From the NCBI GenBank assembly GCA_051884805.1, contig JBJEWA010000030.1, positions 238 to 64,237 on the forward strand: DNA of 64,000 nt, given 5' to 3'. The stretch is from Kiritimatiellia bacterium (GTDB lineage Bacteria; Verrucomicrobiota; Kiritimatiellia; RFP12; UBA1067). The notes below the pieces were generated by a model. That model did no database searches. It saw nothing but the letters and a program-made list of their open reading frames with translations, and was not told the DNA's origin. The translations under genes were made by a program, and so were the position numbers. Shown one piece after another: positions 1 to 64,000 of this stretch (positions within the stretch are counted from its first letter, which is position 1; each line of letters starts with the position of its first letter).

Positions 1-1736
1 AAGACCCGCACCTCGTGGGAGCCGGCGGAAAGGTTCAGCCGGCAGGAGACGTCCTGCACCCAACGCCGGGCCGGAACCGACAGTTCCGTCGCCGGCGCGC
101 CGTCAACGCTCACCGAGAAGCGCTGCGGCGCGGGCGAGACGACCGTGAAGGTCAGCGTGTATTCGCGCGTCTCGTCGAGGCGCACGTCACGCCAGAGGAG
201 ATCGTTGTCGTCGCGGCCGCCGAGACCGGTCACCGCGATGACGGCGTCCCAGACCTCGCCCGGCCCCGGCTGCATCTGGGTGTAGAGCGGCGCGTCATCC
301 GACCAGTTGAGCTTGTGATACCGGCGCAGCCAGGAGGCGTCCGCGCGATAGACGCGCCGCGGCAGCCGGCGCTCGGCGAAAAGCCGGTAGAAGCGCCCCT
401 CGTGCGGCTTCAGCGAGAACTGCATCTCCTTCTCGAATGCGCCGACCTCGGCCTTCTCGACGAGATCGACGGCGAACGTCCGGCCCGCGAGATCGACGTC
501 GTCCAGCGCCAGCTTCACCGTCGCCGCCGCGTCGCCGAGATTCACGACGGCGACATAGCGGGAGCGCCCGTAGCGCTCGCCCGCGTCCTTGACGAGCGTG
601 ACGACGTCGCCCGCGTAGCGGACGGGATACGCCTGCAGGCCGAGGTCGTTGGCGTTCATGGCGATCAGGTACGGATTCGTCGCAAGCGCGAGCGCCGCCT
701 GCGGCATCGTGCGCAGGTCGCAGCCGAGGACGAGAGGCGATGAGAGAATGCACCACAGGCCGAAGTGCGAGATCTCCTCGTCGGACGTCAGCCCGAGGTC
801 GCCGTCGAAGGACGGCTTCCAGCCGGGGGCGTGGCCGAACTCGAGCATGTCGAGATCGTTGTAATGCCCGCGGGAGGCATAGGCCGAAAGCGGCATGCCG
901 AGAAGGAAGATATAGCGGACGGACCGCCAGTCCGCGCGGATGTCGCCGGTGACGCGCCACGAGTCGGCGACGTCCGAAACCCACGTGCCGGGATACGCCC
1001 AGCGGCAGATGTTGAACTTGACGTCGCGGCCCGTCGCGCGGATCGCCCTGGAAATCTCCGTATAGCGGTCCTTCTCGTTGAGGCCGAGCTTGCTGCCGCC
1101 GCAGTAGTCGACCTTGATGAAGTCAAAGCCCAGTTCGTTGAAATGAAGACGGCAGTCGTCCGCATCGTGTCCGTACAGTCCGGACCCCTTGCTGCCGCCG
1201 CACATATCCGCGCCCGCGTCCGAATAGATGCCGGCCTTGAGCCCCCATGCGTGAATGCCGTCCGCGACCGGCTTCATCCCCCTCGGAAAGCGCCGGAGGT
1301 TCCACTTGAGCCGTCCGTTCTCGTCGTGGCCGTCGAAGAAGCCGTCGTCGGTGTTGATGTAGAGGTAGCCCGCCCGCTTGAGTCCGTTCGTGGCCATGGC
1401 CGCCGCCTGCGAGAGGATCTTCTCCTCGTCGATCTCAAGCGCGAAACAGTTCCAGCTCGACCAGCCCATGAGCGGACGCACCTTCTCGTCCGGCACGACG
1501 TTCGCGGCAAGCACCGCCTCCGCGCGCTTCACGGCCGCCGTGATTGCGGCCTCGGTCTCGGCCTGCGTCGCGCCGACGAGCCGCGCGCGGTTCACCGTCG
1601 CGGACGTTCCGTCATCCGCATACCGGGCGGAACGCGGACACTTGGGGCAATCCAACACTTCAACACGCGCCGCGGCAGCTGCCTGCGCCCACACGAGAAC
1701 GCCCGCCAGGGACGCCAGTTTAGTCAATGTCTTCAT
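1..1736 (-). CDS. alpha-galactosidase, GH27-like, with signal peptide and C-terminal extra domain; 3' end runs off the window (partial)
   Basis: Absent from the ORF track because it is open at the window edge. Hand translation from ATG 1736-1734 gives MKTLTKLASLAGVLVWAQAAAA, then MGWSSWNCF, YINTDDGFF, FIKVDYCGG and YNDLDMLEFG (GH27 hallmarks). The frame is still open at base 1. ATGA overlap with the upstream stop. Confidence 0.8.
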   Translation of the reverse strand, partial: MKTLTKLASLAGVLVWAQAAAAARVEVLDCPKCPRSARYADDGTSATVNRARLVGATQAETEAAITAAVKRAEAVLAANVVPDEKVRPLMGWSSWNCFALEIDEEKILSQAAAMATNGLKRAGYLYINTDDGFFDGHDENGRLKWNLRRFPRGMKPVADGIHAWGLKAGIYSDAGADMCGGSKGSGLYGHDADDCRLHFNELGFDFIKVDYCGGSKLGLNEKDRYTEISRAIRATGRDVKFNICRWAYPGTWVSDVADSWRVTGDIRADWRSVRYIFLLGMPLSAYASRGHYNDLDMLEFGHAPGWKPSFDGDLGLTSDEEISHFGLWCILSSPLVLGCDLRTMPQAALALATNPYLIAMNANDLGLQAYPVRYAGDVVTLVKDAGERYGRSRYVAVVNLGDAAATVKLALDDVDLAGRTFAVDLVEKAEVGAFEKEMQFSLKPHEGRFYRLFAERRLPRRVYRADASWLRRYHKLNWSDDAPLYTQMQPGPGEVWDAVIAVTGLGGRDDNDLLWRDVRLDETREYTLTFTVVSPAPQRFSVSVDGAPATELSVPARRWVQDVSCRLNLSAGSHEVRV

Positions 1737-4645
1737 TTGCTGTCCACCTGCAATCCGTGCGCGGCCCCCCCGTCTTCGCGATGCCGACGGGGCAAGCCGC
1801 TGGGCTTGCAGACACCCGTCGGCGGCTGCTTCCGGTGCTTCCGCTGCACAAGCCACTCCTTGACAAACTTGTTGCCAAGCCCAAAGCCGCCGTTCCACAA
1901 ATGCCAGCTTGCGCCGCCGTGCTCGATCAGTTCGACGCTGTCCCGCGTCCACGCGAAGGCCGAGCGCGGCGATTTCCCGTCCGCATAACCGATTACGGCG
2001 AATTCGCCGACGTGCTGCGGCACGTTCCATTGGGCGTAATGTTCGAAGGCCGGCAGCAGCATGGCGCCCAAGGTCCAGCGGTCAAACCAGTCGACGGTGG
2101 TGCCGCCGAAATGATGCCCGACCGACCAGTCGTTGGGATAAGCCCATGCGGGATAGAACACGCACGTATCCCCGCCGACATCGTGCGTGCCGCATTTCTG
2201 GTGGGTGAAAGAGTGGGGGGAATAGAAGTGATACGTCATCACCTGCGGTTCGCAATCGGCCGGCAACGGACGCAGATTCGTCAGGCCGTTGGGATTGCCG
2301 CCGGCCAATGCGGGGAAATAGATCTTGGCATTGGGGTGATTGGCATGGATGGCACGGGCCGCACGGGTGCAGACATTCCGCCATATTTCCTCCGATCCGC
2401 CGGAAGTGCCGGGCTCGTTGTAGAGGTCGTAGCCCACCACGACATCCGGATATTTTGCGCCGATCCGGGAAAACGCGTCCCACATCGCCACAAAATCCTC
2501 GCACGGCCCTATTCCGTCCTGCCACCAAACCCCGTAGACGGAGTTATGGGCGTCGATCACCGCCCGGATCCCATGCTTGCGGAAGACTTTGAAGAACGTC
2601 TCGAAGCGTTGGCATGAAGCCTCGACCGTCTTTTCCTTCAGCGTAATCAGCCGGACCGCACGGCAGACGTTGGTGATGACGTCGAGTTCATGCCCCGTCT
2701 CCTCCCAGATGCTGGAATTGACCCCCGACAGCGACGGATCTTCGCGGCGGATGGAGTCCGGCAGCTTCCCGGCCACGGTTTTTCCCTCCACATAGCGAAA
2801 CGCGCCCCATTTGGTGAGGTATTTGATTCTTCCGGCGTTTGCAAACCGCATCCCCGCCAGGTCGGCGAGCGGCGGAACCGGTGCGATGCAATGCGCCGCG
2901 ACGTCCCAGTCGTTCTTGCGGACGCGATGCGAATAGGCCCACCCGACGCATTCGTTCTTGACGGCTTCGCGGCACGCATCGGGATAGGCCATCGCCACCC
3001 CCGCGAAGAATTCGGCGATTTCAGGCTGTTCGTGGGGATAGACGTTGCTTTGCGCGCGGACGATTCCGACATAGCTCTTTCGGGAAAGCTTCAGGGTGAA
3101 CACGCCGTTCTGCCAGAGCATGGAGACCGGACGGGCGCCGGGCAGGAGAATGAGGCCGCGATCCGTCGCCGAGAAAAGCCTCAGCCATGGACGGCCTACG
3201 CTCTCCGGTTCGATCTTGACCTCGCCGGCAGACGGAGGAATCGCCGCCGGCGGGGGCTTTGTGAAATCCATCAGCGCCGACGGAATGAGCGTCGGCTCGA
3301 AATACGCCTCCTGCGTCAGCCGGCGGCACACCTCCCGCCCCCGTTCGTCAACGGAGACCAACCGATCCGGCGGAACGGAGAAACCGCTCAACTTCAGCTC
3401 CGCTATCCCGTCCACGTCGATAATCGGCGTCAACACGGAATACGTAATCGTCTTCCCGTCGGCAAAATGCCATTTTGTCGAAACCCAGTCCCTTTCAAAG
3501 GACACATCTTGAACCGGCTCAAGATACCGGGTCTCGAAAAACTCGGGCGTTGCCTTGGAATTTGCGACGGCGACCCGCGGGTCCTGATCCAGATTGAAGC
3601 GATAGCCGTCCTGCCACTGCGCATTCCAGGGATTGGGCTCGAAATTGCCATGGCCGTCGGGCGCGCGCACATATCCCCATTGGGTGTAGCTTTTAATCCA
3701 GCTAAAGGGCGAGAACCTGGCGAGGGGGATGGCCTCGGGACAGCTTTCCACGACTTGGCGCAACATCGAATTGCACCGCCGGGCGTTTTCAACGTCCATC
3801 GCCTTGAGCGCCGCATAGGCGCGGGCGATCAGCGCTTCTCCGTCGGGATTGCGCTTGTGCTGATGGCGCCAGCGATCGGCCAGCGAATAGAGGTCGCTGC
3901 GCGCGTCAAACAAGTCCTCCAGCCGGCGAAACGCCGCTGCGTCGGAATCGGGGGAGCTGCATATTTCGAGCCAGCCGCTCCGGTCGAAGCCGGTCTCCTG
4001 CGGCGGGGCCAGCACGCGCCGGTATTGTTCGCGCTTCTGCCGGACGACATCCGGCGGACGCGGGATGGTGACGCTGGCGGGGACGACCGCGAGCCGTTGC
4101 GTGTACCGGACAAGGCCGTTGCCGCGTTTTTCCTTCTTCGAAGGGACTCGGATGTTCCATATAAGCCGCTCGGGAATGTTCCAGAACGACAGCGACTGCG
4201 CCTCGGAGAGCTCGAAGCGCAACTGGAATACGTCCGACTCGAAGGTCTTTCCGTGGCCCCAGACGCAGTTCATCGCCAAGGACGCCACGCTTTCAGAGCC
4301 GATGCGGAAGAGCCCGTTTTCATAGGCCCTGCCTTCGCCGTTGACGATCACCAGCATCGGCAGATCGTCCTGGGTCTTGAAGGTCGCGGGAGCGACAGCC
4401 TCAAAATCCAAGATCAGGCTGTCGCCCTCCCTGCGCATGGACTGTCGGGCATCCTTGATGACGTTAAAACCCCAGCCCGGCATAACCCAGGTTGGGTTTA
4501 TCTGCAGCACTCCCCGCGGCAGCGACAGTTCAAAACCGCCGCCCTGGAGAGCGCGGCATGTTCCGCCGTTGAAGTCCATGGAGTCGGCGCCTAAGGCCGT
4601 CCATCCGAGCAGCAGGGCGAACGCCGACGCAATGGCTTTGGTCAC
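1733..4645 (-). CDS. secreted multidomain protein with C-terminal GH5 (cellulase-family) catalytic domain
   Basis: 970-aa ORF with a GTG start preceded by GGAG. Signal-like N-terminus MTKAIASAFALLLGWTALGA. GH5 motifs VVGYDLYNEPG and YHFYSPHSFTHQ. Confidence 0.8.
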   Translation of the reverse strand: MTKAIASAFALLLGWTALGADSMDFNGGTCRALQGGGFELSLPRGVLQINPTWVMPGWGFNVIKDARQSMRREGDSLILDFEAVAPATFKTQDDLPMLVIVNGEGRAYENGLFRIGSESVASLAMNCVWGHGKTFESDVFQLRFELSEAQSLSFWNIPERLIWNIRVPSKKEKRGNGLVRYTQRLAVVPASVTIPRPPDVVRQKREQYRRVLAPPQETGFDRSGWLEICSSPDSDAAAFRRLEDLFDARSDLYSLADRWRHQHKRNPDGEALIARAYAALKAMDVENARRCNSMLRQVVESCPEAIPLARFSPFSWIKSYTQWGYVRAPDGHGNFEPNPWNAQWQDGYRFNLDQDPRVAVANSKATPEFFETRYLEPVQDVSFERDWVSTKWHFADGKTITYSVLTPIIDVDGIAELKLSGFSVPPDRLVSVDERGREVCRRLTQEAYFEPTLIPSALMDFTKPPPAAIPPSAGEVKIEPESVGRPWLRLFSATDRGLILLPGARPVSMLWQNGVFTLKLSRKSYVGIVRAQSNVYPHEQPEIAEFFAGVAMAYPDACREAVKNECVGWAYSHRVRKNDWDVAAHCIAPVPPLADLAGMRFANAGRIKYLTKWGAFRYVEGKTVAGKLPDSIRREDPSLSGVNSSIWEETGHELDVITNVCRAVRLITLKEKTVEASCQRFETFFKVFRKHGIRAVIDAHNSVYGVWWQDGIGPCEDFVAMWDAFSRIGAKYPDVVVGYDLYNEPGTSGGSEEIWRNVCTRAARAIHANHPNAKIYFPALAGGNPNGLTNLRPLPADCEPQVMTYHFYSPHSFTHQKCGTHDVGGDTCVFYPAWAYPNDWSVGHHFGGTTVDWFDRWTLGAMLLPAFEHYAQWNVPQHVGEFAVIGYADGKSPRSAFAWTRDSVELIEHGGASWHLWNGGFGLGNKFVKEWLVQRKHRKQPPTGVCKPSGLPRRHREDGGAAHGLQVDSK

Positions 4646-4653
4646 GCGGGCTC

Positions 4654-4842
4654 CTATCTGACGAAGATGACGAACCCGCCCTGGCGCCGGGAATCGAACG
4701 GCCCGGTCATGACGCCAAGCGCCGAAACGACGCCGCGAACTTCCGCAGCCGACGCCGACGAAGTCTTTTCGTCGGCGGGCTTCCTTTCCACGCTGCCGGC
4801 GACAATGCAGGTTGCGGCGAACAACAGGCTGATGATCTTCAT
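4654..4842 (-). CDS. small secreted protein or lipoprotein, hypothetical (62 aa)
   Basis: Internal ATG of the 86-aa ORF gives MKIISLLFAATCIVAG (signal or lipobox-like). AAGGGGG lies 7 nt upstream. Third codon positions are G+C-rich like the neighbours. Confidence 0.45.
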   Translation of the reverse strand: MKIISLLFAATCIVAGSVERKPADEKTSSASAAEVRGVVSALGVMTGPFDSRRQGGFVIFVR

Positions 4843-4853
4843 TGCCGACCCCC

Positions 4854-6275
4854 TTACCACGCCAGCGTAATCGGGCACATCAGGCGAACGGCGCCATAGC
4901 TGGTGCTGCCACAACCGCCGTGGTCCCCTTGAACATAATCAGGCAACCGCCACCGATTGCTTGTGCGCTGCTGCGTAATGGAATTGGAGCAGTCGCCGCC
5001 CCGCACAACTCTTCCGTCGCCCGCACTCTCCTCCAATCCGACGGGATCGGTCACATCGTCGGCGCTCATCTCCCCGCGAGGATCATAACTCATGCGCTCC
5101 GCCCAGTCCAGCGTCATCTCCCAAACATTGCCGAGCATGTCGTAAAAGCCCCAGTTGTTGGCCTTCTTGAGCCCTACTTCGTGAATGGTGCTAACGCCGT
5201 CTATCTGCGCGTTCATGTTGAACCATGCGATCTCATCCAACGGACCGTACAGGTTGTCCGTGCCGGGATCATCATACCACCAATAGTCGTAAGGTATGTT
5301 GGCGTCGTTGTACAACGTCGTGGCGGCACCGGCCCTGCAGGCGTATTCCCATTGCGCGTCAGTCGGCAAATCAAACCCGATGCCGTAGCGAGTGCGCATT
5401 TTCGCCAGGATCGTATCGGTCGCGCCATTCATATCGTGCGTGGCCGCATCCTTGGGCCAGCTGTTTCCCCGCATGTTGACATACGCAAACCCGGTGGCCG
5501 GATAGGCGTTGCCGCGCGGCAGGACCGGCCCCGACGTCTCCTGCGGAAAGGCCGTTCCGGCCCCAAGATAATGCCACTGCCCCTGGGTCATGGTGAACAC
5601 CGCGAGATAAAAGTCCTTGGTGAACGTCACCTTGTGCGGGGTTTCAGACTGGGCGTCGCGGCCATAACTTTCGTCGCCCTCGGCAGGAGAACCCATGGTA
5701 AAAGTGACGCCCTCGGCCGGAACCCGCCGCATAACCAGCTTGTGGGTTTTGTAGATTTCATTGTGCACGCCCTGCGTATTGTGCGCCTGACCGTGTCCCG
5801 GAAGGGCCGCTTCCGAGACATAATAGCCCGGCGGCATTGCCCCCAGCAAATCTATCACCAGGTAATCGGGCGGCGTCTCCTTGGGCCAGACCGAGACCTT
5901 GGCCGTGAAGCCGCCATCGATCTTGCCGCCGTCGGGCCACGACCGAGACGGACGCCAGTATATCTTTCTGCTCTCGGCATCCGAAGGCGCAATCAGCTTG
6001 TTGACATCGCCATAGACATTATTGAAATTCACCGCGCCGATGGACACCCCATTGGTCTGAAAGTCCACCGTAACGATTCCTTCTTCATCCAGCAGCGAGT
6101 ATTCGACCGAAACCAGCCCGGTTGCGTCTTGACGAAATTCGACCTGATCGCCCAGCCTTGGCGTGGCGGCAAGCGACGCGCCCGCGCAGAGAGCCAGCAA
6201 GAGCAAGCAGAAATGCGTTTTGTATTGCACCAACGGCGCGAAGATGTTCATCCGTGCTGATTTATGCCTATTCAC
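4854..6275 (-). CDS. FGE/SUMF1-family (formylglycine-generating-enzyme-like) domain protein, secreted
   Basis: Motifs RVVRGG, NNWGFYDMLGNVWEMTLDW and FRLMCP-like C-terminus. GTG start at 6275 with AAGGAGG 7 nt upstream. Hydrophobic signal LLLLALCAGASLA. Confidence 0.8.
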   Translation of the reverse strand: MNRHKSARMNIFAPLVQYKTHFCLLLLALCAGASLAATPRLGDQVEFRQDATGLVSVEYSLLDEEGIVTVDFQTNGVSIGAVNFNNVYGDVNKLIAPSDAESRKIYWRPSRSWPDGGKIDGGFTAKVSVWPKETPPDYLVIDLLGAMPPGYYVSEAALPGHGQAHNTQGVHNEIYKTHKLVMRRVPAEGVTFTMGSPAEGDESYGRDAQSETPHKVTFTKDFYLAVFTMTQGQWHYLGAGTAFPQETSGPVLPRGNAYPATGFAYVNMRGNSWPKDAATHDMNGATDTILAKMRTRYGIGFDLPTDAQWEYACRAGAATTLYNDANIPYDYWWYDDPGTDNLYGPLDEIAWFNMNAQIDGVSTIHEVGLKKANNWGFYDMLGNVWEMTLDWAERMSYDPRGEMSADDVTDPVGLEESAGDGRVVRGGDCSNSITQQRTSNRWRLPDYVQGDHGGCGSTSYGAVRLMCPITLAW

Positions 6276-6304
6276 TGTATCGCCTCCTTATGTCAGGTCA
6301 GAAC

Positions 6305-6352
6305 AAAAAAAAAGAACCATGGTCAGCACGGAAGAACTCCCGTACTGACCAT
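6305..6352 (-). terminator. intrinsic terminator: interrupted 12-bp stem followed by U9
   Basis: Minus strand reads ATGGTCAGTACGGgagttcttCCGTGCTGACCAT followed by GGTTC and T9. Confidence 0.6.
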
Positions 6353-6388
6353 AACCGCGCCGCGCGAAAATCAAATTGTCAGAGGAAC

Positions 6389-6466
6389 TTACCCCCCCCC
6401 CCCCTGGGCAGAGACTGCGCCGCTTGAACTACAGGTGCCGCTTGAACTGCAATCCTCTGTCTTCAT
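6389..6466 (-). CDS. candidate 25-codon leader sORF MKTEDCSSSGTCSSSGAVSAQGGGG ending in the G13 tract
   Basis: ATG lies 9 nt after a TAGAAT -10 box. The frame runs through a 2x AGTTCAAGCGGC repeat (CSSSG twice) and four GGG codons to TAA. It is too short for the ORF track. Confidence 0.3.
   Translation of the reverse strand: MKTEDCSSSGTCSSSGAVSAQGGGG
6392..6404. repeat. homopolymer C13 (G13 on the transcribed minus strand)
   Basis: Counted directly: a, then 13 c, then tggg. Confidence 0.95.
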
Positions 6467-6475
6467 TTCAGGGCA

Positions 6476-6505
6476 ATTCTAACAAAAACCTTCTGTTGCC
6501 GTCAA
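6476..6505 (-). promoter_or_regulatory. sigma-70-type promoter TTGACG-N18-TAGAAT
   Basis: Minus strand reads TTGACGgcaacagaaggtttttgtTAGAAT, about 30 nt downstream of the fucP-like stop. Confidence 0.5.
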
Positions 6506-6535
6506 GCCACGCGGGCAAAGACGAATGCCACGCGT

Positions 6536-8050
6536 TTAGTCCCGGTGGGACGACTTGGCCTTGCGGCTGAAAAGGAGCGCGTAGACGCCGACGACGGCGA
6601 AGCAAATCGCCGGCACGACGAACGAGGCGCGCAGCGACGTCTGGGTGAGCCGGAGGTCGGGATCCCACGCGGTCGAGAAGGCGGACGGAACGAGCCGACA
6701 CCAGAAGGAATTCGCGTTGCCGATGATGTCCGCCATCCACGGGGTGATGATCGCGCCGCCCAGAATCGCCATGATGAGGCCCGACGCCCCCAGCTTGAGC
6801 GCCTTCTGGTCGAGTCCGCCGAGCGCGATGCCGTAGATCGTCGGGAACATCAGCGACATGAACCCGCTCATGGCGACCAGGCAGAGGATGTTCGCCGCGA
6901 ACGGCAGCCGGTGCCCGGCGACGGAGACGGTGAAGAGGACGTCGGTGGGCAGGTACATCACGCCGGCGCAGCAGAGAATCGCCCCCACGGCGAAGACGAA
7001 CATCATCAGCGCCGGATTGAAGTACTTCATGAGGAAGGTCGCCGTCCACCGGCAGACGATGAAGAGGACGATGCCGATCGTGTAGTAGATCGCGCCGTCC
7101 GCCGGCGAGACGCCCAGCTCCTTCTGGCAGTAGACGTTGAGCCAGGTCCACGCGGCGATCTGCACGCCGACGTAGAAGAACTGCGCGACGACGCCAAGGA
7201 AGTAGCGCGGCGTCCTGAGGAGCGTGCGGAGCATTTCGCGGTAGTCCCGCATCAGAACCACGTACACGACCGGACCCGCCACGCCGCAGAGGACCCAGAG
7301 GATCTTGTCCAGCTCCGGGAAGAGGAAGTAAAGCACTGTCATCGGCAAGATGGAGAACAGGAGCGCCGTCCCGACGCGCACCAGGGCGGAGCGCGTCACC
7401 CCGGCCTCGCCTTCGCGCTTCACGAAGAAGCAGAGCCAGATCAGCGCGGCAATGGCGCAGAGCCCCACGTACGGCGCGCAGACCCAGAAAAGCTCGTTGT
7501 GGATGATGCCCTGACGGGTCGCCTCGTCCATCAGCGCGCGCTCCTCGGCCGTGGCGGAATTGAGATGCGAGAGGATGAGCTGCTGGGCGAGGACGATGCC
7601 GCACATCGAGCCGACGGGGTTGAACATCTGCGCGAAGTTGAGCCGGCGCACGGCGCTCGCCTCGTCGCCAATCGCCAGCACGTACGGATTGCAGGTCGTC
7701 TCCAGGAGCGAACAGCCGCCCGCCACGATGAAGATGGCGATGAAGTAGACGTCGAACGACTGGGCGATGCACGCGGGAATGTAGAGCAGCGCGCCGATGA
7801 TGTAGACGGCCAGGCCGATGAGCACGCCCCGGCGGTAGCTCAACTCTTCGGCGAGCACCGCTGCGAAGATGGCGAGCACCGCATACGCGCCGTAGAAGGC
7901 GACTTGCACCAGCCCGGCCCGCGACTGGTCCATGGTGAAGATCCGCTGGAACGCGGGCACCAGGTTGTCCGTCATGTTGTTGAGCAGCCCCCAGAGGGCG
8001 AAGCAGCTGACCAGCAGGGCGAAGATCGCCAGATGTCGTCTCGGTACCAT
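6536..8050 (-). CDS. fucP: L-fucose:H+ symporter family MFS permease
   Basis: From the internal ATG at 8050 (GGAG upstream): MVPRRHLAIFALLVSCFALWGLLNNMTDNLVPAFQRIF...AGLVQVAFYGAY...LETTCNPYV. This tracks the FucP N-terminal signature closely. Confidence 0.8.
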   Translation of the reverse strand: MVPRRHLAIFALLVSCFALWGLLNNMTDNLVPAFQRIFTMDQSRAGLVQVAFYGAYAVLAIFAAVLAEELSYRRGVLIGLAVYIIGALLYIPACIAQSFDVYFIAIFIVAGGCSLLETTCNPYVLAIGDEASAVRRLNFAQMFNPVGSMCGIVLAQQLILSHLNSATAEERALMDEATRQGIIHNELFWVCAPYVGLCAIAALIWLCFFVKREGEAGVTRSALVRVGTALLFSILPMTVLYFLFPELDKILWVLCGVAGPVVYVVLMRDYREMLRTLLRTPRYFLGVVAQFFYVGVQIAAWTWLNVYCQKELGVSPADGAIYYTIGIVLFIVCRWTATFLMKYFNPALMMFVFAVGAILCCAGVMYLPTDVLFTVSVAGHRLPFAANILCLVAMSGFMSLMFPTIYGIALGGLDQKALKLGASGLIMAILGGAIITPWMADIIGNANSFWCRLVPSAFSTAWDPDLRLTQTSLRASFVVPAICFAVVGVYALLFSRKAKSSHRD

Positions 8051-8055
8051 TTTTC

Positions 8056-8880
8056 CTATCTCCCCTGTTCGATGGAACTGAGGCGCCCATCGGCCAGATC
8101 GCAGAGGCGGTCGATGGCCGGCGAGTCCGTCAGCTGATGCAGAAAATCCCGGCGAAAGGCCAGATGGCCGCGCTCGCGGCACAGCCGACGGGAGGTCGCG
8201 AACTGCAGGTCGGACACCATCCAGCCGACCTGAACGAGTACGAAATCGGCCAGCGACGCGATCTGCTGATAATCGACCGGCAGTCCCCTTTCGATGCAGC
8301 CAACCACGGACGGATTCGGCGGCGCGGAGACGGACAGGTTCCAGAAGGCGCGGGAATCGCTCCGCCAGTCCGCATGCGCAATCTGGTCCTCCAGCACGCG
8401 GAAGATGTCAAGCTTGTCCGCGTCGCGCACGGTATGCGCGGCGATCGAGAGCAGGTCGAGGTCGGCGACCGGGACGGTGCGCGGACTGCGAATCCCCTCC
8501 GGAAGGTCCCGGCGGTTGTGGTAGAGGACGGCCTTCAGGATGGCGTCCTGCCACGCTGCGTCCGCGCCCACCCGGTCCAGCCAGCCCAGCGTCAGGACGG
8601 TTTCGTGCGAGAGCACGGCATGGTCGACGGACTCGGAGTCCTTGAACGTGTCGTAGCGCCTCAGCTGCTCGTAGCGACCCGCGTCGTGCAGGAGCGCCGC
8701 CGCCAGCGCGACCTCGCGCGCCGCCGGCGCGAACCCCTCGCCGTCCGCAATCGCCTCGGCGTTCTTCACCACGAAGGCGGTATGCGTCCGCTTGAGCTGC
8801 ATCATGACGGGCAGCTTGCCGTCCGGCCCGCGATAGGTGTCGACGTAGGCGTCGTAGAGTCTCGTCAGTTCGGACAGCAT
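8056..8880 (-). CDS. HD-domain phosphohydrolase family protein
   Basis: LHDAGRYEQ (HD motif) and later RDADKLD. 274 aa. Confidence 0.7.
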   Translation of the reverse strand: MLSELTRLYDAYVDTYRGPDGKLPVMMQLKRTHTAFVVKNAEAIADGEGFAPAAREVALAAALLHDAGRYEQLRRYDTFKDSESVDHAVLSHETVLTLGWLDRVGADAAWQDAILKAVLYHNRRDLPEGIRSPRTVPVADLDLLSIAAHTVRDADKLDIFRVLEDQIAHADWRSDSRAFWNLSVSAPPNPSVVGCIERGLPVDYQQIASLADFVLVQVGWMVSDLQFATSRRLCRERGHLAFRRDFLHQLTDSPAIDRLCDLADGRLSSIEQGR

Positions 8881-8883
8881 CGG

Positions 8884-9384
8884 TCAGCGGTCGCCGTGAA
8901 TCTTCGCGTTGGCCGCTTCCACCTTGGCCTTCAGCTCCGCCTTGTGGGCGTGGAACTGCTGGCGGAGGCCGGCGTCGGCCGTGCCGAGGATCTGAATCGC
9001 CAGCAGGGCCGCATTCGTCGGACCCGCGCTGCCGCAGGCGACGGTCGCGACCGGCACGCCGCTCGGCATCTGCACCGTCGCGTAGAGCGCGTCGAGTCCG
9101 TTCAGCGCACCGCCGGCGACCGGAATACCGATGACCGGCAGCACCGTCGCCGCCGCCAGGACGCCGCCCAGGTGGGCCGCGCCGCCGGCCGCCGCGATGA
9201 TGACCTTGAGCCCGCGTTCCTCGGCCGTCTTCGAATATTCAATCGCGACTTCGGGCGTACGGTGCGCGGAGATGACGCGCGTCTCGTAGCCGACGCCGAA
9301 CTTCTCCAGCGTGTCGCACGCCTGCTTGACCAGCGGCCAATCCGAATCCGACCCCATCACGATGCCAACCTGAACCTGCGCCAT
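8884..9384 (-). CDS. purE: N5-carboxyaminoimidazole ribonucleotide mutase
   Basis: [21 protein letters not shown] and [14 protein letters not shown] motifs. Confidence 0.95.
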
Positions 9385-9418
9385 TTGCAGAATCCTTTCC
9401 TTGCGTTATTGAAATTCT

Positions 9419-10090
9419 TTACTTCCAGTCCGCCGGGAGCGCGGCGAGAACCGTCTCGACGACCTGATCGAGCGTCAGGTCCGACGAGTCGATCTCGATT
9501 GCGCCGTCCGCCTTTCGGAGCGGTGCGTACTTGCGGGTCGAATCGATCTGGTCGCGCGCGAGAAGCGAAGCCTTCACGGCCTCGGCGGACTGGTTGGCGA
9601 TGCCCTTCTCGACCTCCTCCTGCTGCCGCCGCGCGGCCCGCGCCTCGGCGGACGCCGTCAAGTAGAAGCGCGCGGGCGAGTCCGGAAAGACCGCCGTCGT
9701 GATGTCGCGCCCCTCGACCACCAGGTTCCCGTGCGCCGTCATGCCGCGGAGAATCGCCGTGATGCGCTCGCGCACCTCCCTGACGGTCGCCACCGCCGAG
9801 GCGTGGGCGTTGATCTCGGGCGTGCGGATGCGGTTGCCCGGCGCCTCGCCGTTCACGTAGTAGGCAATCGCCCCGTCTTCGGGACGGCACTCGACCTCAA
9901 CCGTCGCGGCAAACGCCGCCACCGCCGCAGGATCGGCAGTGTCGATCCCGTGCTCCAGGCATTGCCAGGTCATGATCCGGTACAAGGCGCCGGAATCGAC
10001 GTGCAGATACCCGAGCTTCCGCCCCACGATCCGCGAGACGCTGCTCTTGCCCGCGCCGCTCGGCCCGTCGATTGCAATTACCCTGCTCAT
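9419..10090 (-). CDS. cmk: cytidylate kinase
   Basis: The internal ATG gives MSRVIAIDGPSGAGKSSVSR...LHVDSGALYR. GGAGGAAACGAGG lies directly upstream. Confidence 0.9.
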   Translation of the reverse strand: MSRVIAIDGPSGAGKSSVSRIVGRKLGYLHVDSGALYRIMTWQCLEHGIDTADPAAVAAFAATVEVECRPEDGAIAYYVNGEAPGNRIRTPEINAHASAVATVREVRERITAILRGMTAHGNLVVEGRDITTAVFPDSPARFYLTASAEARAARRQQEEVEKGIANQSAEAVKASLLARDQIDSTRKYAPLRKADGAIEIDSSDLTLDQVVETVLAALPADWK

Positions 10091-10145
10091 CCTCGTTTCC
10101 TCCGCTCGCATTTTCTCGGTTCTCCCCCGGCCTCCGATCCGCAAC

Positions 10146-11186
10146 TCAGCGCGTCTCCTGCCAGAACATCAGCAGCGAATAGCCGGCAAAAAGCACAATC
10201 CACACCCAGGCCTCCCAACGCCGGATCGTGCCGGGCTGCCGCGGATGCCGCCAGTTCAGGCCGAAGCACAGGAGGGAGAGCGACAGGAGCGCCATCAACG
10301 GCAAGTCGCGCGTCAGGATGTAGGGCGACAGCGCCGGGCGACCGTCCGGGCCGGGGAAGAGCGGCGAGATCGCCGTCGCCAGGCCGACGACCGCCAGCAG
10401 GTTGAAGAGGTTCGACCCGATGATGTTGCCAAGGACGAACTCGTGTTCGCCGCGACGTGCGGAGGCGACGGCACTCGCCAGCTCGGGCAGCGAGGTGCCG
10501 ACGGCGACGATCGTCAGGCCGACGACCAGGTCGCTGACGCCGCAGTACCGCGCGAAATCGACCGCGCCCCAGACCAGGACGTGCGACGACCCGACCAGCA
10601 CGGACAGTCCGACCAGCACCCTGACGAGCGGCAGGCAGACGCAGCGGACGGACCGCTCCGGCGCCTGGCCGCCTTCGTCGCGTCCGGCCGCCGAAGCGCA
10701 GGCAGGCCGCCCGCCTGCCGTCTTCTGGTCATGCCAGCAGTACAGCGGCAGCAGCACGAAGAACAGCCCGAGGAGCGCAAACGCCTCGGCCCGCGCACAG
10801 GCCCCGTCCCGGAGCAGCCACAGCGAGAAGAGCGACAGCAGCGCCAGACACGGACCGGCCACCAGCACGACCGACGGCCTGACGACGAGCGGGCGGATCA
10901 GGACCGCAACGCCCAGGATGATCGCGATATTGAAGATGCAGCTGCCGTAGGCGTTGCCCAGCGAAAGGTTGGCGTGGCCCGAAAGGCCGGACATCGTCGA
11001 GACGCACAGCTCCGGTGCACTGGTGCCGAAGCCGATGACCACCATGCCGACGATCAGCGGCGAAATGCCGAAGGCCCGCGCCAGCGCCGCGCTCCCGTCC
11101 ACGAAAAAGCCGCTCGACCAGGCAAGCGCCGCCAGCCCGACCGCCATGAAAGCCAGGGAAAGGACGGGCGAAAGTTCGGCCAGCAT
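10146..11186 (-). CDS. Ca2+/Na+ antiporter, CaCA (YrbG-like) family
   Basis: Two alpha-repeat motifs, GFGTSAPELCVS and AVGTSLPELASAV. Start MLAELSPVL overlaps the nfeD stop by 1 nt (TGATG). Confidence 0.8.
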   Translation of the reverse strand: MLAELSPVLSLAFMAVGLAALAWSSGFFVDGSAALARAFGISPLIVGMVVIGFGTSAPELCVSTMSGLSGHANLSLGNAYGSCIFNIAIILGVAVLIRPLVVRPSVVLVAGPCLALLSLFSLWLLRDGACARAEAFALLGLFFVLLPLYCWHDQKTAGGRPACASAAGRDEGGQAPERSVRCVCLPLVRVLVGLSVLVGSSHVLVWGAVDFARYCGVSDLVVGLTIVAVGTSLPELASAVASARRGEHEFVLGNIIGSNLFNLLAVVGLATAISPLFPGPDGRPALSPYILTRDLPLMALLSLSLLCFGLNWRHPRQPGTIRRWEAWVWIVLFAGYSLLMFWQETR

Positions 11187-11626
11187 CAAAGCGCCGTCAC
11201 TTTCATCGTCAGGTTGCTCCGGGCGACGACCCGCACGTTCGTCCCGACTGGAATCGCCGTCTCCGCAACCGCCGTCCACTCGGCGTCGCCGAGCAGAACG
11301 CGCCCGGCCAGCGGCGGCTCGATCGCCTCCGTCACCTGGCCGACGCGCCCGACGCTCTCGTTGCCGAAGTCAGCCCCGGCCTCGACCTTGCCGCCGACGA
11401 AGACCTGCCGGAGACAACGGCGCAGCAGCACGACGTAGACCACTGAGAGGCACGAAAACGCCGCCACCTGCCACGCCGGCGAAAAGGCCTCGCCGAAGGC
11501 AAAGCGCAGCACGCCGACCGTCGCCGCCGACAAGCCGAAGAAACAGAGGACGAAACCCGGGGCGACTAGCTCCAGAAGCATCAGCGCCGCGCCGGCGTAG
11601 ATCCACAGCCATGCACAGGAAAACAT
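11186..11626 (-). CDS. NfeD-family membrane protein
   Basis: Two or three N-terminal TM segments plus a C-terminal OB-like GRVLLGDAEWTAV...GTNVRVVA motif. Confidence 0.7.
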   Translation of the reverse strand: MFSCAWLWIYAGAALMLLELVAPGFVLCFFGLSAATVGVLRFAFGEAFSPAWQVAAFSCLSVVYVVLLRRCLRQVFVGGKVEAGADFGNESVGRVGQVTEAIEPPLAGRVLLGDAEWTAVAETAIPVGTNVRVVARSNLTMKVTAL

Positions 11627-11632
11627 GGGGCG

Positions 11633-11641
11633 ATTATATCA
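11633..11641 (-). promoter_or_regulatory. extended -10 box TGATATAAT, 6 nt upstream of the nfeD ATG (leaderless-type)
   Basis: Minus strand reads TGATATAATcgccccATG. The TGA is also the mrp/apbC stop codon. Confidence 0.5.
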
Positions 11642-12463
11642 TTTCAGGATGCGGTCGGCAAACGCCTCGAAGGCGGGAAGCTCGATCGTCTCCGCCGCCC
11701 CGCCGTCGATTGCGGACGAGAAGGCCGGGTTGATCGGCAGCCGCACGGTCTCGGGAATGCCGAACTTCCCAGCCAGCGACGCGGCCTTCGATGCGCCGAA
11801 GACGTCAATCGTCCTGCCGCAATCGGGACAGGTGAGGCAGCTCATGTTCTCGACCAGGCCAAGCACCGGCTTGTGCATCAGCTGCGCCATCTTGACCGAC
11901 TTGGCGACGATCATCTCCACCAGGTCCTGCGGCGTGGTGACCACCACGACGCCGTCGACCGGCAAGGACTGGAAGACCGTCAGCGGCACGTCGCCGGTCC
12001 CCGGCGGCATGTCAACGAACATGACGTCCAGCTCGCCCCAATGCACGTCCGTCCAGAACTGCTTCACCGCGCCGGCGATGACCGGACCGCGCCAGACAAC
12101 GGGATCGGACGGATCCTCGACCAGCATGTTGAGGGACATCACGCGGATGCCGGAAGTCGTGACCTTCGCCTCAATGCCGTCCTCGCCCTGGACCGTCCCG
12201 CCCGCGAGGCCGAACGCCTTCGGGATGGACGGTCCCGTGATGTCGGCGTCGAGGATGCCGACCCTGAGGCCCCGTTTCGTCGCCGCGACGGCGAGCATCG
12301 CGGTGACGAAGCTCTTGCCGACGCCGCCCTTGCCGCTGGCGACGGCGATTACCTTGCCGACCTTCGAGGCGGCGTTCAGCCTGGCCGTGAAATCAAAGCC
12401 CTCCTTGCGCTCCCCGCAGTCCTTTCCGCAGGTCGAGCAGTCATGCGTGCAATCTTCCGACAT
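11639..12463 (-). CDS. apbC: Mrp/NBP35/ApbC-type Fe-S cluster carrier ATPase
   Basis: VASGKGGVGKSF Walker A, CxxC-containing N-terminus, and CPDCG late motif. Confidence 0.85.
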   Translation of the reverse strand: MSEDCTHDCSTCGKDCGERKEGFDFTARLNAASKVGKVIAVASGKGGVGKSFVTAMLAVAATKRGLRVGILDADITGPSIPKAFGLAGGTVQGEDGIEAKVTTSGIRVMSLNMLVEDPSDPVVWRGPVIAGAVKQFWTDVHWGELDVMFVDMPPGTGDVPLTVFQSLPVDGVVVVTTPQDLVEMIVAKSVKMAQLMHKPVLGLVENMSCLTCPDCGRTIDVFGASKAASLAGKFGIPETVRLPINPAFSSAIDGGAAETIELPAFEAFADRILK

Positions 12464-12496
12464 CAGTTCTCCTCCCTCGTCTCCTTTAAGGTGTTC

Positions 12497-12505
12497 ATTA
12501 TAGCA
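12497..12505 (-). promoter_or_regulatory. extended -10 box TGCTATAAT upstream of apbC
   Basis: Minus strand reads TGCTATAAT, then a 33-nt leader containing GGAGACGAGGGAGGAG, then ATG. Confidence 0.5.
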
Positions 12506-12565
12506 TAACCCAGAACCCCGGCGGAACGCCGAAGCGTGCCGAGGTCCGGGGGCGGACGACCGAAA

Positions 12566-12601
12566 GCGAGGGCGGCGGCCCGTGCGGACCGCCGCCCTCG
12601 C
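12566..12601 (-). terminator. hairpin terminator after groEL
   Basis: 13-bp perfect G+C-rich stem GCGAGGGCGGCGG/CCGCCGCCCTCGC with a 10-nt loop, followed on the minus strand by TTTC. Confidence 0.55.
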
Positions 12602-12622
12602 CTCGGCCGGAGCCGATGCGGA

Positions 12623-14287
<1,665 letters not shown>

Positions 14288-14296
14288 TCAGACTGC

Positions 14297-14584
14297 TTAC
14301 TTCTCCACGACGCCAAGCAGATCCTCCTCGCGGACGAGCTGCAGCTTCTTGTCGCCGATCTTGACTTCGGTGCCGCCGTACTTCGGGAGGAGGACCGTGT
14401 CGCCGCTCTTCACGTCGAACTTGACCTCCTTGCCGTCCTTGTCGAGCTTCTTGCCGACGGCGATGACCTTGCCCTGCATGGGCTTTTCCTTCGCGGAATC
14501 GGGGATGATGATGCCGCCGACGGTCTGTTCCTTCTCTTCGATCGGCTCGACGAGAACGCGATCACCCAGGGGACGAATGTTCAT
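14297..14584 (-). CDS. groS: co-chaperonin GroES
   Basis: [14 protein letters not shown]...[13 protein letters not shown]. Confidence 0.97.
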
Positions 14585-14638
14585 TTGTCTTTCTTCCTTT
14601 CGTTTGTCGGTTGTCCGTTGTTTGCAATACGTTTTCGC

Positions 14639-16564
14639 TCACTTCATCGTGAAATCGGCGTCGACGACGTCGTCGCCCTGCTTGCCGCCCTTCGGCGGCT
14701 CCTGCCCCGGCGGCGGCGAGCCCGCGCCCGGCTGGGGTCCGGCGGCGCCCTGCGTGGCCTGGCTGGCGGCGTACATCTCCTGCGCGACCGGCTCCATCGC
14801 CTTCATCAGGGCCTCCTGCTTCGCCTTGATGTCGGCGATCGGGGCGGTCGGATTCTGCTTGGCGAGCAGGTCCTTGAGCTCCTTGAGCGCGGCCTCGACC
14901 GGCGCCTTCTTGTCGGCGGCGATCTTGTCGCCCGCGTCCTTCAGCGTCTTCTCGACCTGGAACGCCAGCCCGTCGGCCTTGTTGCGGTCCTCGACTTCGG
15001 CATGGCGCTTCTCGTCCTCGGCCGCATGGGCCTCGGCGTCCTTGCGCATCTTCTCGATCTCCTCCTTCGAGAGGCCGCCCGCCGCGGTGATGGTGATCTT
15101 CTGCTCCTTCTGGGTGCCGAGATCCTTCGCCGAGACGTTGAGGATGCCGTTCGCGTCAATGTCGAACGTGACTTCGATCTGCGGGACGCCGCGCGGCGCC
15201 GGCGGAATGCCGTCGAGGTTGAAGTTGCCGAGCGCCTTGTTGTCGCGCGCCATCTTGCGGTCGCCCTGGAAGATCGCGATCGTCACCGCCGGCTGGTTGT
15301 CCGCCGCCGTCGAGAAGACCTGGCTCTTCTTGGCCGGAATCGTCGTGTTGCGCTCGATGAGCGGCGTCAGCACGCCGCCGAGCGTCTCGATGCCGAGCGT
15401 GAGCGGCGTGACGTCCAGCAGCAGCACGTCCTTCACCTCGCCCTTCAGGATGCCGCCCTGAATGGCCGCGCCCATGGCGACGACCTCGTCGGGGTTCACG
15501 CCCTTGTGCGGCTCCTTGCCGAAGAGGCTCCTCGCCTTCTCCTGGATGAGCGGCATGCGCGTCTGGCCGCCGACAAGGACGACCTCGTCGACTTCCGTCA
15601 GCTCCGCATCGCCCATGCACTTGCGGCACGGCTCCGACGTGCGGTTCACGAGATCGGTCGTAAGCGCCTCGAGCTTCTGCTTCGTCAGCGTCGTCTGGAG
15701 ATGCTTAGGACCGGTCGCATCCGCCGTAATGAACGGCAGGTTGATGTCGTACTGGCCGGCCGTCGACAGCGCGCACTTCGCCTTCTCGGCCTCTTCCTTC
15801 AGCCGCTGGAGCGCCATCATGTCGTTGCCGAGGTCGATGCCCTGCTGCGCCTTGAAGTCGTCGATCATCCACCGCATGACCGCCTGGTCGAGGTCGTCGC
15901 CGCCGAGATGCGTGTCGCCGTTGGTGGCCTTCACCTCGAAGACGCCGTCGCCGATGTCGAGGACGGAGATGTCGAAGGTGCCGCCGCCGAAGTCGTAGAC
16001 CGCGATCTTCTCGTTCTTCTTCTTGTCGAGTCCGTACGCCAGCGAGGCCGCAGTCGGCTCGTTGACGATGCGCTTGACGTCGAGGCCCGCGATCTTGCCC
16101 GCGTCCTTCGTCGCCTGGCGCTGCTGGTCGTTGAAGTACGCCGGCACGGTGATGACCGCCTCGGTGATCTTCTCGCCGAGGAACGCCTCCGCATCCTCCT
16201 TCAGCTTGCGGAGCACCATCGCGGAAATCTCCTGCGCGGTGTAGACCTTGTCGTTCACCTTGACGGCCGCATCGCCGTTCGGCGCCTCGACGACCTCGTA
16301 CGGCACCATCTTGATCTCGTCGGTCATCTCGCTGAACCGACGGCCGATGAAGCGCTTGATCGAATAAATCGTCGACTTCGGGTTCGTCACCGCCTGACGC
16401 TTCGCCGCCTGGCCGACCAGAATCTCGCCCGTCTTCGTGAACGCCACGATCGACGGCGTCGTCCGCGCGCCCTCCTTGTTCGGAATGACGGTCGCCTCGC
16501 CACCTTCCATCACCGCCATGCAGCTGTTCGTGGTTCCCAAATCAATTCCAAGTACTTTTGCCAT
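14639..16564 (-). CDS. dnaK: molecular chaperone DnaK (Hsp70)
   Basis: [21 protein letters not shown]-like FGGGTFDIS and [10 protein letters not shown] motifs. Confidence 0.98.
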
Positions 16565-16614
16565 GTCTTCTTCTCAACTTTCCACCGCCCACCATGGGCA
16601 TGCACCCGAATTAT

Positions 16615-16630
16615 TGCAAATCCCGTGCCA
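16615..16630 (-). promoter_or_regulatory. sigma-54 (-24/-12) promoter TGGCACGGGATTTGCA upstream of dnaK
   Basis: Full match to YTGGCACGRNNNTTGCW, about 50 nt upstream of the dnaK ATG. Confidence 0.6.
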
Positions 16631-16674
16631 ACGCCCGTTTGCGGGCCTTCGACCGCCTTGCCTGTCCCAGTATG

Positions 16675-16720
16675 CGCAAAAGTGGGACACAATGTCGCGC
16701 CATTGTGTCCCACTTTTGCG
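16675..16720. promoter_or_regulatory. perfect 20-bp inverted repeat with 6-nt spacer: candidate activator or operator site, and/or ptb terminator
   Basis: CGCAAAAGTGGGACACAATG tcgcgc CATTGTGTCCCACTTTTGCG. The centre lies about 70 bp upstream of the -24 element and 36 nt after the ptb stop. Confidence 0.6.
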
Positions 16721-16755
16721 GAAACGGAGCCGTTCGGACCGGACTCGCCCGGTCC

Positions 16756-17691
16756 TCACCGCCCGCCGATCGCCTGCACGGCCGTCATCGCGACCGTGTT
16801 GACGATGTCCTCGACCGAGCATCCGCGCGAAAGGTCGTTGCAGGGCCTATCCAGCCCCTGCAGGACGGCGAAGCAGTTCGCGCCGCCGATGCGCTGGGTG
16901 AGCTTGTAGCCGATGTTCCCGGCCTGGAGGTCGGGGAAGATCAGCACGTTGGCGCGCCCGCCGACCGGACTGCCGGGCGCCTTGGCCGCAGCCACCCCGG
17001 GCACCAGCGCCGCATCCAGCTGCAGTTCGCCGTCAAGCGTCAGCCCGGGCGCCAGCTCGTGCGCAATCCGCGTCGCCGCCTGCACCTTCGCGACCAGCTC
17101 GTGGCTCGCGCTCCCCTTGGTCGAGAAGGACAGCATCGCCACGCGCGGCTCGTCGATGCCGCACAAGGTGCGCGCCGTCTCGGCCGCCGCCACGGCGATG
17201 TGCGCCAGCTCCTCGGCGGTGGGACAAGGATTCACCACGCAGTCCGCATAGACCAGCAGGCCGTTTTCGCCGAACGACGCGTTCGGACACTCCATCAGGA
17301 AGCTGGATGAGACGAGCTTCATGCCCGGTCTGGTCTTGATTATCTGCAGGGCGGGACGCAGCATGTCGCCCGTCGAATGGACGGCGCCCGAGACGAGGCC
17401 GTCCGCCTCGCCGAGCTTGACCATCATCATCCCGTAGTACATCGGATCGGCGACCAGCTTGGCCGCGCCCTCGGGCGTCAGGCCCTTGGCCTTGCGCAGC
17501 TCGTAGAGCGCCGCCGCATAGCGCTCGGCGTTCGCGCCGACCGTCGACGGCGTCAGCAGGACCGGCTCGGCCAGGCCTTCCCGACGAACGATCTCCGCCG
17601 CCGCGACCGTTCGCGGCTCATCGCCCTCGGGCAGGACGATGCGCTTCAGGTTCTCCCGGGCCTTCGCCCGGATCGTGTCAATCAAACTCAT
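16756..17691 (-). CDS. ptb: phosphate butyryl/acetyltransferase (short Pta/Ptb type)
   Basis: [24 protein letters not shown] and CNDLSRG motifs. Adjacent to butyrate kinase. Confidence 0.8.
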
Positions 17692-18775
17692 GGAATCCCT
17701 CCCAGACGTCCCTGCCGCTGTAACGCTGCGGCGTCAACTCCCCGCGCAAGACCTTCAGGACGGGCAACGCCATCGCCTTCTGCTCCATCTCGCCCGGATA
17801 GACCGAAATCGGCGCGATGAAGCCGCAGCGCGCGCGAATGCCCTCGATGACGTCGTCAAAGCGCATGAGCCCGCCTGTCAGGAGAATGGCGTCGACCTTG
17901 CCGGCGAGCACCGCGCCCATCGCGCCGATCATCTTGGCGACGCCGTAGATCATCGTCTGCCAGACGAGCGTCGCCTTGCGATCGCCCTGCTCCACAAGCG
18001 CATGAATCGCGTCGGAGTTGGACGTCCCCAGCAGGTCGACGAAGCCGCCCGCGCGCGTGCAGCGCAGCCGCACGGCGTCCGCGCCGTGCTTCTCGACGTA
18101 GTCGAGCAGCTGCAGGACCGGCACCGAGCCGATGCGCGTCGGCGTGTAGGCGCCCTCGCCGTCCGCGCCCATGTTGCCGTCCACCATCCGGCCGTGATCA
18201 TGCGCGGCGACGGTGATGCCGCCGTCGATGTGCGCGACGATGAAGTTGCAGTCGGCGTACGTCTTCCCGAGCTTCGCCGCATGGAATTCGGCGACCGCCT
18301 TCTGGTTGAGAACGTGCGAATGCGAGGTGCGGTAGATGCCGCGAATGCCCGTCAGCCGCGCGAGGTCGCCGAACTCGTCGACGTTCGTCGGATTGAGCGT
18401 GAAGGCCGGCTTCGAGTATCGGCACGCGAACTCCCACGCCAGCATCACCCCGAGCTTCGCGGGATGCTCCGACCCGCCGACCCCGGCGACGGTGTCGTCG
18501 TAGAGCTTCTGGTCGACGACCGTCACGCCGCCCGGCTGCGTACGGGCGCTGCCCCCGCGCCCGACGAAAGCGTCAATCGACTCGGGCGCAACGCCCTCCT
18601 CCGCCAGCATCTGCAGGATGACGTCGCGGCGAAACGGCTGCTGGTCGTTTACGTGCGCAAACGCCAGCAGGACCGAGGCATCGTGAAAGAGATTGCGTTC
18701 GAACGCCACGCGTTCGTCTTCGAACAGGCTCACCTTGGTGGAAGTCGAGCCCGGATTTATGACCAGTATCCTCAT
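17678..18775 (-). CDS. buk: butyrate kinase
   Basis: The internal ATG gives [25 protein letters not shown]-fold motifs are present. Overlaps the ptb start by 14 nt. Confidence 0.85.
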
Positions 18776-18786
18776 GACTGCAGCAA

Positions 18787-18863
18787 TGGTGGACCCGCCG
18801 GGACTTGAACCCAGGACCAAGGGATTATGAGTCCCCCGCTCTGACCGACTGAGCTACGGGTCC
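18787..18863 (-). tRNA. tRNA with CAT anticodon (elongator Met, or Ile2 read via lysidine), CCA encoded
   Basis: GGACCCGTAGCTCAGTCGGTCAGAGCGGGGGACTCATAATCCCTTGGTCCTGGGTTCAAGTCCCGGCGGGTCCACCA folds as a cloverleaf. G1-C72 is paired, so it is not an initiator. The variable region resembles ileX-type tRNAs. Confidence 0.9.
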
Positions 18864-18955
18864 GGAATAATGGCGTGTAGTTTACCACATCCGCCCGGGA
18901 CGGCGCAAGTGCCGCGCCGTTTCGCAAGCCCCGCGACAACGCGGGTACGCTGCAG

Positions 18956-18986
18956 GAAAGGCACGGCCGCTGCGGCCGTGCCCTTC
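18956..18986 (-). terminator. G+C-rich hairpin after the RRM gene (no U-tract)
   Basis: GCACGGCCGC t GCGGCCGTGC perfect 10-bp core with flanking extension. Confidence 0.4.
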
Positions 18987-19009
18987 CGGTGGAATTGGCA
19001 ATCGGCAGA

Positions 19010-19369
19010 TTACCAGCGGGTCTCGCGACGGGGACCGCGGTCGCCGAAACCACGGCCGCCGCCGAAACCGCCACGGCCGCCGCCGAAGCCGCCGCGACCG
19101 CCGCCAAAGCCGCCGCGCTCCTCGCGGGGACGGGGCTGCGACTCGTTCACGCGGACGGTGCGACCGTCGAGCTCATGTCCGTTCAGCGCGTCAATCGCTG
19201 CCTGCGCCTGCGCGGCGTCGGGCATCGTAACGAAGCCGAATCCCTTGCTGCGACCGGTCATGCGATCGGTGACAACGCGAACGGCGGTAACTTCGCCGAA
19301 AGCCGCGAACGCCGCCTTGAGACCCTCGTCGGTCGTCGCGTACGCGAGGTTACCAACATAGATTTCCAT
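19010..19369 (-). CDS. RRM-type RNA-binding protein with RGG/GGF C-terminal tail
   Basis: RNP2 IYVGNL, RNP1 KGFGFVTM, then GGFGGGRGGFGGGRGGFGGGRGFG. Confidence 0.9.
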   Translation of the reverse strand: MEIYVGNLAYATTDEGLKAAFAAFGEVTAVRVVTDRMTGRSKGFGFVTMPDAAQAQAAIDALNGHELDGRTVRVNESQPRPREERGGFGGGRGGFGGGRGGFGGGRGFGDRGPRRETRW

Positions 19370-19439
19370 CTGTCTTGTTCCTTGTTTTCTTTATGCACCC
19401 GAACTCGAAAGCACCCGCCCTCTCCGTCCAAGTTCTGAA

Positions 19440-19469
19440 ATTGTAGCACTTATGCCCTCATCCCGTCAA
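19440..19469 (-). promoter_or_regulatory. sigma-70-type promoter TTGACG-N18-TACAAT for the RRM gene, with a leader of about 70 nt
   Basis: Minus strand reads TTGACGggatgagggcataagtgcTACAAT. Confidence 0.5.
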
Positions 19470-19476
19470 TAGGTTC

Positions 19477-21117
19477 TCAGGCGATTTCATTCTGCTTCGC
19501 CACCAGCCCCGCACCGCCGTAGAGCTGGCGGAGCTTCGGCTTCTCGATCTTGCCGGTCGGATTGCGCGGCACTGCCGCGAAGATGATCCGCCGCGGCCGC
19601 TTGTAGCGCGGGAGCGACCGGCAGAAGTCGTTGACCTCCTGCTCGGTCAGCGTCATGCCCTCCCGGACGGACACGACCGCCGCGGCGATTTCGCCGAGCC
19701 GCGCGTCGGGCAGCCCGATCACGGCCACGTCCTTGACTGCCGGGTGCGCGCGCAGGAAGTCCTCGATCTGCACCGGATAGATGTTCTCGCCGCCGGTGAT
19801 GACGACGTCCTTCGCGCGGTCGACGAGATAGATGAACCCGTCGCGTTCCTCGGCCATGTCGCCGGTCAGGAGCCAGCCCGGCTCCTTCTTGATCTCGGCC
19901 GTCGCCTGCGGATTCCGGTAGTACTCCTTCATGACGCCCGGCCCCTTGAGCGACAGCTCGCCGACTTCGCCGGGCCTGACCGGCGTAACGCCGTCCGGCC
20001 CGACGATCTTCGTCTCCCAGCCGTAGCCGGCGACGCCGATTGCGCCGACGTGGTCGATGTTCTCGACGCCCAGGTGCACCGCGCCCGGCCCCGTCGACTC
20101 GCTCAGGCCGTAGTTCGTGTCGTAGTCGTGGGCGGGGAAGACCTGCTTCCAGCGCTTGATCAGCGACGGCGGCACCGGCTGCGCGCCGATGTGCATGAGC
20201 CGCCACTGGCCGAGCTCGTAGTCCGCAAGCTTCACGTCGCCGCGCTCGATCGCGTCCAGGATGTCCTGCGCCCACGGCACCAGCAGCCAGACGATCGTGC
20301 AGCGCTCCTCGGAAACGGCGCGGAGAATCCACTCGGGCTTGACGCCCTTGAGCAGGACGGCCCTGCCGCCGGAGATGAGCGAGCCGAACCAGTGCATCTT
20401 CGCGCCCGTGTGGTAGAGCGGCGGGATGCAGAGGAAGACGTCTTCGCGCGTCTGCCCGTGATGCGCCTGCTCGACCTTGCAGCTGTGCAGCAGGCACCGG
20501 TGCTGGAGGACGATCGCCTTCGGAAACCCCGTCGTGCCGGACGAGAAGTAGATCGCCGCCTCGTCTTCGGGAAACAGGGGGATCGCCGGCGACTTCGCCA
20601 CGCAGTAGTTGACGAGCGAGTGGTAGGACTCGGCGAAGATCGGACAGTCCTCGCCGACGTAGAGCCGGGCCTTCACGCGCGGCATCTGGTCGGCGATCTG
20701 CTCGATGCGGCCGATGAACTCGGGGCCGAACACCAGCGCCTCGGCGTCGGCCAGGTCGAGGCAATACCGGATCTCCTCGGCCGTATAGCGGAAATTGAGC
20801 GGCACGGCCATGCAGCCGGACTTGAGGACGCCGAAGTAGATCGGCAGCCATTCGAGGCCGTTCATGAGAAGGATGGCGATCTTGTCGCCCTGCTTGAAGC
20901 CGCGGCTCAACAGGAAGTTGGCGAAGCGGTTCGCCTTCTCGTCAAACGTCCGCCACGTCATTTCGCGGCGATACGGCCGTTCCGTCACCGACTCGACGAG
21001 TTCGGCGTCCTTCCAGGTCGTGTGCCTGCCGCTGTCCGGCGTGTCGATCTCGACCAGCGCGACGTCGTCGCCCCACTCGCGGGCGTTGCGTTCCAGCATT
21101 TCGGTGATGTTGTTCAT
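19477..21117 (-). CDS. AMP-dependent acyl-CoA synthetase/ligase
   Basis: YFSSGTTGFPKAI (AMP-binding P-loop), TGD...GFIYLVDRAKD and GKIEK C-terminal motifs. Confidence 0.85.
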   Translation of the reverse strand: MNNITEMLERNAREWGDDVALVEIDTPDSGRHTTWKDAELVESVTERPYRREMTWRTFDEKANRFANFLLSRGFKQGDKIAILLMNGLEWLPIYFGVLKSGCMAVPLNFRYTAEEIRYCLDLADAEALVFGPEFIGRIEQIADQMPRVKARLYVGEDCPIFAESYHSLVNYCVAKSPAIPLFPEDEAAIYFSSGTTGFPKAIVLQHRCLLHSCKVEQAHHGQTREDVFLCIPPLYHTGAKMHWFGSLISGGRAVLLKGVKPEWILRAVSEERCTIVWLLVPWAQDILDAIERGDVKLADYELGQWRLMHIGAQPVPPSLIKRWKQVFPAHDYDTNYGLSESTGPGAVHLGVENIDHVGAIGVAGYGWETKIVGPDGVTPVRPGEVGELSLKGPGVMKEYYRNPQATAEIKKEPGWLLTGDMAEERDGFIYLVDRAKDVVITGGENIYPVQIEDFLRAHPAVKDVAVIGLPDARLGEIAAAVVSVREGMTLTEQEVNDFCRSLPRYKRPRRIIFAAVPRNPTGKIEKPKLRQLYGGAGLVAKQNEIA

Positions 21118-21119
21118 GA

Positions 21120-21959
21120 CTAAAGCGCGGCCTCCGTCCAGGCGAGATCCGCCAGCGCGTTCTTCGCCTCCCGCACGAGCCGCGCGTCGGAGGTTTCCTT
21201 CAGCGACGCGCTCTTCCGCAGGACGGAGCGGACGAGCGCCAGAAACTTCTCCCGCTTCTGCCCGTCGCGCGGACCGAAGGTCGGCGCGTCCTTGGCGCGT
21301 TTCGCAAAGGCGACAAGCTCGGCGACCTTCTTCACGTCCGGAATGCGGGCGAGTTCCCGTTCCCGCTCGGCGTAGGCCTTCGCCTCCCCGGGGAGCTTCC
21401 GCTTGAAGTCGGCCAGCCGGTTGTAGGCGCGCGCCGGCAGGTTCTCCAGTTCATAGTCGAGGAAGCGCCGCCACTGCTTCGGGCTTTTCGGGGCGTCCAT
21501 GTCGGTCAGCGCCGTAACGACCGCCTGGGTGGCGTTCCGCTCGTCATGCCCGAGATAGACGACCCGGCCGGTCTCGTCGACGACGTAGAGCAACGGCAGG
21601 CGGCCGGTGTGCGGCTCGCCCGCGCCCAGGCCGGCGTCCGCATAAAGCGGGAAGCTGACGCCCTCCCCCGCGGTGGGCAGGCGGAGGGAGCCGCCCGCCG
21701 CGTCGCAGTCCAGCGGTGCGCCGAGCATGACAAACTGCTTGTTCTTGAAGCTCTGCCAGACTTCCTCCAGCCGCTCCGCCAGCTTCCAGCCCGCCGGATC
21801 GCCGGCGCACCAGTGCGCGACCAGCACGACCTTTCCCTGCAGGTAGCCCGCGCTCGCCTTCCGCCCGCCGAGGGCGTGCGCGGCATCCAGATTCCGCCAC
21901 TCCACCGCCGCAGGCGCGGAAAGCGTCCAGACCGTCAACAGCAGCCACAATGTCTTCAT
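21120..21959 (-). CDS. secreted thioredoxin-fold-like hypothetical protein
   Basis: Signal MKTLWLLLTVWTLSAPAA. The start is uncertain: an alternative ATG lies at 22019, and the track start at 22034 sits inside a -10 box. Confidence 0.5.
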   Translation of the reverse strand: MKTLWLLLTVWTLSAPAAVEWRNLDAAHALGGRKASAGYLQGKVVLVAHWCAGDPAGWKLAERLEEVWQSFKNKQFVMLGAPLDCDAAGGSLRLPTAGEGVSFPLYADAGLGAGEPHTGRLPLLYVVDETGRVVYLGHDERNATQAVVTALTDMDAPKSPKQWRRFLDYELENLPARAYNRLADFKRKLPGEAKAYAERERELARIPDVKKVAELVAFAKRAKDAPTFGPRDGQKREKFLALVRSVLRKSASLKETSDARLVREAKNALADLAWTEAAL

Positions 21960-22032
21960 CTTGCGCAAACGTGTCTCATCCCGAAGCCGGCGACAGCCAC
22001 ACCGCCCGGGCGCCACCATCGACTTGCGGGAC

Positions 22033-22041
22033 ATTATAGCA
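22033..22041 (-). promoter_or_regulatory. extended -10 box TGCTATAAT
   Basis: Minus strand reads TGCTATAATG. The final ATG is the ORF-track start, which is therefore unlikely to be used. Confidence 0.45.
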
Positions 22042-22221
22042 TAATCACGGCTGGCAAGGAATCACGGCTCGCAATCGGACGCACGGGCGCACCGAGAATC
22101 TTACGCAAGCTTTTACGCTTTCTTGGGGGCTCTTTCCCGCTCACCTGTACGGTTCCATAGAATGTCGCCGCAACCCTTGATATGATGGCCAAACCATAGA
22201 TTCGCTCCGCATAAAAGCCCT

Positions 22222-22249
22222 AACGGATAGGGGCGAACGGATAGGGGCG
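22222..22249. repeat. perfect tandem direct repeat, 2 x 14 bp AACGGATAGGGGCG
   Basis: Read directly. It contains CGGATAG at 22224-22230 and 22238-22244. Confidence 0.95.
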
Positions 22250-22264
22250 CAAAGGGGCCATCTG

Positions 22265-22301
22265 CTGTGTTCGCACAGGATTTTTTTTTTTTTTCTTTTT
22301 T
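22265..22301 (+). terminator. short UUCG hairpin followed by T14-C-T6 (plus-strand orientation)
   Basis: CTGTGttcgCACAG, then GGA, then T14 C T6. Lies 20 nt beyond the helicase stop. Confidence 0.35.
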
Positions 22302-22321
22302 GTAAGCTTGCACTATGAAGC

Positions 22322-25300
22322 TCATACGATGCCAGATTCCTTCAACAGGGAGAAAGCGATTTCGAGGTATCTGCGGGCCTTGGCGGTCAAGGTTTGCCAG
22401 CCAAACAACCGAATCGTCTCGCGGTAAAGTTCATCTTGATGGCAGCCTCCAAGATCCGTCAGAATCTCCACCATTGCATTCATCAGTTCTTCCGGCGGGA
22501 TTTCCTCGATGGACCGCTTGCTATTCGGATCCTGCGAAGGCACGCGATAATCATGATACTCTGCCACCGCAGCTTCCTTCGGCCAGTAGACCTTTCCCGT
22601 TTCATGCTCGGTAACAACAACATCCGCAGGAACACAGGTGTCAAAAACACGTTGTACGCCCTCAGTCATGCGGGACAGGCCCCACGCCTTGCTGACACGT
22701 CGGCGAACAACGGTTTCGTAAATTGGCCACTCCTGTTTCACGACCTCTCCAACCATCTGCGAAATCCGTTGGCGGGAAGACGCTTCATAAAAGTAATCGT
22801 GAAGGTAGATTGACGGGCTTTGCCAGACAACGTACTGCTTATGGCGCGGACGCACTGCATCTGCAGGCATAGGCGCATTCTCCGCAGCCATGTGAGACTC
22901 GCCGCCGTCGGGGGCGCTCTCGGCCGCCTTCTCCAGCGCTGGTTCTTCTCGCGCCTGCTGAATGAGTTCAAGCAGATGCGATTCTGCGCGTTTGCGGTCA
23001 TATGCCCAATCAACGCTCCACACTCGACACATATGCCAACCGAGTCCGTTTAGCACGGCAGTTCGATTGACATCACGATCCTGCGCGGTAAACTGCTCGG
23101 CATAAGACCGCCCGTCGCATTCAATGCCCATCAGATATTCGCATGGGTTTTCGGGAGCTTTGACTGCGACGTCAATGCGGTACTCCGAACAACCGACGTC
23201 ACGCTCGACCTCATATCCGTTGCTTTCCAGGAAATGCGCGACAACGGAACCAAAATCATCCGCCGCCCGCTTCACCGCGCTTTCGCCCGGCCCAGCCGAA
23301 CCGCGTTCGGCGTATTCGAGGAACGCCTTCAAGTGACCGGCGCCGACAGCCCTGGTTCGACCACCTTCACCCGCATCGATGTCCCTGCCATGAATTGACG
23401 CGAAGACTATCACCTGCTCTCTGGCACGGGTAACGGCAACATTCAGCCTCCGCTCTCCGCCAGCCAGATTGAGCGGTCCGAAATTCATGGTGAACTTGCC
23501 GTTTTCGTCTGGCGCATACCCGACCGAGAAGAGAATCACGTCGCTCTCGTCGCCTTGGACGTTCTCAAGGTTCTTGACGAAATACGCGCCCTCGCCCTCT
23601 TCGGGCAGACGCTTCTCAAGTATCGGATCCGCGCTGCGTCGCTCTTCAAGCAATGTGCGAATGAGTTTCTGTTGCGGTTGGCTAAACGTCACGATTCCAA
23701 TGGAGCGCTGTTTGTAATCCGCTTTCCTGACTTCCGCACAGATATAATCGACCAGAGCTTCGGCCTCCACAGTATTTACGCGCGACCCTCGTCCGTTGCG
23801 CGCGAAAACGCCGTTCTTCACAAACTCAAATTTAACTCCCAGACGCGCCGAGTTACAGGCCGCAGGGAATGTGTACAGCTTGTTCGAGTAGTAGTGTTCG
23901 TTGCTGAACGCGATAAGTGCTTCGTGCCGACTACGATAATGCCAATTGAGATAGGTTGAATAGACACCCGCCACAAGGCACTCGTCAAGGATGCTCTCTT
24001 GATCTGAAATGGACTCGTCATCCGCGTCCGCGTCTTCGATGTCGCCCTTTTGGAAGAAACTTGTCGGCGGCATCTGCTTTGGATCGCCCACCACAATCAG
24101 CTGCTTCCCTCGCGCAATCACCCCAATGGCATCCCAGACGGGAATTTGAGATGCTTCGTCAAAAACAATCAGATCGAACGGAGCCGTGTCCACTGGCAAG
24201 TATTGGGCGACCGACAACGGACTCATCAGGAAGCAGGGCTTGAGCATCGGAATAAGTGTGCGCGACTCGGCAAGCATCTGTCGGACGGCTTTTTGCCGCG
24301 TCTTCTTTTCGCATTCGCGCTTGAGCATCCCCAATTCCGACCCTTCGGGACACGGGCCGCTTCTCCGTCTCGGCAATGTCGCCGCCAACCTCGCAAACAC
24401 AACCCGCTTCGCGAGTGTCGTGTACTTTCGGTCAAGTTCCCGGAATCGCTCAATCCGTTCTTCCTGCGTCAATCCGGTGAATTCGGACAAAATCTTGTCT
24501 TGAGACAGAATCATCTCCAGCATTTTCGACGCATATGAAGCATCGAAAAGTCCTCCGACATCCAGGCAACCGTCGTCGTTCGCCATCAGATAGTCCGCGA
24601 ACACCCCCATGCCGAGTTCTCGCACGCGCGCCAGTGCCGACCGACACCGAATGACATTGCGAAGGTCGGCTATGTTCTCGACGAAAGAACGACACGTCGA
24701 CACAAGTTCGGGCAAATTGGCTGGCAGCAAGGCCACGTCGACAAATTCGTCCAGAGCAGAGACGAGTTCCTTTAATTCCTTGTCTCGGGAAATCGCCTGT
24801 TCGAAATCATCACGGATGTCTGCCGCAATCTCAATGGTGTCGTCAATTGAACCGCCAGCCTGTTCAGCATACTGCGACTCAATCGTCAAAAGCTCCCGGA
24901 TCTTTGGCAGGTCGGCGGCGAGTCCGGCAGCGGTGAGTTTTCCTCCGCCGAGCTTCACAATTGAGGACAGTTCCGCAACCAATGCCCTGTCTTTGAAGAA
25001 TCTGAAGACGAAGAACGATTGAGCGTTGGCAACGAGCCGACTCTCAACCGAATCGACATCAACCTCACGCAGCTTCTCAATTCTGTAACGCGAAAGCTCT
25101 CCCGCCAATTTCGCATGCGCATCGACCAGCGAGGCCAATTTCTGAAACACCGCCGGTTCGGCCAATCCGCATTGGGGTTGGAAACGGCTCGGCATCCGCG
25201 ACGCCGACCGCAATCGCCGGATAACATCCAGCGCCGCATTAACGGCATCGGCATTGTAATCCTCGACAAGTCCTATCTTGCAATACGCCTGCCGCAATGC

Positions 25301-27976
25301 CTCAAGGGCGTTCTCGGCAGCGATCGCAACCTTTTCAGTTGCCGTCTTCAGTTGACGCTCAAAAACGGGGGACCACGTCGTCGTTCTCAATTCTGGCGTC
25401 ACCTTGAGCGCGATTTCCGACGCCGAGCGAAGATGTGACGACAAATCCAAGACGCTCTGACGCGAATCCCTGTAGGCGTCTCTGCTCTGTTCGAGACAGT
25501 TTACGGAAACAAGTTCAGGCTGAGAATTCCTGTCGGACTGAATAATCCTCGTAAAACAATCGTAGGCCGTCAGCCCATTCGGGTACGAAGCATGGAGATC
25601 CTTGATGTAGCCGTTTAGCTCGCTCCGGCATTTCTCGAAGTCTGCGACAACCTGATTCCATTCGCCAGGGGCAGGCGTTTCCGGCACGTTCAACGCCTCT
25701 TTGATTTGCGCGTAGAACCTGCCTTTTTCCGTTTTGTTGGAATGCAGCTCAAGGCAGAATGGCGTCAGGCCGATCCTATCAAGGCGATCCTTCACGACCT
25801 CAAGCGCAGCCTTCTTCTCGGATACGAACAAGACACGACGCCCCAAGGCAAGATTATGGGCGATGATGTTCGTGATGGTTTGCGACTTACCGGTTCCAGG
25901 AGGACCATGCAGGACAAACGATTTGCCCATCTCGGAATACAGGACAGCGGCCAACTGGGACGAATCATAACTTACCGGGCAAAAAAGCTCTCCGGGGTTG
26001 AAATGCTGCGCGACCTCATCAGCCGGGAACACATTGATCCCGTCGTCGAAACAGCCGCCGCCGCCGATCAGATGATTCACAAGCGGACTTGCCTTGAGAT
26101 CGTCCACCCGTTCGGTCATGTCTTTCCACATGACAAACTTTCCAAAAGAGAAGCACCCGATGTAAGCATCATCGCGGACTTCCCATCCTTCCATCTCCTT
26201 CACCGCCTGACGAAAGATCTGAAGGATCAGCGCAACATCCACGCCAGAATCGTCCGTCGGCAATGGATCAAGCCCTGGCAACGTCAAGTTAAACTGTGCG
26301 CGGAGAAATTCGATTAAGGTCGCATTGATCGTCGTGTCCTCGTCAAGCCGAAACAGCTTAACGCCCTCGGCCATTGACGCGCGAGCCAATCGGACGGGAA
26401 CAAGCAGGATCGGCGCACGATAACTCTTTCGATTCGACCCGGTTCCGGGCTCTACCCACTGAAGCGTGCCGATAGACAGGAAGAGCGTGTTGACGCCGGA
26501 TTCCTCCAATTCGGTTTTTGCATCGTGTAAAAGATCCGAGAGCCGCTTTCTCACTTCGCTCTGCGGCATCATGACGCAAAGGCGGTGATGCGTAAGCTCT
26601 GCATCGACAATGTTAGAACATTGCTCCCGCGTGAGGCGATTGTTCAGCAGATCATCCAGCGCCTTCTCCCCCATTGACTCGGCAATGGAACGAATGGTAA
26701 TCGTTTCGTTCGCCGCTATCTGATCTTCAAGGCCGGAAACGTTTGCACAGACAAGGGGAATGATCTGCCGGGACGATTTCGGGATGTTCAGCAAACGATT
26801 ACGCGCTGAAAAATCGAGAAGCTTCTGCGTCCACCGGTCGATTCGTCCTTGCGTACCCTGTGCTTCCGGAAGCGCCGAAAGATCTATGCTTTCCTTGAGG
26901 TTCCTGACGAGGCCATTCCCCTCGGCGTCTACTTGACGTCCCGCGGCCATATATGCTGCCGAGCCGCCCCCGACGCCGCACGTGATCGGCCTTATGCCGC
27001 TTTCGCGACTGCGAACGACATCAATGGCGCACGTAAAAGACTCATCGTCCGAAAGGTGCTCTCGCCCGCATCGTTCCGCTTCGTTGAACGGCGTATCCGT
27101 TGTGACCTTGGTTGTCTCAATGGCGACAAATTCGTCAAGATCCGCGCGCTTGCGCAGCGCCTGCAGATTCCAGGTGACAACGTCCTCGAACATCTCCTCA
27201 ATCAGGTGACATCCCACATAGCAATGCCCCTTGACGAGTATCAGCACAGGATGCAGTTCGCACTTTTCCATGACTGATGCCATGAGCAGCGATGTTTCGA
27301 TGCACGTGCCGAGTTTGAATTTCTCAACCGTGTCGGCCAGACGGATCTTCTGTCCCGGAACGCCGAACGATGACGGCGGATTGCAATAGCGTATTCCCGT
27401 TTTCTGAATGGCCGAATAAATCGCCGCGCAGATTTCCAGCACCCGTTTCTTATCGCCTTGATACCCCTCCAAAGACGATGCGCCAGTTGACAGTTCGATT
27501 TCATGCGCAGCCTCCGCCTGAAGACGATTCACGAAATCTGCGTTCGGCTGCGCATAGGCTGACAACAACTCGGCATATGGACGGATTCCCAGCCATTGGT
27601 CGACCGCCAGCACCGTCATCGGAAAATCTTGGCGAAACAGCTCTCGTCCCGACGAGGAAACGATCATTGAGACGTGACCCGTGATCGGGTCGCCCGACAC
27701 TTCGGCGATGCGTCGCGCGTTTAGAAGAATCCCTACATTCGCTTTCCCGGCAGTCCCATGCGGGGGAATTTCCTTGAACGCAACCTCTCCGGGGATGACA
27801 AGCTCTTCGTCCGATGCAAAAGCGCAAACGACATCCCTTAGCGGATCATCGGTCGTGTTGTTGATGCGCAGATTCTGTATCGCAGGAAGGCCATTCTGGA
27901 CAAGTGCCAGATTAACATATTCCAAGACATCGACACCCGATATTGGCGTTTGGGACTGCGTCTGCGCATCTGCCAT
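22322..27976 (-). CDS. 1884-aa multidomain protein: transglutaminase/papain-like N-domain, DUF4011-type region, Upf1-like SF1 helicase, PD-(D/E)xK (DUF559/Vsr-like) nuclease, DUF3320-type C-terminus (Hhe-like defence helicase architecture)
   Basis: Motifs seen: GTCIETS...KGHCYVG...FVAIETT; LHGPPGTGKSQT (Walker A); LIVFDEASQ; VGDPKQMPP; NWHYRSRHEALI; LNVAVTRAREQV; YRIDVAV...MGIECDG...RDVNR...GWHMCRVWSVDW. Confidence 0.85.
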   Translation of the reverse strand: MADAQTQSQTPISGVDVLEYVNLALVQNGLPAIQNLRINNTTDDPLRDVVCAFASDEELVIPGEVAFKEIPPHGTAGKANVGILLNARRIAEVSGDPITGHVSMIVSSSGRELFRQDFPMTVLAVDQWLGIRPYAELLSAYAQPNADFVNRLQAEAAHEIELSTGASSLEGYQGDKKRVLEICAAIYSAIQKTGIRYCNPPSSFGVPGQKIRLADTVEKFKLGTCIETSLLMASVMEKCELHPVLILVKGHCYVGCHLIEEMFEDVVTWNLQALRKRADLDEFVAIETTKVTTDTPFNEAERCGREHLSDDESFTCAIDVVRSRESGIRPITCGVGGGSAAYMAAGRQVDAEGNGLVRNLKESIDLSALPEAQGTQGRIDRWTQKLLDFSARNRLLNIPKSSRQIIPLVCANVSGLEDQIAANETITIRSIAESMGEKALDDLLNNRLTREQCSNIVDAELTHHRLCVMMPQSEVRKRLSDLLHDAKTELEESGVNTLFLSIGTLQWVEPGTGSNRKSYRAPILLVPVRLARASMAEGVKLFRLDEDTTINATLIEFLRAQFNLTLPGLDPLPTDDSGVDVALILQIFRQAVKEMEGWEVRDDAYIGCFSFGKFVMWKDMTERVDDLKASPLVNHLIGGGGCFDDGINVFPADEVAQHFNPGELFCPVSYDSSQLAAVLYSEMGKSFVLHGPPGTGKSQTITNIIAHNLALGRRVLFVSEKKAALEVVKDRLDRIGLTPFCLELHSNKTEKGRFYAQIKEALNVPETPAPGEWNQVVADFEKCRSELNGYIKDLHASYPNGLTAYDCFTRIIQSDRNSQPELVSVNCLEQSRDAYRDSRQSVLDLSSHLRSASEIALKVTPELRTTTWSPVFERQLKTATEKVAIAAENALEALRQAYCKIGLVEDYNADAVNAALDVIRRLRSASRMPSRFQPQCGLAEPAVFQKLASLVDAHAKLAGELSRYRIEKLREVDVDSVESRLVANAQSFFVFRFFKDRALVAELSSIVKLGGGKLTAAGLAADLPKIRELLTIESQYAEQAGGSIDDTIEIAADIRDDFEQAISRDKELKELVSALDEFVDVALLPANLPELVSTCRSFVENIADLRNVIRCRSALARVRELGMGVFADYLMANDDGCLDVGGLFDASYASKMLEMILSQDKILSEFTGLTQEERIERFRELDRKYTTLAKRVVFARLAATLPRRRSGPCPEGSELGMLKRECEKKTRQKAVRQMLAESRTLIPMLKPCFLMSPLSVAQYLPVDTAPFDLIVFDEASQIPVWDAIGVIARGKQLIVVGDPKQMPPTSFFQKGDIEDADADDESISDQESILDECLVAGVYSTYLNWHYRSRHEALIAFSNEHYYSNKLYTFPAACNSARLGVKFEFVKNGVFARNGRGSRVNTVEAEALVDYICAEVRKADYKQRSIGIVTFSQPQQKLIRTLLEERRSADPILEKRLPEEGEGAYFVKNLENVQGDESDVILFSVGYAPDENGKFTMNFGPLNLAGGERRLNVAVTRAREQVIVFASIHGRDIDAGEGGRTRAVGAGHLKAFLEYAERGSAGPGESAVKRAADDFGSVVAHFLESNGYEVERDVGCSEYRIDVAVKAPENPCEYLMGIECDGRSYAEQFTAQDRDVNRTAVLNGLGWHMCRVWSVDWAYDRKRAESHLLELIQQAREEPALEKAAESAPDGGESHMAAENAPMPADAVRPRHKQYVVWQSPSIYLHDYFYEASSRQRISQMVGEVVKQEWPIYETVVRRRVSKAWGLSRMTEGVQRVFDTCVPADVVVTEHETGKVYWPKEAAVAEYHDYRVPSQDPNSKRSIEEIPPEELMNAMVEILTDLGGCHQDELYRETIRLFGWQTLTAKARRYLEIAFSLLKESGIV

Positions 27977-27980
27977 TTCT

Positions 27981-29003
27981 CTACTCCCGTTTGGTCGTCT
28001 TCATCTCCGATCGCATTTCGGATATTTGTGCGATCAATGCCTTGAGCATCTCCCCTTGCTCACGCAGAAGCGCATCATGCTCAATGTCCTTCTCGCGCCG
28101 CAAGGCAAGTTCGCTTTCGTGCCGACCATCGCTTTTAGCCCTTGCTTCGGCTTCAGCGGCCAATCCTTCGTGGCCGATCTGCTCCATAAGGCCAGACGCG
28201 ATAATGCCTGAAGGAACCGCTACTGCCGCCACGCCCAAAAGTGCAATAAACGCACCGATAATCCGTCCCGCCATTGTGACAGGATAGATGTCTCCGTATC
28301 CAACGGTGGTCAAGGTAACTACCGCCCACCACAATCCGCTAAACGCATTTTTGAATACGGCAGGCTGCGCATCATGCTCAACAGTGTAAATAAGCAACGA
28401 CGAAACAAGCATGAGCAGCAACACCAGAATCACCGAACCGATCAGTTCGCGCCGTTTCGCCCTGACGACATTCCCAATTGATTTGATGGCATCAAAATAA
28501 CGATTCAATTTCAGGATGCGCAAAAAGCGCACAAGGCGGAGTGCTCTCATTCCAAACATCGCCCCCGGAACGAACATCGGCAGCCAGAACGGGAGAATGG
28601 CAAGCAAATCTATGATCGCCAAGGAAGAGCAGACGTAGCGAACTCGCGACATCAGCCTTGAACTTCTCGGGTAGAGACAATCTGCCGTCCAAACACGAAG
28701 CAGATATTCGACGGTAAATAGCAATGAAACCCCATAGTCGAAGATGGTAATAGCCCTCTGCCACACTGGCGGCAGCGCCAAGGTCGCCACATAAACTGAA
28801 ATCACGCTGCCAAGAATAAGCATGGTGATGAAAGCATCAAAAAACCGGCTTACTCGCGATGTTCCACGATCAGGCTGAATGATCTCGAAAATCGTACGCT
28901 TCATCAGGGCATAGCCGCGCAAAGGAGCATTAGGCAAAACACCAGATTTCGCGATGTTTTTCGCAGCACATCCTTCGACATTATTAGCCATAATTGACGA
29001 CAT
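27981..29003 (-). CDS. voltage-gated-type (6TM) K+ channel with C-terminal coiled coil
   Basis: S4-like MRALRLVRFLRILKLNRY. Selectivity filter TLTTVGYGD. The stop is 4 nt before the helicase ATG. The true start may be the ATG at 28991, because the 29003 ATG lies inside a TATAAT box. Confidence 0.85.
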   Translation of the reverse strand: MSSIMANNVEGCAAKNIAKSGVLPNAPLRGYALMKRTIFEIIQPDRGTSRVSRFFDAFITMLILGSVISVYVATLALPPVWQRAITIFDYGVSLLFTVEYLLRVWTADCLYPRSSRLMSRVRYVCSSLAIIDLLAILPFWLPMFVPGAMFGMRALRLVRFLRILKLNRYFDAIKSIGNVVRAKRRELIGSVILVLLLMLVSSLLIYTVEHDAQPAVFKNAFSGLWWAVVTLTTVGYGDIYPVTMAGRIIGAFIALLGVAAVAVPSGIIASGLMEQIGHEGLAAEAEARAKSDGRHESELALRREKDIEHDALLREQGEMLKALIAQISEMRSEMKTTKRE

Positions 29004-29010
29004 TATACCA
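29002..29010 (-). promoter_or_regulatory. extended -10 box TGGTATAAT overlapping the first ATG of the channel ORF
   Basis: Minus strand reads TGGTATAATGTCGTCAATTATGGC. Confidence 0.45.
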
Positions 29011-29112
29011 TATTTCAGAATGTAACGCCGCCGATCGAGTGATCATCAGCGTTTTGGACACGGCAACGACAAGAAGCACGCCGCGGCAAATCCCGACGGG
29101 CGAAACTTAGCG

Positions 29113-29135
29113 ACTATCCGCCTGTTTACTATCCG
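29113..29135. repeat. direct doublet ACTATCCG-N7-ACTATCCG, the inverse of the 22222-22249 doublet
   Basis: CTATCCG at 29114-29120 and 29129-29135 (15-bp period) is the reverse complement of CGGATAG. Confidence 0.9.
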
Positions 29136-29175
29136 AAAGCTCGTTTACTTCTGGACGCAACGACGCGCCGTGCGC

Positions 29176-30153
29176 CTACGGCGCGGAATCCGCCGGGATC
29201 GAGGCGACGACTGCCTCGATCTCGGCCAGTGTGCGGACGGCGTTGAACTTCGCCCGCAGCGCAGCCGCGCCCGGACGGCCGTTGAAATAGCGGAAGAGAT
29301 GCACGTGCGCCTTGACGGACGCAAAGCCGTCCGGCGACGGAATGTGGTCGGCGGGGTAGCGCTCCGCCAGCAGGTCGCGGAACTGCAGCAGATAGGCGAG
29401 ATGGCGGCCGAAGAACCGCAGGTCCGGAAGTCCGGGGGCGCGGCGTTCCCTGAGCGCGCGGAAGATCGCGGGATTGGCGAGCGCGGCACGGCCGACCATG
29501 ACGGCGGCGACGCCGGTTCGCGCCATCGCCGCGGCGGTCGGCGCATCGACGACGGAGCCGTTCCCGGTCACGGGAATCTTCGCGCGCCGCACGATCTCGG
29601 CCAGCGTCTCCAGGTCGACGGGACCGCCGTGCAGCTGCGACGTATGGCGCGCATGGACAATCAGCCCCTTCGCGCCGGCGCTCTCGGCGGCGTCCAGAAG
29701 CTCGAAGACGTTCGTCCGCCGTGGATGCGGTCCGAGGCGGGTCTTCAGCGTCACCGGCAGGGAGGTGTGTTCGGTCATCGCCCTGAGCAGGCGGCCGACC
29801 TTCGCCGGATCCTCGATCAGCTTCGCGCCCGCCCCTTCCCGCGTGACCTTGGCCATCGGACATCCGGCGTTCAGGTTGAGTTCGACAAAGGGATGGGGCT
29901 TGCGCGACAGGACCTCGCGCTCGATGAGGTCGGCCGCCGCCGCGACGTCCGTCTCCTTCGCGCCGAAGAGCTGCAGCGCGACCGGCCCTTCGCCGGGCAT
30001 CGTCTCCATCAGGTGGCGGGTCGGGGAGGAGCCGTGGGCCAGGCCGGCGGCGGAGACCATCTCGGTGTAGGTCAGGTCCGCCCCGCCCTCGAAGCACAGG
30101 CGGCGGAACGGCGCGTCGGTAAAGCCAGCCAGCGGCGCGAGGACGTATCTCAT
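29176..30153 (-). CDS. dus: tRNA-dihydrouridine synthase
   Basis: The internal ATG gives MRYVLAPLAGFTDAPFRRLC...LNAGCP...HARH. ATGA overlap with the upstream stop. Confidence 0.85.
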   Translation of the reverse strand: MRYVLAPLAGFTDAPFRRLCFEGGADLTYTEMVSAAGLAHGSSPTRHLMETMPGEGPVALQLFGAKETDVAAAADLIEREVLSRKPHPFVELNLNAGCPMAKVTREGAGAKLIEDPAKVGRLLRAMTEHTSLPVTLKTRLGPHPRRTNVFELLDAAESAGAKGLIVHARHTSQLHGGPVDLETLAEIVRRAKIPVTGNGSVVDAPTAAAMARTGVAAVMVGRAALANPAIFRALRERRAPGLPDLRFFGRHLAYLLQFRDLLAERYPADHIPSPDGFASVKAHVHLFRYFNGRPGAAALRAKFNAVRTLAEIEAVVASIPADSAP

Positions 30154-31724
30154 TGCCGCGCCGCCGCCTTTGCCGGCTGCGCGACCGGCGACGGCAGCAC
30201 CGTCAGGAGCGGGTCGGAATACGGCGCTTGCGGATCCATGCGGGCGAACGAGACGTAGCTCGGCGCCCCCCACCCGGTCTTCGCGTTGCGCCCGAAGACG
30301 GAGATGTCCACGCGGTTCGTCGGCGACATGGCCCGGCGGTCGATGACGATCCGCGCGGCATTCGGCGCCGTCCGTTCGATCTTGACGTCAACGCCCTGTC
30401 CGTGCGTCTGCACGAACGCGTACTCCTCGGCGCCTTTCGCCGTGATGTCGAACGTGCGCACCGTATCCTCCGCCCGCAGGACGAACGCCCAGGCGAAGAC
30501 GGTGCCGTAAGTCAGCTCGGGCTGGGTCGAGGGCGTCTTCACCGGTCCGGGAGTGACGGAAACCGCCACCAGCGGCGGCACGGCGTCCGCCGTCAGCGCC
30601 CGCGCCGCCGCCACCAGCCGGTTGGTCTCGACGCCGCCGGGCGGCAGGGCCGTCGGGTGCGCCCGTGCGCTCGTGTAGTCCGCCTCCGAGCGGACGCCCC
30701 TGAGCGACTTGCGAATCAGCGTCTGCACCGTCGGCGCCAGCATTCCGCGCGCGACAATCGTTTCCTTGACCTTGCGGTCGAGCGACCGGGAGACTTCCAG
30801 CGCCGCCCGCAGGTACGGCAGGTCCGACCAGCTCCGCCCGGCCGTCGTCATCCAGTACGGCGCAATCGAGGCGAAGACGTCGCCGTTGGTTCCGACCGGC
30901 GCGGTGTCGGCGTTGGACGGGAAGACCCACGTCTGGTTCGAGAGATAGAGCTTCGCCATCAGGCCGAGCCGGGGGGACTCCCCCGTCAGCAACGCGCGCG
31001 AAAGCGACCGCCAGTACGGACCGTGCGTCATCGCCAGCGACGCGTTGCCGAAGGCAGGATAGGGAAAGACGATGTTCGGAATGCTCATGTGCATCATCCG
31101 GTTCGTTCCCTCGCTGTCCAGCGTCACCCGCGTCAGCCCCGGAAACTCGTCGCGCCGCAGGGCCGAATGGTTGTTGTCGCGGTTCATGTAGAGGTCGCCG
31201 ACGCTCCGCCCGGACGAGCCGGCGACCAGCTGCATCTTCGCCACGAAACAGCCGACGTCGAAGTCCCACCCGAGATTCTGCTCGCCCAGCGCGATCGGCT
31301 TGCCGAAGACGCCGGTCGCACTGATCGCCGAGTGCGGACCCGACAGCAGCGGCCGGGTCTGCATGAACGTGGCGTATTCGAGCAGTTCGCGGAACCGCCG
31401 CTCCTTGGACAGCCGCCGGAGATCCGTGTCCTTTTCGATGGCCTCCCGGTCGCGGAAGCCGAAGTCAATCGCCTTTTCGAGTTCGTCGAGCGCCTCGTCC
31501 GCGCGCTGGTCGAAATAGGCGAGCGAACAGGCCAGGTTGTAGTGCCAGGTCGGATCTTCCGGCAGCAGCTCCACGCCCCGGCGGCACGTCGCTTCCATCG
31601 TCGCCGTGTCGCCGGACCTGAGCGCCTCCAGAAACTGCCGGCGCAGCCGGTCGTGCGTCTGATGCCGCGCCGGATAGTCCCAGATGGACAGGACGGCCAG
31701 GACTGCAAGCAAGATCGCGTTCAT
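30150..31724 (-). CDS. membrane-anchored hypothetical protein with TPR-like N-terminal region
   Basis: N-terminal TM MNAILLAVLAVLSIW, then a helical-repeat-like segment. No family recognised for the remaining 400 aa or so. Confidence 0.6.
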   Translation of the reverse strand: MNAILLAVLAVLSIWDYPARHQTHDRLRRQFLEALRSGDTATMEATCRRGVELLPEDPTWHYNLACSLAYFDQRADEALDELEKAIDFGFRDREAIEKDTDLRRLSKERRFRELLEYATFMQTRPLLSGPHSAISATGVFGKPIALGEQNLGWDFDVGCFVAKMQLVAGSSGRSVGDLYMNRDNNHSALRRDEFPGLTRVTLDSEGTNRMMHMSIPNIVFPYPAFGNASLAMTHGPYWRSLSRALLTGESPRLGLMAKLYLSNQTWVFPSNADTAPVGTNGDVFASIAPYWMTTAGRSWSDLPYLRAALEVSRSLDRKVKETIVARGMLAPTVQTLIRKSLRGVRSEADYTSARAHPTALPPGGVETNRLVAAARALTADAVPPLVAVSVTPGPVKTPSTQPELTYGTVFAWAFVLRAEDTVRTFDITAKGAEEYAFVQTHGQGVDVKIERTAPNAARIVIDRRAMSPTNRVDISVFGRNAKTGWGAPSYVSFARMDPQAPYSDPLLTVLPSPVAQPAKAAARQ

Positions 31725-33115
31725 CGGCGAAAGCTCATCCAGCCGGGAAGTTTGACCTGCCTGGCCTCGCGGCTCTGGTTGGTGGAAACGGTCTCCGCGC
31801 TGCCGATCGACGGCGATTCCAGGGACGCCAGACGGGCCAGCAGCGCCTGCTGCTTCGTCGCCTGCTGCCGGCGAAGCTCCTCGTTCAGCTGGCGCTCGGC
31901 CAGCAGCTCCTTCTCGCGGACGGACAGCCGCTCGGTCAGGGCCACGACCTCCTGCCGGAGCTGGGTCACGTCCTTGAGCCCGGCCTCCGTCCGCAGGTTC
32001 TCGGCCTTGCTCTGACGCAACTTCTCGGTCAGCTCGCGAATCTTCGCCTCGCTGTCGAGCCGCGCCCGGTCGGACGCCCGGCGGAATTCCTCGAACTCCT
32101 TGCGGAGCTGCGCCGTCCGCGGATCCTCCGGACGGGCCAGCAGCGCCCGGCGCGTCATGTCCTCGATGTTGGCGCCCGAACGCTTGAGCAGTTCGTGACG
32201 GCGCTCGACCAGGCGGTCGGCCCGGTCCGCATAGCGCTTGCGCATGTCCTCAAACTCGCGCTTCTCGACTTCGATGACGCGGGCCAGCTCCTCCGCCTCG
32301 CCGGTGATGATCGAATGGACCGCCGCCTGGATTTCGGCCACCTCGCTGGCCGCCTGCGGCAGCCGCCGCAGCTCGTCCTCCAGATGCTTCACCTGCTCGA
32401 CGTACTTGCCCTCGCGGTCGGCGGCCTCCTGCAGTGCGGCCTCGCTCTTGTCAAGCCGCTCCTGCACCGCAGCGGCTTCCGCCCGCAGCGCGTTCTCCCG
32501 CCCGACTGCCGCCTTTGCCGCCTCCGACGCATTGCGGGAGGATGCGGTCAGGCATTCCTGCAGCTTCGCCGCATGGGCACGCTCTTCGGCCAGCAGCCCC
32601 TCAAGTTCCCTGACGCGCGTCTCGTCGATGACGACCTTCTCCACGATCCGCTCGACGGGGACTTCGACGCGGACTTCCTTTTCGACGATCTTCTCGACCG
32701 GGACTTCCTTGATCACCTCCCGTTCGACGACCCGCTCAACGGGGGCCTCGACCCGGGCCGCCCCCTCGTCGGAGGCAGGCGCTGGCGCGGGAGACGCCGA
32801 CGACTCGGACGGCTCCTCCGGGAACGGCTCCCGCGTCTCGACGATCGTCGCCGTCGGCGGCAGCCGCCCGCTCGCCAGCAGCGCCTCGGCCGCGGCCCGG
32901 TTGAACGGACCGCGCGGATTGCCGTCCCCGATGTCGATCGAAAAGCGCATGTCGAGAAACGGAACGTCTTCGACCCGCCGCCATTCGATGTTGTCGTCGG
33001 AGACCTCCTGCCCGGGCTGGATGCGCCCGAGCTTCGCCCACGCGACGAGCTTCGCCGCCGTCTCGGGGCCAAACGTCTCGTCCTGCGTCCGCAGGTACCA
33101 TGTGGCTTCGTTCAT
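31721..33115 (-). CDS. GYF_2 (DUF4339)-like domain protein with VEK repeats and a long coiled coil
   Basis: WYLRTQDETFGPETAAKLVAWAKLGRIQP...W, two GYF-like modules, VERVVEREVIKEVPVEKIVEKEVRVEVPVERIVEKVV, then about 300 aa of heptad-rich sequence. Confidence 0.7.
   Translation of the reverse strand: MNEATWYLRTQDETFGPETAAKLVAWAKLGRIQPGQEVSDDNIEWRRVEDVPFLDMRFSIDIGDGNPRGPFNRAAAEALLASGRLPPTATIVETREPFPEEPSESSASPAPAPASDEGAARVEAPVERVVEREVIKEVPVEKIVEKEVRVEVPVERIVEKVVIDETRVRELEGLLAEERAHAAKLQECLTASSRNASEAAKAAVGRENALRAEAAAVQERLDKSEAALQEAADREGKYVEQVKHLEDELRRLPQAASEVAEIQAAVHSIITGEAEELARVIEVEKREFEDMRKRYADRADRLVERRHELLKRSGANIEDMTRRALLARPEDPRTAQLRKEFEEFRRASDRARLDSEAKIRELTEKLRQSKAENLRTEAGLKDVTQLRQEVVALTERLSVREKELLAERQLNEELRRQQATKQQALLARLASLESPSIGSAETVSTNQSREARQVKLPGWMSFRR
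32630..32752. repeat. coding repeat block (VE[KR][IV]VEK units), near-identical at DNA level to part of 33304-33537
   Basis: 32641-32710 aligns nearly base for base with 33401-33470. Confidence 0.8.
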
Positions 33116-33858
33116 CGCTTCTTGTCCCCAAACAGATTAAAGCCCAGACCGCCCCGCCGAGCGTGGCGAAGCTCGTTTCTCGCCGCCGCCTCCAGGGCCG
33201 CGAGCCGGTTGCGCCCGACCCCCCGGAACGGAGACTCCGGCGACTTCGGCGGCATCTCGGCGACCGGCTCGACGACTTCGGCCACGACGATCTCCGTCCG
33301 CGCCGGCGGCGGGACCTCGACGATCTTCTCCACGATCTTCTCGACCGGGACCTCCTTGACGACGACCTTCTCGACGACTTTCTCGACGACCTTTTCCACA
33401 ATCCGCTCGACCGGGACTTCGACGCGGACTTCCTTTTCGACGATCTTTTCGACTGGAACTTCCTTGACGACGACCTTCTCCACGATCTTCTCGACCGGAA
33501 CCTCGACGCGGACTTCCTTTTCGACGATCTTCTCCACGGACGGCGGATCCTGATCGACCGCAAGCTCGTGCCGGCGATAGACCTTCGCCGTCGCCGGAAG
33601 CTCGCCCGACTGGGAAAGCCGGATGACGACGGCGCGGTTGAACGGACCGAAGACCTTGCCCGGCTCCAGCTCGACCAGCCAGGACATCCCGAGCTCCGGC
33701 ATCGTCTGCGCCGGCATCCAGGACTTCCGGTCGCGCGAAACGAAGGAGGCCGGCTCGATCCGGCCGTCTTGCGCCCACAGGGACATCGCGTCGACGCCCG
33801 CCGGCCCGTAGACCTTGCCGTCAGCCGTGCGAACGTACCAAACCTTCTCGCCAGTCAT
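33112..33858 (-). CDS. GYF_2 (DUF4339)-like domain protein with about 78 aa of EVPVEKIVEK tandem repeats
   Basis: WYVRTADGKVYGPAGVDAMSLWAQDGRI, a second module ELEPGKVFGPFNRAVV, then VEKIVEKEVRVEVPVEKIVEKVVVKEVP... repeats. Confidence 0.7.
   Translation of the reverse strand: MTGEKVWYVRTADGKVYGPAGVDAMSLWAQDGRIEPASFVSRDRKSWMPAQTMPELGMSWLVELEPGKVFGPFNRAVVIRLSQSGELPATAKVYRRHELAVDQDPPSVEKIVEKEVRVEVPVEKIVEKVVVKEVPVEKIVEKEVRVEVPVERIVEKVVEKVVEKVVVKEVPVEKIVEKIVEVPPPARTEIVVAEVVEPVAEMPPKSPESPFRGVGRNRLAALEAAARNELRHARRGGLGFNLFGDKKR
33304..33537. repeat. in-frame tandem repeats (14-aa period, about 42 nt) encoding VPVEKIVEKEVRVE-type units
   Basis: Read from both the translation and the DNA. Confidence 0.85.
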
Positions 33859-33865
33859 GTTCCGT

Positions 33866-33874
33866 ATTATATCA
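33866..33874 (-). promoter_or_regulatory. extended -10 box TGATATAAT, 7 nt upstream of the GYF gene ATG (leaderless-type)
   Basis: Minus strand reads TGATATAATacggaacATG. Confidence 0.5.
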
Positions 33875-33947
33875 AATCAAACGCCGGAACCGGAAGACGG
33901 TGCGGAACGGCGCCGCGCACGGACGGACGCACGCGACGCCACCGCGC

Positions 33948-35684
33948 CTAGGCGTGGCGGCGCATCTGGCGCGTCGTCGGCGGGTCGATCACCTCGGGCG
34001 TCAGGACGCCGGACTTCGCCGCCGTCTGACGGCGGATCAGCCACATCTGCACGATCGAAAAGACGTTCGACAGGAACCAGTAGAGCGACAGCGCCGACGG
34101 GAACGAGTAGAACATGACGAGCATCATCGCCGGCATCATCACCATCATCATCCGCTGCTGCCGCCGGTCGCCGCCCGATGGCGTGAAGTAGCTCTGCAGG
34201 GCCGTCGTCGCCGCCATCGCGATCGGCAGGAGGTTGAGCCCGCCGAACGGGAACCAGCTCGCGAAAAGCGCCTCCGGCTCGGAAAGGTCCGCAATCCAGA
34301 GGAACGGCGCGTAGCGCAGCTCGACCGCCGAACGGAGCACGTTGAACAGCGCGATGAACACCGGAATCTGAATCAGCATCGGCAGGCACGAGCTCGCCGG
34401 ATTCACCTTCTTCTCGCGGTAAAGCTGCCACGTCTCCTGCTGGAGCCGCTGCGGATTGTCCTTGTACTTGGCCTGGATCTCCTTCATCAGCGGCTGGATC
34501 TCCTGCATCTTCCGCATGCCCTCCGTCGACTTGTGCGTCAGCGGCCAGAAGACGAGCCGGACGAGAATCGTCAGCAGGATGATCGCGACGCCGAAGTTCG
34601 GAATCCAGCCGTTGAAGAGGTTGAGCACCCAGACCAGCGGATAGCAGAGCCAGCGCCACATGCCGAACTCCATCACGTCCCGCATGCCGAGGTCCCAGAG
34701 CAGCGCCTGCTTCTTCGGCCCGACGTAGAACGTCGCCGTGCGCTTCTGCGCGTCGGTGGCGAAATCGACCTTCGCCGTCACGCTCGCCGGACGGTAGCTT
34801 GCCGCCGTCATGTCGCGCCGGACGGTCGTCGTGAAGCCCGTGCTGGCGGCGCTGCAGCTCGCCAGCGCCGTCACGAAGAAGCGGTTCTTGACCGCCACCC
34901 ACGCCTGCCCGCCGGGATACGGCACCTCGACCTCCTCCGGCATGCCCGCCGCGCTCGTGGCGCCGCTGCAGCCGCCCGCCATGCCGCCGGCGAGATACGG
35001 CTTCAGCGGCGAATCGCCATCGCCGTGGTGGATGACGCCCGGCTTGCCCTTGCCCGCGTCGAGCGCCAGCGAATCGACCGAAAGCAGCTCGTTCTTCGAG
35101 TCGCCCATGTGCATCGCGCCGAGCGACATCGGCCCGCTGAGGCCATCGTCCGCAAAGTCGATCCGGTAGTCCGCGCGCAACGTGACCGTGCGCGTCGCCG
35201 CCCCTTTCCTGAACGTCACCGACTCCGCGTCCTGCGCCACGATGTCGAACGCCTCGACGGCGCCGGACGAGCCGAGCGGAGACGCCGCGAAGTCCAGGGC
35301 GACGGCCGGATTGTCGGCGGAAAGCGGCCCGCAGTCGCGGGCGAACCGCTTGAGCGTCACCTTCCTGACGCCCGCGCCCCAGCTCGTCAGCTCAAGCCGC
35401 ACGTCGTCGTTCTCCAGCGAGACGACCTGCTCGGGCACCGTCGGCTTCGTCGCCGTGGCCGGCGGCGCACTCGCCTGCCCGACTGCCGGCGCCGGGCTTC
35501 CCGCCGACACGGCAGCGCCGGCTCCCGCCGCCTCGCCGTTCCCCGCACCGGCCTCGGCCGCCCGCTCCGCCGCGGCGGCGGAGTTTCCCCCGTCATCCTG
35601 CCGAACCCGGCCCGTTTCGCTGAAGATGTACCAGGCCAACACCGCGCCCAGCACCAGACAAATGATCTTTTCCGCCTTGTTCAT
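33948..35684 (-). CDS. yidC: membrane protein insertase YidC
   Basis: N-terminal TM, large periplasmic domain, and a conserved C-terminal core: GWIPNFGVAIILLTILVRL...P...KMQEIQP. Confidence 0.9.
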   Translation of the reverse strand: MNKAEKIICLVLGAVLAWYIFSETGRVRQDDGGNSAAAAERAAEAGAGNGEAAGAGAAVSAGSPAPAVGQASAPPATATKPTVPEQVVSLENDDVRLELTSWGAGVRKVTLKRFARDCGPLSADNPAVALDFAASPLGSSGAVEAFDIVAQDAESVTFRKGAATRTVTLRADYRIDFADDGLSGPMSLGAMHMGDSKNELLSVDSLALDAGKGKPGVIHHGDGDSPLKPYLAGGMAGGCSGATSAAGMPEEVEVPYPGGQAWVAVKNRFFVTALASCSAASTGFTTTVRRDMTAASYRPASVTAKVDFATDAQKRTATFYVGPKKQALLWDLGMRDVMEFGMWRWLCYPLVWVLNLFNGWIPNFGVAIILLTILVRLVFWPLTHKSTEGMRKMQEIQPLMKEIQAKYKDNPQRLQQETWQLYREKKVNPASSCLPMLIQIPVFIALFNVLRSAVELRYAPFLWIADLSEPEALFASWFPFGGLNLLPIAMAATTALQSYFTPSGGDRRQQRMMMVMMPAMMLVMFYSFPSALSLYWFLSNVFSIVQMWLIRRQTAAKSGVLTPEVIDPPTTRQMRRHA

Positions 35685-35753
35685 TGCTCGTTCCCTGCTT
35701 CCAAATGCTTTCCGTAAGTCAACCTCGGACGATTCCGCCCGCCATCCCCGGCC

Positions 35754-36011
35754 TCACGCTTCAACCGCCCGCACGAAGTCGTTCCTCCACCGCCCCTTCG
35801 CCGGAACCGGATCATACCCGCTCTCGCCAAAGGGATGGCACCGCAGAATCCGCCACAGCCCCAGCAGCGTACCCTTGACCGCGCCGTGGACCCGGAGCGC
35901 CTCAATCATGTAATTGGAGCAACTCGGCTCGAACCGGCACGCGCCGCCGAGCATCGGGCCCAGGACGACCTGATAGCCCCTCACGAGCGCGATAAGCGCC
36001 TGACGCACCAT
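35754..36011 (-). CDS. yidD: membrane protein insertion efficiency factor YidD
   Basis: The internal ATG gives [34 protein letters not shown]...RCHPF. Confidence 0.85.
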
Positions 36012-36313
36012 TTCATCTCCTCCATCACGTCGGCGCACTTCTTCGCGGCAATCGCGCGCCGGGCGATGAAGATCCATTCCGTCCCCGCCGGCATCTCGTC
36101 CGCCTTCACCAGCAGCCGGTACGCCTCGCGCATCAGCCGCTTGGCGCGATTCCGGTCCACCGCATCGTGAAAGCACTTCCGGGAAACAACGACGCCGGCC
36201 ATGCGGTCGGCGTCCGGTGCCTCCAGATGCCACGCAACGAGGAGACGCCCCTTGATGGAACGCCCCCGGTCGAAGATACGCCTGTATCTCGCCCCGGGGA
36301 GCCGCGTGGACAT
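35981..36313 (-). CDS. rnpA: ribonuclease P protein component
   Basis: Basic 110-aa protein with [13 protein letters not shown], positioned between rpmH and yidD. Confidence 0.85.
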
Positions 36314-36323
36314 TCTGTCGCCC

Positions 36324-36461
36324 TTAGACCTGCGTCAGGCGCTTGCGGCCCTTGGCGCGGCGGGCCGCGAGAACCTTACGGCCGCCCTTCGTCGCCTTGC
36401 GCGCACGATAACCGATTTTCCTTTTCCGCTTCAGCTTCGACGGCTGCCATGTCATCTTCAT
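36324..36461 (-). CDS. rpmH: 50S ribosomal protein L34
   Basis: Not in the track (45 aa). Hand translation: [45 protein letters not shown]. Confidence 0.9.
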
Positions 36462-36496
36462 GATCTTCTGTTCCTTTCAGACTGAAATTTCCGAAT

Positions 36497-36505
36497 ATTA
36501 TAGCA
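36497..36505 (-). promoter_or_regulatory. extended -10 box TGCTATAAT upstream of rpmH
   Basis: Minus strand reads TGCTATAAT, then a 35-nt leader with AAAGGAAC, then ATG. Confidence 0.5.
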
Positions 36506-36508
36506 AAA

Positions 36509-37153
36509 CTACGCCTCGGCTTTCAAGTGCCTCAGGAGTTCCTCAAACCGGTTGATGCGGACGGTGAAACGCGATTCTCCGAGCCGCCCGAAGCCAAAGG
36601 AGCAGAACGCGCCCTTCACGCCGGCATTGGCCGCACACTGCATGTCCGTCCAGCTGTCGCCGACCATCCAGTCCTGCGACGACAGGCGGTGTCCGCGCAG
36701 CCGGGCGGCGCATTCCCGGATCGACTGGGCGTCGGGCTTCAGCGGGATGCCGTCCCCGCCCGCCACGACCGCCGCGCCGAAGTAGCGCGTCAGGCCGAAC
36801 TGCTCCAAGATCGCCTTCACCGCGAAATTCGGCTTGTTGGTGTTGACGCCCAGCAGCCAGCCGCGGTCCCTCAGCTCGTCCAGCGTCCGGCGCACGTTCG
36901 GGTACGGCTGCACCGTCTCGCAGCAGTGTTCGGCATAGTGGCTCATGAACCGCTCCGTCAGCGCATCCCCGTAGGCCGCTTCCGGAATCGAATGTTCCAG
37001 GAGATGACGCGCACCCTGGCCCACGTGCGCAATGACCCGCTCCACCGGCCATTCGGGCAGCCCCAGGTCGCGGCGAGTGTGATTCACCGTCGCCGCCAGG
37101 TCGGCGCGGGTGTCGAAAAGCGTTCCGTCAAGATCGAAGAATACTGCTGGCAT
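36509..37153 (-). CDS. HAD-superfamily hydrolase (phosphoglycolate phosphatase-like)
   Basis: FFDLDGTLFDT motif I, NTNKP motif and GDSWTD motif. Confidence 0.8.
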   Translation of the reverse strand: MPAVFFDLDGTLFDTRADLAATVNHTRRDLGLPEWPVERVIAHVGQGARHLLEHSIPEAAYGDALTERFMSHYAEHCCETVQPYPNVRRTLDELRDRGWLLGVNTNKPNFAVKAILEQFGLTRYFGAAVVAGGDGIPLKPDAQSIRECAARLRGHRLSSQDWMVGDSWTDMQCAANAGVKGAFCSFGFGRLGESRFTVRINRFEELLRHLKAEA

Positions 37154-37865
37154 GGCTGCAAAGCGGGAAACGTGGCGCGGGCGACTCGAAGGCGAGCCAC
37201 TCGCCGGTGTGGGGGTGTTGGAAGCGCAGGCGGAGCGAATGCAGGCAGAGCCGGCCCGCCTTCCGGCCGCCGTACTTCACGTCGCCGACGACCGGATGCC
37301 CGGCCTCGCTGAAATGCACGCGGATCTGGTTCTTGCGACCGGACTTGAGCACCACTTCCACCAGCGTCGTTCCGGCTTCCGTCGCGAGCTTCCGCCACTC
37401 GGTGCGGGCGAACTTGGGCAGGCGGGTCCGCCGCGAGGCCGAAGGGCCGTGCGGCGGAGCGACGCGCGGGGAACGGGCGGGCGCACGGACGGAACGCACC
37501 CGGTAGCCGTCGGCGTCCTCCTGCAGCCAGCTCTCGAAGACCCCCTGCCCGGCGTTCAGCTCGCCTTCGACACGCGCAAGGTAGGTCTTCTCGGTCAGCT
37601 CGTTCCAGTTGGAGCGGAAGTGTTCGGCCACGTCCTCCGACTTGGCGAACATCATGACGCCGCCCGTCTCCCGGTCCAGCCGATGCACCAACCAGACGCG
37701 GGCGCGGCTGCGGATCTGCCCCTTGCGGACATAGTCGTTCAGCCACGCCTCGGCCGTGTTCGTCTCCTTCGCGCGCGTCTGCGTCGTCAGCATCCCGGCC
37801 GGCTTGTCAATCACCATCACGTCCCGGTCCTCGTACAGCAGCGGAAATGGCAGTCGGTTCTTCAT
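37128..37865 (-). CDS. RluA-family pseudouridine synthase
   Basis: VIDKPAGM, HRLDRETGGVMMFAKS and KTYLARV motifs. Confidence 0.85.
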   Translation of the reverse strand: MKNRLPFPLLYEDRDVMVIDKPAGMLTTQTRAKETNTAEAWLNDYVRKGQIRSRARVWLVHRLDRETGGVMMFAKSEDVAEHFRSNWNELTEKTYLARVEGELNAGQGVFESWLQEDADGYRVRSVRAPARSPRVAPPHGPSASRRTRLPKFARTEWRKLATEAGTTLVEVVLKSGRKNQIRVHFSEAGHPVVGDVKYGGRKAGRLCLHSLRLRFQHPHTGEWLAFESPAPRFPLCSHASSILRS

Positions 37866-37991
37866 CAGTTTGGCTGGTTATGATACCATAACGCCCCGCC
37901 GGACGGCAAGCGGCGGCGCCGACCGACGCGCCCGAAGGCCCGGCCGCATCAGCCCGGATCGCCGATCCGCCTCAAACCGGGCTGCCACGGA

Positions 37992-39797
37992 CTACAACTG
38001 ACGCGGCTTTCCGAGCGTGACGCCGCGCTCGATCTGCATATCGTGCCGGCAGTTCGTGAAAACGTTGGCGCGAAAGACATTGTTCCACGGGAAGAACGGA
38101 TCGGTCGCGAGGGCGTCGGCGAGCGCGGGATACGCCGTGCGCCAGGCGTCGTTGAGCGGCAGGAACTCCGCGAACTTCCGCTCGAACCAGTCGGGATGCT
38201 CCGTCCACTGCCGCCAGCGGATGCCGCGCGCGTCGAGGTGCAGTCCGATGTGACAGTCGGCGAACACATTGCCCTCGACGCGGAAGAGATTGCCGCCGCC
38301 GATCAGCACGCCGCGTCCGAGACGCTCGAAGCGGTTGCTTACGACGCTGTCGCCCCAGTCGCAGTCGTCGAAGTAGACGGCGCTCGTGAACTGCCGCTTC
38401 GCCGGATCGCCGAGATCGTGGAACCAGTTGCCGCAGATCATCGTCCCCAGCTCGCTCGGATTGCGCCCCGTATACACGGCGCCCGCGTCCCCCGTCTCCA
38501 GCAGCACGCGGTCGAACTCGTTCGACTCGATGCGGTGGTCGTTCCCGGAGAAGATGATCGCATTGTGCGGCGCCTCGCGGAAGACGCAGCCGCGCACGGT
38601 CTGTCCGCACCCCTGCAGCAGCACGCCCGGCGTGTACGTGCGGCAGAACCGCGCCCACCGGCGGAATCGGCAGTTCTCGACCGTGATGCCGCTCTTCGTC
38701 AGCGTCCGGCGGCTGCCGCCGGCCAGCACGATGCAGCCCGCGCCGAGGTTGCCGAAGCGGCAGCCGGTCACGCGGGACGCGCTTCCGGTCAGCTGCAGCG
38801 CCTTTCCGCCAAGGTTCCCGAAGGTGCAGTTCGTCACCACCACGCGCTCCGAACGGTCGAGCCGCACGGCCGTGTTCGCGTGCGAACAGGCAAAGGCCAG
38901 CCCGTCGAAGGTGAAGTCGGTCAGTCCGTCCGCCGCCACAAACGTCGTCGTCAGCGACGCAAGCACGTACTCGGCCCGCCCCTCGCCCGGCTGCGGCACG
39001 ACGTAGAGCCGCTTCGCCGCACGGTCGAGATACCACTCGCCGGGCGCATCCAGTTCGGAAAGCGCGTTGAGCGCACAGTACCGCCGCGCGGAAAAGCCCC
39101 AGGTCTTGCCGCCGAACCCGTACTGGTGCCTGCCGAGGAAGCGCAGCGTCCGCGTCCCGGCGTCGAACGCGGCGCCCTGCACGAAGCTCTCGGCCCAGTC
39201 GTGGCACCAGTAGCCATGGAACCACACGCCGGCGTCAAAGTCCCACCTTGCCGCGCGGGGATCGTCGCAGATGACGGCGTCCGCCGCCGGTCGCGTCCCC
39301 GCGTCGGCCGCCTCCCCCGCGGTAACGACGGCATTCGTATAGGTCATCCAGTCCGTCCCGTTCGGATACCGCGCCAGCTCCAGCGGCACGCCGTTGCGGT
39401 AAAGCCACGGCGCCGGCGGGATGCGGAACTCCTTCGGCCAGGGCGGCAGGTCGTCCGGCAGCAGGTCGCCGACGTCGGCGACGCGGCAGGCGACGCCGTT
39501 GACCGTCGCCGCGCGGAACTTCGCCGCCGGCACGGCGCAGCCGCCGCGAAAAGTCACGGTACCCGGCTGGGCCGCCCGCCACACGGCCGCCCCGTCGGCC
39601 CGGGCGAGCGCAAGCGTGTTCGTGACCCGGTAGACGCCGGGCGCGAAGACGACCTCGACGCGCCCGCCCGCCGGCACCTGCTGCCGCAGCGCCCGCGCGG
39701 CGTCGCGAATCGCGCCGAGGTCAATCGCCGCCCCGTCCGGCGGCGGCCGGACCGCCACCGTCGCCGCCAGCAGCAGGCTCGTCGACAAGACACTCAT
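37992..39797 (-). CDS. secreted right-handed parallel beta-helix repeat protein
   Basis: Signal MSVLSTSLLLAATVAV. Repeated NC.F.N..G motifs typical of pectate-lyase-fold proteins. Confidence 0.7.
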   Translation of the reverse strand: MSVLSTSLLLAATVAVRPPPDGAAIDLGAIRDAARALRQQVPAGGRVEVVFAPGVYRVTNTLALARADGAAVWRAAQPGTVTFRGGCAVPAAKFRAATVNGVACRVADVGDLLPDDLPPWPKEFRIPPAPWLYRNGVPLELARYPNGTDWMTYTNAVVTAGEAADAGTRPAADAVICDDPRAARWDFDAGVWFHGYWCHDWAESFVQGAAFDAGTRTLRFLGRHQYGFGGKTWGFSARRYCALNALSELDAPGEWYLDRAAKRLYVVPQPGEGRAEYVLASLTTTFVAADGLTDFTFDGLAFACSHANTAVRLDRSERVVVTNCTFGNLGGKALQLTGSASRVTGCRFGNLGAGCIVLAGGSRRTLTKSGITVENCRFRRWARFCRTYTPGVLLQGCGQTVRGCVFREAPHNAIIFSGNDHRIESNEFDRVLLETGDAGAVYTGRNPSELGTMICGNWFHDLGDPAKRQFTSAVYFDDCDWGDSVVSNRFERLGRGVLIGGGNLFRVEGNVFADCHIGLHLDARGIRWRQWTEHPDWFERKFAEFLPLNDAWRTAYPALADALATDPFFPWNNVFRANVFTNCRHDMQIERGVTLGKPRQL

Positions 39798-39809
39798 GCG
39801 CTCCTCTCC

Positions 39810-42263
39810 TCAAGCAATTTCACGACGTTCGAACAGGTCCCGGGACATCCGCCGCCGCGGGGCCGACGTCCGGATCGACCTCGACGCCAGTCGCGGCCGC
39901 AGCCGGCAGGAGGGCCGGGGCAACCCAGAGGACGAAAAGGCAGCGGACGGGGGATTCCATCGGGTGACGATTTTCAGACGGGTGAGATCAAGCCCCCTCA
40001 AGATGACCGGGGCGCCGGTCAGATCGACGGTCACGAGGCCCGCGCGCACCTTCAGCGGACGCTCCTGACCGATGGCGTTCGCGCACGTCACACGCGCCGT
40101 CGCCGGGAATTCCATCGGCACGATCGACCTCCAGTGACGCTCCCAGCACTCCGGCGACCGGAAGCGCTCGCCCTTCGGCGGGCGCTTCGTCAGCACGTAT
40201 CCGTCGGTGCGGTCCCACGCGACGACGACCGCCGTCCCGTCCGGGCGCGCGAACGCCAGGGCGTGCGACGTCTCGTTCGGCAGATCCAGCCAGCCGACGA
40301 ACCGCACGCCGTCCAGGGCCTCGGCGATCGCTACATACCCCATGAACGCCGGTTTCGGGCTGAGGTCGCGGTTGATGAGGCCGAAATAATACTCGCGGTT
40401 CCGGTGGTTCACGCCCAGGCGGTCGAACCAGACGCCGTCGAACAGCTGATAGTAGAAGCCGCAGGCGATGCCGTCCGCCTTGATGAGCGCGTATGTCAGC
40501 ACCACGTTCTCGGCCGATGCGCGCAGCGTATCCTCCCAGTGGCTGTTGGGATAGGTGGGCGTATACACCTCCGTCAGCCACAGCGGCATCCGCCCGTATT
40601 CGGCGATCCGCGCCTGACAACCGCGAACGGCCCCGTAGAAATTCCAGAAGTTGGAGTTCTCCAGCCGCTCGGCCTTCGCCGGATCATCCGTCTGCAACGC
40701 GCCTTGAGGGCCGCGCTCCGGCTTCACATACGGATAGTCCGGCGTGAAGTTGCCGCGCCCGGGGTGCAGGCAGAAGCCCGACAGGCAGTGCCAGATGCCC
40801 GCCTCCTTCATCTTGCGCATGAACACCTCGTCAAACCCGGCCAGGCCGAGCGACAGAAGCTTCACGTCCTCAAAGCCGTGCGTGCGGCGCAAGCGGTCGA
40901 TCTCGCGCACGTACTCGGCGTAGACCGGCACGAGCAGCCCCCGCCCGATGCCCGAGCTCTTGAGCGCGATGCCGCCCGTGGACATGTTGAGCTCGTTGGC
41001 GAACTCCCAGTATTCATTGCCCTGCTCGCGGCAGAGCGCGAGCTGCTTCAGGATCCACGCCGTCCGCTCCGCGGCGTTCGTCAGTTTGCTGAAATTCGCG
41101 GACGCGTGGTGGTTGCAGCGCCGCGGCGGATGCTGAATGCGCGTGTCGCCGCGCCGCAGCCACATCACGCCCATGCGATCCATCAGCTTCTGGACGCTCT
41201 CCTCGTCCGGAATCGGCCAGTAGGCGGCCAGGCCGAACGGGCTCTCCTCCGGGCCGGCCTTGAACCGGTACGGCGGCAGGCGCGCCAGGTTCGTGCGCGC
41301 GAACGCCTCGCGGCCGCCCTCCACCTCCCGCGCCGAGACCTCGACGAAGTAGAGCCCGCGCGCCTCGTCCGGATCGAACGACAGCGGCAGTTCGCAGCAC
41401 GCGCCGGCCGCAAGGTTCACGCGCCGCGATCCCTTGAGATGCACGACGCCGTCGAAATCGCGCACGTACCACGCGAGGTCGAAATCAGCCGCGTCCGCGC
41501 GGGCGGACGCAATCCGCGCCCGACAGCGCAAGGGCTTGCGACCGCCGAACAGTCCGTAGACGCACGGCACGTCGAACGACACCTGCGCCGGACGGTTCGC
41601 GGCGGCGACGGCGACGGCCTCGCAGCTGCGCGCGTGGACGGGCGAAAGCCGGAAGGTCGATGTCCACGCGCCGTCTCCCGCCGGGACGAACCGGACATGC
41701 GCGCGCGCGCCGTCCTGCCACTTGAGATTCGGGCCCTCCTTGGGACGGTAGACGTAACAGAGCCCGCCCCAGGCGTTCGTGTAGGAGACGACGCAGCCAA
41801 GCCGCTCCTCGTACGGCAAGCCGCCGTTTGCGTCCCGCACCCAGTATCCGCCCTTGTCGAACGTCTCGCCCAGCGCCGTTCCCTTCGGATAGCGGCGGCC
41901 GATCATGCAAAGTCCGGACCGAAACGCCATGTTCGAGCCAACGCCCGTGACCGTATAGGTGACGACGACATCGTCGCCCTCGCGGACGAAGTCGCCGCAA
42001 ACCTTCACCGCGCGCAACTCCTCCGGCAGCGAGGACGGCGCCGCATAGTCGACGTGAACGGCCGCGCCGCGCCGCGCCGGCCGCGCATCCCCGTAGAAGT
42101 GCCTGTCCGCAAACGCAAGGCTGACGCCGTCGAACGTCACCAGCGTCCGCCCCCTCTCGTCCCTGACTTCGACCGCCCCCCCGTCCGTGACGCCAAGGCC
42201 GAGCCCGGCAGGGAGGACGCGCGCGGACAGGGCGACGCACAGGCAGGAAATCAGCCGCAGCAT
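39810..42263 (-). CDS. secreted protein with putative clan GH-A (TIM-barrel) glycoside hydrolase domain
   Basis: Signal MLRLISCLCVALSA. Candidate acid/base WEFANELN and nucleophile LWLTEVY motifs. Family not recognised. Confidence 0.55.
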   Translation of the reverse strand: MLRLISCLCVALSARVLPAGLGLGVTDGGAVEVRDERGRTLVTFDGVSLAFADRHFYGDARPARRGAAVHVDYAAPSSLPEELRAVKVCGDFVREGDDVVVTYTVTGVGSNMAFRSGLCMIGRRYPKGTALGETFDKGGYWVRDANGGLPYEERLGCVVSYTNAWGGLCYVYRPKEGPNLKWQDGARAHVRFVPAGDGAWTSTFRLSPVHARSCEAVAVAAANRPAQVSFDVPCVYGLFGGRKPLRCRARIASARADAADFDLAWYVRDFDGVVHLKGSRRVNLAAGACCELPLSFDPDEARGLYFVEVSAREVEGGREAFARTNLARLPPYRFKAGPEESPFGLAAYWPIPDEESVQKLMDRMGVMWLRRGDTRIQHPPRRCNHHASANFSKLTNAAERTAWILKQLALCREQGNEYWEFANELNMSTGGIALKSSGIGRGLLVPVYAEYVREIDRLRRTHGFEDVKLLSLGLAGFDEVFMRKMKEAGIWHCLSGFCLHPGRGNFTPDYPYVKPERGPQGALQTDDPAKAERLENSNFWNFYGAVRGCQARIAEYGRMPLWLTEVYTPTYPNSHWEDTLRASAENVVLTYALIKADGIACGFYYQLFDGVWFDRLGVNHRNREYYFGLINRDLSPKPAFMGYVAIAEALDGVRFVGWLDLPNETSHALAFARPDGTAVVVAWDRTDGYVLTKRPPKGERFRSPECWERHWRSIVPMEFPATARVTCANAIGQERPLKVRAGLVTVDLTGAPVILRGLDLTRLKIVTRWNPPSAAFSSSGLPRPSCRLRPRLASRSIRTSAPRRRMSRDLFERREIA

Positions 42264-42276
42264 GGCAAGCTCCGGT

Positions 42277-43947
42277 TCAGCGTACGAGGAGCGCCGCCCC
42301 CGACGGCGTCACGCAGTAGGAAGGAAGGAGCGCGCTCGCCCAGTTCGTATCGAACCAGCCGGACGACTTGTACATGACTTCGGCAAGGCGCCCGCCGTCC
42401 CCCAGCACGCTGGCGGGGCTGAACTCCCGGTAGAAGCCCTCGCCCACCGACCCGAACACCAGGTTCTTCACGTCCGGCAGGAGCGAATTGTAGACGGGAA
42501 TGCTGGCCTCCGCCAGGACCTGCATGCGCCCGCCCTCCTTCGCCGCCGGCGCCGCGGAAACAACGATCCGGTTGCACACGCCGTCCGTCCAGTTGGTGAC
42601 GCCGTCGCTCTCCGACCAGAGCAGCCGCGTCGGGCAGTCGAACCGGACGGACACCAGATGCCAGTCCTTCCCCCACGCATACGGCTTGCCCGTCGTCCGC
42701 AGGGTGAACCCGCGCCAGGTCTGCATGGCGATCGACACCGCGCCGTCTTCGCCGACGGACACGCGCCAGGGTTGGGTGTCGCGCGGGGACTCGACGTTGC
42801 TCATGCTGCCGGCCAGCAGCGCGGTGCGGCCGTTGGACGCCTCCGGGCGGCGCACCCAGAGGAGCAGTTCGTTCTTCGACCCCTTTTCAAAGGTGAACCC
42901 GCTGCCGTAGAGCTTGTCGCCCGTACTCGAGAACCCCCGGTAGGCCGTCCCCTGCGGCGCCCGGCCGCCGCCCGACACGCCGCCGACGGTCGTGCCGTCG
43001 ATGCCGTTGCCCGTCGCGTCGACGGCGACCGGCAGATCTCCGGTCTCGTTCAGGTTCCAATGGAAGTCCGCGTAGGCGTCGACCGGATGCCAGGTCATCT
43101 GGAAGGTCGCGAGGTCATTCGCGAGTTCCTCCGCCGTCACCACGCGATCGAACACCGTGACGCCCGAGATCTCGCCGTCGAAATAGCCGCCGGCGATGCT
43201 CTCCTTGTACGTCCCGTACCCGTTCCGGGCGGCGCCGACGACGAAGTTCCGGGAACTCCCGAAACCGGCGGCGGAAGCATTCTCCAGCCGGGAGACCGGC
43301 TCGCCGACGGCCGCGCCGCCCTGCGGCGTCACGTAGACGGCAAGCTCCCTGTTCCTGACGCCGCTCACCGTTATCGCCCTCACCGTCACCGCCACCTGAT
43401 ACCAGACGTCCGGCTGCCAGGCGACGGGCTGGGGCGGAACCGCCGCGTTGGCGTTGTTCGTCGAAGCGCCGGCCCAGGTCTGCATGCCGATGACCACCGC
43501 CCCGTTGGTGGCGATCGTCACCTGCCAGGCGTTGTCCGAATTATACCCGTCGTATGCCGCAGAGCCGTTCTTGCCGCCGCCGGCGCGGAACAGGACGTGC
43601 GGCAGCTTCGACTCGAAATTGATGTTGCGCACCCAGGCGACCGCCGTGCAGCTCCGATCCCTGGAAGCGACCGCATTGGTCACGACGAACGAACTCGTCG
43701 TGGTGGTGAAGCCGGAGAAGCACCTGGCGTTCGTCGTGCGGCAGCCCCAGACGTTGTTGGAGACGATGGCCTGATAGCCGTTGCCCGAGAGATCGGCGGA
43801 CTGCGGACAGACGCCGACACCGTCAAAAGCAAACTGGAACATGAGATTCTGCTTGTTTGCAAAATCAGCCCGCACCGAGCCGGCCAGCGTCAGCAATCCG
43901 GCGAGCACCAGATGCGAGGCACGCGAAAAAGCACGAGTGTCAGTCAC
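42277..43947 (-). CDS. secreted LamG/concanavalin-A-like lectin domain protein
   Basis: GTG start with AAGGAG upstream. Repeated D(L/A)(S/T)GNG...G motifs typical of LamG_3 modules. Confidence 0.65.
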   Translation of the reverse strand: MTDTRAFSRASHLVLAGLLTLAGSVRADFANKQNLMFQFAFDGVGVCPQSADLSGNGYQAIVSNNVWGCRTTNARCFSGFTTTTSSFVVTNAVASRDRSCTAVAWVRNINFESKLPHVLFRAGGGKNGSAAYDGYNSDNAWQVTIATNGAVVIGMQTWAGASTNNANAAVPPQPVAWQPDVWYQVAVTVRAITVSGVRNRELAVYVTPQGGAAVGEPVSRLENASAAGFGSSRNFVVGAARNGYGTYKESIAGGYFDGEISGVTVFDRVVTAEELANDLATFQMTWHPVDAYADFHWNLNETGDLPVAVDATGNGIDGTTVGGVSGGGRAPQGTAYRGFSSTGDKLYGSGFTFEKGSKNELLLWVRRPEASNGRTALLAGSMSNVESPRDTQPWRVSVGEDGAVSIAMQTWRGFTLRTTGKPYAWGKDWHLVSVRFDCPTRLLWSESDGVTNWTDGVCNRIVVSAAPAAKEGGRMQVLAEASIPVYNSLLPDVKNLVFGSVGEGFYREFSPASVLGDGGRLAEVMYKSSGWFDTNWASALLPSYCVTPSGAALLVR

Positions 43948-43976
43948 GGCAATCTCCTTTCACCATTGTGTTCGTG

Positions 43977-44005
43977 ATTTTAGCACAAGCACCATCGGCG
44001 GTCAA
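43977..44005 (-). promoter_or_regulatory. sigma-70 promoter TTGACC-N17-TAAAAT (with TGc extension) for the LamG/GH/beta-helix operon
   Basis: Minus strand reads TTGACCgccgatggtgcttgTGcTAAAAT. Confidence 0.55.
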
Positions 44006-44022
44006 TGCCAACATCACACCGT

Positions 44023-44056
44023 TTGCGCAAAAATATTTATCGCATTATTTGCGCAA
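44023..44056. promoter_or_regulatory. two copies of the palindrome TTGCGCAA, 26 bp apart, in the divergent promoter region
   Basis: Copies at 44023-44030 and 44049-44056. The second overlaps the -35 of the plus-strand promoter. Confidence 0.45.
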
Positions 44057-44069
44057 CTCGCGCACAGGA

Positions 44070-44078
44070 TGATATAAT
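44070..44078 (+). promoter_or_regulatory. extended -10 box TGATATAAT, 6 nt upstream of the ATG at 44085 (leaderless-type)
   Basis: TTGCGC-N18-TATAAT, then gcgggc, then ATG. Confidence 0.5.
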
Positions 44079-44084
44079 GCGGGC

Positions 44085-44747
44085 ATGTCGCTCGTTCACA
44101 CCCTCGTCGCTTCGGTCCGCGGAGTCGCAGGACCCATGGTCGCCCTCTGGTGCATTGCGGCGGGGCTGTCGATCGCCTATCTCGCCGTTCCCGCGTTCGC
44201 AGCGCGTCTCGAGCCAGTGCGGCTGTTCCAGCAGGAGCACGGATGGCTTGCGGCCGGCGCGGGGCGCATCGTCTTCTGCGGGCTGATCCCCGGCGTCTTC
44301 CTGGCGTTCGTTCCCGCCCTGCGTCCGCGTCGGCTGCTGGCGACCCTGACGGCGCAAGTCGCCTGGAGCGCGCTCTGGGGGATCGTCTGCGACGCCGGCT
44401 TCCGGCTGCAAGCCGCGTTCGTCGGGGCCGACCGCACGATCGGAACCGTCCTTGTAAAGACGGGGATCGACCAGTTCGTCTTCACGCCCCTGGTCATCGC
44501 CCCCGCCAACGCCGTTTTCTTCTTCTACCTGGCGCGCGACTTCTCGCTGGCGCGCGTCCGCGCGGAATGGCCGCCTCGCTTCTGGCGTGACCTGGTGGCG
44601 CCGAACCTCGTGGCGAACTGGTGCGTCTGGCTTCCCGTCCAGGCGGCGGTCTTTCTGTTTCCCGTGGATCTCCAGATCCACGTCAACGGCCTGGCCTGCT
44701 CGCTCTGGATGCTCCTCTGCCTTCAGCTCGGCAGAGCCTCGAAATGA
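44085..44747 (+). CDS. polytopic membrane protein, possibly Mpv17/PMP22-like
   Basis: About five hydrophobic segments. The C-terminal NWCVWLPVQAAVFLFPVDLQ resembles the Mpv17/PMP22 signature (weak call). Confidence 0.5.
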   Translation: MSLVHTLVASVRGVAGPMVALWCIAAGLSIAYLAVPAFAARLEPVRLFQQEHGWLAAGAGRIVFCGLIPGVFLAFVPALRPRRLLATLTAQVAWSALWGIVCDAGFRLQAAFVGADRTIGTVLVKTGIDQFVFTPLVIAPANAVFFFYLARDFSLARVRAEWPPRFWRDLVAPNLVANWCVWLPVQAAVFLFPVDLQIHVNGLACSLWMLLCLQLGRASK

Positions 44748-45925
44748 AGACGATCCTCTATTTCCAGTCCTCCACCTGCGCCAGCAACCGGGCCAAGCTG
44801 GACGGCGCCCTCCGCTTCGCCCGGTCCTTCGGATGGCACATCGCCGTCATCCTCTTCGGCGAAGCGGCGCGAAGCCATCTTCAGCAGCGTTGCGAAAAGC
44901 CGAAGATTCGCGCCCTCGCCCGTTTTTGGAAGGCCGAGGGCGCGATTGTGGACTGCGGCGGCGCTCCGAACGAACTGAACGTCCGCGACTTCGGGCGCCT
45001 GCCCGTCGTCTTTCTCGACAAGAAGTGCGCGGGCTCGGCGCCGTGCGTCGCCTCGGACTCGGTCGCCATCGCCGAACTCGCCGCGCACGAGCTGCTGATG
45101 GCCGACTGCGCGGCCTATGGATTCGTCCCCTGGTTGAAACCCTTGAACTGGAGCCTTGAGCGGGGGCGCGAATTCGCCGCCCGCATCCGCCTGAACAACA
45201 AGGCCTTCGTACCTTTCCCCCGGCAAGAGGCGCCCGACAACCGGCTGGTCGAACGGATTTGCGCCTGGCTGCGCGACGCGCCCAAGCCCTTCGGGGTCTT
45301 CGCCGCAAACGACTACATCGCGTCGCTCGTCCTGACCGCAGCCGCCGCCGGGGGGCTGACCGTGCCGGATGAAGTGTCCGTCGTCGGCGTAGACGACGAC
45401 CGGCAGCTCTGCACCCAGACCACGACGCCGCTGACCAGCATCCGCCCCGACCACGAGCGCGCCGGCTTCATGGCGGCGGAACTCCTGAACGAACGCATGC
45501 AACACCCGCAGCGCAAGGCGGAGACGCTACGCCTGTTCGGACCGGCGGACATCGTCCGCCGCAAGTCCGTCCGTCGCACGACGGGCAGAAATCTCGACGT
45601 CGCGGCGGTGATCGACCTGATTCGCCAGAAAGCCTGCACGGGGCTTTCCGCGCGCGAGGTCCTGGCGACGATGCACGGCAGCCGCCGCTGCGCCGAACTC
45701 CGCTTTCGCGAGCAGACCGGCCGATCCATCCTTGAGGAAATCCGCAGCGTCCGCCTCGAAACGGCCATGAGTCTGTTGCGGAACACCGATCTCACGGTTG
45801 CCGAGACCGCCCGGAAATGCGGCTACGGCGCAGCCGAACCGCTTCGCAAGATGTTCGTCGACACGTTCGGGAAATCGCCGCGCGCCTGGCGGCGAGGCGT
45901 CCGGCACGGAAGCATCACAGGCTGA
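44744..45925 (+). CDS. XylR-like hybrid regulator: LacI-type sugar-binding-like domain plus AraC-type HTH
   Basis: The internal ATG gives MKTILYFQSS. Also FGVFAANDYIA, SVVGVDDD, and the C-terminal AraC HTH AETARKCGYGAAEPLRKMF. ATGA overlap with the upstream stop. Confidence 0.8.
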   Translation: MKTILYFQSSTCASNRAKLDGALRFARSFGWHIAVILFGEAARSHLQQRCEKPKIRALARFWKAEGAIVDCGGAPNELNVRDFGRLPVVFLDKKCAGSAPCVASDSVAIAELAAHELLMADCAAYGFVPWLKPLNWSLERGREFAARIRLNNKAFVPFPRQEAPDNRLVERICAWLRDAPKPFGVFAANDYIASLVLTAAAAGGLTVPDEVSVVGVDDDRQLCTQTTTPLTSIRPDHERAGFMAAELLNERMQHPQRKAETLRLFGPADIVRRKSVRRTTGRNLDVAAVIDLIRQKACTGLSAREVLATMHGSRRCAELRFREQTGRSILEEIRSVRLETAMSLLRNTDLTVAETARKCGYGAAEPLRKMFVDTFGKSPRAWRRGVRHGSITG

Positions 45926-45969
45926 AATCGCGTTTCCTCCCGGTCGGACGATGCCGCCCCAATCCCGGC

Positions 45970-47910
45970 TCACGGCAGGCGGCGGAGCTGGCGCACGGCC
46001 GCAGGGACGGCATCGCCCGCCTGCAGGACGATTCGGTTCTCGCCCGGCGCCAGCGCCACGTTCTCCCAGCGCACCACCTTCACTGCGTCCGGAACCTGCG
46101 TACCGACCGCGCGGCCGTTCACCGACAGCGTGACCGGCCCGACGTTGGCGAAGCCGACGACCGTACAGGTCGCGTTCGTCGTCGCCGTGGCGCGCTGCGA
46201 GCAGACGTGCAGGACCGGTGCCTTCGACCAGTTGGCCTGGAAGAGGTAGAACGCGTCCTTCTTCGTCGCCCGGTCGCGCGTCACCAGTCCCTTGTCGTTG
46301 ATGCCGTTCTTGCCGCCCTCGCGACGCGCGTCGGCGGCGAAGTCGAACATCGCCCAGACGAACGAACCCCAGAGCCGCAGTTCGGCGACGATCTCGCGGT
46401 AGTTCTGCGCCATGAGCTTCACCTGCGTCTCCTCGGGATGGAGCGGACCGCCCGGGTCGAGGCGTCCCGGCGGCAGCGGATCAAGATGCTCGAACGGATT
46501 GCCCCCCGCGCCGTATTCGGAAATGGCGAGCATCCTGCGGCCCGACGCTGCAAACCAGCCGTCGAGGTCCTGGCGCATCGTCGTGTCGCCATACCAGCCG
46601 GGGTACGCGTTGAACGCCAGTTCGTCGGGCAGGTCGTTGAGCCGGCGCTTGGCCGGACGATCCGAGGCCGCGACGACGGGGCGCGTCGGGTCGAGCGCCT
46701 TCATCCGGTCGCGCACGTCGGCGAGCAGCGCCTCCATCCACCCTTCCTCCGCGCGATCCGGCGGAACGGCATTGTAGATCTCGTTGTAGAGGCTCCAGGC
46801 GAAGACGGACGGATGATGCCGGTTCTGCGCGATCATCTCGCGCGCCTGCTGCAGGAGATTCTCGCGGAAAGCCGCCGACCGCGAGAGCCAGTTGATCGCC
46901 GGCTCCTCGCACCACACCAGCAGCCCCAGCCGGTCGCAGAGCGCGAAGACGCGCCGGCTCTGCGGGTAGTGCGCGAGACGCACGGCGTCGGCCCCCACTT
47001 CCTTGATGAGCGCGAAGTCGCGTTCGTCCTCGGCCGCAGTCGCCGCCCAGCCGCACGCGCCCGCATCCTGATGGCGGTTCACGCCGCGCAGCTTGCGCTT
47101 CCGACCGTTCAGGTAGAACCCGTCCGCGCGGAACTCCGCCGTGCGGAATCCGAACGGAATGTCGATCGCGTCGCCGCTCGCGATCTCGACATGGACGGAA
47201 TAGAGCTTCGGATGCTCCGGCGACCACAGTTCCGGCCGGTCGAAGCGGAAGGTCTGCACCTCCGATACCGCCGCCGCGCCGGGAGCGAGCACGCGCACCG
47301 TCGCCACGACCGTGCCGTTGGTGCTGATGTCGAGCACGACTCCGTCGGCGCCGTCGGTGACGGGATCGATGCAGGTCGCCGGCGTTTCGAGCCATTCCAC
47401 GTCGCGGTAGATGCCGCCCATCAGCGTATAGTCGGCGCTCAACGGCGCGAGTTCGAGATCGTAGCGGTTGTCGGCGACGACCTCCAGCGCGTTGCCTGTC
47501 GGTTTGAGGAACGGCGTCGCCTCGACCGTAAACGCCGTGAAGGCGCCGGCATGCGTGCCGGCGAGCCGCCCGTTGATCTTCACCGTCGCCTTGCGCGAGA
47601 CCGCGCCGAAGCGGACGAACTGCCGCTTCCCCGGCGTCGGGTCCGGCAGCGCGCGCACGTAGACCGCCGCCTTGCGGACGTAGGTGTCGGGCGAAACGGA
47701 CATGCCGTAGCGGTCGTACGCATTCGTCCCCACGGGCGTCGCCGGTTCGCCGTCCGCCCCGTCGACGCCATTCCAGCAGTGCGGTACGCAGACTTCCTCG
47801 CCGTCGCACGTCCAGCCCGGTCCCGAAAGCGACCGCACCGTCCGCCCGGCCCGCGCCGGACACGCGCACAGGACGACCGCGACCACGACGGCGAAAACAA
47901 CCGGCTTCAC
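45970..47910 (-). CDS. glycoside hydrolase family 2 (beta-galactosidase/glucuronidase-like), secreted
   Basis: LRGVNRHQD and WSLYNEI motifs. Proposed GTG start at 47910 (VKPVVFAVVVAVVLCACPARA) with GGAGGGAGGGAAGG directly upstream. Confidence 0.8.
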   Translation of the reverse strand: MKPVVFAVVVAVVLCACPARAGRTVRSLSGPGWTCDGEEVCVPHCWNGVDGADGEPATPVGTNAYDRYGMSVSPDTYVRKAAVYVRALPDPTPGKRQFVRFGAVSRKATVKINGRLAGTHAGAFTAFTVEATPFLKPTGNALEVVADNRYDLELAPLSADYTLMGGIYRDVEWLETPATCIDPVTDGADGVVLDISTNGTVVATVRVLAPGAAAVSEVQTFRFDRPELWSPEHPKLYSVHVEIASGDAIDIPFGFRTAEFRADGFYLNGRKRKLRGVNRHQDAGACGWAATAAEDERDFALIKEVGADAVRLAHYPQSRRVFALCDRLGLLVWCEEPAINWLSRSAAFRENLLQQAREMIAQNRHHPSVFAWSLYNEIYNAVPPDRAEEGWMEALLADVRDRMKALDPTRPVVAASDRPAKRRLNDLPDELAFNAYPGWYGDTTMRQDLDGWFAASGRRMLAISEYGAGGNPFEHLDPLPPGRLDPGGPLHPEETQVKLMAQNYREIVAELRLWGSFVWAMFDFAADARREGGKNGINDKGLVTRDRATKKDAFYLFQANWSKAPVLHVCSQRATATTNATCTVVGFANVGPVTLSVNGRAVGTQVPDAVKVVRWENVALAPGENRIVLQAGDAVPAAVRQLRRLP

Positions 47911-47926
47911 CCTTCCCTCCCTCCGC

Positions 47927-49771
47927 TCACCAGACGCCTTTCGCGCGCTTCTCGTACAGCTCGCCGCCCAGCTTCCGCGCGGCACGGGTCAGCTCCGGAT
48001 ACGGCCGGTCGCAGACATCGACGAAGCCGATCTGGTACGCCTCGCCGTCGCCGCGCCCGAGCAGCGGCTGGTCGCGATACTGGAACCAGTGGCAGCCGAC
48101 GACGAGCGGATGCTGGAGGCAGCCTTCGACGAAGCGCGTGTAGCTGCGCGCGCGCTCCGCCTGGTTCCACACCGGCGCAAGCCCCGGCTTGAACATGCCG
48201 CGGTCGTAGCAGCCGAAATGGAACTCGCCGACGAGAATCGGCTTCTCGGCGCCCGGCGCGAACATCCGCTCGGAGAGGTTGAAGACGGAATTCGCATAGG
48301 CGTTGACCGTCACCACGTCGCAGTACTTCGCCGCCGTGCGCCAGAGTACGCCGGCCTGGCGGAAGCCGACGAAGCGGCTGCCGAGATAGAGCTTGCCGGG
48401 CGCCGCCGCCGCGAGTTCCTCCCGGCAGAGCCGGAAGTAGAGGTCGAGATACGGCGCCGCCGTCTCCTCGCCGACCTCGGGAATCCACTTCTGGAACTGC
48501 AGCTCGTTGTCGACGAAGAAGCCGATGCACATCGGATCCGTCGCCGCGTGCCGGAGCGCCGCATCGGTCGCGAACTTCTCGCGGATCGCCGCGCGCAGGT
48601 TCGGCTCGAAGGCCGGATCGGCAAAGTCGTAGATATGGAACTTCGCGTGCCGCTTCACCCCCTTCGCGCGTTCGAGCACGCTGACGACGTAGGGCTTGCG
48701 GGACGCCAGGGCGAGTTCGGGCGCGCTCCAGTTGCCGATGGTGTTGAGCCGCCACGAATCGAACCGCCGGAAGACGAGGTCGAAGTAATCGGCCGCGAAA
48801 TCCCGCTTGCCGAACTTCTTCTCGAGATTCCAGATGGTGAACTTCATCTGCCCGTCGGCGGGGAACGGACCCTGGTACCAGTCGGGATGCCGGTTGCCGT
48901 CGGTGATGTCGGTCATGATGCGCGTGACGTCAAGCCCGACCGAGAAGAAAAGCGTCCCCTCGGGCGTGACGAGCCACCATTTTCCGTCCTTCCGCTCGGT
49001 GCGGAAATGCCCCGTCGCCCTGAGTCTCGGCCCCTTCGCCCAGCCGCCGAAACGGTCCCAGTCCTCCGGTGCGGGCTTGAGATGCGCGAGCTCCGCCGCA
49101 AGGTCGTCCGCCAGTTCGGCGTCGGCATGGACCTTGAACTTCCAGTCCGCATGCGCGAACTGCCCGTAGGCGTCGACGAACGGCACGTACGCCGACGGCG
49201 CCACGAAACGCCCCCTTTCCGGTTCGCCCTCAAGCCGGAGGTTGGCGAGCCGGAAATCGGGCAGGTCCTCGATTTCGTCCTCGTACGGCCACTGGAGCTG
49301 GAACGAGATCTCGGTGACGTGGTGCGTGTCGATCACATACGGCCCGCGCGCGCCTTCGGGGGCGCCGTACACCTCGGGATGCGTCAGCAGCAGCTTCATC
49401 GTCCCCTTTTCGCCGGGATTGAGTCCGATGCCCGTGTTGACGGAGCGATTCTTCCGGAAGATCGCCGTCGCATGGTCGCCCGAATCCCCGGCCGCGCCAC
49501 CGGCCGCGACGTGCATCGTCAGCCGTCCCTGCCGCGTCTTCGAGAGGTTCTCGACCTCGACGGCGAGATATTTCGCGCCCGAGAAATCGAGTCCGCCCGG
49601 CGCCTGCAGCCGCAGGCCCGAGCCCCATTCCCCGCTGTTGAAGACGAGCGTCACGGCGTTGGTGCCCGCCGGCTCCATCCGCGCCTTGTACACGGGCGAG
49701 AAGTCGTTCAGCGAAAGGGCCGGGGCAATCCCCGCCCAGGCGATCAGACTCGACAGCAAACCGGCTTTCAT
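47927..49771 (-). CDS. secreted TIM-barrel glycoside-hydrolase-like protein (family not recognised), paralogue of 49794-51575
   Basis: Signal MKAGLLSSLIAWAGIAPA. Shared C-terminal block VGEFHFG...HWFQYRDQPLLGRGDGEAYQIGFVDVCDRPYP. Confidence 0.6.
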   Translation of the reverse strand: MKAGLLSSLIAWAGIAPALSLNDFSPVYKARMEPAGTNAVTLVFNSGEWGSGLRLQAPGGLDFSGAKYLAVEVENLSKTRQGRLTMHVAAGGAAGDSGDHATAIFRKNRSVNTGIGLNPGEKGTMKLLLTHPEVYGAPEGARGPYVIDTHHVTEISFQLQWPYEDEIEDLPDFRLANLRLEGEPERGRFVAPSAYVPFVDAYGQFAHADWKFKVHADAELADDLAAELAHLKPAPEDWDRFGGWAKGPRLRATGHFRTERKDGKWWLVTPEGTLFFSVGLDVTRIMTDITDGNRHPDWYQGPFPADGQMKFTIWNLEKKFGKRDFAADYFDLVFRRFDSWRLNTIGNWSAPELALASRKPYVVSVLERAKGVKRHAKFHIYDFADPAFEPNLRAAIREKFATDAALRHAATDPMCIGFFVDNELQFQKWIPEVGEETAAPYLDLYFRLCREELAAAAPGKLYLGSRFVGFRQAGVLWRTAAKYCDVVTVNAYANSVFNLSERMFAPGAEKPILVGEFHFGCYDRGMFKPGLAPVWNQAERARSYTRFVEGCLQHPLVVGCHWFQYRDQPLLGRGDGEAYQIGFVDVCDRPYPELTRAARKLGGELYEKRAKGVW

Positions 49772-49793
49772 CTCCCGACACCCCCTCCAGCGC

Positions 49794-51575
49794 CTACTGC
49801 GCGTACCGAAGTTCATACATCTTCTCCGCCACCTCCCGCACGGCGCGCGTCAGCGCGGGATAGGGACGGTCGCAGACATCGACAAAGCCGATCTGATAGT
49901 TCTCCCCGTCGCCGCGGCCGACGAGCGGCTGGTCGCGGTACTGAAACCAGTGGGAGCCGACGAAATACGGATGCCGCAACGCGCCCTCGACCACGCGCCG
50001 GTAGTTGCGGGCGCGTTCGCACTGGTCGCCGACGGGACAAAGCCCCGCCGAGAACATCCCGCGATGCAGGGTGCCGAAATGGAACTCGCTGTGCAGCACG
50101 GGCTTGTCGAACTTGGGCGCGGCGTAACTGCCGTCCGTAAAGACGGCGACGCTGTTGACGTAGGCGTTCACGGAAATGACGTCGCACCACGTCGCCGCCG
50201 CCGTCCACAGGGCTTCCGCATTGCGCAGGCTCTTGAAGCGGCACCCGAGATAGAGCTTGTGCGGCGCGGCGACGGCAAGCGCCTCCTTGCACGCCTTGAA
50301 GAACGGTTCGTAATAGGCCGTATCCGAGGGAAACGACAGCTCGTTGCCGAGGAAGAAGCCGATGCACATCGGATCGCCCGCCGCCGTCGCGGCGGCGGAA
50401 CCCTCCGTGGCGACGGCCGCCGCCACCGCCGCCGCCAGCTGCTCGGCGAAGGTCTCGTCCAGCGTGTCGTAGCAGCCGGAGGACAGCTTCGGCAGCTCCG
50501 CCGCGCTGACGTCGATCGACAGCATGTAGGGCTTGCGCGAAAGCCGGGTGAGCGCGCCGTCCGACCAGTTGCCGATCGTGTTGACGCCCCAGGCGTCCAG
50601 CCGGGCGAGCACGAAGTCGTAGTAGTCGGGCGCGAAGTCGGTCTTGCCGAACTTCTTGCGCAGGTTCCAGGTCGGGAAGCTCATGGCGGCCTGCGGCGCC
50701 GAGACGTACCAGTCCTGGTGTTCGTAGCCGTTCGGCGCATCGCTGTCCGTCTTGATCACGTTGATGCCGAGCGAATAGAAGAGATGGCCCGACGGCGTGA
50801 CCAGCCACCACTTCCCGTCCACCTTCTCCGTCCGGAAATGGCCCGTGGCCTCCAGCTGCGGCCCGTTCGCCCAGCCGCCGTATTCGTCCCATGCGGACGG
50901 CGCCGCCGCCAGTTCGGACCGCTCGCGCGCCAGGTCGGCGCACAGCTCGTCGTCCGCCCGGACCTTGTACTTCCAGCTGCCGTGGGCGTACTGCCCGTAC
51001 GCATCGACGAACGGCAGGTAGTTGGAGACGGCGACCTTGCGGGCGTAGTCCGGCGTTCCCTCCAGCCGCACCCGGGAGAGCCGCAGGTCGAGCAACCCGC
51101 TGAACTGCCCTTCGTACGGCCAGATGACCTGAAACGAGATGTTGGTGACGTGCTTCGTGTCGAGCGTCCGAACGCCCTTCGCCCCTTCCGGACTGCCGTA
51201 GATGAAGTCGTGCGGCAGCTGCAGCTTGATCGTCGCCTTCTCGCCCGGATCGAGCGCCATCCCCGCATACGTGTCGCGCTCGGCATCCCTGATCTGCAGG
51301 CAGATGCGCTGCTGGTGCGACGCCAGGCTCTCGACGTCCGCAGCGAGATAGCGCCCGGCCGAAAGGTCGAACGAACTCTCCCCCGCAGGCGGGAGCAGGC
51401 GCAGGCCCGAAGCGTACTCGGCGGTCTGGCTCCTGAGCACGACGGACCCGCCGGACTCGAACGTCAGCCGTCCGCCGTAGACCGCCTCGACCCGGTCGGA
51501 CTGCAGGGAAAGGTCCGCCGCCGCCAGCAGCGAACTCATTCCCACCAGCACGGAGGAAAGCCCAGCGCGCCTCAT
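49794..51575 (-). CDS. secreted TIM-barrel glycoside-hydrolase-like protein, paralogue of 47927-49771
   Basis: HSEFHFG...HWFQYRDQPLVGRGDGENYQIGFVDVCDRPYP. Collinear with its neighbour along the whole length. Confidence 0.6.
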   Translation of the reverse strand: MRRAGLSSVLVGMSSLLAAADLSLQSDRVEAVYGGRLTFESGGSVVLRSQTAEYASGLRLLPPAGESSFDLSAGRYLAADVESLASHQQRICLQIRDAERDTYAGMALDPGEKATIKLQLPHDFIYGSPEGAKGVRTLDTKHVTNISFQVIWPYEGQFSGLLDLRLSRVRLEGTPDYARKVAVSNYLPFVDAYGQYAHGSWKYKVRADDELCADLARERSELAAAPSAWDEYGGWANGPQLEATGHFRTEKVDGKWWLVTPSGHLFYSLGINVIKTDSDAPNGYEHQDWYVSAPQAAMSFPTWNLRKKFGKTDFAPDYYDFVLARLDAWGVNTIGNWSDGALTRLSRKPYMLSIDVSAAELPKLSSGCYDTLDETFAEQLAAAVAAAVATEGSAAATAAGDPMCIGFFLGNELSFPSDTAYYEPFFKACKEALAVAAPHKLYLGCRFKSLRNAEALWTAAATWCDVISVNAYVNSVAVFTDGSYAAPKFDKPVLHSEFHFGTLHRGMFSAGLCPVGDQCERARNYRRVVEGALRHPYFVGSHWFQYRDQPLVGRGDGENYQIGFVDVCDRPYPALTRAVREVAEKMYELRYAQ

Positions 51576-51591
51576 GCCCGCTCCGCCGTCC

Positions 51592-54363
51592 TCACCGGAT
51601 GACCAGCGTCATGCCCGGCCTCCGCTGGCACTCGTAGCAGCCGATGTCGATGCGGGCCTTGCCCGTCGAGTCGAAGATGCGCGGATTTCCGGCTAGGTCC
51701 ACGGACGGCTTGAGCGCCAGGGAAGCGGTGGTGCCGGCATTGTATGCGGCGCTGCCCGGCAGCGGCGTGAAATCGCCGCGGGCGAAATCCGCGAACAGCG
51801 ACTCCGCCGAGGCCACCCGGTTGCCGACGCTCTTGGTCGCGGAACCGCCGATTGCCACGTCGTCCGTGAGATTGTACATGTATTTGTAGCCGCTGCTGTC
51901 GCTGAAGTCCAGCTTGACCGACGTGCGCTTGCCGCCGTCCTTCTGCGTTTCGCGGTTCCCGACGAAGATGTTGTTGTAGAAGAGAACCTGCCAGGAAGTG
52001 CAGTAGAGCGCGGCGGAATCTTCCGGCAGCGACCCCGCGACCTCGTTGTCGGCGACCGTGCAGTTTTCCATCGTCGTCCAGTCGTTGCTGCCGCCGTAAC
52101 GCACGCCCGCCGTGCCGTCCTTGGTCTCGTCGGTGGGCTCATAGCGGTTCCCGACGATCAGCAGGTTGGAGAGATGGATGCTCTTCGCCCCGTATTCGAC
52201 AAAGACCGCGCCGCCCGCATAGGCCCCGGACGCGGACGTCCCCTGCACGACGTTGTTCGAGATGACGCAGTGCGTAATCGTGGAACCGGACCCGGAAAGC
52301 ACGACGCCGGCGCCGGCGGCGTTGCCGCCGTCGGCCAGCGCGAGCCCGCCGCGGATGACGCAGTTCGAGACGCTGGCGCCGCCGGCAATGCGCAGATTGC
52401 CGCCGTACTGGTTCTTCACCTTTCCGTTCTCGACGGTCACGTTCGCAAGCGACGCGCCGGAGTGGTTCAGCTCGATGGTGCGGAAATAGTAGGTGTTGGG
52501 CGTTGCGGCCGTATTCCTGAGCACCACCGCCTCCGGCGTCGCGCCCATGCCGACGATCGTCAGGGCCTTGGTGACGGAGATCTGCCCGGAAGATTCGTAG
52601 ACGCCCGCGTTCAAGCGGAGCGTGTAGCCGTCGTAGGCCGCGCCGACGGCCGCCGCCAGGCTGGCATAGCCCGTCTCCGGCGTATCATACGGGAACGCGG
52701 CGCCGGCATTGCCCGGCTGCACGTAGACCGTCGACGACGCCACCCGCACGTACCCCTCGTACGTCATCTCGGCCGACTCTTCCTCGCATTCGTTCGTCGC
52801 CGTGATCCGGACGGTGTAGATGCCCGGCTGCGCATACGCATGGTCGATCGTCAGCGCCGCCGTCGTCTCGTTCGTGGTGCCGTCGCCGAAGTCGTAGGTG
52901 AAGACCATGTTCTCGGGGGAGGCCGAATTCTCGGTCGTGTGCGTGAACGTGACCGTCGAAGGCGCCCAGACCGAACTGTACTCGCCCGACACGATGCGGA
53001 CCGTCAACTCCGGCTTCTGGTATTCGTAGCAGCCGATGTCCACCGCCCCGCTCAGGCGCGGATTGCCGTCGAGGTCCGTCGCCGAGGCCTCGGCGCCGCG
53101 CGGATCCGAGCCGCCGGCGTCGACGAGCGCGCTCCCGGCGACCGGACGGTAGTCGCCGGCGACGTAGTCGGCGAAGTCGGCTTCGTCAATGTAGACGAGC
53201 GTCGGATAGGACGACTGCGACAGGGAATCCTGGGAGGTCGCGCAGTTGAGGAATTCCGCGCCGCTCGCATTCGGCTGGTTGCCCGCCCACTCCTTGGCCG
53301 TGACGCCGTCTTCGCCCGTGTTGCCGAAGATCACGCAGTTGAAGAGGTGTTGGGTGGCGGTCCACGACCAGATGCCGTACTTCCGGTTGTTGACGACGGT
53401 CAGGTTGTAGAGATAGCTCGTGCCGCCCATCAGCACGCCGCCGCAGGCCGAACCCTCGACCAGGCTGTCCTCGACGCGCGCCGAAGAACTGTAGACGCAA
53501 AGGCTGCCGGCGTTGTAGTTCTCGTTGGTTCCGCCGACGAGGCGGCAGCGGCTCATCTTGGCCGTGCTGTCGAGGTACACGTTGGCGCCCTTCTTGTCGG
53601 CGGCCGTCACCGTGCCACCGTAGATCAGGGAGTCGGCCATCGTCCCGGCGCCGTTCATGCGCACATTGCCGCCGTCGTTGGTGGAGACGCCGCCGTAGAT
53701 GGTGCAGGCCTCGATCTGGCCGGCATACTGGTAGACGTTGCCGCCGACATTGGCGCACGTGCCGCCGTAAATGGTGCAGCCGCGCAGCGTGCCGCTGTCG
53801 AGATAGACGTTGCCGCCGCGCTTGGTCGCCTGCCCGCCAAGGATTTCGCAGTTCAGCACGAGGGCGCCGGCGCTGCCGACGTAGAGATTGCCGCCCTCGG
53901 GATTGGCGCTCGCGTTCTTGACGCTGCCGTCCCGGATGACGCAGTCGACGAGCGTGCCGCCGTTCATTTCGATCGCGCCGCCCTTGTCGGCCTTCTGCGT
54001 GGACTCGCCGACAATCGTCAGATTCGTGACCAGCGGCCCCGCCGCGTTCATGCGCAAGGTGCGATAATTGCCCGCCGACCGGATGACCACCTGATCGCGA
54101 CTCTCGGCGTCGCCGATCAGATTGGCCTTAAGATCGAAACCGTACTGCTGATCCGTCGAATACTCGCCGGGCTGCACGTAGATGTTGTTGCCGGCCGTGC
54201 CGCCGCCCAGTTCAAAGGCCTTGTCGAGCGTCTGGACGGCCGTCGCCGCCGTGAGGCCGTCGTTGGCGTCGTCGCCGTCGGTAGCGACGTAGTAGTCGGT
54301 CGCCTGCGCCGTACACGCCATCAGACCGGTCATGAGAATACCCAGCGTCTTCATCGTCTTCAT
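51592..54363 (-). CDS. secreted beta-helix protein with PKD domain and two choice-of-anchor-Q-like modules
   Basis: The ATG at 54363 gives MKTMKTLGILMTGLMACTAQA with GGAGG upstream (the track start is a TTG two codons earlier). FTYDFGDGT marks the PKD domain. DLDGNPR...DIGCYE occurs twice. Confidence 0.7.
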   Translation of the reverse strand: MKTMKTLGILMTGLMACTAQATDYYVATDGDDANDGLTAATAVQTLDKAFELGGGTAGNNIYVQPGEYSTDQQYGFDLKANLIGDAESRDQVVIRSAGNYRTLRMNAAGPLVTNLTIVGESTQKADKGGAIEMNGGTLVDCVIRDGSVKNASANPEGGNLYVGSAGALVLNCEILGGQATKRGGNVYLDSGTLRGCTIYGGTCANVGGNVYQYAGQIEACTIYGGVSTNDGGNVRMNGAGTMADSLIYGGTVTAADKKGANVYLDSTAKMSRCRLVGGTNENYNAGSLCVYSSSARVEDSLVEGSACGGVLMGGTSYLYNLTVVNNRKYGIWSWTATQHLFNCVIFGNTGEDGVTAKEWAGNQPNASGAEFLNCATSQDSLSQSSYPTLVYIDEADFADYVAGDYRPVAGSALVDAGGSDPRGAEASATDLDGNPRLSGAVDIGCYEYQKPELTVRIVSGEYSSVWAPSTVTFTHTTENSASPENMVFTYDFGDGTTNETTAALTIDHAYAQPGIYTVRITATNECEEESAEMTYEGYVRVASSTVYVQPGNAGAAFPYDTPETGYASLAAAVGAAYDGYTLRLNAGVYESSGQISVTKALTIVGMGATPEAVVLRNTAATPNTYYFRTIELNHSGASLANVTVENGKVKNQYGGNLRIAGGASVSNCVIRGGLALADGGNAAGAGVVLSGSGSTITHCVISNNVVQGTSASGAYAGGAVFVEYGAKSIHLSNLLIVGNRYEPTDETKDGTAGVRYGGSNDWTTMENCTVADNEVAGSLPEDSAALYCTSWQVLFYNNIFVGNRETQKDGGKRTSVKLDFSDSSGYKYMYNLTDDVAIGGSATKSVGNRVASAESLFADFARGDFTPLPGSAAYNAGTTASLALKPSVDLAGNPRIFDSTGKARIDIGCYECQRRPGMTLVIR

Positions 54364-54412
54364 TCGCAAACCTCCGTGGAATCAGGGACACCCCGCCCTT
54401 GATTTTATCGCG

Positions 54413-54418
54413 ATTCTA
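54413..54418 (-). promoter_or_regulatory. -10 box TAGAAT (TGa-extended) upstream of the beta-helix/GH operon
   Basis: Minus strand reads TTGCGTtcggtcgtttatctgTGaTAGAAT. Confidence 0.45.
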
Positions 54419-54523
54419 TCACAGATAAACGACCGAACGCAAACCAAAACCGCATCACGAGACAAACGGAAATCGAACCGTTCACCGGCATCCGGAATTT
54501 GCCGCGCCGGCGGCACCCTGCAC

Positions 54524-54553
54524 TTGACGACCAGTCTGGGGATGGTGTACAAT
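54524..54553 (+). promoter_or_regulatory. sigma-70 promoter TTGACG-N18-TACAAT for the second XylR-like regulator
   Basis: Read directly. Lies 15 nt upstream of the ATG at 54569. Confidence 0.5.
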
Positions 54554-54568
54554 GCCGCCAACTCCGCC

Positions 54569-55735
54569 ATGACCACCATCCTCTTCATCACCGACTTCGT
54601 CGCCGGCTCGCGGTTGCCCCAGCTCTCGGGCATCCGCGAGGCCGCGTCCGAACGCGGCTGGCATGTGGAGGAAGTCGAGCTGGCGCGCCTTACGGAGCCG
54701 CTCGCCTCCGTCTGCGCCTACTGGAAGCCCATCGGCTGCATCGTCGAAGGCTCCGGCCAGCACCATCCCACGCCCGCCACGTTCGGGGACGTGCCCGTCG
54801 TCTGGCTGGATCCGCCGACGGAAATCCTCGAGAACCCCGCCGCGACCACGCTCGTCAACGACAACGCCGCCATCGCCGACCTCGCCGTCGAAACGCTGAC
54901 GGACACGGGCGCGGCCGCCTACGCCTTCATCGGCTGGTCGCGACGCGTCCGCTGGAGCCGCGAACGCGAGGACCGCTTCACCGCCCGGCTCCGGGCGCTC
55001 GGCAAGACCTGCCGCATCCTCGCCGACCCGTGGACGCTCGGCAACAAGACCGACTTCGCGACGCGCCTGCGGCCGTTTCTCGGCGCGCTCCCGCGCCCCT
55101 GCGGCATCTTCGCGGTCAACGACAGCTTCGCGTCCGTCATCCTCGACCTCTGCAAGGTCGACGGCATCGCCGTACCCGGCGACTTCCATCTCGTCGGCGT
55201 GGACGACGATCCGGCCGTCTGCGACTACACGACGCCCTCGCTCACGAGCATCCGGCCCAACTTCACCCAGGCCGGTCGCCGCGCGGTCCGGCTGCTGTCC
55301 GCGCTCGTGGACGCGGCGTCCGCGCCGCATCCGCCGGGAAGCCGCCCGGCCACGCACGAAACCTACTCGCCGCTGGGCGTCACCCGGCGCCTTTCCACCC
55401 GCCGGATCACCTCTTCGCGCCACAGCATCGGCGCGGCCATCGACCTCATCCGGCGCGAAGCCTGCAACGGACTCAAGGCCGCCGACGTCGTCAGGGCGCT
55501 CGCCGTCTCCGAACGCCTCGCCGAGACGCGCTTCAAGGCGGCGACCGGCAAACGCATCACCGAGGAGATCACGGACGTCCGCTTCGAACGCGTCCTCGAA
55601 CTCCTGTCGAATCCGAAGCAGGCCCAGTCCGCCATCGCCAATCTCTGCGGCTGGGGTTCTTCCATCTATCTCGAACGCCTCTTCAAGCGGCGCATGGGCA
55701 TGACCATGCGAGACTGGCGAAAGGCGCACGCATGA
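54569..55735 (+). CDS. XylR-like hybrid regulator (sugar-binding-like domain plus AraC HTH), paralogue of 44744-45925
   Basis: MTTILFITDF..., CGIFAVNDSFA, HLVGVDDD, and the C-terminal AraC HTH. The start choice is supported by the promoter position. Confidence 0.8.
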   Translation: MTTILFITDFVAGSRLPQLSGIREAASERGWHVEEVELARLTEPLASVCAYWKPIGCIVEGSGQHHPTPATFGDVPVVWLDPPTEILENPAATTLVNDNAAIADLAVETLTDTGAAAYAFIGWSRRVRWSREREDRFTARLRALGKTCRILADPWTLGNKTDFATRLRPFLGALPRPCGIFAVNDSFASVILDLCKVDGIAVPGDFHLVGVDDDPAVCDYTTPSLTSIRPNFTQAGRRAVRLLSALVDAASAPHPPGSRPATHETYSPLGVTRRLSTRRITSSRHSIGAAIDLIRREACNGLKAADVVRALAVSERLAETRFKAATGKRITEEITDVRFERVLELLSNPKQAQSAIANLCGWGSSIYLERLFKRRMGMTMRDWRKAHA

Positions 55736-57078
55736 GCGGCTCCCTCTCGCCCGTCCTCCGCACCGCCCTGCCGCTCGTCCTGGCGCAGCTCGCCTTCGCC
55801 GCCAACACCTTCGTCACCCAGTTCTTCCTCGCGCGCCATTCGACGACCGCCTTCCATGCGTCGCTGCCGGGATCGATGCTGGCCGTGACCGTCTGCGCCT
55901 TTTTCATCAACACCTTCGGCTACGCCGGCACGCTCGTCGCCCGGGAACACGGCGCCGGCGACGAACGCGCCGCCGACGCGACGTTCGCCAGTTCCGTCCT
56001 GCTCACGCTGCTCTCGGCGCCGCTCTTCGCGCTGGCCGCACCGCTCGGGGGCGCCATCCTCGGCGCCTTTGGCGCGAATCCCGCCGTCCTCGCCGCCGAA
56101 ACCGCCTACTTCAGGATCCTGCTCGCCAACGGCTTCCTCACCGCGCTCGCCGCCGTCCTCGGCGGCTACTTCACCGGCCGTGGACGGACGCGGCTCGTCG
56201 GCGCGACGACCGTCTTCGGCTTTCTCCTCAACATGGCGACCGCCCCGCTCTTCATCGACGGACGCTGCCACCTCCCCACCGAAGGCGTCGTCGGGGCCGG
56301 CTGGTCCGCCACCATCGCCCACGGCGTGACCTGCCTCGTCCTCGCCGCCTGCATCCTCCGGGAAAGGCGCCTGGCCGAACTGGCCGCGCCGAACCGGCCA
56401 AGCCTGCTGGCCGTCCTCCGGTTCGGCGTTCCCAACGGCCTGCGCACCGTCCTCGAAATCGGCGGCTTCTTCTGCTTCACCGCGTTCGTCGCCGAATGCC
56501 CGACTGCCGCCGTCGCGGCCTCGACCGCCGTCTTCGCCGTCAACAACATTCCCTACAGCGTCGTCCAGGGACTCGCCGCGGCGCTGGAAATCCTCATCGG
56601 ACGCGCCAGCGGCAGACGGGCCCTCGCCGAAGTGCGCGGCCTCTTTCGCGCCACGACGCTCCTCGCCCTCGCGATCGGACTCATCTACGCGCTGCTCCTC
56701 CTCTGCCTTACCGACGCAATGCTCGGCCCGTTCCTGAAAGACCGGAGCGTCCACCTTGCGGACTTCCGCGAAACGGCGCGCCTGCTCGTGCTGATCGTCC
56801 TCGCCAAGACGTTCTTCGAGACGATGACGCTGGTGCTGCAGGGCGCGCTGCGCGGACTCGGGCGGACGGCCGCCGTCTGCCGCGTGCAGGCGCTTTCCTC
56901 GTTCCTGGTCTGGATTCCCGCCTACTGCCTCGTGCGCGCCTTCCACCCGACGGTTCCCGCCTACTGGGCGACGATGGTCCTCTCGGGCCTCGCCTCCTGC
57001 GCTCTGCTCGGGCGCGCCTTCGGCCTGACGGCGCGACGGCGGCCAGCCGGGGCAGCCGACGCAAGCCCGGCAGCGTGA
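55732..57078 (+). CDS. MATE-family efflux transporter
   Basis: 12-TM pattern. N-terminal LRTALPLVLAQLAFAANTFVTQFFLARHS is typical of MATE proteins. ATGA overlap with the regulator stop. Confidence 0.8.
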   Translation: MSGSLSPVLRTALPLVLAQLAFAANTFVTQFFLARHSTTAFHASLPGSMLAVTVCAFFINTFGYAGTLVAREHGAGDERAADATFASSVLLTLLSAPLFALAAPLGGAILGAFGANPAVLAAETAYFRILLANGFLTALAAVLGGYFTGRGRTRLVGATTVFGFLLNMATAPLFIDGRCHLPTEGVVGAGWSATIAHGVTCLVLAACILRERRLAELAAPNRPSLLAVLRFGVPNGLRTVLEIGGFFCFTAFVAECPTAAVAASTAVFAVNNIPYSVVQGLAAALEILIGRASGRRALAEVRGLFRATTLLALAIGLIYALLLLCLTDAMLGPFLKDRSVHLADFRETARLLVLIVLAKTFFETMTLVLQGALRGLGRTAAVCRVQALSSFLVWIPAYCLVRAFHPTVPAYWATMVLSGLASCALLGRAFGLTARRRPAGAADASPAA

Positions 57079-57104
57079 ACGGTCGGCGCTCCGGCCCGAA
57101 GACG

Positions 57105-57190
57105 GCGCGTCCCGGAAGCGGAACCGCTCCCGGGACGCGCAAACGGAAGGGATCGCCCCTTCCGCACCCGTCCGGTCGTCAGGACCGGAC
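57105..57190. terminator. three consecutive G+C-rich hairpins between the convergent MATE and dfx genes
   Basis: 57105-57140 (about 16 bp with one mismatch), 57144-57164 (8 bp) and 57170-57190 (GTCCGGTC/GACCGGAC). Confidence 0.55.
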
Positions 57191-57198
57191 GCGTTGCC

Positions 57199-57597
57199 TC
57201 ACGTTCCGCACCTTTCCCCGCCGCAGCCCTTCCAGAGCCCGTGCAGGTTGCAGTACGCGAAGGCATGCCTGACCTTCTCGTCCGGCAGCAGCATGAACGT
57301 CGCCTGCGGCCGGTCGCCGGGACGCAGGCAGCGGCGCTGACAGCCGCAGTCGGTTTCGACGGCGATCCACTCGATCGAATGCGCCGCCAGCATGGGATGA
57401 TCCTTCGCCCCGATCTTCACGGTCACCTTCCCCTTGCCGTCGCACGTGCAGACGGGGACGTGATGCTCCTGCGATCCGTCCGTCGTGTTCGCTACGATTT
57501 CCGTCATCGCCGCGCCACAGCAGACGGTCTCGACCGGAGTTTCCCTGACGACGGCGATGATCTTGCCGCACGTCGAGCACTTGTAGAACTTCATCAT
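57199..57597 (-). CDS. dfx: desulfoferrodoxin (2Fe superoxide reductase)
   Basis: N-terminal desulforedoxin CSTCG...VCCG. Centre II ligand motifs EHHVP and C..HGLW. Confidence 0.9.
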   Translation of the reverse strand: MMKFYKCSTCGKIIAVVRETPVETVCCGAAMTEIVANTTDGSQEHHVPVCTCDGKGKVTVKIGAKDHPMLAAHSIEWIAVETDCGCQRRCLRPGDRPQATFMLLPDEKVRHAFAYCNLHGLWKGCGGERCGT

Positions 57598-57744
57598 CGC
57601 TTACCTCCCTTTCGTTCGCATCGCCCGAGACGGGGAGAATAGCGGCTTCGCCACGCGGCGAGACCGATCCCGCCCGGAACACCGCATAGTGTACCTTCTT
57701 TGCCGCCGGAATTGTGTTGTGATAACAACGGGGCCGCGCCGACC

Positions 57745-59046
57745 TCACCGCGCCCCCGGAATCAGCTCCAGGATCTGCCGGATCGGCATGCACATGCCGT
57801 TCGCCTCCAGCGAGCGCCCGGCCTCGAGAATCTGCTTCGCGCACGCGTACATCGCGGGATAGGCGGCGCGCAGCAGGTGATTCGCGTAAATGACGACGTT
57901 CGCGCCCCAGTCCGCAAGTTCGGCTTCCGTGAACTGGTTGTAGGTCGTCGGTACGAGCACGAGCGGCACGGCGGAGAATTCCGCGCGGAAGCGCCGGCAG
58001 AACTCCCGGATGTCCGCACCGTCCCGGTGCTTCGAATGGATCATCACGCCGTCCGCCCCGGCGCGCACCGCGGCAAAGGCCCGCTCAAGCGCCGCGCCGA
58101 CGGAACAGCCGGCGATGAGCTCCTCGATGCGGGCGATGATCATGAAGTCCGGCGTGACCTGCGCCCGCTTGCCGGCGGAGATCTTCGCGCAGAACTCTTC
58201 CGCCGACGCCAGCTCCTGCTTCACCTCCGTCCCGAACAGCGAATTCCGCTTGAGCCCGACCTTGTCCTCGATGATCACCGCCGAGACGCCGTTGCGCTCG
58301 AGCGTCCGCACCGTGAAGACGAAGTGCTCGGGAATCCCGCCGGTGTCGCCGTCGAAGATGATCGGCTTGGTCGTGCATTCGAGGATGTCCGTCAGGGAGT
58401 GAAGCCGCGTCGTGAGGTCCACCGCCTCGATGTCCGGCTTGCCCCTTGAGGTGGAGTCCGTCAGCGAGGAGGACCACATGCCGTCAAACGCACGGACGCC
58501 GTCCTCCCCGACGACCTCGACGTTTTCGGCGATAAGGCCGGAAAGTCCGGAATGCGCCTCGATGATGCGGACGATCGGCTTGGCCGCGATCAGCCGGCGG
58601 AGCGTCTTGAGCCGCACGTCGGGGGTCGTGCCGATGCTGCGGGCGTTTTCCACCAGCGCCGTCGAGTCGATGCCCTTCGTGTAGGGAATCTCGATGAGTT
58701 CGCCGCCCCATTCCTTCAGCGCCGCGATGACCTCGGCGCGCAGGATGCTGTCCGGACCCGTCTTCCAGTCGTCGCCGTGAATGATGTAGTCCGGCCTAAG
58801 CCGGCGCAGGTTGGGCACGTAGCTCCACTCGTCCTGGGGAACGACGCGGGCGACGCCCTTCTGGTTCAGAAGCACGGCCTCGCGCTGGGCGTAGGTAAGG
58901 TAGGGCAGGCGCTTGTACTTCGCGATGGCCCTGTCGGTGAAAAGCCCGACGGTCAGGTCGCCGTACCTGGCGCCTTCCCGGATGATGTTGACGAGACCGG
59001 GATGGATGATGTCCCCGATCATGCCGAGATAAACGGTCTTGTTCAT
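57745..59046 (-). CDS. aepX: phosphoenolpyruvate mutase with N-terminal TagD-like cytidylyltransferase-fold domain
   Basis: The internal ATG gives MNKTVYLGMIGDIIHPGL...HGDDW...IPYTKGIDST, then the PEP mutase core RIIEAHSGLSGLI...WSSSLTDS...IIEDK. Confidence 0.85.
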   Translation of the reverse strand: MNKTVYLGMIGDIIHPGLVNIIREGARYGDLTVGLFTDRAIAKYKRLPYLTYAQREAVLLNQKGVARVVPQDEWSYVPNLRRLRPDYIIHGDDWKTGPDSILRAEVIAALKEWGGELIEIPYTKGIDSTALVENARSIGTTPDVRLKTLRRLIAAKPIVRIIEAHSGLSGLIAENVEVVGEDGVRAFDGMWSSSLTDSTSRGKPDIEAVDLTTRLHSLTDILECTTKPIIFDGDTGGIPEHFVFTVRTLERNGVSAVIIEDKVGLKRNSLFGTEVKQELASAEEFCAKISAGKRAQVTPDFMIIARIEELIAGCSVGAALERAFAAVRAGADGVMIHSKHRDGADIREFCRRFRAEFSAVPLVLVPTTYNQFTEAELADWGANVVIYANHLLRAAYPAMYACAKQILEAGRSLEANGMCMPIRQILELIPGAR

Positions 59047-60158
59047 GGCTTGTAGGTTACTGCGATGCCGTATTCCCGCAGGGCGGCCTTCAGGACGCGG
59101 AAGAAGGCGACGACGTCGGGGGCGTCTATCGCGCCCAGGGCGCACAGGCGGAAGGTGCGGGCCGAGCCGACCTTGCCGGGATAGATCGTGAATCCGCGCG
59201 CATAGCAGTAGTCGTGGACCTGCTCGAAGGACCAGTTCGGGTCGTCCGGATAGACGACGGACACGACCAGCCCCGCCTGATGCTCGCGCCTGACGAGATT
59301 CCTGAAGCCAAGCTCCCGAAGCCCCGCGTGGATGGCCTCGAAAACGCGCGTATGGCGCGCCCACTTGGCCGCCTCGCCCTCGGCCCAGTACTCCTTCAGG
59401 GCCTGAATCGTCGCGTAGATCGTCTGCACCGGCGGCGTGAACCGCATCTCGCCCGTCCTTTCGAAGCCATCGTACTGCAGGAAGAGGTTGCAGTAGTACG
59501 ACCGCAGCGGATAGGCGGCGGACGCCCGGATGAGGTCCTCGCGGCCGATGACGAACGACAGCCCCGTCATCGACTGCAGCCCTTTCTGCGCCGAGGCAAA
59601 GAGGAAGTCCACGTTGTCCCGGACGATGTCGATCGGCCGCATCGCGTAAGTCGAGGTCGTGTCGACGACGAAGGTGCAGCCGTGCCGGTGGGCGACCGCG
59701 CCGATCTCGCGGATCGGGTTGAGGACGCCGGATCCCGTCTCATGGTGCGTCGTGTAGACGACGGCGACCTCGGGATCGGCCGCCAGCGCGGCCTCGACGG
59801 ACGCCGGATCGATCGGCACCTCAATCGGCAGCCGCAGGTCCAGGCAGGGCAGGCCGTAGGCCGCGCACACCTCCGCGCCGCGCGACGAGTACGCGCCGTT
59901 GTCGGCGATGAGGATCTTCTTCCCCGCCGGCAGCAGCGAGTTGATGCAGACGTCGATGTTGACCGTGCCCGAGCCGCAGAAGAGAACCGCCGTATGGCGT
60001 TCGTCGCCGTGCACGACCCGCACGAGATCGCGGCGAAGCGTCTTCATGAGGCCGGCAAATTCCTTTTCGCGCGGACAGATGTCGGGCACGACCTGCGCCA
60101 TCTTGACCGAATCGGTCGTCGTCGCCGGGCCCGGATTCAGGAGTATGTTGCGTTGCAT
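59043..60158 (-). CDS. phnW: 2-aminoethylphosphonate:pyruvate aminotransferase
   Basis: The internal ATG gives MQRNILLNPGPATTTDSV. The SAQKGLQ segment holds the PLP lysine. ATGA overlap with the aepX start. Confidence 0.85.
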   Translation of the reverse strand: MQRNILLNPGPATTTDSVKMAQVVPDICPREKEFAGLMKTLRRDLVRVVHGDERHTAVLFCGSGTVNIDVCINSLLPAGKKILIADNGAYSSRGAEVCAAYGLPCLDLRLPIEVPIDPASVEAALAADPEVAVVYTTHHETGSGVLNPIREIGAVAHRHGCTFVVDTTSTYAMRPIDIVRDNVDFLFASAQKGLQSMTGLSFVIGREDLIRASAAYPLRSYYCNLFLQYDGFERTGEMRFTPPVQTIYATIQALKEYWAEGEAAKWARHTRVFEAIHAGLRELGFRNLVRREHQAGLVVSVVYPDDPNWSFEQVHDYCYARGFTIYPGKVGSARTFRLCALGAIDAPDVVAFFRVLKAALREYGIAVTYKP

Positions 60159-60195
60159 GGTTTGAAAGCGGTGCGGATGTCGGCGGGACGGAACG

Positions 60196-61329
60196 TCAGC
60201 GGGCGGAAAACGTCGCCATGAACAGCTCCTTGTTCGCCTGCGGCGGCTCTTTCGGGCGGCCGAGGTCCTTGCGCGCCCCCTTGGCGACGCGAAGCTCGAG
60301 GAATCGCGGCGCCGGGCGGCCGGACGGACGCGAGAACGGCAAGTCGGGCGACCGGACAAGCTCGTAGCCGCAGGCCGCCGCGACGGCGGAAAGGTCGATT
60401 GCGCCGCCGACCGTCGGCTGGCCGCCGACGGAATCATGCGCCGCGTTGTTCAGGACGACGTGCGTCAGGTTCGGGCAGGCCGACTGGCCGACGATCGCCA
60501 GGCTCCCCATCTGCATGATCGCCGCACCGTCGCCGTCGAGACAGACCACCTGGCGGTCCGGCCGCGCCCTGGCGATGCCCAGGGCGATCATCACGGCGTG
60601 TCCCATCGAGCCGACCGTCAGGAAATCGTGTCCGTGTCCTTCCCCGCGGCGAACGCGCGTCTCGTACAATTCGCGCGAGATCATGCCAGTCGTCGCAACC
60701 ACCGCGCACGACTGCGGCAGCGCGTCAAGCAGCCGCTCGATCGCCAGCTCCCGCGGCAGGTCCGCGATGTCCGGCCTGGGCGACCGAAGCCTGTACTCGC
60801 CGAAAGCGCCCCGCTTCGCCACCAGCGCCACGGGACGCCGCTCGCGCCGGGCCTGCGCGGCGGCGGCAGCGACCTGCTCGGCCCACCGCCGCCCCCGGCC
60901 GTCGGCCCCGGGCTCGTCTTCGGCCGCCAGGACTGCCGCCGGAATCCCCAGCGTCTCGAAGAGCGGCAGCGTGATCTTGCCCTGCTTCGCGTGCTGCGGC
61001 TCGTCCTGCTCTCCCGGCCTGCCGCGCCAGCCGACCAGCAGCAGCATCGGTATCGAATACACCTCCGGATCGGCCAGCGAAACGAGCGGATTCACCGCAT
61101 TCCCCTGTCCCGAATTCTGCATGTAGACGCACGCCAACCGGCCCGTCGCCAGGTAATGCCCGGCGGCCAGCCCGACCGCCCCGCCCTCGTTGGCCGCAAT
61201 CACGTGCCTGGCCGCGCAATGGTCGGTGACGTAGGCGCAGAAGTTCTTGAGCAGCGAATCGGGTACGCCGCAGAAGAAGTCCACGCCGGACGACTCCAGG
61301 GATGAAACGAATTCCTCGACCTCGATCAT
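60196..61329 (-). CDS. aepY: phosphonopyruvate decarboxylase (ThDP-dependent)
   Basis: The internal ATG gives MIEVEEFVSSLESSGVDFFCGVPDSLLK. LDGDGAAIMQMG...NN is the ThDP motif. Confidence 0.85.
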   Translation of the reverse strand: MIEVEEFVSSLESSGVDFFCGVPDSLLKNFCAYVTDHCAARHVIAANEGGAVGLAAGHYLATGRLACVYMQNSGQGNAVNPLVSLADPEVYSIPMLLLVGWRGRPGEQDEPQHAKQGKITLPLFETLGIPAAVLAAEDEPGADGRGRRWAEQVAAAAAQARRERRPVALVAKRGAFGEYRLRSPRPDIADLPRELAIERLLDALPQSCAVVATTGMISRELYETRVRRGEGHGHDFLTVGSMGHAVMIALGIARARPDRQVVCLDGDGAAIMQMGSLAIVGQSACPNLTHVVLNNAAHDSVGGQPTVGGAIDLSAVAAACGYELVRSPDLPFSRPSGRPAPRFLELRVAKGARKDLGRPKEPPQANKELFMATFSAR

Positions 61330-61337
61330 GCCTGCTC

Positions 61338-62294
61338 CTACAGCGAGAGCGACTTTTCCAGCGCCCTCAGGTCCTCGACCGTGTCGCATTCGACGATCTC
61401 GCCCGGATGCACCTCGTGAATCGTGAGGTCAAGCCCGTCCCGGACGAGCCGGTCGACGACATCGTCCCAGAAGAGCTGGGCGTTTTCCGGCTTGCTGGCC
61501 GCATCCAGCACCGCAAGGGCGACCCGCGCCGCGTCCGGCTGCTTGAAGTAGCTGATGCCGACCATGTTGAAACAGTCCCGCCCGCCCTTTCCGACGCGCG
61601 TGATGCGGCCTTCGGACGTCTCGAAGACCCAGTCGTCGGACTTGCCCGGAATGAACTTGCCGAAATAGCCGGAATGCTCGAGCGGCCGGCAAAGCAGCGT
61701 CTCCGACGGCACGAACAGGTCCGCCTCGCAGACGAAGCAGTCCGCCGACGCCATCTGCGCCGCGGCGGCCGCAATCGAACTGATGTTGTTCTTGGTCCGG
61801 TACGCGCCGTTTTCGATGAGCCGCACCTGCGGAAAGCGCTTCGGCAACTCCCTGAACTGCTCCTTCCTGTACCCGACGACGACGTAGACGTCGTCCACCC
61901 CCCGCCGCGCGAGCGCCGCCAGCACCGTCTCGATGAGCGGACGCCCGAGCACCGGCACCAGCGGCTTCGCCGTCCGGTCGGTGAGCGGCCTCATCCGCGA
62001 GCCCAGCCCGGCCGCCATCAGGATCGCCACCTCGTGGCGGCGCCCCGAACGCTTCACCAGCACCTGCTGCCCTTCCGCGCTCAGCTCCGGCGCAAAGGCC
62101 ATGTCCAGCGCCTTCGAGAACTTCGCCGCAGTCGTGAAGGAGATGTTGACGCACCCGGAAAGCACCTTGGTCACGTACGGGCGCGAAACCCTGAGCCGCC
62201 GCGCCAGCTCGGACTGCGTCATGTCGCGCTCCTGCATCCGGCCGACGATCTGCTTCAGGAAATCCTGACTCGCCCTGTTGATCGTTCGCTTCAT
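61338..62294 (-). CDS. fusion of an XRE-type HTH domain and a LicC/MobA-like nucleotidyl(cytidylyl)transferase (candidate PntC-type phosphonate cytidylyltransferase)
   Basis: MTQSELARRLRVSRPYVTKVLSG is the HTH. AILMAAGLGSRMRPLTDRTAKPLVPV is the NTP-transferase G-loop. Confidence 0.75.
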   Translation of the reverse strand: MKRTINRASQDFLKQIVGRMQERDMTQSELARRLRVSRPYVTKVLSGCVNISFTTAAKFSKALDMAFAPELSAEGQQVLVKRSGRRHEVAILMAAGLGSRMRPLTDRTAKPLVPVLGRPLIETVLAALARRGVDDVYVVVGYRKEQFRELPKRFPQVRLIENGAYRTKNNISSIAAAAAQMASADCFVCEADLFVPSETLLCRPLEHSGYFGKFIPGKSDDWVFETSEGRITRVGKGGRDCFNMVGISYFKQPDAARVALAVLDAASKPENAQLFWDDVVDRLVRDGLDLTIHEVHPGEIVECDTVEDLRALEKSLSL

Positions 62295-62301
62295 CGCCTC
62301 T

Positions 62302-62330
62302 GTTAACCTTTAGGTTGCGCATAGGTTAAC
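62302..62330. promoter_or_regulatory. palindromic candidate operator GTTAACCT-N13-AGGTTAAC, with an inner AGGTT half-site
   Basis: Lies 8-36 nt upstream of the HTH-NTase ATG and abuts its GAGG ribosome-binding site. Confidence 0.5.
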
Positions 62331-62398
62331 ATATCGGGTTACGCCTGTCAACCGCCTGCAGGCGCACAAGGCCGGCAAGCCGCCGCGCTTCGCGCCGG

Positions 62399-63061
62399 TC
62401 AATGCTCGCCGTCGGCCGCGAAATCGACCTTTTCGCAGCTGCACGCGGCCTTGAAGTCGTAGAAACGGTTGCGGCCCTCGCAGCCGGTCACGCCGGCATG
62501 GAACGTGGCGGGGATCTCCGGATTCTCGTAGCCGAATCGGACGGAGCCGCATTCGACGGTCATGCGCCGGTAGAAGCGGCCCTCCTGCACCTTGACCTTG
62601 AGTTCGTAACGGCATTTCGCCTTGAACGGCGCGCGCGCATAAGCCGCAAGATACCAGCTCGGCTTGCCGTCCTTCCAGTAGTAGTGCCAGACGTTGATGC
62701 CCTCGTTGTAGAGCACGACCTCGATGTGCCGCTTGAACGCGTGCCGTCCCCGGTCGTCCCGGTCAAGCTCGGGCGTCAGCACGATGAGCGGCGCCATCAG
62801 ATGGTCGAAGCTCATCGTCGAAGAAACCTCGATTGTGCTGCCCGACAGCCGCCGCGGATGGACGATACTCGCGTAGACCTCGGTGACGTGGTTGGCGTAA
62901 AGCTCCTCGTCGCCAACCCCTTCCGGACACGGGTTCTCGATGTGATCGTCCTTCTGCACGAACGCGTGCGCATAGTCGAAGCGCATCGACTTGAACACGA
63001 TCCACTCCGCCGGATCCCACTTGCCCCTCGCAAAGTCAAACGAAATGCGCGTCGATTCCAT
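62399..63061 (-). CDS. hypothetical cytoplasmic protein (220 aa), family not recognised
   Basis: Clean ORF with a GAGGAG ribosome-binding site and a TGGTATAAT box at 63118-63126. Confidence 0.6.
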   Translation of the reverse strand: MESTRISFDFARGKWDPAEWIVFKSMRFDYAHAFVQKDDHIENPCPEGVGDEELYANHVTEVYASIVHPRRLSGSTIEVSSTMSFDHLMAPLIVLTPELDRDDRGRHAFKRHIEVVLYNEGINVWHYYWKDGKPSWYLAAYARAPFKAKCRYELKVKVQEGRFYRRMTVECGSVRFGYENPEIPATFHAGVTGCEGRNRFYDFKAACSCEKVDFAADGEH

Positions 63062-63117
63062 ATGCCGCTCCTCGCTTTCTCTTTCCTGCGTTTGCCAACC
63101 CGCTGCCGGGTCCCGGC

Positions 63118-63126
63118 ATTATACCA
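63118..63126 (-). promoter_or_regulatory. extended -10 box TGGTATAAT
   Basis: Minus strand reads TGGTATAAT, about 55 nt upstream of the ATG at 63061. Confidence 0.45.
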
Positions 63127-63261
63127 AATCCGCCCTTGGGGCTGACCGCCGCGAACGACCGCAAAATTCTGTCAGAACTCGGCGCAAACGTCGCCTTACT
63201 GGATGTGAGGGCGAGATGGGCTTGCCCGCAACGACAAAGCGAAAACGCAAAGAGGTGTGAC

Positions 63262-63651
63262 ATGAACCAGAAGAACATCATCGCGAAAACCCTGATCGCC
63301 GGACTCGCCTGCGTGGCTTGCTGCGGCGCAACCCTCGCAGCGTCGCACGGCGGGAGCAAAGCGCCCCAGAAAGCGCCGACGCATCAGCAGGCCCCGGCGC
63401 CCAAAGGCGGCAACGCTCGCGGACAGCATCCCGCTCCTGCGCACAACCAGAACGGCCGCCTACGCGGTGGGCTTCGCCCGGCTGACGTTCACGGCGCACC
63501 CGTCACGCGCCGTGCGCCCGCCCCGGCTCACCGCGAACCGCCGCCGCCCGCGCACCATCACGGCGGTCATCACGAGGGCGCGGGATGGACTGCCCTCGGA
63601 GCCACATTGATCGGCGGCCTCATCGGGGGAATCGTCGGCGCTTGCAACTGA
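63262..63651 (+). CDS. small secreted or membrane-anchored Pro/His/Ala-rich protein
   Basis: The internal ATG has AAAGAGG upstream. MNQKNIIAKTLIAGLACVACCGATLAA is the signal. C-terminal hydrophobic GATLIGGLIGGIVGA. Confidence 0.5.
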   Translation: MNQKNIIAKTLIAGLACVACCGATLAASHGGSKAPQKAPTHQQAPAPKGGNARGQHPAPAHNQNGRLRGGLRPADVHGAPVTRRAPAPAHREPPPPAHHHGGHHEGAGWTALGATLIGGLIGGIVGACN

Positions 63652-63697
63652 TGCCGACGACAACCAAGCCCCGATCCCCTGTCTCCGACCACCCGGC

Positions 63698-63717
63698 AAG
63701 TGTCCTAAAGTGTCCTA
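63698..63717. repeat. tandem direct repeat, 2 x 10 bp AAGTGTCCTA
   Basis: Read directly. Confidence 0.9.
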
Positions 63718-64000
63718 AAACACCGTTCGGCGCTTGTTCGGGCGGTTCGCCACGCAGACCGGAAACGCGCGGAACCCCTTGGATTTGCACACCGGTCCGC
63801 ATGATGGAGCATCCAAGCCCCTGCTCACATTTCTCCGCAACACATTATCCAACCGTTTTCACTCCGCTACCTTTTCAGAATCTTCAGATTTGGGTACGCG
63901 GATCGCGTTTGAAAATATTGCACCGGAATTACTGACCTGAAAACAATGGCGGCTGGTCTGCCAGTGAAAGTGTCCATCTTGCAATCTCGCAATCACGAAA

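What the first reader, a model, noticed from the sequence alone, without database searches (positions are those of the whole stretch)
22222..29135. Inverted doublets of CGGATAG bracket the low-G+C island
- The left end has a perfect tandem AACGGATAGGGGCG x2 (CGGATAG at 22224 and 22238, 14-bp period).
- The right end has ACTATCCG-N7-ACTATCCG (CTATCCG at 29114 and 29129, 15-bp period). This is the reverse complement, with nearly the same spacing.
- Both doublets sit where G+C changes, outside the two coding regions.
- Four copies of a 7-mer in two short intergenic stretches, in mirrored orientation, are unlikely by chance.

The pattern looks like terminal inverted repeats with paired protein-binding sites. 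That would make this a non-autonomous element mobilised in trans, since there is no transposase or integrase inside. Alternatively the doublets could be paired operator sites that loop the island. I could not identify a target-site duplication.
Basis: seen in the sequence. Interest (0 to 1): 0.7.

Follow-up and report, generated by a model that had tools for sequence, protein, structure and literature searches.

The report
Motif pairs edging an inserted defence cassette
A 7-kb foreign block carrying a likely anti-phage gene pair was inserted between two core genes of a gut Kiritimatiellae bacterium, and the paired CGGATAG motifs near its two ends are real and belong to the insert, but they lack the features of transposon ends and their role is unproven.

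Summary
**Observation: confirmed.**
- CGGATAG doublets lie at 22224–22244 (+) and 29114–29135 (−). They are the only two in 64 kb.
- Chance probability is about 2×10⁻⁴.

**What the island is.**
- It is a true insertion of about 7.06 kb, roughly 22084–29152.
- Six empty-site contigs from three related lineages (Dus 67–86% identical) have dus followed 9–76 bp later by the next core gene. None has the motif there.
- The cargo is a conserved operon: an Ion_trans channel plus an 1884-aa Hhe-like DUF4011 helicase–nuclease, with its own promoter.

**Where the doublets sit.**
- They are in orphan non-coding DNA inside the insert, 17 nt from the right boundary and about 140 nt from the left, both pointing inward.
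- Only the 7-mer is shared. Spacers and flanks differ.

**What is missing.**
- There is no extended inverted repeat and no abutting target duplication.
- There is no third copy of the motif.
- There is no recombinase anywhere in the window.
- Five other copies of the module (59–68% identical) lack any equivalent.

**Best reading (about 0.35).** They are end-proximal protein-recognition sites left by the recombination system that delivered the cassette, which is now recombinase-less.

**Rivals.** Operator or insulator sites, functionless slippage, or an RNA motif.

**Rating.** Modest interest.

The parts
22222..22249 (+). Left doublet: a perfect 14-bp tandem AACGGATAGGGGCG ×2, with CGGATAG cores at 22224–22230 and 22238–22244. 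It lies about 140 nt inside the left boundary of the insert.
29113..29135 (-). Right doublet: on the − strand CGGATAGT-N7-CGGATAGT with a 15-bp period (cores 29114–29120 and 29129–29135). It is interleaved with a second repeated word, GTTTACT (+ strand, 29124–29130 and 29143–29149). It lies 17 nt inside the right boundary and 40 nt after the dus stop.
27981..29003 (-). Cargo gene 1: a voltage-gated-type ion channel (Ion_trans and Ion_trans_2). The likely true start is the ATG at 28991, almost leaderless behind the promoter.
   Evidence: the called gene in L057 is 336 aa
22322..27976 (-). Cargo gene 2: an 1884-aa Hhe-like protein with DUF4011, SF1 helicase (AAA_11/AAA_12), MTES_1575 nuclease and DUF3320 domains. 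It has a 370-aa N-terminal extension with no Pfam match.
   Evidence: (PDC-S37 1177 bits, Hhe 530 bits)
29002..29010 (-). Cassette promoter TGGTATAAT, an extended −10 of the lineage's consensus type.
22260..22301 (+). Inward-facing intrinsic terminator on the + strand: stem CTGTG/CACAG extended by ATC/GAT, then T13CT6. It starts 15 nt after the left doublet.
22218..22232 (-). Weak − strand hairpin CCCTATCCGTTAGGG followed by CTTTTAT, formed by one copy of the left doublet. It is a possible terminator of the cassette operon.
22077..22083 (+). GGACGCA, the left copy of a 7-bp direct repeat at the compositional boundary of the insert. It is a candidate crossover or duplication site and is not significant on its own.
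29153..29159 (+). GGACGCA, the right copy of the same 7-bp direct repeat, between the dus stop (29176) and the right doublet.
22030..22050 (-). Host-derived promoter of the next core gene (ATTATGCTATAATGTCCCGCA). It aligns with the empty-site junction of L062 and marks recognisable host DNA on the left side.
29176..30153 (-). dus (tRNA-dihydrouridine synthase), the right flanking core gene. Its C-terminus is homologous to that of relatives through to the stop.
21120..21959 (-). Left flanking core gene, a secreted protein of about 279 aa with no Pfam match. It lies directly after dus in the empty-site genomes.

Best explanation
**What the block is.**
- The block of about 7.06 kb (roughly 22084–29152) is a horizontally acquired two-gene defence-type cassette.
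- It carries an Ion_trans channel and an Hhe-like DUF4011 helicase–nuclease, with its own TGnTATAAT promoter.
- It was inserted between dus and the next core gene.

**Where the doublets are.**
- They are part of the inserted DNA.
- They lie in orphan non-coding DNA just inside its two ends, 17 nt on the right and about 140 nt on the left, both pointing inward.
- Only a 7-bp core is kept among three independent instances, while spacers and flanks differ. That pattern fits a protein-recognition motif better than a duplicated or palindromic sequence.

**Most likely role.**
- They are end-proximal recombinase-binding sites of whatever delivered the block.
- Two known types fit: the paired arm-type sites of tyrosine integrases, and the sub-terminal multi-site ends of Mu/Tn7/Tn402-type transposons.
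- The cassette is now a recombinase-less remnant, either immobile or dependent on an enzyme encoded elsewhere.

**Shown versus inferred.**
- Shown: the insertion, the position of the motifs, their non-randomness, their association with the island, and the absence of a recombinase.
- Inferred: protein binding and a role in recombination.
For: - **Empty sites:** six contigs from three related lineages (Dus 67–86% identical: L001; L058/L061/L064; L062/L063) have dus followed 9–76 bp later by the next gene.
- **Motif absent there:** the motif is missing within ±300 nt of those junctions and of the L070 variant junction.
- **Motif rare elsewhere:** no CGGATAG doublet occurs in about 0.9 Mb of related loci.
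- **Not chance:** P is about 2×10⁻⁴.
- **Boundaries:** the compositional boundaries at about 22090 and 29150 lie close to the doublets, and a 7-bp direct repeat GGACGCA sits at both.
- **Host DNA resumes:** recognisable host sequence starts again at about 22050.
- **Core-only conservation:** only the 7-mer core is shared.
- **Variable site:** the DNA downstream of dus differs among close relatives.
- **Background knowledge, not tested here:** unequal distances of paired sites from the two ends are usual for integrase arm-type sites and for Tn7-type ends.
Against: - There is no recombinase in the island or anywhere in the 64-kb window.
- No inverted repeat extends beyond 7 bp, and no target duplication abuts the doublets.
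- The GGACGCA repeat is at chance level, with about 0.4 expected in those stretches.
- Five other copies of the module lack any such repeats.
- The motif is strictly two plus two, with no further degenerate sites.
- The left pair is a perfect 14-bp duplication that simple slippage could have made.
- The rest of the genome could not be scanned.
Confidence: 0.35

Rival explanations
1. The doublets are operator or insulator sites. A DNA-binding protein encoded elsewhere binds both, either looping or silencing the cassette or blocking read-through into a potentially toxic operon.
For: - Core-only conservation fits a binding motif.
- Both sites face inward, and each is followed 14–15 nt later by a hairpin: strong on the left, weak on the right.
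- Shielding a channel-plus-nuclease operon from outside transcription would make sense.
Against: - The island has no regulator gene.
- The sites lie about 100–125 bp upstream of the cassette's −10 element and downstream of the operon, not over a promoter.
- The motif is absent from five other copies of the module and from relatives' loci.
- Four perfect cores arising in place in a block that still has foreign composition is unlikely.
Confidence: 0.22
2. The doublets are the terminal inverted repeats of a non-autonomous DDE transposon mobilised in trans.
For: - The motif copies are inverted at the two edges of a true insertion.
- Defence systems are common cargo of Tn7-like elements (PMC8649781, abstract listed).
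Against: - There is no terminal match beyond the 7-mer.
- There is no target duplication next to the doublets.
- The left doublet is about 140 nt inside the end.
- At 7 kb the block is far larger than a miniature element.
- There is no transposase in the window.
- Other module copies lack such ends.
Confidence: 0.08
3. The doublets have no function. Each arose by local slippage in junction DNA, and the shared 7-mer is a coincidence or a relic of one short sequence.
For: - The left pair is a perfect 14-bp tandem duplication.
- A further 17-bp imperfect tandem lies next to it at 22045–22078, and the right edge has interleaved partial repeats, so slippage is active here.
- Single-word 'inverted doublet' events are frequent in these genomes, 42 in about 0.9 Mb, although most are coding-periodic words.
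Against: - The local null gives about 2×10⁻⁴ for the same 7-mer doubling in both short stretches.
- The right pair keeps the core while its spacer and flanks differ, which slippage does not explain.
Confidence: 0.17
4. The motif acts in RNA. CGGAUAG pairs on inward-reading transcripts (the dus 3' UTR on the − strand, and a short + strand transcript ending at the T-run terminator) would bind an RNA-binding protein or tune termination.
For: - Both doublets lie on the strand read inward and precede hairpins.
- One left copy sits as ACGGA in the loop of a 5-bp hairpin.
- A promoter-like TAGAATGTCG lies about 65 nt upstream on the + strand.
Against: - There is no Rfam match.
- Folding is no better than shuffled sequence, with z-scores of −0.5 and +0.5.
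- The + strand promoter lacks the lineage's TGn element.
- The element is not conserved in relatives.
Confidence: 0.08
5. The inverted repeats are sites for site-specific inversion of the whole 6.9-kb segment, a form of phase variation. Repeat-armed inverted repeats seen in relatives suggest this possibility.
For: Related Kiritimatiellae loci carry inverted repeats whose arms are internal tandem repeats. They bracket promoter-like segments or defence-gene segments (L009, L016, L043, L068).
Against: - Those arms are near-perfect over 26–36 bp, whereas here only 7 bp match.
- The cassette carries its own promoter, so inversion would not switch it.
- There is no invertase in the window.
- Two independent samples show the same orientation at the right junction.
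Confidence: 0.05

Closest known systems
Integrase-less integrated elements (CIME-type remnants) with arm-type integrase sites, as in lambda or L5 attL/attR
   Same: - The insert lies next to the 3' end of a conserved gene.
- Short repeated protein-site pairs lie inside both ends, at unequal distances from the junctions.
- No recombinase is inside.
- A short direct repeat is possible at the two junctions.
   Different: - The candidate core repeat is only 7 bp and at chance level.
- No integrase was found anywhere in 64 kb.
- No second element with the same sites is known.
- Binding is untested.
Mu/Tn7/Tn402-type transposon ends, with several transposase-binding repeats in each end and the two ends inverted
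   Same: Direct repeats of one motif occur within each end, and the two ends are in mirrored orientation. Defence genes are the cargo.
   Different: - The conserved unit is 7–8 bp, not about 19–22 bp.
- No matching terminal sequence and no duplication abutting the doublets were seen; specific TG…CA termini and a 5-bp duplication were not searched for systematically.
- There are no tns or tni genes.
- There are only two sites per end.
Core-gene defence hotspots, where variable defence cargo sits between conserved flanking genes (for example cDHS1 in Pseudomonas aeruginosa, PMC10250203)
   Same: A defence-type cassette lies between conserved housekeeping genes. The content at this site differs among close relatives, and no mobility genes are present.
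   Different: Hotspots are defined by their flanking genes and need no repeats. Here a specific motif pair marks both ends of the insert.
Hhe single-gene defence system (PADLOC models Hhe and PDC-S37)
   Same: The cargo protein has the DUF4011, SF1 helicase, MTES_1575 nuclease and DUF3320 architecture. It scores 530 bits to Hhe and 1177 bits to PDC-S37.
   Different: - It is always preceded by an Ion_trans channel gene in this Kiritimatiellae clade.
- It carries a 370-aa N-terminal extension.
- A 47%-identical Victivallis homologue stands alone.
- Defence activity is untested.

Membership tests
Transposon with terminal inverted repeats (including a non-autonomous or MITE-like derivative) | Inverted repeats of about 10 bp or more at the very ends of the inserted DNA | tested here: not met
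   Inverted similarity between the two edges is limited to the 7-mer, and the best inverted local alignment is no better than shuffles. The left doublet lies about 140 nt inside the boundary.
Transposon with terminal inverted repeats (including a non-autonomous or MITE-like derivative) | Target-site duplication directly abutting the ends | tested here: not met
   No direct repeat lies next to the doublets. The only boundary repeat is GGACGCA, 17 nt and 140 nt outside them, and it is at chance level.
Transposon with terminal inverted repeats (including a non-autonomous or MITE-like derivative) | A cognate transposase, and further copies with the same ends, in the genome | not testable with these tools
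   There is no transposase in the 64-kb window.
Mu/Tn7/Tn402-type multi-site ends | Several roughly 19–22-bp transposase-binding repeats per end | tested here: not met
   Only 7–8 bp are conserved between sites, there are exactly two sites per end, and there are no degenerate extras.
Mu/Tn7/Tn402-type multi-site ends | TG…CA termini with a 5-bp target duplication | not tested
   No tool call addressed this. An informal reading of the two edges found no consistent TG…CA pair flanked by matching 5-mers.
Integrative element of a tyrosine integrase (attL/attR) | Identical core sequence as a direct repeat at both junctions | tested here: inconclusive
   GGACGCA at 22077–22083 and 29153–29159 coincides with both compositional boundaries. 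About 0.4 such matches are expected by chance, and it is absent from the empty sites.
Integrative element of a tyrosine integrase (attL/attR) | Repeated arm-type sites inside both ends | tested here: inconclusive
   The doublets have the right positions and pairing. Binding by an integrase cannot be tested here.
Integrative element of a tyrosine integrase (attL/attR) | Integrase gene at one end | tested here: not met
   The island has only two genes and neither is a recombinase. There is none in the window.
Invertible segment (inverton or shufflon) | Near-perfect inverted repeats, an invertase, and both orientations present in populations | tested here: not met
   The match is only 7 bp. There is no invertase in the window. 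Two samples show the same orientation at the right junction. Read-level data are not available.
Xer-dependent modules (dif or pdif-flanked) | 28-bp sites made of two 11-bp inverted arms around a 6-bp centre | tested here: not met
   The sites are direct doublets with 7–8-bp spacers and have no palindromic arms.
Known RNA families (Rfam) | A match to a covariance model, or an unusually stable fold | tested here: not met
   No match reaches gathering score in the window. Only noise appears in sensitive scans of the edges. Fold z-scores are −0.5 and +0.5.
Hhe / PDC-S37 defence protein (cargo) | DUF4011, SF1 helicase, MTES_1575 nuclease and DUF3320 in one giant protein, with a match to the PADLOC models | tested here: met
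   All domains score above the Pfam cut-offs. PDC-S37 scores 1177 bits and Hhe scores 530 bits. Anti-phage activity is not testable here.

The most novel reading that the evidence does not exclude
The doublets could be the ends of a previously undescribed kind of recombinase-less defence cassette in PVC-group gut bacteria, moved or flipped by an enzyme encoded elsewhere. They would belong to a wider habit seen in related Kiritimatiellae loci. There, inverted arms built from short tandem repeats bracket defence-gene segments: the half of an EcoRI-type methylase and a GmrSD-type nuclease in L016, and promoter-like segments in L009 and L043.
Probability: 0.1. Interest if true: 0.65.

Novelty: new member of a known kind. 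Interest (0 to 1): 0.3.

Why it matters
If the doublets are recombinase sites, they would mark how defence cassettes enter core-gene junctions in an uncultured gut and rumen phylum where almost nothing is known about mobile DNA. They would also give a search key for further cassettes.

As things stand, the solid result is more ordinary. A defence-type cassette was inserted at a variable site after dus, and it carries a small, private and unexplained motif pair.

The cargo may be the more useful lead. A voltage-gated-type channel gene is conserved next to an Hhe-like helicase–nuclease. This recalls the logic of Zorya and RexAB, where a membrane channel works with a nucleic-acid enzyme.

Tried and rejected
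**Known RNA families and small-RNA or 3'-UTR folds.** Nothing was found.

**Extended inverted or direct similarity between the two edges.**
- Only the 7-mer, the lineage promoter string and chance 7-mers are shared.
- The shared TATG[G/C]TATAATGTC is the lineage's promoter consensus, with 8 TGnTATAAT sites against 0.03 expected, so it is not an att site.

**An ancestral palindrome split by the insertion.** Rejected, because the spacers are not complementary.

**Uptake-sequence or Chi-like reading of the strand-biased single copies.** Rejected. The singles are coding, and their bias follows gene orientation in relatives too.

**DnaA box, RfaH ops and similar resemblances.** These were recalled from memory and noted as only partial on reading the motif. 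No tool test was run.

**Nucleotide relatives of the two orphan edge segments.** None were found in the fetched loci, plasmids (left edge) or phages (right edge).

**The 13-mer and 10-mer matches to a non-coding element in L003 and L009.** These led to a dispersed repeat and an unrelated inverted repeat, not to homology with the island edges.

**Module relatives.** None occur on viral contigs.

**Doublet strings in viral contigs.**
- The exact strings are absent.
- The generic doublet gives only scattered hits, as expected by chance.

**Exact-protein look-ups.** They first failed because of start-codon choice. With the right dus start they found only the same strain, with the island.
Full report
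**1.

- The left edge has a perfect 14-bp tandem, AACGGATAGGGGCG ×2, at 22222–22249.
- The right edge has ACTATCCG-N7-ACTATCCG at 29113–29135, the reverse complement with a 15-bp period.
- The pattern CGGATAG-N5–10-CGGATAG occurs exactly twice in the window and in no shuffle. Allowing two mismatches adds nothing above chance.
- I ran a local null on the two non-coding stretches. With the left stretch fixed and the right stretch dinucleotide-shuffled, a matching doublet appeared in 23 of 100,000 shuffles. With both shuffled it appeared in 3 of 20,000.
- The left pair is one duplication, so there are three independent instances of the core rather than four.
- CGGATAG singles are mildly enriched (14 against 4.8 expected). 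They lie in coding DNA, share no context, and follow gene orientation here and in relatives. I treat them as codon-usage background.

**2. The island is a real insertion**

*Composition and content*
- G+C falls from 0.65–0.70 to about 0.54 between 22.0 and 29.2 kb. This is the only such block in the window.
- GC3 is 0.56–0.62 for the two island genes and 0.85–0.94 for host genes.

*Host and empty sites*
- The host is an uncultured gut or rumen Kiritimatiellae bacterium.
- In L001, dus is followed after 9 bp by the homologue of the window's 304-aa gene, and then by the AMP-binding gene.
- The closest relatives in the large protein collection have 84–86% Dus identity. L058, L061 and L064 show the same junction with a 14-bp gap, and L062/L063 show it with 76 bp.
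- L070, another 86% relative, has a convergent response-regulator gene there instead. The site after dus is therefore variable.
- None of these seven junctions has the motif within ±300 nt.
- Two Logan contigs that encode the identical Dus protein are the same strain and carry the island.

*Boundaries*
- L062's junction aligns with the window's ATTATGCTATAATGTCCCGCA at 22030–22050. This is the promoter of the downstream core gene, so recognisable host DNA resumes there.
- The Dus C-terminus is homologous to that of relatives up to the stop at 29176.
- Fine G+C profiles place the boundaries at about 22090 and about 29150.
- A 7-bp direct repeat, GGACGCA, sits at both (22077–22083 and 29153–29159). 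By my own estimate about 0.4 such matches are expected by chance in those stretches, so it is only a candidate.
- On this map the insert is about 22084–29152. The right doublet starts 17 nt inside it and the left doublet about 140 nt inside it.

**3. What the insert carries**

- There are two minus-strand genes, 4 bp apart.
  - One is a 336–340-aa Ion_trans channel.
  - The other is an 1884-aa protein with DUF4011, SF1 helicase, MTES_1575 nuclease and DUF3320 domains.
- The large protein matches the PADLOC models PDC-S37 (1177 bits) and Hhe (530 bits). DUF4011 giants are annotated as Hhe in the literature (PMC11232893).
- A TGGTATAAT promoter lies just upstream of the channel gene's start. TGnTATAAT is this lineage's promoter consensus, with 8 sites against 0.03 expected, all in front of genes.
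- Downstream of the operon lies a strong inward-facing + strand terminator with a T13CT6 tail. There is also a weak − strand hairpin formed by one copy of the left doublet.
- The same channel-plus-giant pair occurs in at least five other genomic contexts at 59–68% identity: L034, L035, L065/L066, L068 and L069.
- A 47%-identical Victivallis homologue stands alone.

**4. What the doublets are not**

- Inverted similarity between the edges stops at the 7-mer. The spacers (GGGCGAA against TAAACAGG) and the flanks differ.
  - This argues against classical terminal inverted repeats.
  - It also argues against a split ancestral palindrome.
- No duplication abuts them.
- There are no extra degenerate copies at the edges and no exact copy inside the island.
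- No recombinase, integrase or transposase is encoded in the island or among the 36 window ORFs scanned against Pfam; the eight short ORFs left unscanned were not checked. The window is housekeeping (dnaK, groESL, rnpA–yidC, pta–ack, cmk, purE) plus glycan-degradation genes.
- None of the other module copies has an equivalent motif pair. The doublets are therefore not a conserved part of this module family.
- No Rfam family matches, and the folds are unremarkable.
- The orphan edge DNA has no nucleotide relatives in the fetched loci (both edges), plasmids (left edge) or phages (right edge).
- The module has no relatives on viral contigs, and neither exact doublet string occurs there. The generic doublet gives only scattered hits in viral contigs.

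**5. What they most likely are**

- The motif is non-random, is found only at the island, lies inside the foreign DNA near both of its ends, and is conserved only in its core.
- Four perfect cores are unlikely to have evolved in place in a block whose composition is still foreign. They probably arrived with it.
- A motif that arrives with a block and marks both of its ends fits a role in defining the block, that is, in recombination, better than a role in regulation.
- From background knowledge, unequal distances from the two ends and pairing of sites are usual for two kinds of element.
  - One is the arm-type sites of tyrosine integrases, such as lambda and L5.
  - The other is Tn7/Mu-type ends.
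- I therefore favour end-proximal recombinase sites of a now recombinase-less cassette, at about 0.35.
- The rivals are listed with their own evidence:
  - operator or insulator sites (0.22)
  - functionless slippage plus coincidence (0.17)
  - strict transposon inverted repeats (0.08)
  - an RNA motif (0.08)
  - an invertible segment (0.05)
- None of these could be decided with the sequence available, because the rest of the genome and the reads are out of reach.

**6. A comparative aside**

- Related Kiritimatiellae loci repeatedly show inverted repeats whose arms are themselves short tandem repeats.
  - L009 has a 27-bp pair that brackets about 150 bp of promoter-like DNA (arm starts 174 bp apart). 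L003 shares one arm and then diverges.
  - L016 has TTTAGCC(GCAAAGnnC)×3 arms around the low-G+C second half of an EcoRI-type methylase gene and around a GmrSD/HNH gene.
  - L043 has related arms around a promoter-like segment.
  - L068 has such arms around a 23S_rRNA_IVP gene.
- Those arms are near-perfect over 26–36 bp, unlike the window's. I treat them as context, not as the same element.

**7. Verdict**

- This is a new member of a known kind, namely a defence cassette in a variable core-gene junction with unexplained end motifs.
- Interest is modest at 0.3.
- The conserved pairing of the channel with the Hhe-like protein is the more promising lead.

Noticed in passing
window 22322–29003 (− strand); also L034, L035, L065/L066, L068, L069: An Ion_trans channel gene immediately precedes the Hhe-like DUF4011 helicase–nuclease in six different genomic contexts (59–68% identity). 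The giant has a 370-aa N-terminal extension with no Pfam match. A 47%-identical Victivallis homologue lacks the channel. The literature search found no description of this pairing. It recalls the logic of Zorya and RexAB (membrane channel plus nucleic-acid enzyme).
   Followed up: partly
window 11633, 12497, 22033, 29002, 33866, 36497, 44070, 63118: The extended −10 motif TGnTATAAT occurs 8 times against 0.03 expected, each time in front of a gene. It looks like the promoter consensus of this lineage, and several sites leave little or no leader before the start codon.
   Followed up: partly
window 22045–22078: An imperfect 17-bp tandem duplication (AATCACGGCTGGCAAGG / AATCACGGCTCGCAATC, 14 of 17 identical) covers the −35 region of the downstream core gene's promoter. 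It abuts the left boundary of the insert. L062 has a single copy.
   Followed up: partly
window 22260–22301: A strong + strand intrinsic terminator with a T13CT6 tail faces into the island right after the large gene's stop. No + strand gene is evident upstream. Only a weak promoter-like TAGAATGTCG lies at about 22158.
   Followed up: partly
L009 10024–10227; L003 11685: A 27-bp inverted repeat with one mismatch has arms that are direct doublets of CCACAGTA (13-bp period). It brackets about 150 bp of DNA containing a promoter-like TGTGATATACT (arm starts 174 bp apart), about 650 nt downstream of dus. L003 shares one arm and then diverges. It may be an invertible promoter or a small mobile element.
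   Followed up: partly
L016 2965–4880; L043 16896–17075: Inverted arms of the form TTTAGCC(GCAAAGnnC)×3 occur in two different genomes. In L016 one arm lies inside an EcoRI-type adenine methylase gene whose second half has low G+C. Two reverse arms bracket that half and a GmrSD/HNH gene. This looks like a phase-variable or cassette-swapping defence locus.
   Followed up: partly
L068 13726–14220: Inverted arrays of GTTTGAGG-type repeats bracket a 130-aa 23S_rRNA_IVP (four-helix-bundle) gene a short way downstream of that genome's copy of the module.
   Followed up: no
L009 9369–10020, with further copies at about 14300–14880 and 17375–17823; also L003 and L011: A non-coding stretch of about 450–650 nt downstream of dus is a dispersed repeat family (70–86% identical copies) in these Kiritimatiellae genomes.
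   Followed up: no
window 33316–33544: Nested 12-, 42- and 84-bp tandem repeats lie inside the coding region of a GYF_2-domain protein gene (33112–33858). A neighbouring paralogue lies at 31721–33115.
   Followed up: no
window 1733–6275: Two genes, a GH5 cellulase-like protein of 970 aa and an FGE-sulfatase-domain protein of 473 aa, have lower GC3 (0.73–0.77) than the rest of the host genes. This may be an older acquisition.
   Followed up: no
L034 7350–7487: After a methyltransferase-like fragment, an AT-rich piece of about 120 nt is flanked by direct repeats CTTGCCTATAA at the contig end, next to that genome's copy of the module. It may be a small inserted element.
   Followed up: no

Follow-up and report, generated by a model that had tools for sequence, protein, structure and literature searches.

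A Kv-type potassium channel gene coupled to a ProA-family helicase-nuclease in a mobile two-gene operon of gut or rumen bacteria

Little is known of what voltage-gated K+ channels do in prokaryotic physiology, though these proteins serve the field as structural models. A 64,000-nucleotide stretch of DNA (hereafter the window) from a PVC-type bacterium of 67% G+C raises the question of whether such a channel could take part in immunity, as it encodes one directly upstream of a very large helicase-nuclease. An earlier note on this DNA had read the two genes as a candidate defence module. The stop codon of the channel gene was confirmed to lie 4 nt before the ATG of the 1884-aa protein (TAG-AGAA-ATG).

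The inserted operon and its two proteins

Both genes lie within a 7.2-kb insertion of low G+C (Table 1), and windowed G+C and GC3 agree with the compositional difference reported before: G+C is 0.51-0.55 over positions 22001-29000 and 0.66-0.71 in the flanks, and GC3 is 0.56 and 0.62 in the cassette's two genes and 0.85-0.94 in neighbouring host genes. The corresponding site is empty in a sister genome (contig L068), where Dus is followed after 14 nt by a 284-aa gene and alignment blocks run along both sides (window 33894-29201 at 88% identity and 21932-19476 at 91%); the insertion therefore consists of exactly two genes. Judged by composition and empty site, a two-gene operon has been acquired horizontally here and has landed inside a housekeeping operon, behind Dus and ahead of the gene that follows it. 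The flanks comprise Dus, GYF-domain proteins, YidC, an acyl-CoA synthetase, tRNA-Met, a HAD hydrolase and a pseudouridine synthase, and among the flanking genes checked there was no defence-system or mobile-element neighbour, which places the window locus outside a defence island. IMG/VR scans with the channel and helicase proteins returned no viral relatives of either, so that nothing points to an origin in a phage or prophage.

Table 1. Features of the two-gene locus (window positions)
Feature	Positions	Strand	Remarks
Inserted low-G+C segment	21960..29175	-	From Dus stop codon to ATG of next host gene
Promoter-like extended -10 box ATATGGTATAATGTC	28999..29013	-	Just upstream of channel start
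Kv7-like six-transmembrane voltage-gated-type K+ channel	27981..28991	-	336 aa; alternative start 29003 gives 340 aa
S4 voltage-sensor helix RALRLVRFLRILKLNR	28500..28547	-	Residues 149-164
K+ selectivity filter TVGYGD	28290..28307	-	Residues 229-234
C-terminal charged helical tail (KDIEHDALLREQ... type)	27984..28154	-	AlphaFold2 model
Gap between channel stop and helicase start	27977..27980	-	4 nt
ProA/PDC-S37-family helicase-nuclease	22322..27976	-	1884 aa
N-terminal beta-sandwich and transglutaminase-like (papain-fold) module	26987..27976	-	Residues ~1-330; AlphaFold2, Foldseek
DUF4011 segment	26303..26824	-	Residues 385-558; Pfam 6.2e-37
Upf1-like SF1 helicase core	23396..25999	-	Pfam AAA_19/AAA_30/AAA_11/AAA_12
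Walker A	25883-25906
DEASQ	24146-24160
Vsr-like PD-(D/E)xK nuclease (REase_MTES_1575)	22964..23254	-	Residues 1575-1671; Pfam 7.7e-27
DUF3320 tail segment	22652..22798	-	Pfam 7.7e-10
Hairpin CTGTG-TTCG-CACAG, then T14CT6	22265..22300	+	Terminator-like, antisense to operon
Second copy of TATAATGTC box (TTATGCTATAATGTC)	22030..22044	-	Distal insert end, ~70 nt before next host gene

The extended -10 box is kept upstream of the closest channel homologue (L032) and of a helicase without a channel (L036); a consensus scan called no full sigma-70 site at its position, and the first channel ATG (29003) falls within the TATAAT box. Reading the TATAATGTC boxes at the two island ends as a target-site duplication was not accepted, because the match is a 9-mer, chance alone should give ~0.3 exact matches of this length between the ends (an estimate that leaves its significance weak) and the sequence resembles a promoter box. 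In total, the region has no more terminator-like sites than shuffled sequence leads one to expect. The motif GCGTAAGAT, which L001, L032 and the window have in common downstream, shows no enrichment in the window and was set aside.

The translation of the channel gene contains the arginine-repeat S4 and TVGYGD filter that had been described, and a charged helical tail. Pfam found Ion_trans (2.2e-33; 115.9 bits against a cut-off of 25, residues 53-272 in 340-aa numbering) and Ion_trans_2 (5.7e-16). The 340-aa open reading frame (27981..29003, minus strand) is real, but both the protein database and the closest homologue start the gene at the second ATG (28991), giving 336 aa. The best sequence matches among solved structures were KCNQ5/4/2 (E 1e-33, residues 30-273, covering S1-S6). 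Basic residues occupy every third position of S4 (R149, R152, R155, R158, K161 and R164), all invariant in an alignment of 56 family members except R152, which is nearly so. The charge-transfer centre (S2 F92/E95 and S3 D128) is likewise invariant in 56 homologues, and in the family alignment so are filter residues T229, G231, Y232, G233 and D234, with V230 nearly invariant. By predicted fold, gating charges, charge-transfer centre and filter, the channel is of the Kv type. AlphaFold2 modelled one long helix from residue 237 to 335 (pLDDT 87-95 over the last ~35 residues), and the C-terminal tail is probably a coiled coil. This tail type occurs in 66/120 closest channel homologues, helicase-linked or not; linked pairs carry differing tails (coiled coil or Zn-ribbon-like), and no sequence feature was found that sets helicase-linked channels apart from unlinked ones. 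Assignment to MVP (NF040645; 59.6 bits vs an equivalog cut-off of 300) or Kch (NF007828; 30.2 bits vs 425) was rejected, and the channel matched none of 5027 PADLOC models. The family is large (5253 proteins at E <= 1e-10 among 8000 candidates scored). Its member closest to the window channel (L032, 83%) has a different-looking open reading frame 37 nt downstream, with the contig ending 100 nt further on.

The downstream protein passes the equivalog cut-off of NCBIfam antiphage_ProA (NF058533; 1788 bits vs 1500), and its best PADLOC match is PDC-S37 (1177 bits, E = 0; Hhe 530 bits). It had been taken for Hhe, and the architecture is indeed Hhe-like, but the family is ProA/PDC-S37: Hhe_antiphage (NF042953) scored 757.8 bits against a cut-off of 2000, and the Hhe HMM matched in part (residues ~1050-1690). 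ProA scores were 1790 in L002, 1558 in L007 and 2225 on a Klebsiella plasmid, with actinobacterial relatives below the cut-off (1168-1201). Since the homologue on this Klebsiella IncFIB plasmid covers ProA model positions 2-1903, the model spans the N-terminal module, and the window protein has the full-length ProA architecture (N-terminal module, DUF4011, SF1 helicase, PD-(D/E)xK nuclease and DUF3320). The N-terminal module, kept in full-length homologues, was modelled by AlphaFold2 with a mean pLDDT of 89 and a pTM of 0.86. Its Foldseek matches were protein 4.2, factor XIII and TG3 (E 4e-5 to 1e-3, partial, ~120 columns), and C256, H257 and D281 are invariant in full-length homologues, C225 and H251 nearly so. 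The SF1 core, split by a ~525-aa insert, carries GPPGTGKS, DEASQ, VGDPKQMPP and VAVTRAR and has solved-structure sequence matches to IGHMBP2, Upf1 and Sen1; the nuclease motifs YRIDVAV, IECDG and RVWSVDW are present in the translation. The domains named earlier thus stand for DUF4011, the SF1 helicase, the Vsr-like nuclease and DUF3320, but DUF559 remained below the Pfam threshold. By these model scores the helicase belongs to an NCBI-named anti-phage family, a name from which its putative phage resistance is taken, and together with the empty site the ProA score bears out the notion of a horizontally acquired two-gene unit with a helicase of that family. A literature search on PDC-S37, ProA and DUF4011/DUF3320 found no ProA-defining paper, an absence that is not conclusive.

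Recurrence and limits of the pairing

The channel gene lies directly upstream of the helicase gene in eight lineages (the window, L001, L006=L059, L033, L034, L055-57, L058 and L074-76), and all channel-linked helicases fall within one clade. Stop-to-start distances range from -8 to +4 nt, and adjacency and coupling persist down to ~58-62% channel identity and 65-68% helicase identity. At the six linked loci with flanks of sufficient length, the flanks share no homology and the contexts are unrelated, amounting to at least five relocations of the cassette into unrelated contexts; the pair forms a low-G+C island in three hosts (window, L006 and L074), and in L006 and L074 the compositional island is the two genes. 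Linked pairs co-diverge, with a correlation of r = 0.97 between the pairwise identities of the channels and those of the helicases. Purifying selection acts on both genes (channel dN/dS 0.06-0.09, helicase dN/dS 0.07-0.11, at similar dS). In the channel tree the linked channels seem polyphyletic, and they have two tail types, as repeated independent recruitment would have it; this was rejected, and one origin followed by co-divergence and later losses preferred, because helicase subclades match channel types and r = 0.97. Co-occurrence of the partners thus spans eight lineages and six unrelated contexts but one clade and one apparent origin, and the association counts as a single evolutionary event however many carriers it has. 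Judged from these comparisons, the cassette has moved as a unit between gut or rumen bacteria, and in one helicase clade the channel and helicase have been inherited, selected and transferred together.

Beyond these lineages the two genes mostly part. Helicases without an adjacent channel occur in two close relatives (L060 and L036, the latter with the same promoter box directly before the helicase), in sister clades L002-L005 and at ~40 more distant loci, and the Klebsiella plasmid ProA stands alone between IS elements. A channel-like match upstream of the L036 helicase (11 residues, E = 1.4) was weak and was dismissed on inspection. The description of PDC-S37 as a stand-alone gene without a conserved partner fits most other relatives and does not fit the eight linked lineages. 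A channel with a core 82% identical to a linked type sits alone between a mannitol dehydrogenase and an AlaRS-like gene, further channel relatives are alone at other unrelated loci, some of them housekeeping, and lone-gene loci lie within or beside the linked clade itself (L036, L060 and L061). Channels of the same family also occur without ProA beside an AAA ATPase, a Macro-domain gene, PDC-S01 and PDC-S02 (L064), and beside an MmeI-type restriction-modification system, YhcG and an AAA ATPase (L072). L007 encodes a ProA-like helicase of greater distance (45% identity), and 2.3 kb downstream of it, not adjacent, lies a channel gene of the same family. The surroundings form a defence island that also holds TerY-P, a GajB-like helicase and AbiEi.

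The earlier note had proposed to test whether a channel gene is an enriched immediate upstream neighbour, which holds for eight lineages of one clade but almost never in the wider helicase family. It had also held that channel orthologues at unrelated loci, or helicases almost never beside a channel, would refute a joint system; close channel relatives at unrelated loci were found, housekeeping loci included, and the latter is the case outside the linked clade and not within it. The channel-helicase pairing is clade-limited and facultative.

Explanations of the pairing

We tentatively propose that the channel serves the defence protein as a facultative accessory, sensing voltage and modulating the helicase-nuclease. 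In favour are the insertion of exactly two genes, the recurrent coupling in unrelated contexts, co-divergence, purifying selection, the invariant sensor and filter residues and the co-location in L007. Ion fluxes and depolarisation at phage DNA entry are described in the literature (10.64898/2026.01.24.701513), as is membrane sensing by Kiwa (PMC11785009). The voltage sensor would respond to the depolarisation and ion leak that accompany genome entry, and K+ flux, or the cytosolic face of the channel at the membrane, would then alter the timing or the site of helicase-nuclease action on incoming DNA. The enzyme would stay a DNA- or RNA-targeting effector able to work without the channel. A conserved interface between tail and helicase is argued against by the differing channel tails of linked pairs. 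The single origin, the helicases and channels that occur alone, the lack of a feature peculiar to linked channels and a window locus outside a defence island also weigh against the accessory reading. The more committed version, in which the channel is the membrane arm of a prokaryotic immune module that senses entry depolarisation and, through its flux or cytosolic face, licenses a ProA-type helicase-nuclease, strikes us as rather unlikely.

Linkage without functional coupling could well be the explanation, though we stop short of calling it probable: an ordinary K+ channel gene would have come to lie upstream of a ProA-type defence gene once, in the ancestor of one clade, and lent it a promoter, and adjacency and compactness would since have ensured co-inheritance and co-transfer of genes with separate jobs in ion homeostasis and defence. 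A single origin and strict co-divergence speak for this; it also accommodates the lone genes in and next to the clade, the stand-alone Klebsiella ProA, the lack of any specialised feature in linked channels and the size of a family with members in housekeeping contexts such as Mannitol_dh-channel-AlaRS-like. It sits less easily with adjacency and coupling that outlast both divergence and the relocations, with a mobile unit of exactly two genes in the window and two-gene compositional islands elsewhere, with strong purifying selection on a channel that shows no passenger-like decay in the cassette, and with the second, independent co-location in L007.

When a pore passes K+ alone, the membrane potential moves to that of K+ equilibrium, and the proton-motive force is not lost. 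This tells against an abortive-infection effector in the manner of lambda RexAB, in which the helicase-nuclease senses foreign nucleic acid and opens the channel, and K+ loss stops growth and phage replication. Operon order and coupling suit such a scheme, as does the precedent of ion-conducting membrane effectors in defence (RexB; Cam1, PMC10808066), but the channel's K+-selective filter is canonical and its voltage sensor complete, the helicase already has its own nuclease effector and a conserved cytosolic interface is not evident, making it improbable. Equally hard to credit are two independent single-gene defences travelling as a minimal island, with the channel acting alone at the membrane (e.g. 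on potential-dependent DNA entry): defence-type islands with a family channel and no ProA (L064, L072) and the multi-system island of L007 favour this, but the channel has no PADLOC match, other family channels have plainly housekeeping surroundings and the stop/start overlap suggests fixed-ratio co-expression over mere co-location.

On the accessory reading the channel may plausibly have a part in defence, and the locus gives a hint, short of proof, of an ion channel that helps an immune protein directed at DNA. The conserved mobile operon ties a Kv channel to an anti-phage helicase-nuclease and so offers a testable role, in sensing or exploiting the electrical signature of infection. If true, this would be a new class of membrane partner for helicase-nuclease defences and the first case of a bacterial Kv channel at work in immunity, echoing K+-efflux danger signalling in animal innate immunity. 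If the link is non-functional, the locus is a clean, empty-site-controlled example of a neighbour carried with a defence gene through many transfers, and a caution for guilt-by-association discovery of defence systems.

Comparison with known systems

Consistent with the earlier note, we found no PADLOC model and no paper describing such a pairing; a literature search on potassium channels in phage defence did not return it, although such an absence is not conclusive. The channel shares its six-transmembrane Ion_trans fold, S4 arginine ladder, charge-transfer centre and TVGYGD filter with Kv7/KCNQ, KvAP and MVP, and differs as a short bacterial protein from a family with a coiled-coil or Zn-ribbon tail. 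We know of no Kv7/KCNQ, KvAP or MVP channel encoded with a defence gene.

Among ion-conducting systems, ZorD of Zorya is a helicase/nuclease and ZorAB a proton-driven motor, while RexB of lambda RexAB is an ion-conducting membrane effector in defence. In Zorya, membrane-embedded ZorAB is paired with soluble ZorC/ZorD (PMC11946911). As the earlier note had drawn the parallel, an ion-conducting membrane complex is encoded with soluble nucleic-acid-directed subunits; however, ZorAB is MotAB-like, not a Kv channel, and PADLOC shows no sequence relation to the channel. Zorya components are also obligate partners, whereas the channel-helicase pairing is facultative. RexAB and the type III CRISPR effector Cam1 (PMC10808066) likewise join a nucleic-acid-sensing component to an ion-conducting membrane effector, but their pores depolarise the cell and are not K+-selective and voltage-gated, and the window helicase has its own nuclease. 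Kiwa combines a membrane tetramer (KwaA) that senses infection-induced membrane changes with a DNA-binding effector (KwaB; PMC11785009). It shares the two-gene logic of a membrane protein with a soluble nucleic-acid-directed protein, yet KwaA has no homology to the channel (PADLOC) and is no ion-selective voltage-gated channel; a further difference is that Kiwa has a demonstrated complex.

On the helicase side, the Hhe family, which reportedly came from the 2020 screen of Gao et al. (as cited in the earlier note), has DUF4011, the Upf1-like helicase and the Vsr-like nuclease core in common with the window protein, whose N-terminal module and tail fit the ProA model instead. The closest likeness in full-length architecture, with a score above the equivalog cut-off, is ProA (NF058533), the PADLOC candidate PDC-S37. 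ProA/PDC-S37 is treated as a single-gene system; the window and one PVC clade differ in having a Kv channel gene translationally coupled upstream. The locus is a real, conserved and mobile operon, which varies the known ProA single-gene system by a coupled Kv channel partner.

A two-gene insertion and its empty site

Both open reading frames of the earlier note, a channel gene and the helicase-nuclease gene directly behind it, were confirmed at their coordinates (see table), together with all channel and helicase motifs quoted there and the 4-nt gap between stop codon and ATG (...GAG TAG AGAA ATG GCA...). The first ATG of the channel gene (29003) sits within a TATAAT box, and the start is placed at the second ATG (28991, 336 aa) in the protein database as well as in the nearest homologue. 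The lower G+C content of the pair also held, at 0.51-0.55 across 22001-29000 vs 0.66-0.71 on either side; GC3 is likewise lower (channel 0.56, helicase 0.62, neighboring host genes 0.85-0.94).

Sister genomes were located via the flanking Dus protein. They include contig L068 (Dus 86% identical to that of the window), which shares the window's order of two GYF-domain genes, a 523-aa gene, Dus, a 284-aa gene, and an acyl-CoA synthetase gene, with only 14 nt between Dus and the 284-aa gene. DNA alignment matched L068 422-5028 to window 33894-29201 (88%) and L068 5098-7554 to window 21932-19476 (91%). This alignment and the 14-nt empty site therefore delimit a 7.2-kb insertion in the window whose genes are exactly the channel and the helicase, and which also includes ~185 nt upstream and ~360 nt downstream of them. 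No integrase, transposase, or tRNA was found at the insertion junctions (the only tRNA, a tRNA-Met, is 3 kb away), and the surroundings comprise housekeeping genes and no defense island.

Positions of genes and other features in the window and on related contigs
Sequence	Feature	Position	Strand	Description
Window	Channel ORF	27981-29003	-	340 aa from first ATG
Window	Helicase-nuclease ORF	22322-27976	-	1884 aa
Window	Unannotated N-terminal module (helicase residues 1-330)	26987-27976	-	Predicted beta-sandwich, then transglutaminase-like core
Window	Insertion	~21960-29175		Channel and helicase genes
Window	Hairpin CTGTG-TTCG-CACAG, then T14CT6	22265-22300	+	22 nt past helicase stop; terminator-like, antisense to operon
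Window	Tandem direct repeat CGCCCCTATCCGTT, two copies	~22215-22245	-	Downstream of helicase
Window	Extended -10-like box	28999-29013		Before channel
Window	Extended -10-like box	22030-22044		Distal end of insert, before next host gene
L032	Extended -10-like box	~1150-1170		Before closest channel homologue
L036	Extended -10-like box	~4880-4895		Directly before channel-less helicase
Window	Two adjacent GYF_2-domain genes	31721-33858		Internal repeats of ~70-110 nt
L069	Cas3, Cas5d, Peptidase_M78 gene	501-3499		Sister genome; adjoin GYF-domain genes
L070	Cas3, Cas5d, Peptidase_M78 gene	21-3432		Sister genome; adjoin GYF-domain genes
L007	Dense defense island	255-16183		Verrucomicrobia MAG
L064	Helicase-free channel, AAA/AAA_lid_6 ATPase	4300-7920		Distantly related channel
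L072	Helicase-free channel, AAA/AAA_lid_6 ATPase	6261-8882		Distantly related channel

Several further features lie in and around the insertion. An A/T run as long as that behind the antisense hairpin is odd in a genome of 67% G+C; it could have been left by a convergent neighbor in the donor. The second copy of the direct repeat holds a weak sense-strand terminator-like hairpin (CCCTATCCGTTAGGG, then CTTTTAT). The extended -10-like box (TATGGTATAAT / TATGCTATAAT), present at both ends of the insert and on two other contigs, may be a promoter that reads outward, so that the host operon broken by the insert is expressed again. The internal repeats of the GYF_2-domain genes appeared as off-diagonal BLAST matches to L068. 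Beyond 33900, the window carries YidC on the side where two sister genomes carry Cas3, Cas5d, and Peptidase_M78 genes, marking another variable spot in the lineage.

The helicase-nuclease and the channel

Pfam assigned DUF4011, AAA_11/AAA_12 with AAA_19/AAA_30, REase_MTES_1575, and DUF3320 to the large protein, recovering the DUF4011 segment, SF1 helicase, PD-(D/E)xK nuclease, and DUF3320 tail read earlier from the sequence; DUF559 was found only below threshold. Its relatives by sequence among solved structures are IGHMBP2, Upf1, and Sen1. The earlier comparison with the anti-phage gene Hhe proved a good lead for the architecture and wrong for the family. PADLOC ranked the single-gene candidate PDC-S37 best (1177 bits; Hhe 530 bits), and the protein passed the NCBIfam equivalog "anti-phage protein ProA" (1788 bits, cut-off 1500) and scored below the cut-off of "Hhe_antiphage" (758 bits, cut-off 2000), which is why we assign it to ProA/PDC-S37 and not to Hhe. 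A homologue on a Klebsiella IncFIB plasmid (2225 bits on the ProA model) is a single gene flanked by IS elements.

The N-terminal module was predicted with a pLDDT of 89 and contains invariant Cys, His, and Asp residues; Foldseek aligned it, in part only, with factor XIII, TG3, and protein 4.2 (E 4e-5 to 1e-3). Many PVC relatives, with matches that start only at residue ~372, lack it or have something else in its place, so it behaves like an exchangeable module for sensing or for effector function.

The smaller protein matched Ion_trans (2.2e-33) and Ion_trans_2 in Pfam, and its top sequence matches among solved structures were human KCNQ5/4/2 (E 1e-33), spanning S1-S6. Across 56 aligned homologues, the S4 charges (R149, R152, R155, R158, K161, and R164), F92/E95 in S2, D128 in S3, and the TTVGYGD filter were invariant or near-invariant, and the AlphaFold2 monomer showed a confident voltage-sensor domain and a single long C-terminal helix. 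On the strength of these matches, residues, and model, it is predicted to be a bona fide Kv-type channel. It scored below the NCBIfam equivalog cut-offs for MVP and Kch, and none of the PADLOC models matched it.

The channel family is large (5253 proteins at E <= 1e-10 among 8000 candidates scored), and PVC-group metagenomes predominate. Among the 120 closest homologues, 66 end in a charged KDxEHDxLLREQ coiled coil and 11 in a short CPHCGK Zn-ribbon-like tail; the remainder count as "other" under these two motif patterns, many resembling coiled-coil variants. Both tail types occur in channels that directly adjoin a ProA-type helicase gene (linked) and in those that lie elsewhere (unlinked), so tail type does not follow linkage, and no feature distinguishing the two groups was found.

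Recurrence and history of the pair

Searching GTDB genomes and JGI metagenomes with the helicase yielded 53 loci with relatives, to which exact-protein look-ups added more. In eight lineages (the window; L001; L006/L059, which are one locus; L033; L034; L055/56/57; L058; and L074/75/76), the gene directly upstream of the helicase encodes a channel of the same family, with the helicase start at -8 to +4 nt from the channel stop throughout (ATGA overlaps, 8-nt overlaps, and 2- and 4-nt gaps). The six loci with usable flanks showed no homology between those flanks, either as DNA or in translation, and the pair forms a low-G+C island in L006 and L074 (0.47-0.50 vs flanks of ~0.60-0.65, except a short 1.2-kb downstream flank of L006 at 0.54) as in the window. 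Unrelated flanks and two-gene islands thus indicate, at the level of sequence, that the two genes move as a unit.

All linked helicases fall into one clade, whose subclades, mutually 65-73% identical, match the channel subtypes one-to-one. Channel and helicase pairwise identities correlate (r = 0.97 across seven pairs), a descriptive value only because the points are non-independent. Within each comparison, dS is similar between the genes, and dN/dS is low in both (channel 0.06-0.09; helicase 0.07-0.11). Together, these patterns indicate a single origin followed by co-divergence, with purifying selection acting on both genes; they do not point to repeated recruitment of channels.

The proposal that a channel recurs upstream of such helicases stands for eight lineages of one clade and fails beyond, and even partly within, that clade. 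L060 (66% identity), inside the linked clade, has the helicase only. So does L036, the closest relative found (71% identity across the first 700 residues), a partial contig left out of the helicase tree; its helicase is directly preceded by the ATGGTATAAT box, the same as before the window channel. Sister clades L002-L005 (60-63%) carry no channel, and none adjoins the helicase in relatives without the N-terminal module, in actinobacterial relatives, or beside the plasmid gene.

Sampling from the channel side agreed: P0082, inside a linked group, was linked, and none of the five channels sampled outside known linked groups was (0/5). Homologues at unrelated loci include P0018, nested among linked channels as its core is 82% identical to a linked subtype, which on three contigs has a mannitol dehydrogenase gene on one side and an AlaRS-like gene on the other; P0103, whose neighbors are genes without known function; and P0048 and P0046, each after a homologous AAA/AAA_lid_6 ATPase. 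Channels of this family may thus have the ATPase as a second partner that recurs.

P0048 and P0046 are the distantly related channels of L064 and L072, where the ATPases that they follow are 49% identical over ~294 aa; the island of L064 also holds a Macro-domain gene, PDC-S01, and PDC-S02, and that of L072 an MmeI-type restriction-modification system interrupted by a YhcG/DUF1016 gene. In L007, a Kv channel whose tail is a Zn ribbon lies 2.3 kb downstream of a ProA-like helicase (45% identity) without the N-terminal module; its island also contains a TerY-P triad (PP2C phosphatase, two kinases, and TerY), a GajB-like UvrD helicase with an N-terminal Zn ribbon, a polyvalent-protein kinase, AbiEi, and a 274-aa membrane protein of no known family.

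A possible role for the channel in defense

Sequence comparison shows the locus to be a two-gene operon that is mobile, conserved, and coupled in translation; its helicase belongs to a named anti-phage family and can stand alone, and its channel is of complete Kv type and under selection. We infer that the channel contributes to defense, and favor a facultative accessory of the helicase-nuclease whose voltage sensor would read phage-entry depolarization. Fluxes of this kind as phage DNA enters are described in a recent study (10.64898/2026.01.24.701513); the sensor would respond to the depolarization and ion leak, and K+ flux, or membrane proximity, would modulate the helicase-nuclease.

Hitchhiking after one ancestral juxtaposition, the main rival, is about as likely as functional coupling: it fits the single origin of the pairing, the facultative presence of the channel, and the lack of specialized features in linked channels, but sits less easily with adjacency and coupling that outlasted at least five moves, with a mobile unit made up of just these two genes, and with the strong purifying selection that acts on the channel. 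A RexB-like abortive-infection effector is less likely, because a pore strictly selective for K+ leaves the proton-motive force in place and the helicase brings a nuclease of its own.

The accessory role that we favor makes for an unusual, directly testable hypothesis about a pairing confined to one clade. As the earlier note had supposed, no pairing of such a helicase-nuclease with a Kv channel appeared among PADLOC models or in the literature searched, where we found no paper tying a Kv/Ion_trans channel to a defense system and did not locate the source paper of ProA. We classify the locus as a ProA/PDC-S37 single-gene system plus a clade-specific Kv-channel partner. For the proposed role, the nearest working analogue is Kiwa, which has a membrane sensor and a DNA-binding effector (PMC11785009).

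Follow-up and report, generated by a model that had tools for sequence, protein, structure and literature searches.

Does an enzyme that carries its own DNA-binding domain also control the operon that encodes it? This question is raised by a gene in a 64,000-nt stretch of DNA from a Kiritimatiellia bacterium (GCA_051884805.1, JBJEWA010000030.1:238-64237; the window), in which an XRE-type helix-turn-helix (HTH) domain is joined to a cytidylyltransferase at the head of a cluster for the phosphonate 2-aminoethylphosphonate (AEP). A preliminary description of the locus had proposed that the protein represses its own cluster by binding a palindrome located over its own ribosome-binding site. To our knowledge, there is almost no information on how bacteria regulate the decoration of their surfaces with phosphonates such as AEP. 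The reference survey of phosphonate clusters contains many enzyme fusions and no regulators (PMC6697681). Our search of the literature returned no description of an HTH or winged-helix domain fused to a LicC-type or other cytidylyltransferase, nor of regulators of AEP biosynthesis, which agrees with the earlier impression that no such fusion had been characterized for a phosphonate pathway.

The gene, pntC, spans positions 61338–62294 on the minus strand and encodes a 318-aa HTH-PntC fusion protein (P0001), as determined from the open reading frame and its translation, the Pfam matches, and about 22 clusters of fused orthologues with 70–82% identity. As had been described, it is the first gene of a phosphonate cluster, with the remaining genes downstream on the same strand. 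Eight nucleotides past the pntC stop codon is the start of the phosphonopyruvate decarboxylase gene ppd (60196–61329, minus strand), which contains the TPP_enzyme_N and TPP_enzyme_C domains and occupies the same place in the gene order as in the related loci L003 and L005. This is followed by a class-V aminotransferase of the AEP transaminase type (aepT; 59043–60155, minus strand; Aminotran_5), whose place in the gene order is also conserved, and by CyTase-Ppm (57745–59058, minus strand), a fusion of a CTP_transf_like domain (PF01467) and a PEP mutase (TIGR02320 PEP_mutase, 386 bits). Together they form a tight operon on one strand, pntC-ppd-aepT-(CyTase-ppm), and the order pntC-ppd-aepT-ppm is common to L001, L003, and L005. 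Clusters of Ppm, Ppd, and AEPT with a PF01467 CyTase domain on Ppm have been described as common (PMC6697681). The synteny with relatives begins exactly at the promoter region, and the genes 5′ of the promoter are unrelated. A 220-aa gene upstream was considered as a member of the system and rejected; it has no Pfam match and is unrelated to the upstream gene of L003.

The C-terminal part of the protein, residues 87–318 (61341–62036, minus strand), is a LicC/PntC-type cytidylyltransferase, based on its alignment with LicC, its catalytic residues, and a dN/dS of 0.05–0.22. Pfam NTP_transf_3 and NTP_transferase (PF12804/PF00483 clade) match residues 90–201, and the domain aligns end to end with Streptococcus pneumoniae LicC (1JYK), with query residues 89–316 covering chain residues 27–250 at an E value of 3.5e-30. 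The nucleotidyltransferase signature is present as a glycine-rich loop, AAGLGSR (residues 94–100), and K110. Further along the chain, D192, E302, and D304 align with D107, E216, and D218 of LicC. All of these residues are invariant or nearly so in alignments of close and distant relatives, and the enzyme half looks catalytically intact. At the residue level, the indications for the substrate are mixed. The AEP-specific Tde-PntC has a smaller substrate pocket, with Glu replacing Asp105 and Asp192 of LicC (PMC6697681). In the window protein, E190 is PntC-like, aligning with Glu104 of Tde-PntC where LicC has Asp105, whereas residue 277 is the Asp found in LicC (D192) and not the Glu of Tde-PntC. 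Because residue 277 is LicC-like, the call between AEP and phosphocholine is based mainly on gene context, which argues for AEP as the presumed substrate.

The N-terminal XRE-type HTH comprises residues 20–64 (62103–62237, minus strand), with the helices of the predicted structure spanning residues 2–62. It was assigned using HTH_3, the recognition helix, dN/dS, and a pLDDT of 72–88. Pfam PF01381 (HTH_3) matches residues 20–64 with 35.2 bits against a cut-off of 23, and HTH_26 likewise exceeds its own cut-off on this domain. In the AlphaFold model of the whole fusion protein (pLDDT 83), a confident enzyme domain is preceded by a four-helix domain with helices at residues 2–22, 27–34, 38–46, and 53–62, an all-helical fold as in the XRE class. 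A HigA-antitoxin assignment was rejected, as the score of 29.5 bits falls short of the 47.7-bit cut-off and the gene has no toxin gene as a neighbor. Connecting the two domains is a flexible linker, residues 70–86 (62037–62087, minus strand), for which the model gives a pLDDT below 50 at residues 70–84. Alignment with stand-alone HTH proteins indicates that the linker corresponds to the variable C-terminal tail of those proteins plus the N-terminal extension of PntC.

Comparison of seven orthologous genes revealed different evolutionary regimes along the protein. In the 16-residue linker, pN is approximately equal to pS, i.e., it evolves almost neutrally. In the HTH, dN/dS is 0.13–0.43 and is below 1 in every computable pair, synonymous sites being saturated in pairs among the most diverged loci; the enzyme part of the same genes gives the 0.05–0.22 noted above. 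Both halves are under purifying selection, and the HTH is therefore not an annotation artifact. The preliminary description had named a start at the Met next to MAAGLG (M93) as a circumstance that would undo the proposed fusion, and selection on the HTH rules this out. In addition, M93 lies inside the first β-strand (VAILMAAGLG), which is preceded by the start codon in every unfused relative. Thus, the original observation of an XRE-type HTH joined to a complete NTP-transferase in a single open frame is upheld by the Pfam matches, by dN/dS values below 1, and by about 22 further fused clusters.

These clusters were found in a word-indexed search, which returned 22 further 90%-identity clusters containing both HTH_3 and an NTP-transferase, at 70–82% identity. 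Their sources are labeled as Kiritimatiellae or Kiritimatiellia MAGs, RUG rumen bins, and a yak-rumen MAG. The host lineage is abundant and uncultured, and is found in gut and rumen. When 1.84 billion representatives were searched exhaustively with HMMER, the XRE-type fusion turned up in no 50%-identity cluster other than that of the query itself, and 300 representative genomes of the class contained no fused orthologue and only two unfused matches. The spread of the fusion, which the preliminary description had singled out for checking, therefore amounts to about 22 further fused clusters, all within one 50%-identity cluster; the XRE-type fusion does not extend beyond a single small clade. 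Within it, fused and unfused sequences alternate across the tree, a pattern that forces at least four gains or losses of the HTH between very close enzymes. This repeated gain or loss implies that the HTH is dispensable for the enzyme. Some unfused relatives have kept an ‘MKRT’ start and one has kept an ‘MDFAPELS’ remnant, which suggests in-frame loss of the HTH.

The HTH also exists as a protein of its own. Contig scans of metagenomes and genomes, using the N-terminal 100 residues of the fused-protein alignment as the query, yielded about 30 loci, and in most of them the match is limited to residues 3–71, with 49–64% identity to the fused-protein alignment. The matching open frames encode stand-alone proteins of 76–100 aa (typically about 85 aa) that lack a sensor domain and that, once aligned, are 42–48% identical to the window protein over residues 1–71. 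The recognition helix SRPYV.KVL and the MDF.P.L motif that follows it are invariant in fused and stand-alone forms alike. Hosts of the stand-alone family are related rumen Kiritimatiellia and Lentisphaerae MAGs. Among the ten stand-alone loci with usable flanks, eight sit among surface-glycan or phosphonate genes, the neighbors being GT2, RmlA, RmlC, RmlD, NDP-hexose dehydratase, LicD, Glyphos_transf, GtrA, and CyTase-Ppm. For example, the HTH gene of L036 is directly 3′ of a CyTase-Ppm gene, and in CADCOC010000064 a stand-alone HTH heads a cluster with an unfused PntC about 4 kb downstream. Since HTH and PntC genes are neighbors in one locus elsewhere, the fusion appears to have joined two neighboring genes.

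Most of the stand-alone genes share an upstream arrangement of cTTGACA, 4–5 nt, and GTAAC(C)-N4-(G)GTTAC; the right half of this palindrome shares bases with a TACACT or TACAAT. The start codon follows about 7 nt past this −10 element, and the DNA farther upstream is not conserved. In these genes the operator is probably within the −35/−10 spacer and the mRNA is probably leaderless, and the stand-alone repressor appears to repress its own promoter via GTAACC-N4-GGTTAC. We used this 16-mer, which occurs as a perfect copy in L028 and L032, as a pattern with 12 scored positions. A match of at least 10/12 is present in 10 of 12 fused upstream regions, starting 24–36 nt before the start codon, and 16-mer sites in the fused set span 9–36 nt before it. 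The shuffle p is 0.004 or less for each of these 10 sites, though the p-values overstate independence because the 16-mer came from, and was scored on, related sequences already inspected, and many of the loci are close kin. In the stand-alone set, 18 of 22 genes have a site at −26 to −11 or −27 to −12, and about 1.2% of background 90-nt windows reach 10/12. Two fused loci, L005 and L017, have no good 16-mer.

The same signal is found with shorter words. GTAAC/GTTAC is the commonest 5-mer in the 70 nt before both the fused and the stand-alone genes. The first eight fused upstream regions contain 14 copies against 1.06 expected, a count reached in 0 of 5000 shuffles, and the distal flanks of these regions contain none. 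The close unfused relatives L007, L009, and L054 have neither the motifs nor a TTGACA before the gene; two of the three are in mid-operon and the other is behind unrelated flanks. Across the relatives compared, the operator-like motif goes together with the HTH and does not precede unfused genes. The conserved 16-bp palindrome at a fixed position gives comparative support to sequence-specific dimer binding to a palindromic operator by the HTH. A homodimer prediction for the full-length protein scored 0.18 against a mark of 0.42 and was weighed neither way.

In the window, two predicted sites precede the fusion gene. O2 (GCAACC-TAAA-GGTTAA; 62303–62318, minus strand) matches the family operator at 10/12 positions with a shuffle p of 0.004, and it lies 9–24 nt before the ATG, adjoining the GAGG. 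The whole 2.86-Mb genome contains 11 sites at 10/12 and none better, and all of them except O2 are inside open frames of at least 147 aa, eight of these being longer than 450 aa. O2 is also the best conserved of the sites. O1 (GTAACC-N5-TGTTAA; 62326–62342, minus strand), read from the sequence, is the same palindrome with a spacer one base longer. This spacer is non-canonical, and the upstream GTAAC/GTTAC elements of the relatives differ in spacing and orientation. The centers of O1 and O2 are about 23–24 bp apart. No second target was seen in the genome, where GTAAC-N6/7-GTTAC occurs once elsewhere and is rarer than the reversed control pattern, and no second HTH paralogue was found there.

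The position of O1 relative to a putative promoter resembles the arrangement in the stand-alone genes. A putative −35 element, TTGACA (62346–62351, minus strand), is a perfect consensus, and cTTGACA is at the matching position in most stand-alone homologues. The putative −10 element, TAACCT (62323–62328, minus strand), is 17 nt past TTGACA and was placed by position from the TACACT/TACAAT of relatives. It overlaps the right half of O1, as well as the left arm of the palindrome reported earlier. O1 is thus inside TTGACA-N17-TAACCT, the same position as the operator in the stand-alone −35/−10 spacer, and we infer a promoter and its transcription start here. A consensus promoter scan of 61900–62700 called no promoter because TAACCT matches 3 of 6 −10 positions. 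O2 could overlap a promoter other than this one. Downstream, the GAGG ribosome-binding site (62297–62300, minus strand), also identified from the sequence, is followed by CG and then by the ATG at 62294.

How do these sites relate to the palindrome of the preliminary description? That element, GTTAACCT-N13-AGGTTAAC (62302–62330), is exact. It is present as a single copy in the 2.86-Mb genome, and about 0.01 matches per window are expected even at 3 mismatches. Its arms are at 62330–62323 (GTTAACCT) and 62309–62302 (AGGTTAAC); with the right arm ending at 62302 and the GAGG at 62300–62297, there are 7 bases to the ATG, which fits the reported placement 8 nt from the ATG and abutting the GAGG. 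However, the 8-N13-8 palindrome does not hold up as the operator unit, as the conserved element is the 16-bp GTAACC-N4-GGTTAC of the stand-alone HTH family. The left arm coincides with the right half of O1, and the right arm with that of O2. Both halves read GTTAAC in the lineage of the window, and it is only the self-complementarity of this hexamer that gives the arms the appearance of an inverted repeat. In the nearest relatives, L059 and L060 (proteins 81–82% identical), GTTACACT replaces the left arm and AACC-N4-GGTTAAC is kept. The palindrome is not conserved as an inverted repeat in these relatives. A further AGGTT half-site had been noted between the arms; the sequence is indeed there (AACCT at 62316–62312), but it is the left half of O2 rather than a third half-site.

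We consider it reasonably probable, at about 0.6, that the fusion protein combines an active PntC with a locus-specific autorepressor, so that the enzyme shuts off its own operon. The N-terminal part would be a complete copy of the small XRE-type repressor, and the C-terminal part would be an active LicC/PntC-type enzyme making CMP-2-aminoethylphosphonate for cell-surface decoration. Through its HTH, the protein would bind both O1 (62342–62326), in the TTGACA-N17-TAACCT spacer, and O2 (62318–62303), just 5′ of the ribosome-binding site. Binding would block transcription of pntC-ppd-aepT-ppm, amounting to simple negative autoregulation of the AEP operon, and the fusion would tie regulator dose to enzyme dose. 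Both DNA binding and the direction of its effect, repression rather than activation, are predicted from the sequence. The earlier proposal of an enzyme-repressor of the cluster is therefore retained with respect to the real translated fusion, the intact-looking enzyme, and the operator-like sites, and it is dropped with respect to the palindrome as a conserved unit.

The preliminary description went further and suggested that CTP, AEP, or CMP-AEP in the PntC active site alters DNA binding and so feeds back on the AEP operon. The PntC domain would then be the sensor of the repressor, with its ligand altering how the protein oligomerizes or where the HTH sits, and thereby setting transcription of the AEP pathway. 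This is conceivable, given that a repressor without a sensor when it stands alone is now joined covalently to the small-molecule-binding domain of the pathway, that the fused form has been kept in about 22 clusters under purifying selection, and that NadR, BirA, and PutA are general precedents. Nevertheless, we find ligand control unlikely, both for the reading as a whole and for the sensor role of PntC in particular. The linker is disordered in the model and nearly neutral, no conserved interdomain interface is evident, the HTH has come or gone repeatedly among near-identical enzymes, and the stand-alone relatives manage without a sensor domain. Light scattering is reported to show both LicC and Ari-PntC to be monomeric (PMC6697681), so ligand-induced dimerization would be without precedent in the LicC/PntC enzyme family. 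The interleaving of fused and unfused forms, with its at least four forced changes, could also be taken to mean that the fusion is neutral or decaying. A stop codon would have been lost between a regulator gene and pntC, leaving the HTH irrelevant or vanishing and the repeats as leftovers, and the ‘MKRT’ starts and the single ‘MDFAPELS’ remnant of unfused relatives, which point to in-frame HTH deletions, would fit such a history. We regard this as quite unlikely, since the HTH retains a dN/dS of 0.13–0.43 in every computable pair, its recognition helix is invariant, and 10 of 12 fused loci retain operator-like sites at a constant spacing from the start codon.

If the HTH is functional, it might activate the operon or act at other loci rather than repress its own operon. 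XRE-family proteins can activate transcription, and the putative promoter is weak by consensus. The sites, however, are in classical repression positions: those of the stand-alone genes fall between the −35 and −10 boxes, and those of the window in the spacer and leader. In addition, the genome has one HTH of this type and no other intergenic copy of the operator, and we give activation or action elsewhere only a slim chance. The palindrome might instead act as RNA, either as a 5′-leader hairpin affecting translation or as a terminator of the upstream gene. Its 8-bp arms can pair with −10.9 kcal/mol and its right arm adjoins the GAGG, but we rejected the hairpin because the fold is no better than those of shuffled sequences (z = −1.56; 16 of 200 shuffles equal it). 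There is no T-run, a terminator scan of 61900–62700 finds none, and no stem-keeping compensatory changes were seen in the orthologues, whose closest members lack the inverted repeat. The left arm would also be untranscribed if transcription starts after TAACCT. A role of the palindrome as RNA is therefore hardly credible.

The autorepressor reading provides a concrete candidate regulator-operator pair, a defined 16-bp palindrome and a domain of roughly 70 aa. The locus and its relatives also form a natural series in which regulator and enzyme are separate genes in one cluster, are fused, or have had the regulator deleted again, which is useful for tracing how enzyme-regulator fusions arise. 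The scope is narrow, comprising one 50%-identity cluster with no cultured host known. If PntC did serve as a sensor, this would be the first known metabolite-sensing regulator of phosphonate cell-surface decoration, and it would represent a recent and naturally repeated gain of a ligand-binding domain by a sensor-less repressor through fusion to a neighboring enzyme.

Compared with known enzymes, the window protein matches Ari-PntC, the PntC domain of Tde1415, and S. pneumoniae LicC in fold and motifs over the entire catalytic domain, and differs from them by the added N-terminal XRE HTH of about 70 aa and the linker. The text of Rice et al. 2019 does not contain ‘helix’, ‘regulat...’, or ‘DNA-binding’ (PMC6697681). 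Compared with the stand-alone XRE/Cro-type proteins of about 85 aa, the recognition helix, the 16-bp palindrome, and its distance from the start codon are the same. The stand-alone genes are seemingly leaderless, whereas the window gene has a GAGG, a second site (O1) upstream, and a 230-aa enzyme attached. The combination of HTH and LicC-type enzyme is not unique, as many of the distant relatives of about 300 aa that we sampled are fusions of a MarR-like winged helix to LicC. These proteins begin with a DNA-binding-type domain of about 65 aa, which precedes an enzyme of the same LicC-type family; of 40 such representatives scanned, 13 had MarR_2 and 12 had HTH_24. The members looked up are labeled Clostridiales and Erysipelothrix, and the two contexts examined adjoin ABC importers, not Ppm. 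Because the HTH class is winged helix rather than XRE, this fusion event is independent, and the pairing of a DNA-binding domain with a LicC-type enzyme arose more than once. We found no characterization of the winged-helix fusions in the papers searched, and they are unremarked in annotation.

NadR, BirA, and PutA are established bifunctional enzyme-regulators. Like NadR (HTH, NMN adenylyltransferase, and kinase) and BirA (winged helix and biotin ligase), the window protein carries an N-terminal DNA-binding domain on the nucleotidyl-transferring enzyme of its pathway. As in this class of regulators, DNA-binding domain and enzyme are in one translated polypeptide, and O1 and O2 are predicted operator sites at the promoter of its own pathway. 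NadR and BirA likewise have a palindromic operator at the promoter of the regulated operon, with the operator in the window being a predicted one. Neither is homologous to the window protein: NadR is built on an HxGH-type transferase and BirA on a biotin ligase fold. Both use the ligand of their enzyme as corepressor, whereas the linker of the window protein looks like a free tether in the predicted structure. The HTH-PntC fusion can be seen as a modest, so far undescribed variation on known enzyme-regulator fusions, narrow in taxonomic range and with unusually clear comparative support for its operator.

In the alignment of the close relatives, which also includes the fused proteins (alignment A2), the five unfused PntC proteins P0027, P0031, P0025, P0040 and P0039 show 75-79% identity to the window's protein across the part that aligns. 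They share the N-terminal MKRT with the fused proteins, and one of them also retains the motif MDFAPELS. Because these N-terminal features persist, the unfused proteins look, from their sequences, like the products of an in-frame deletion of the HTH. Upstream of the unfused PntC gene of locus L009, translation of a non-coding stretch (about 5870-5930) gives a short fragment, ..VEFFAGVPD.., that is similar to the N-terminal end of Ppd and may be left over from a rearranged phosphonate cluster.

In the stand-alone genes (L018-L035, L050 and L052), which encode proteins of about 85 aa homologous to the fusion's HTH, the upstream region has TTGACA followed by the 16-bp palindrome and, after that, TACACT or TACAAT; the ATG or GTG start lies only about 7 nt further on. 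This layout and the short distance to the start suggest transcripts that are leaderless and autorepressed; farther upstream, conservation is absent. For the window's operon, the promoter/operator region is where synteny with the relatives starts. The 220-aa ORF just 5' of the operon (62399-63061, minus strand) has no Pfam match and is unrelated to the gene at the same position in L003, a relative sharing the operon's gene order.

The window's AEP operon contains no CMP-AEP-using transferase, and a LicD-family gene was not found in the window's own 89%-complete genome. That genome has one Glyphos_transf gene, on a different contig outside the window (G000:C132:19129-20220), and a 60KD_IMP/Glyphos_transf fusion adjoins PntC in the relatives L007 and L059. 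Several relatives, with fused and unfused PntC alike, carry an AA_permease-family transporter gene immediately 3' of PntC (L001:6611-7990, L058:3968-5389, L061:1206-2624, L009:6744-8138 and L054:3654-5096), which could import AEP or an amine. The window's operon lacks such a gene.

Fusions of a MarR-like winged helix to LicC, about 300 aa long, are common among the sampled distant relatives; those looked up carry the labels Clostridiales and Erysipelothrix. At the two loci examined for their context, L062:7001-7906 (Clostridiales CHKCI006) and that of P0128, the fusion gene directly adjoins an SBP/ATPase/permease ABC importer and not Ppm. In one representative, P0167, an ABC permease segment, winged helix and LicC appear to be joined as a single protein. 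A winged-helix-LicC fusion beside an importer may constitute a scavenging-and-activation module that carries its own regulator domain.
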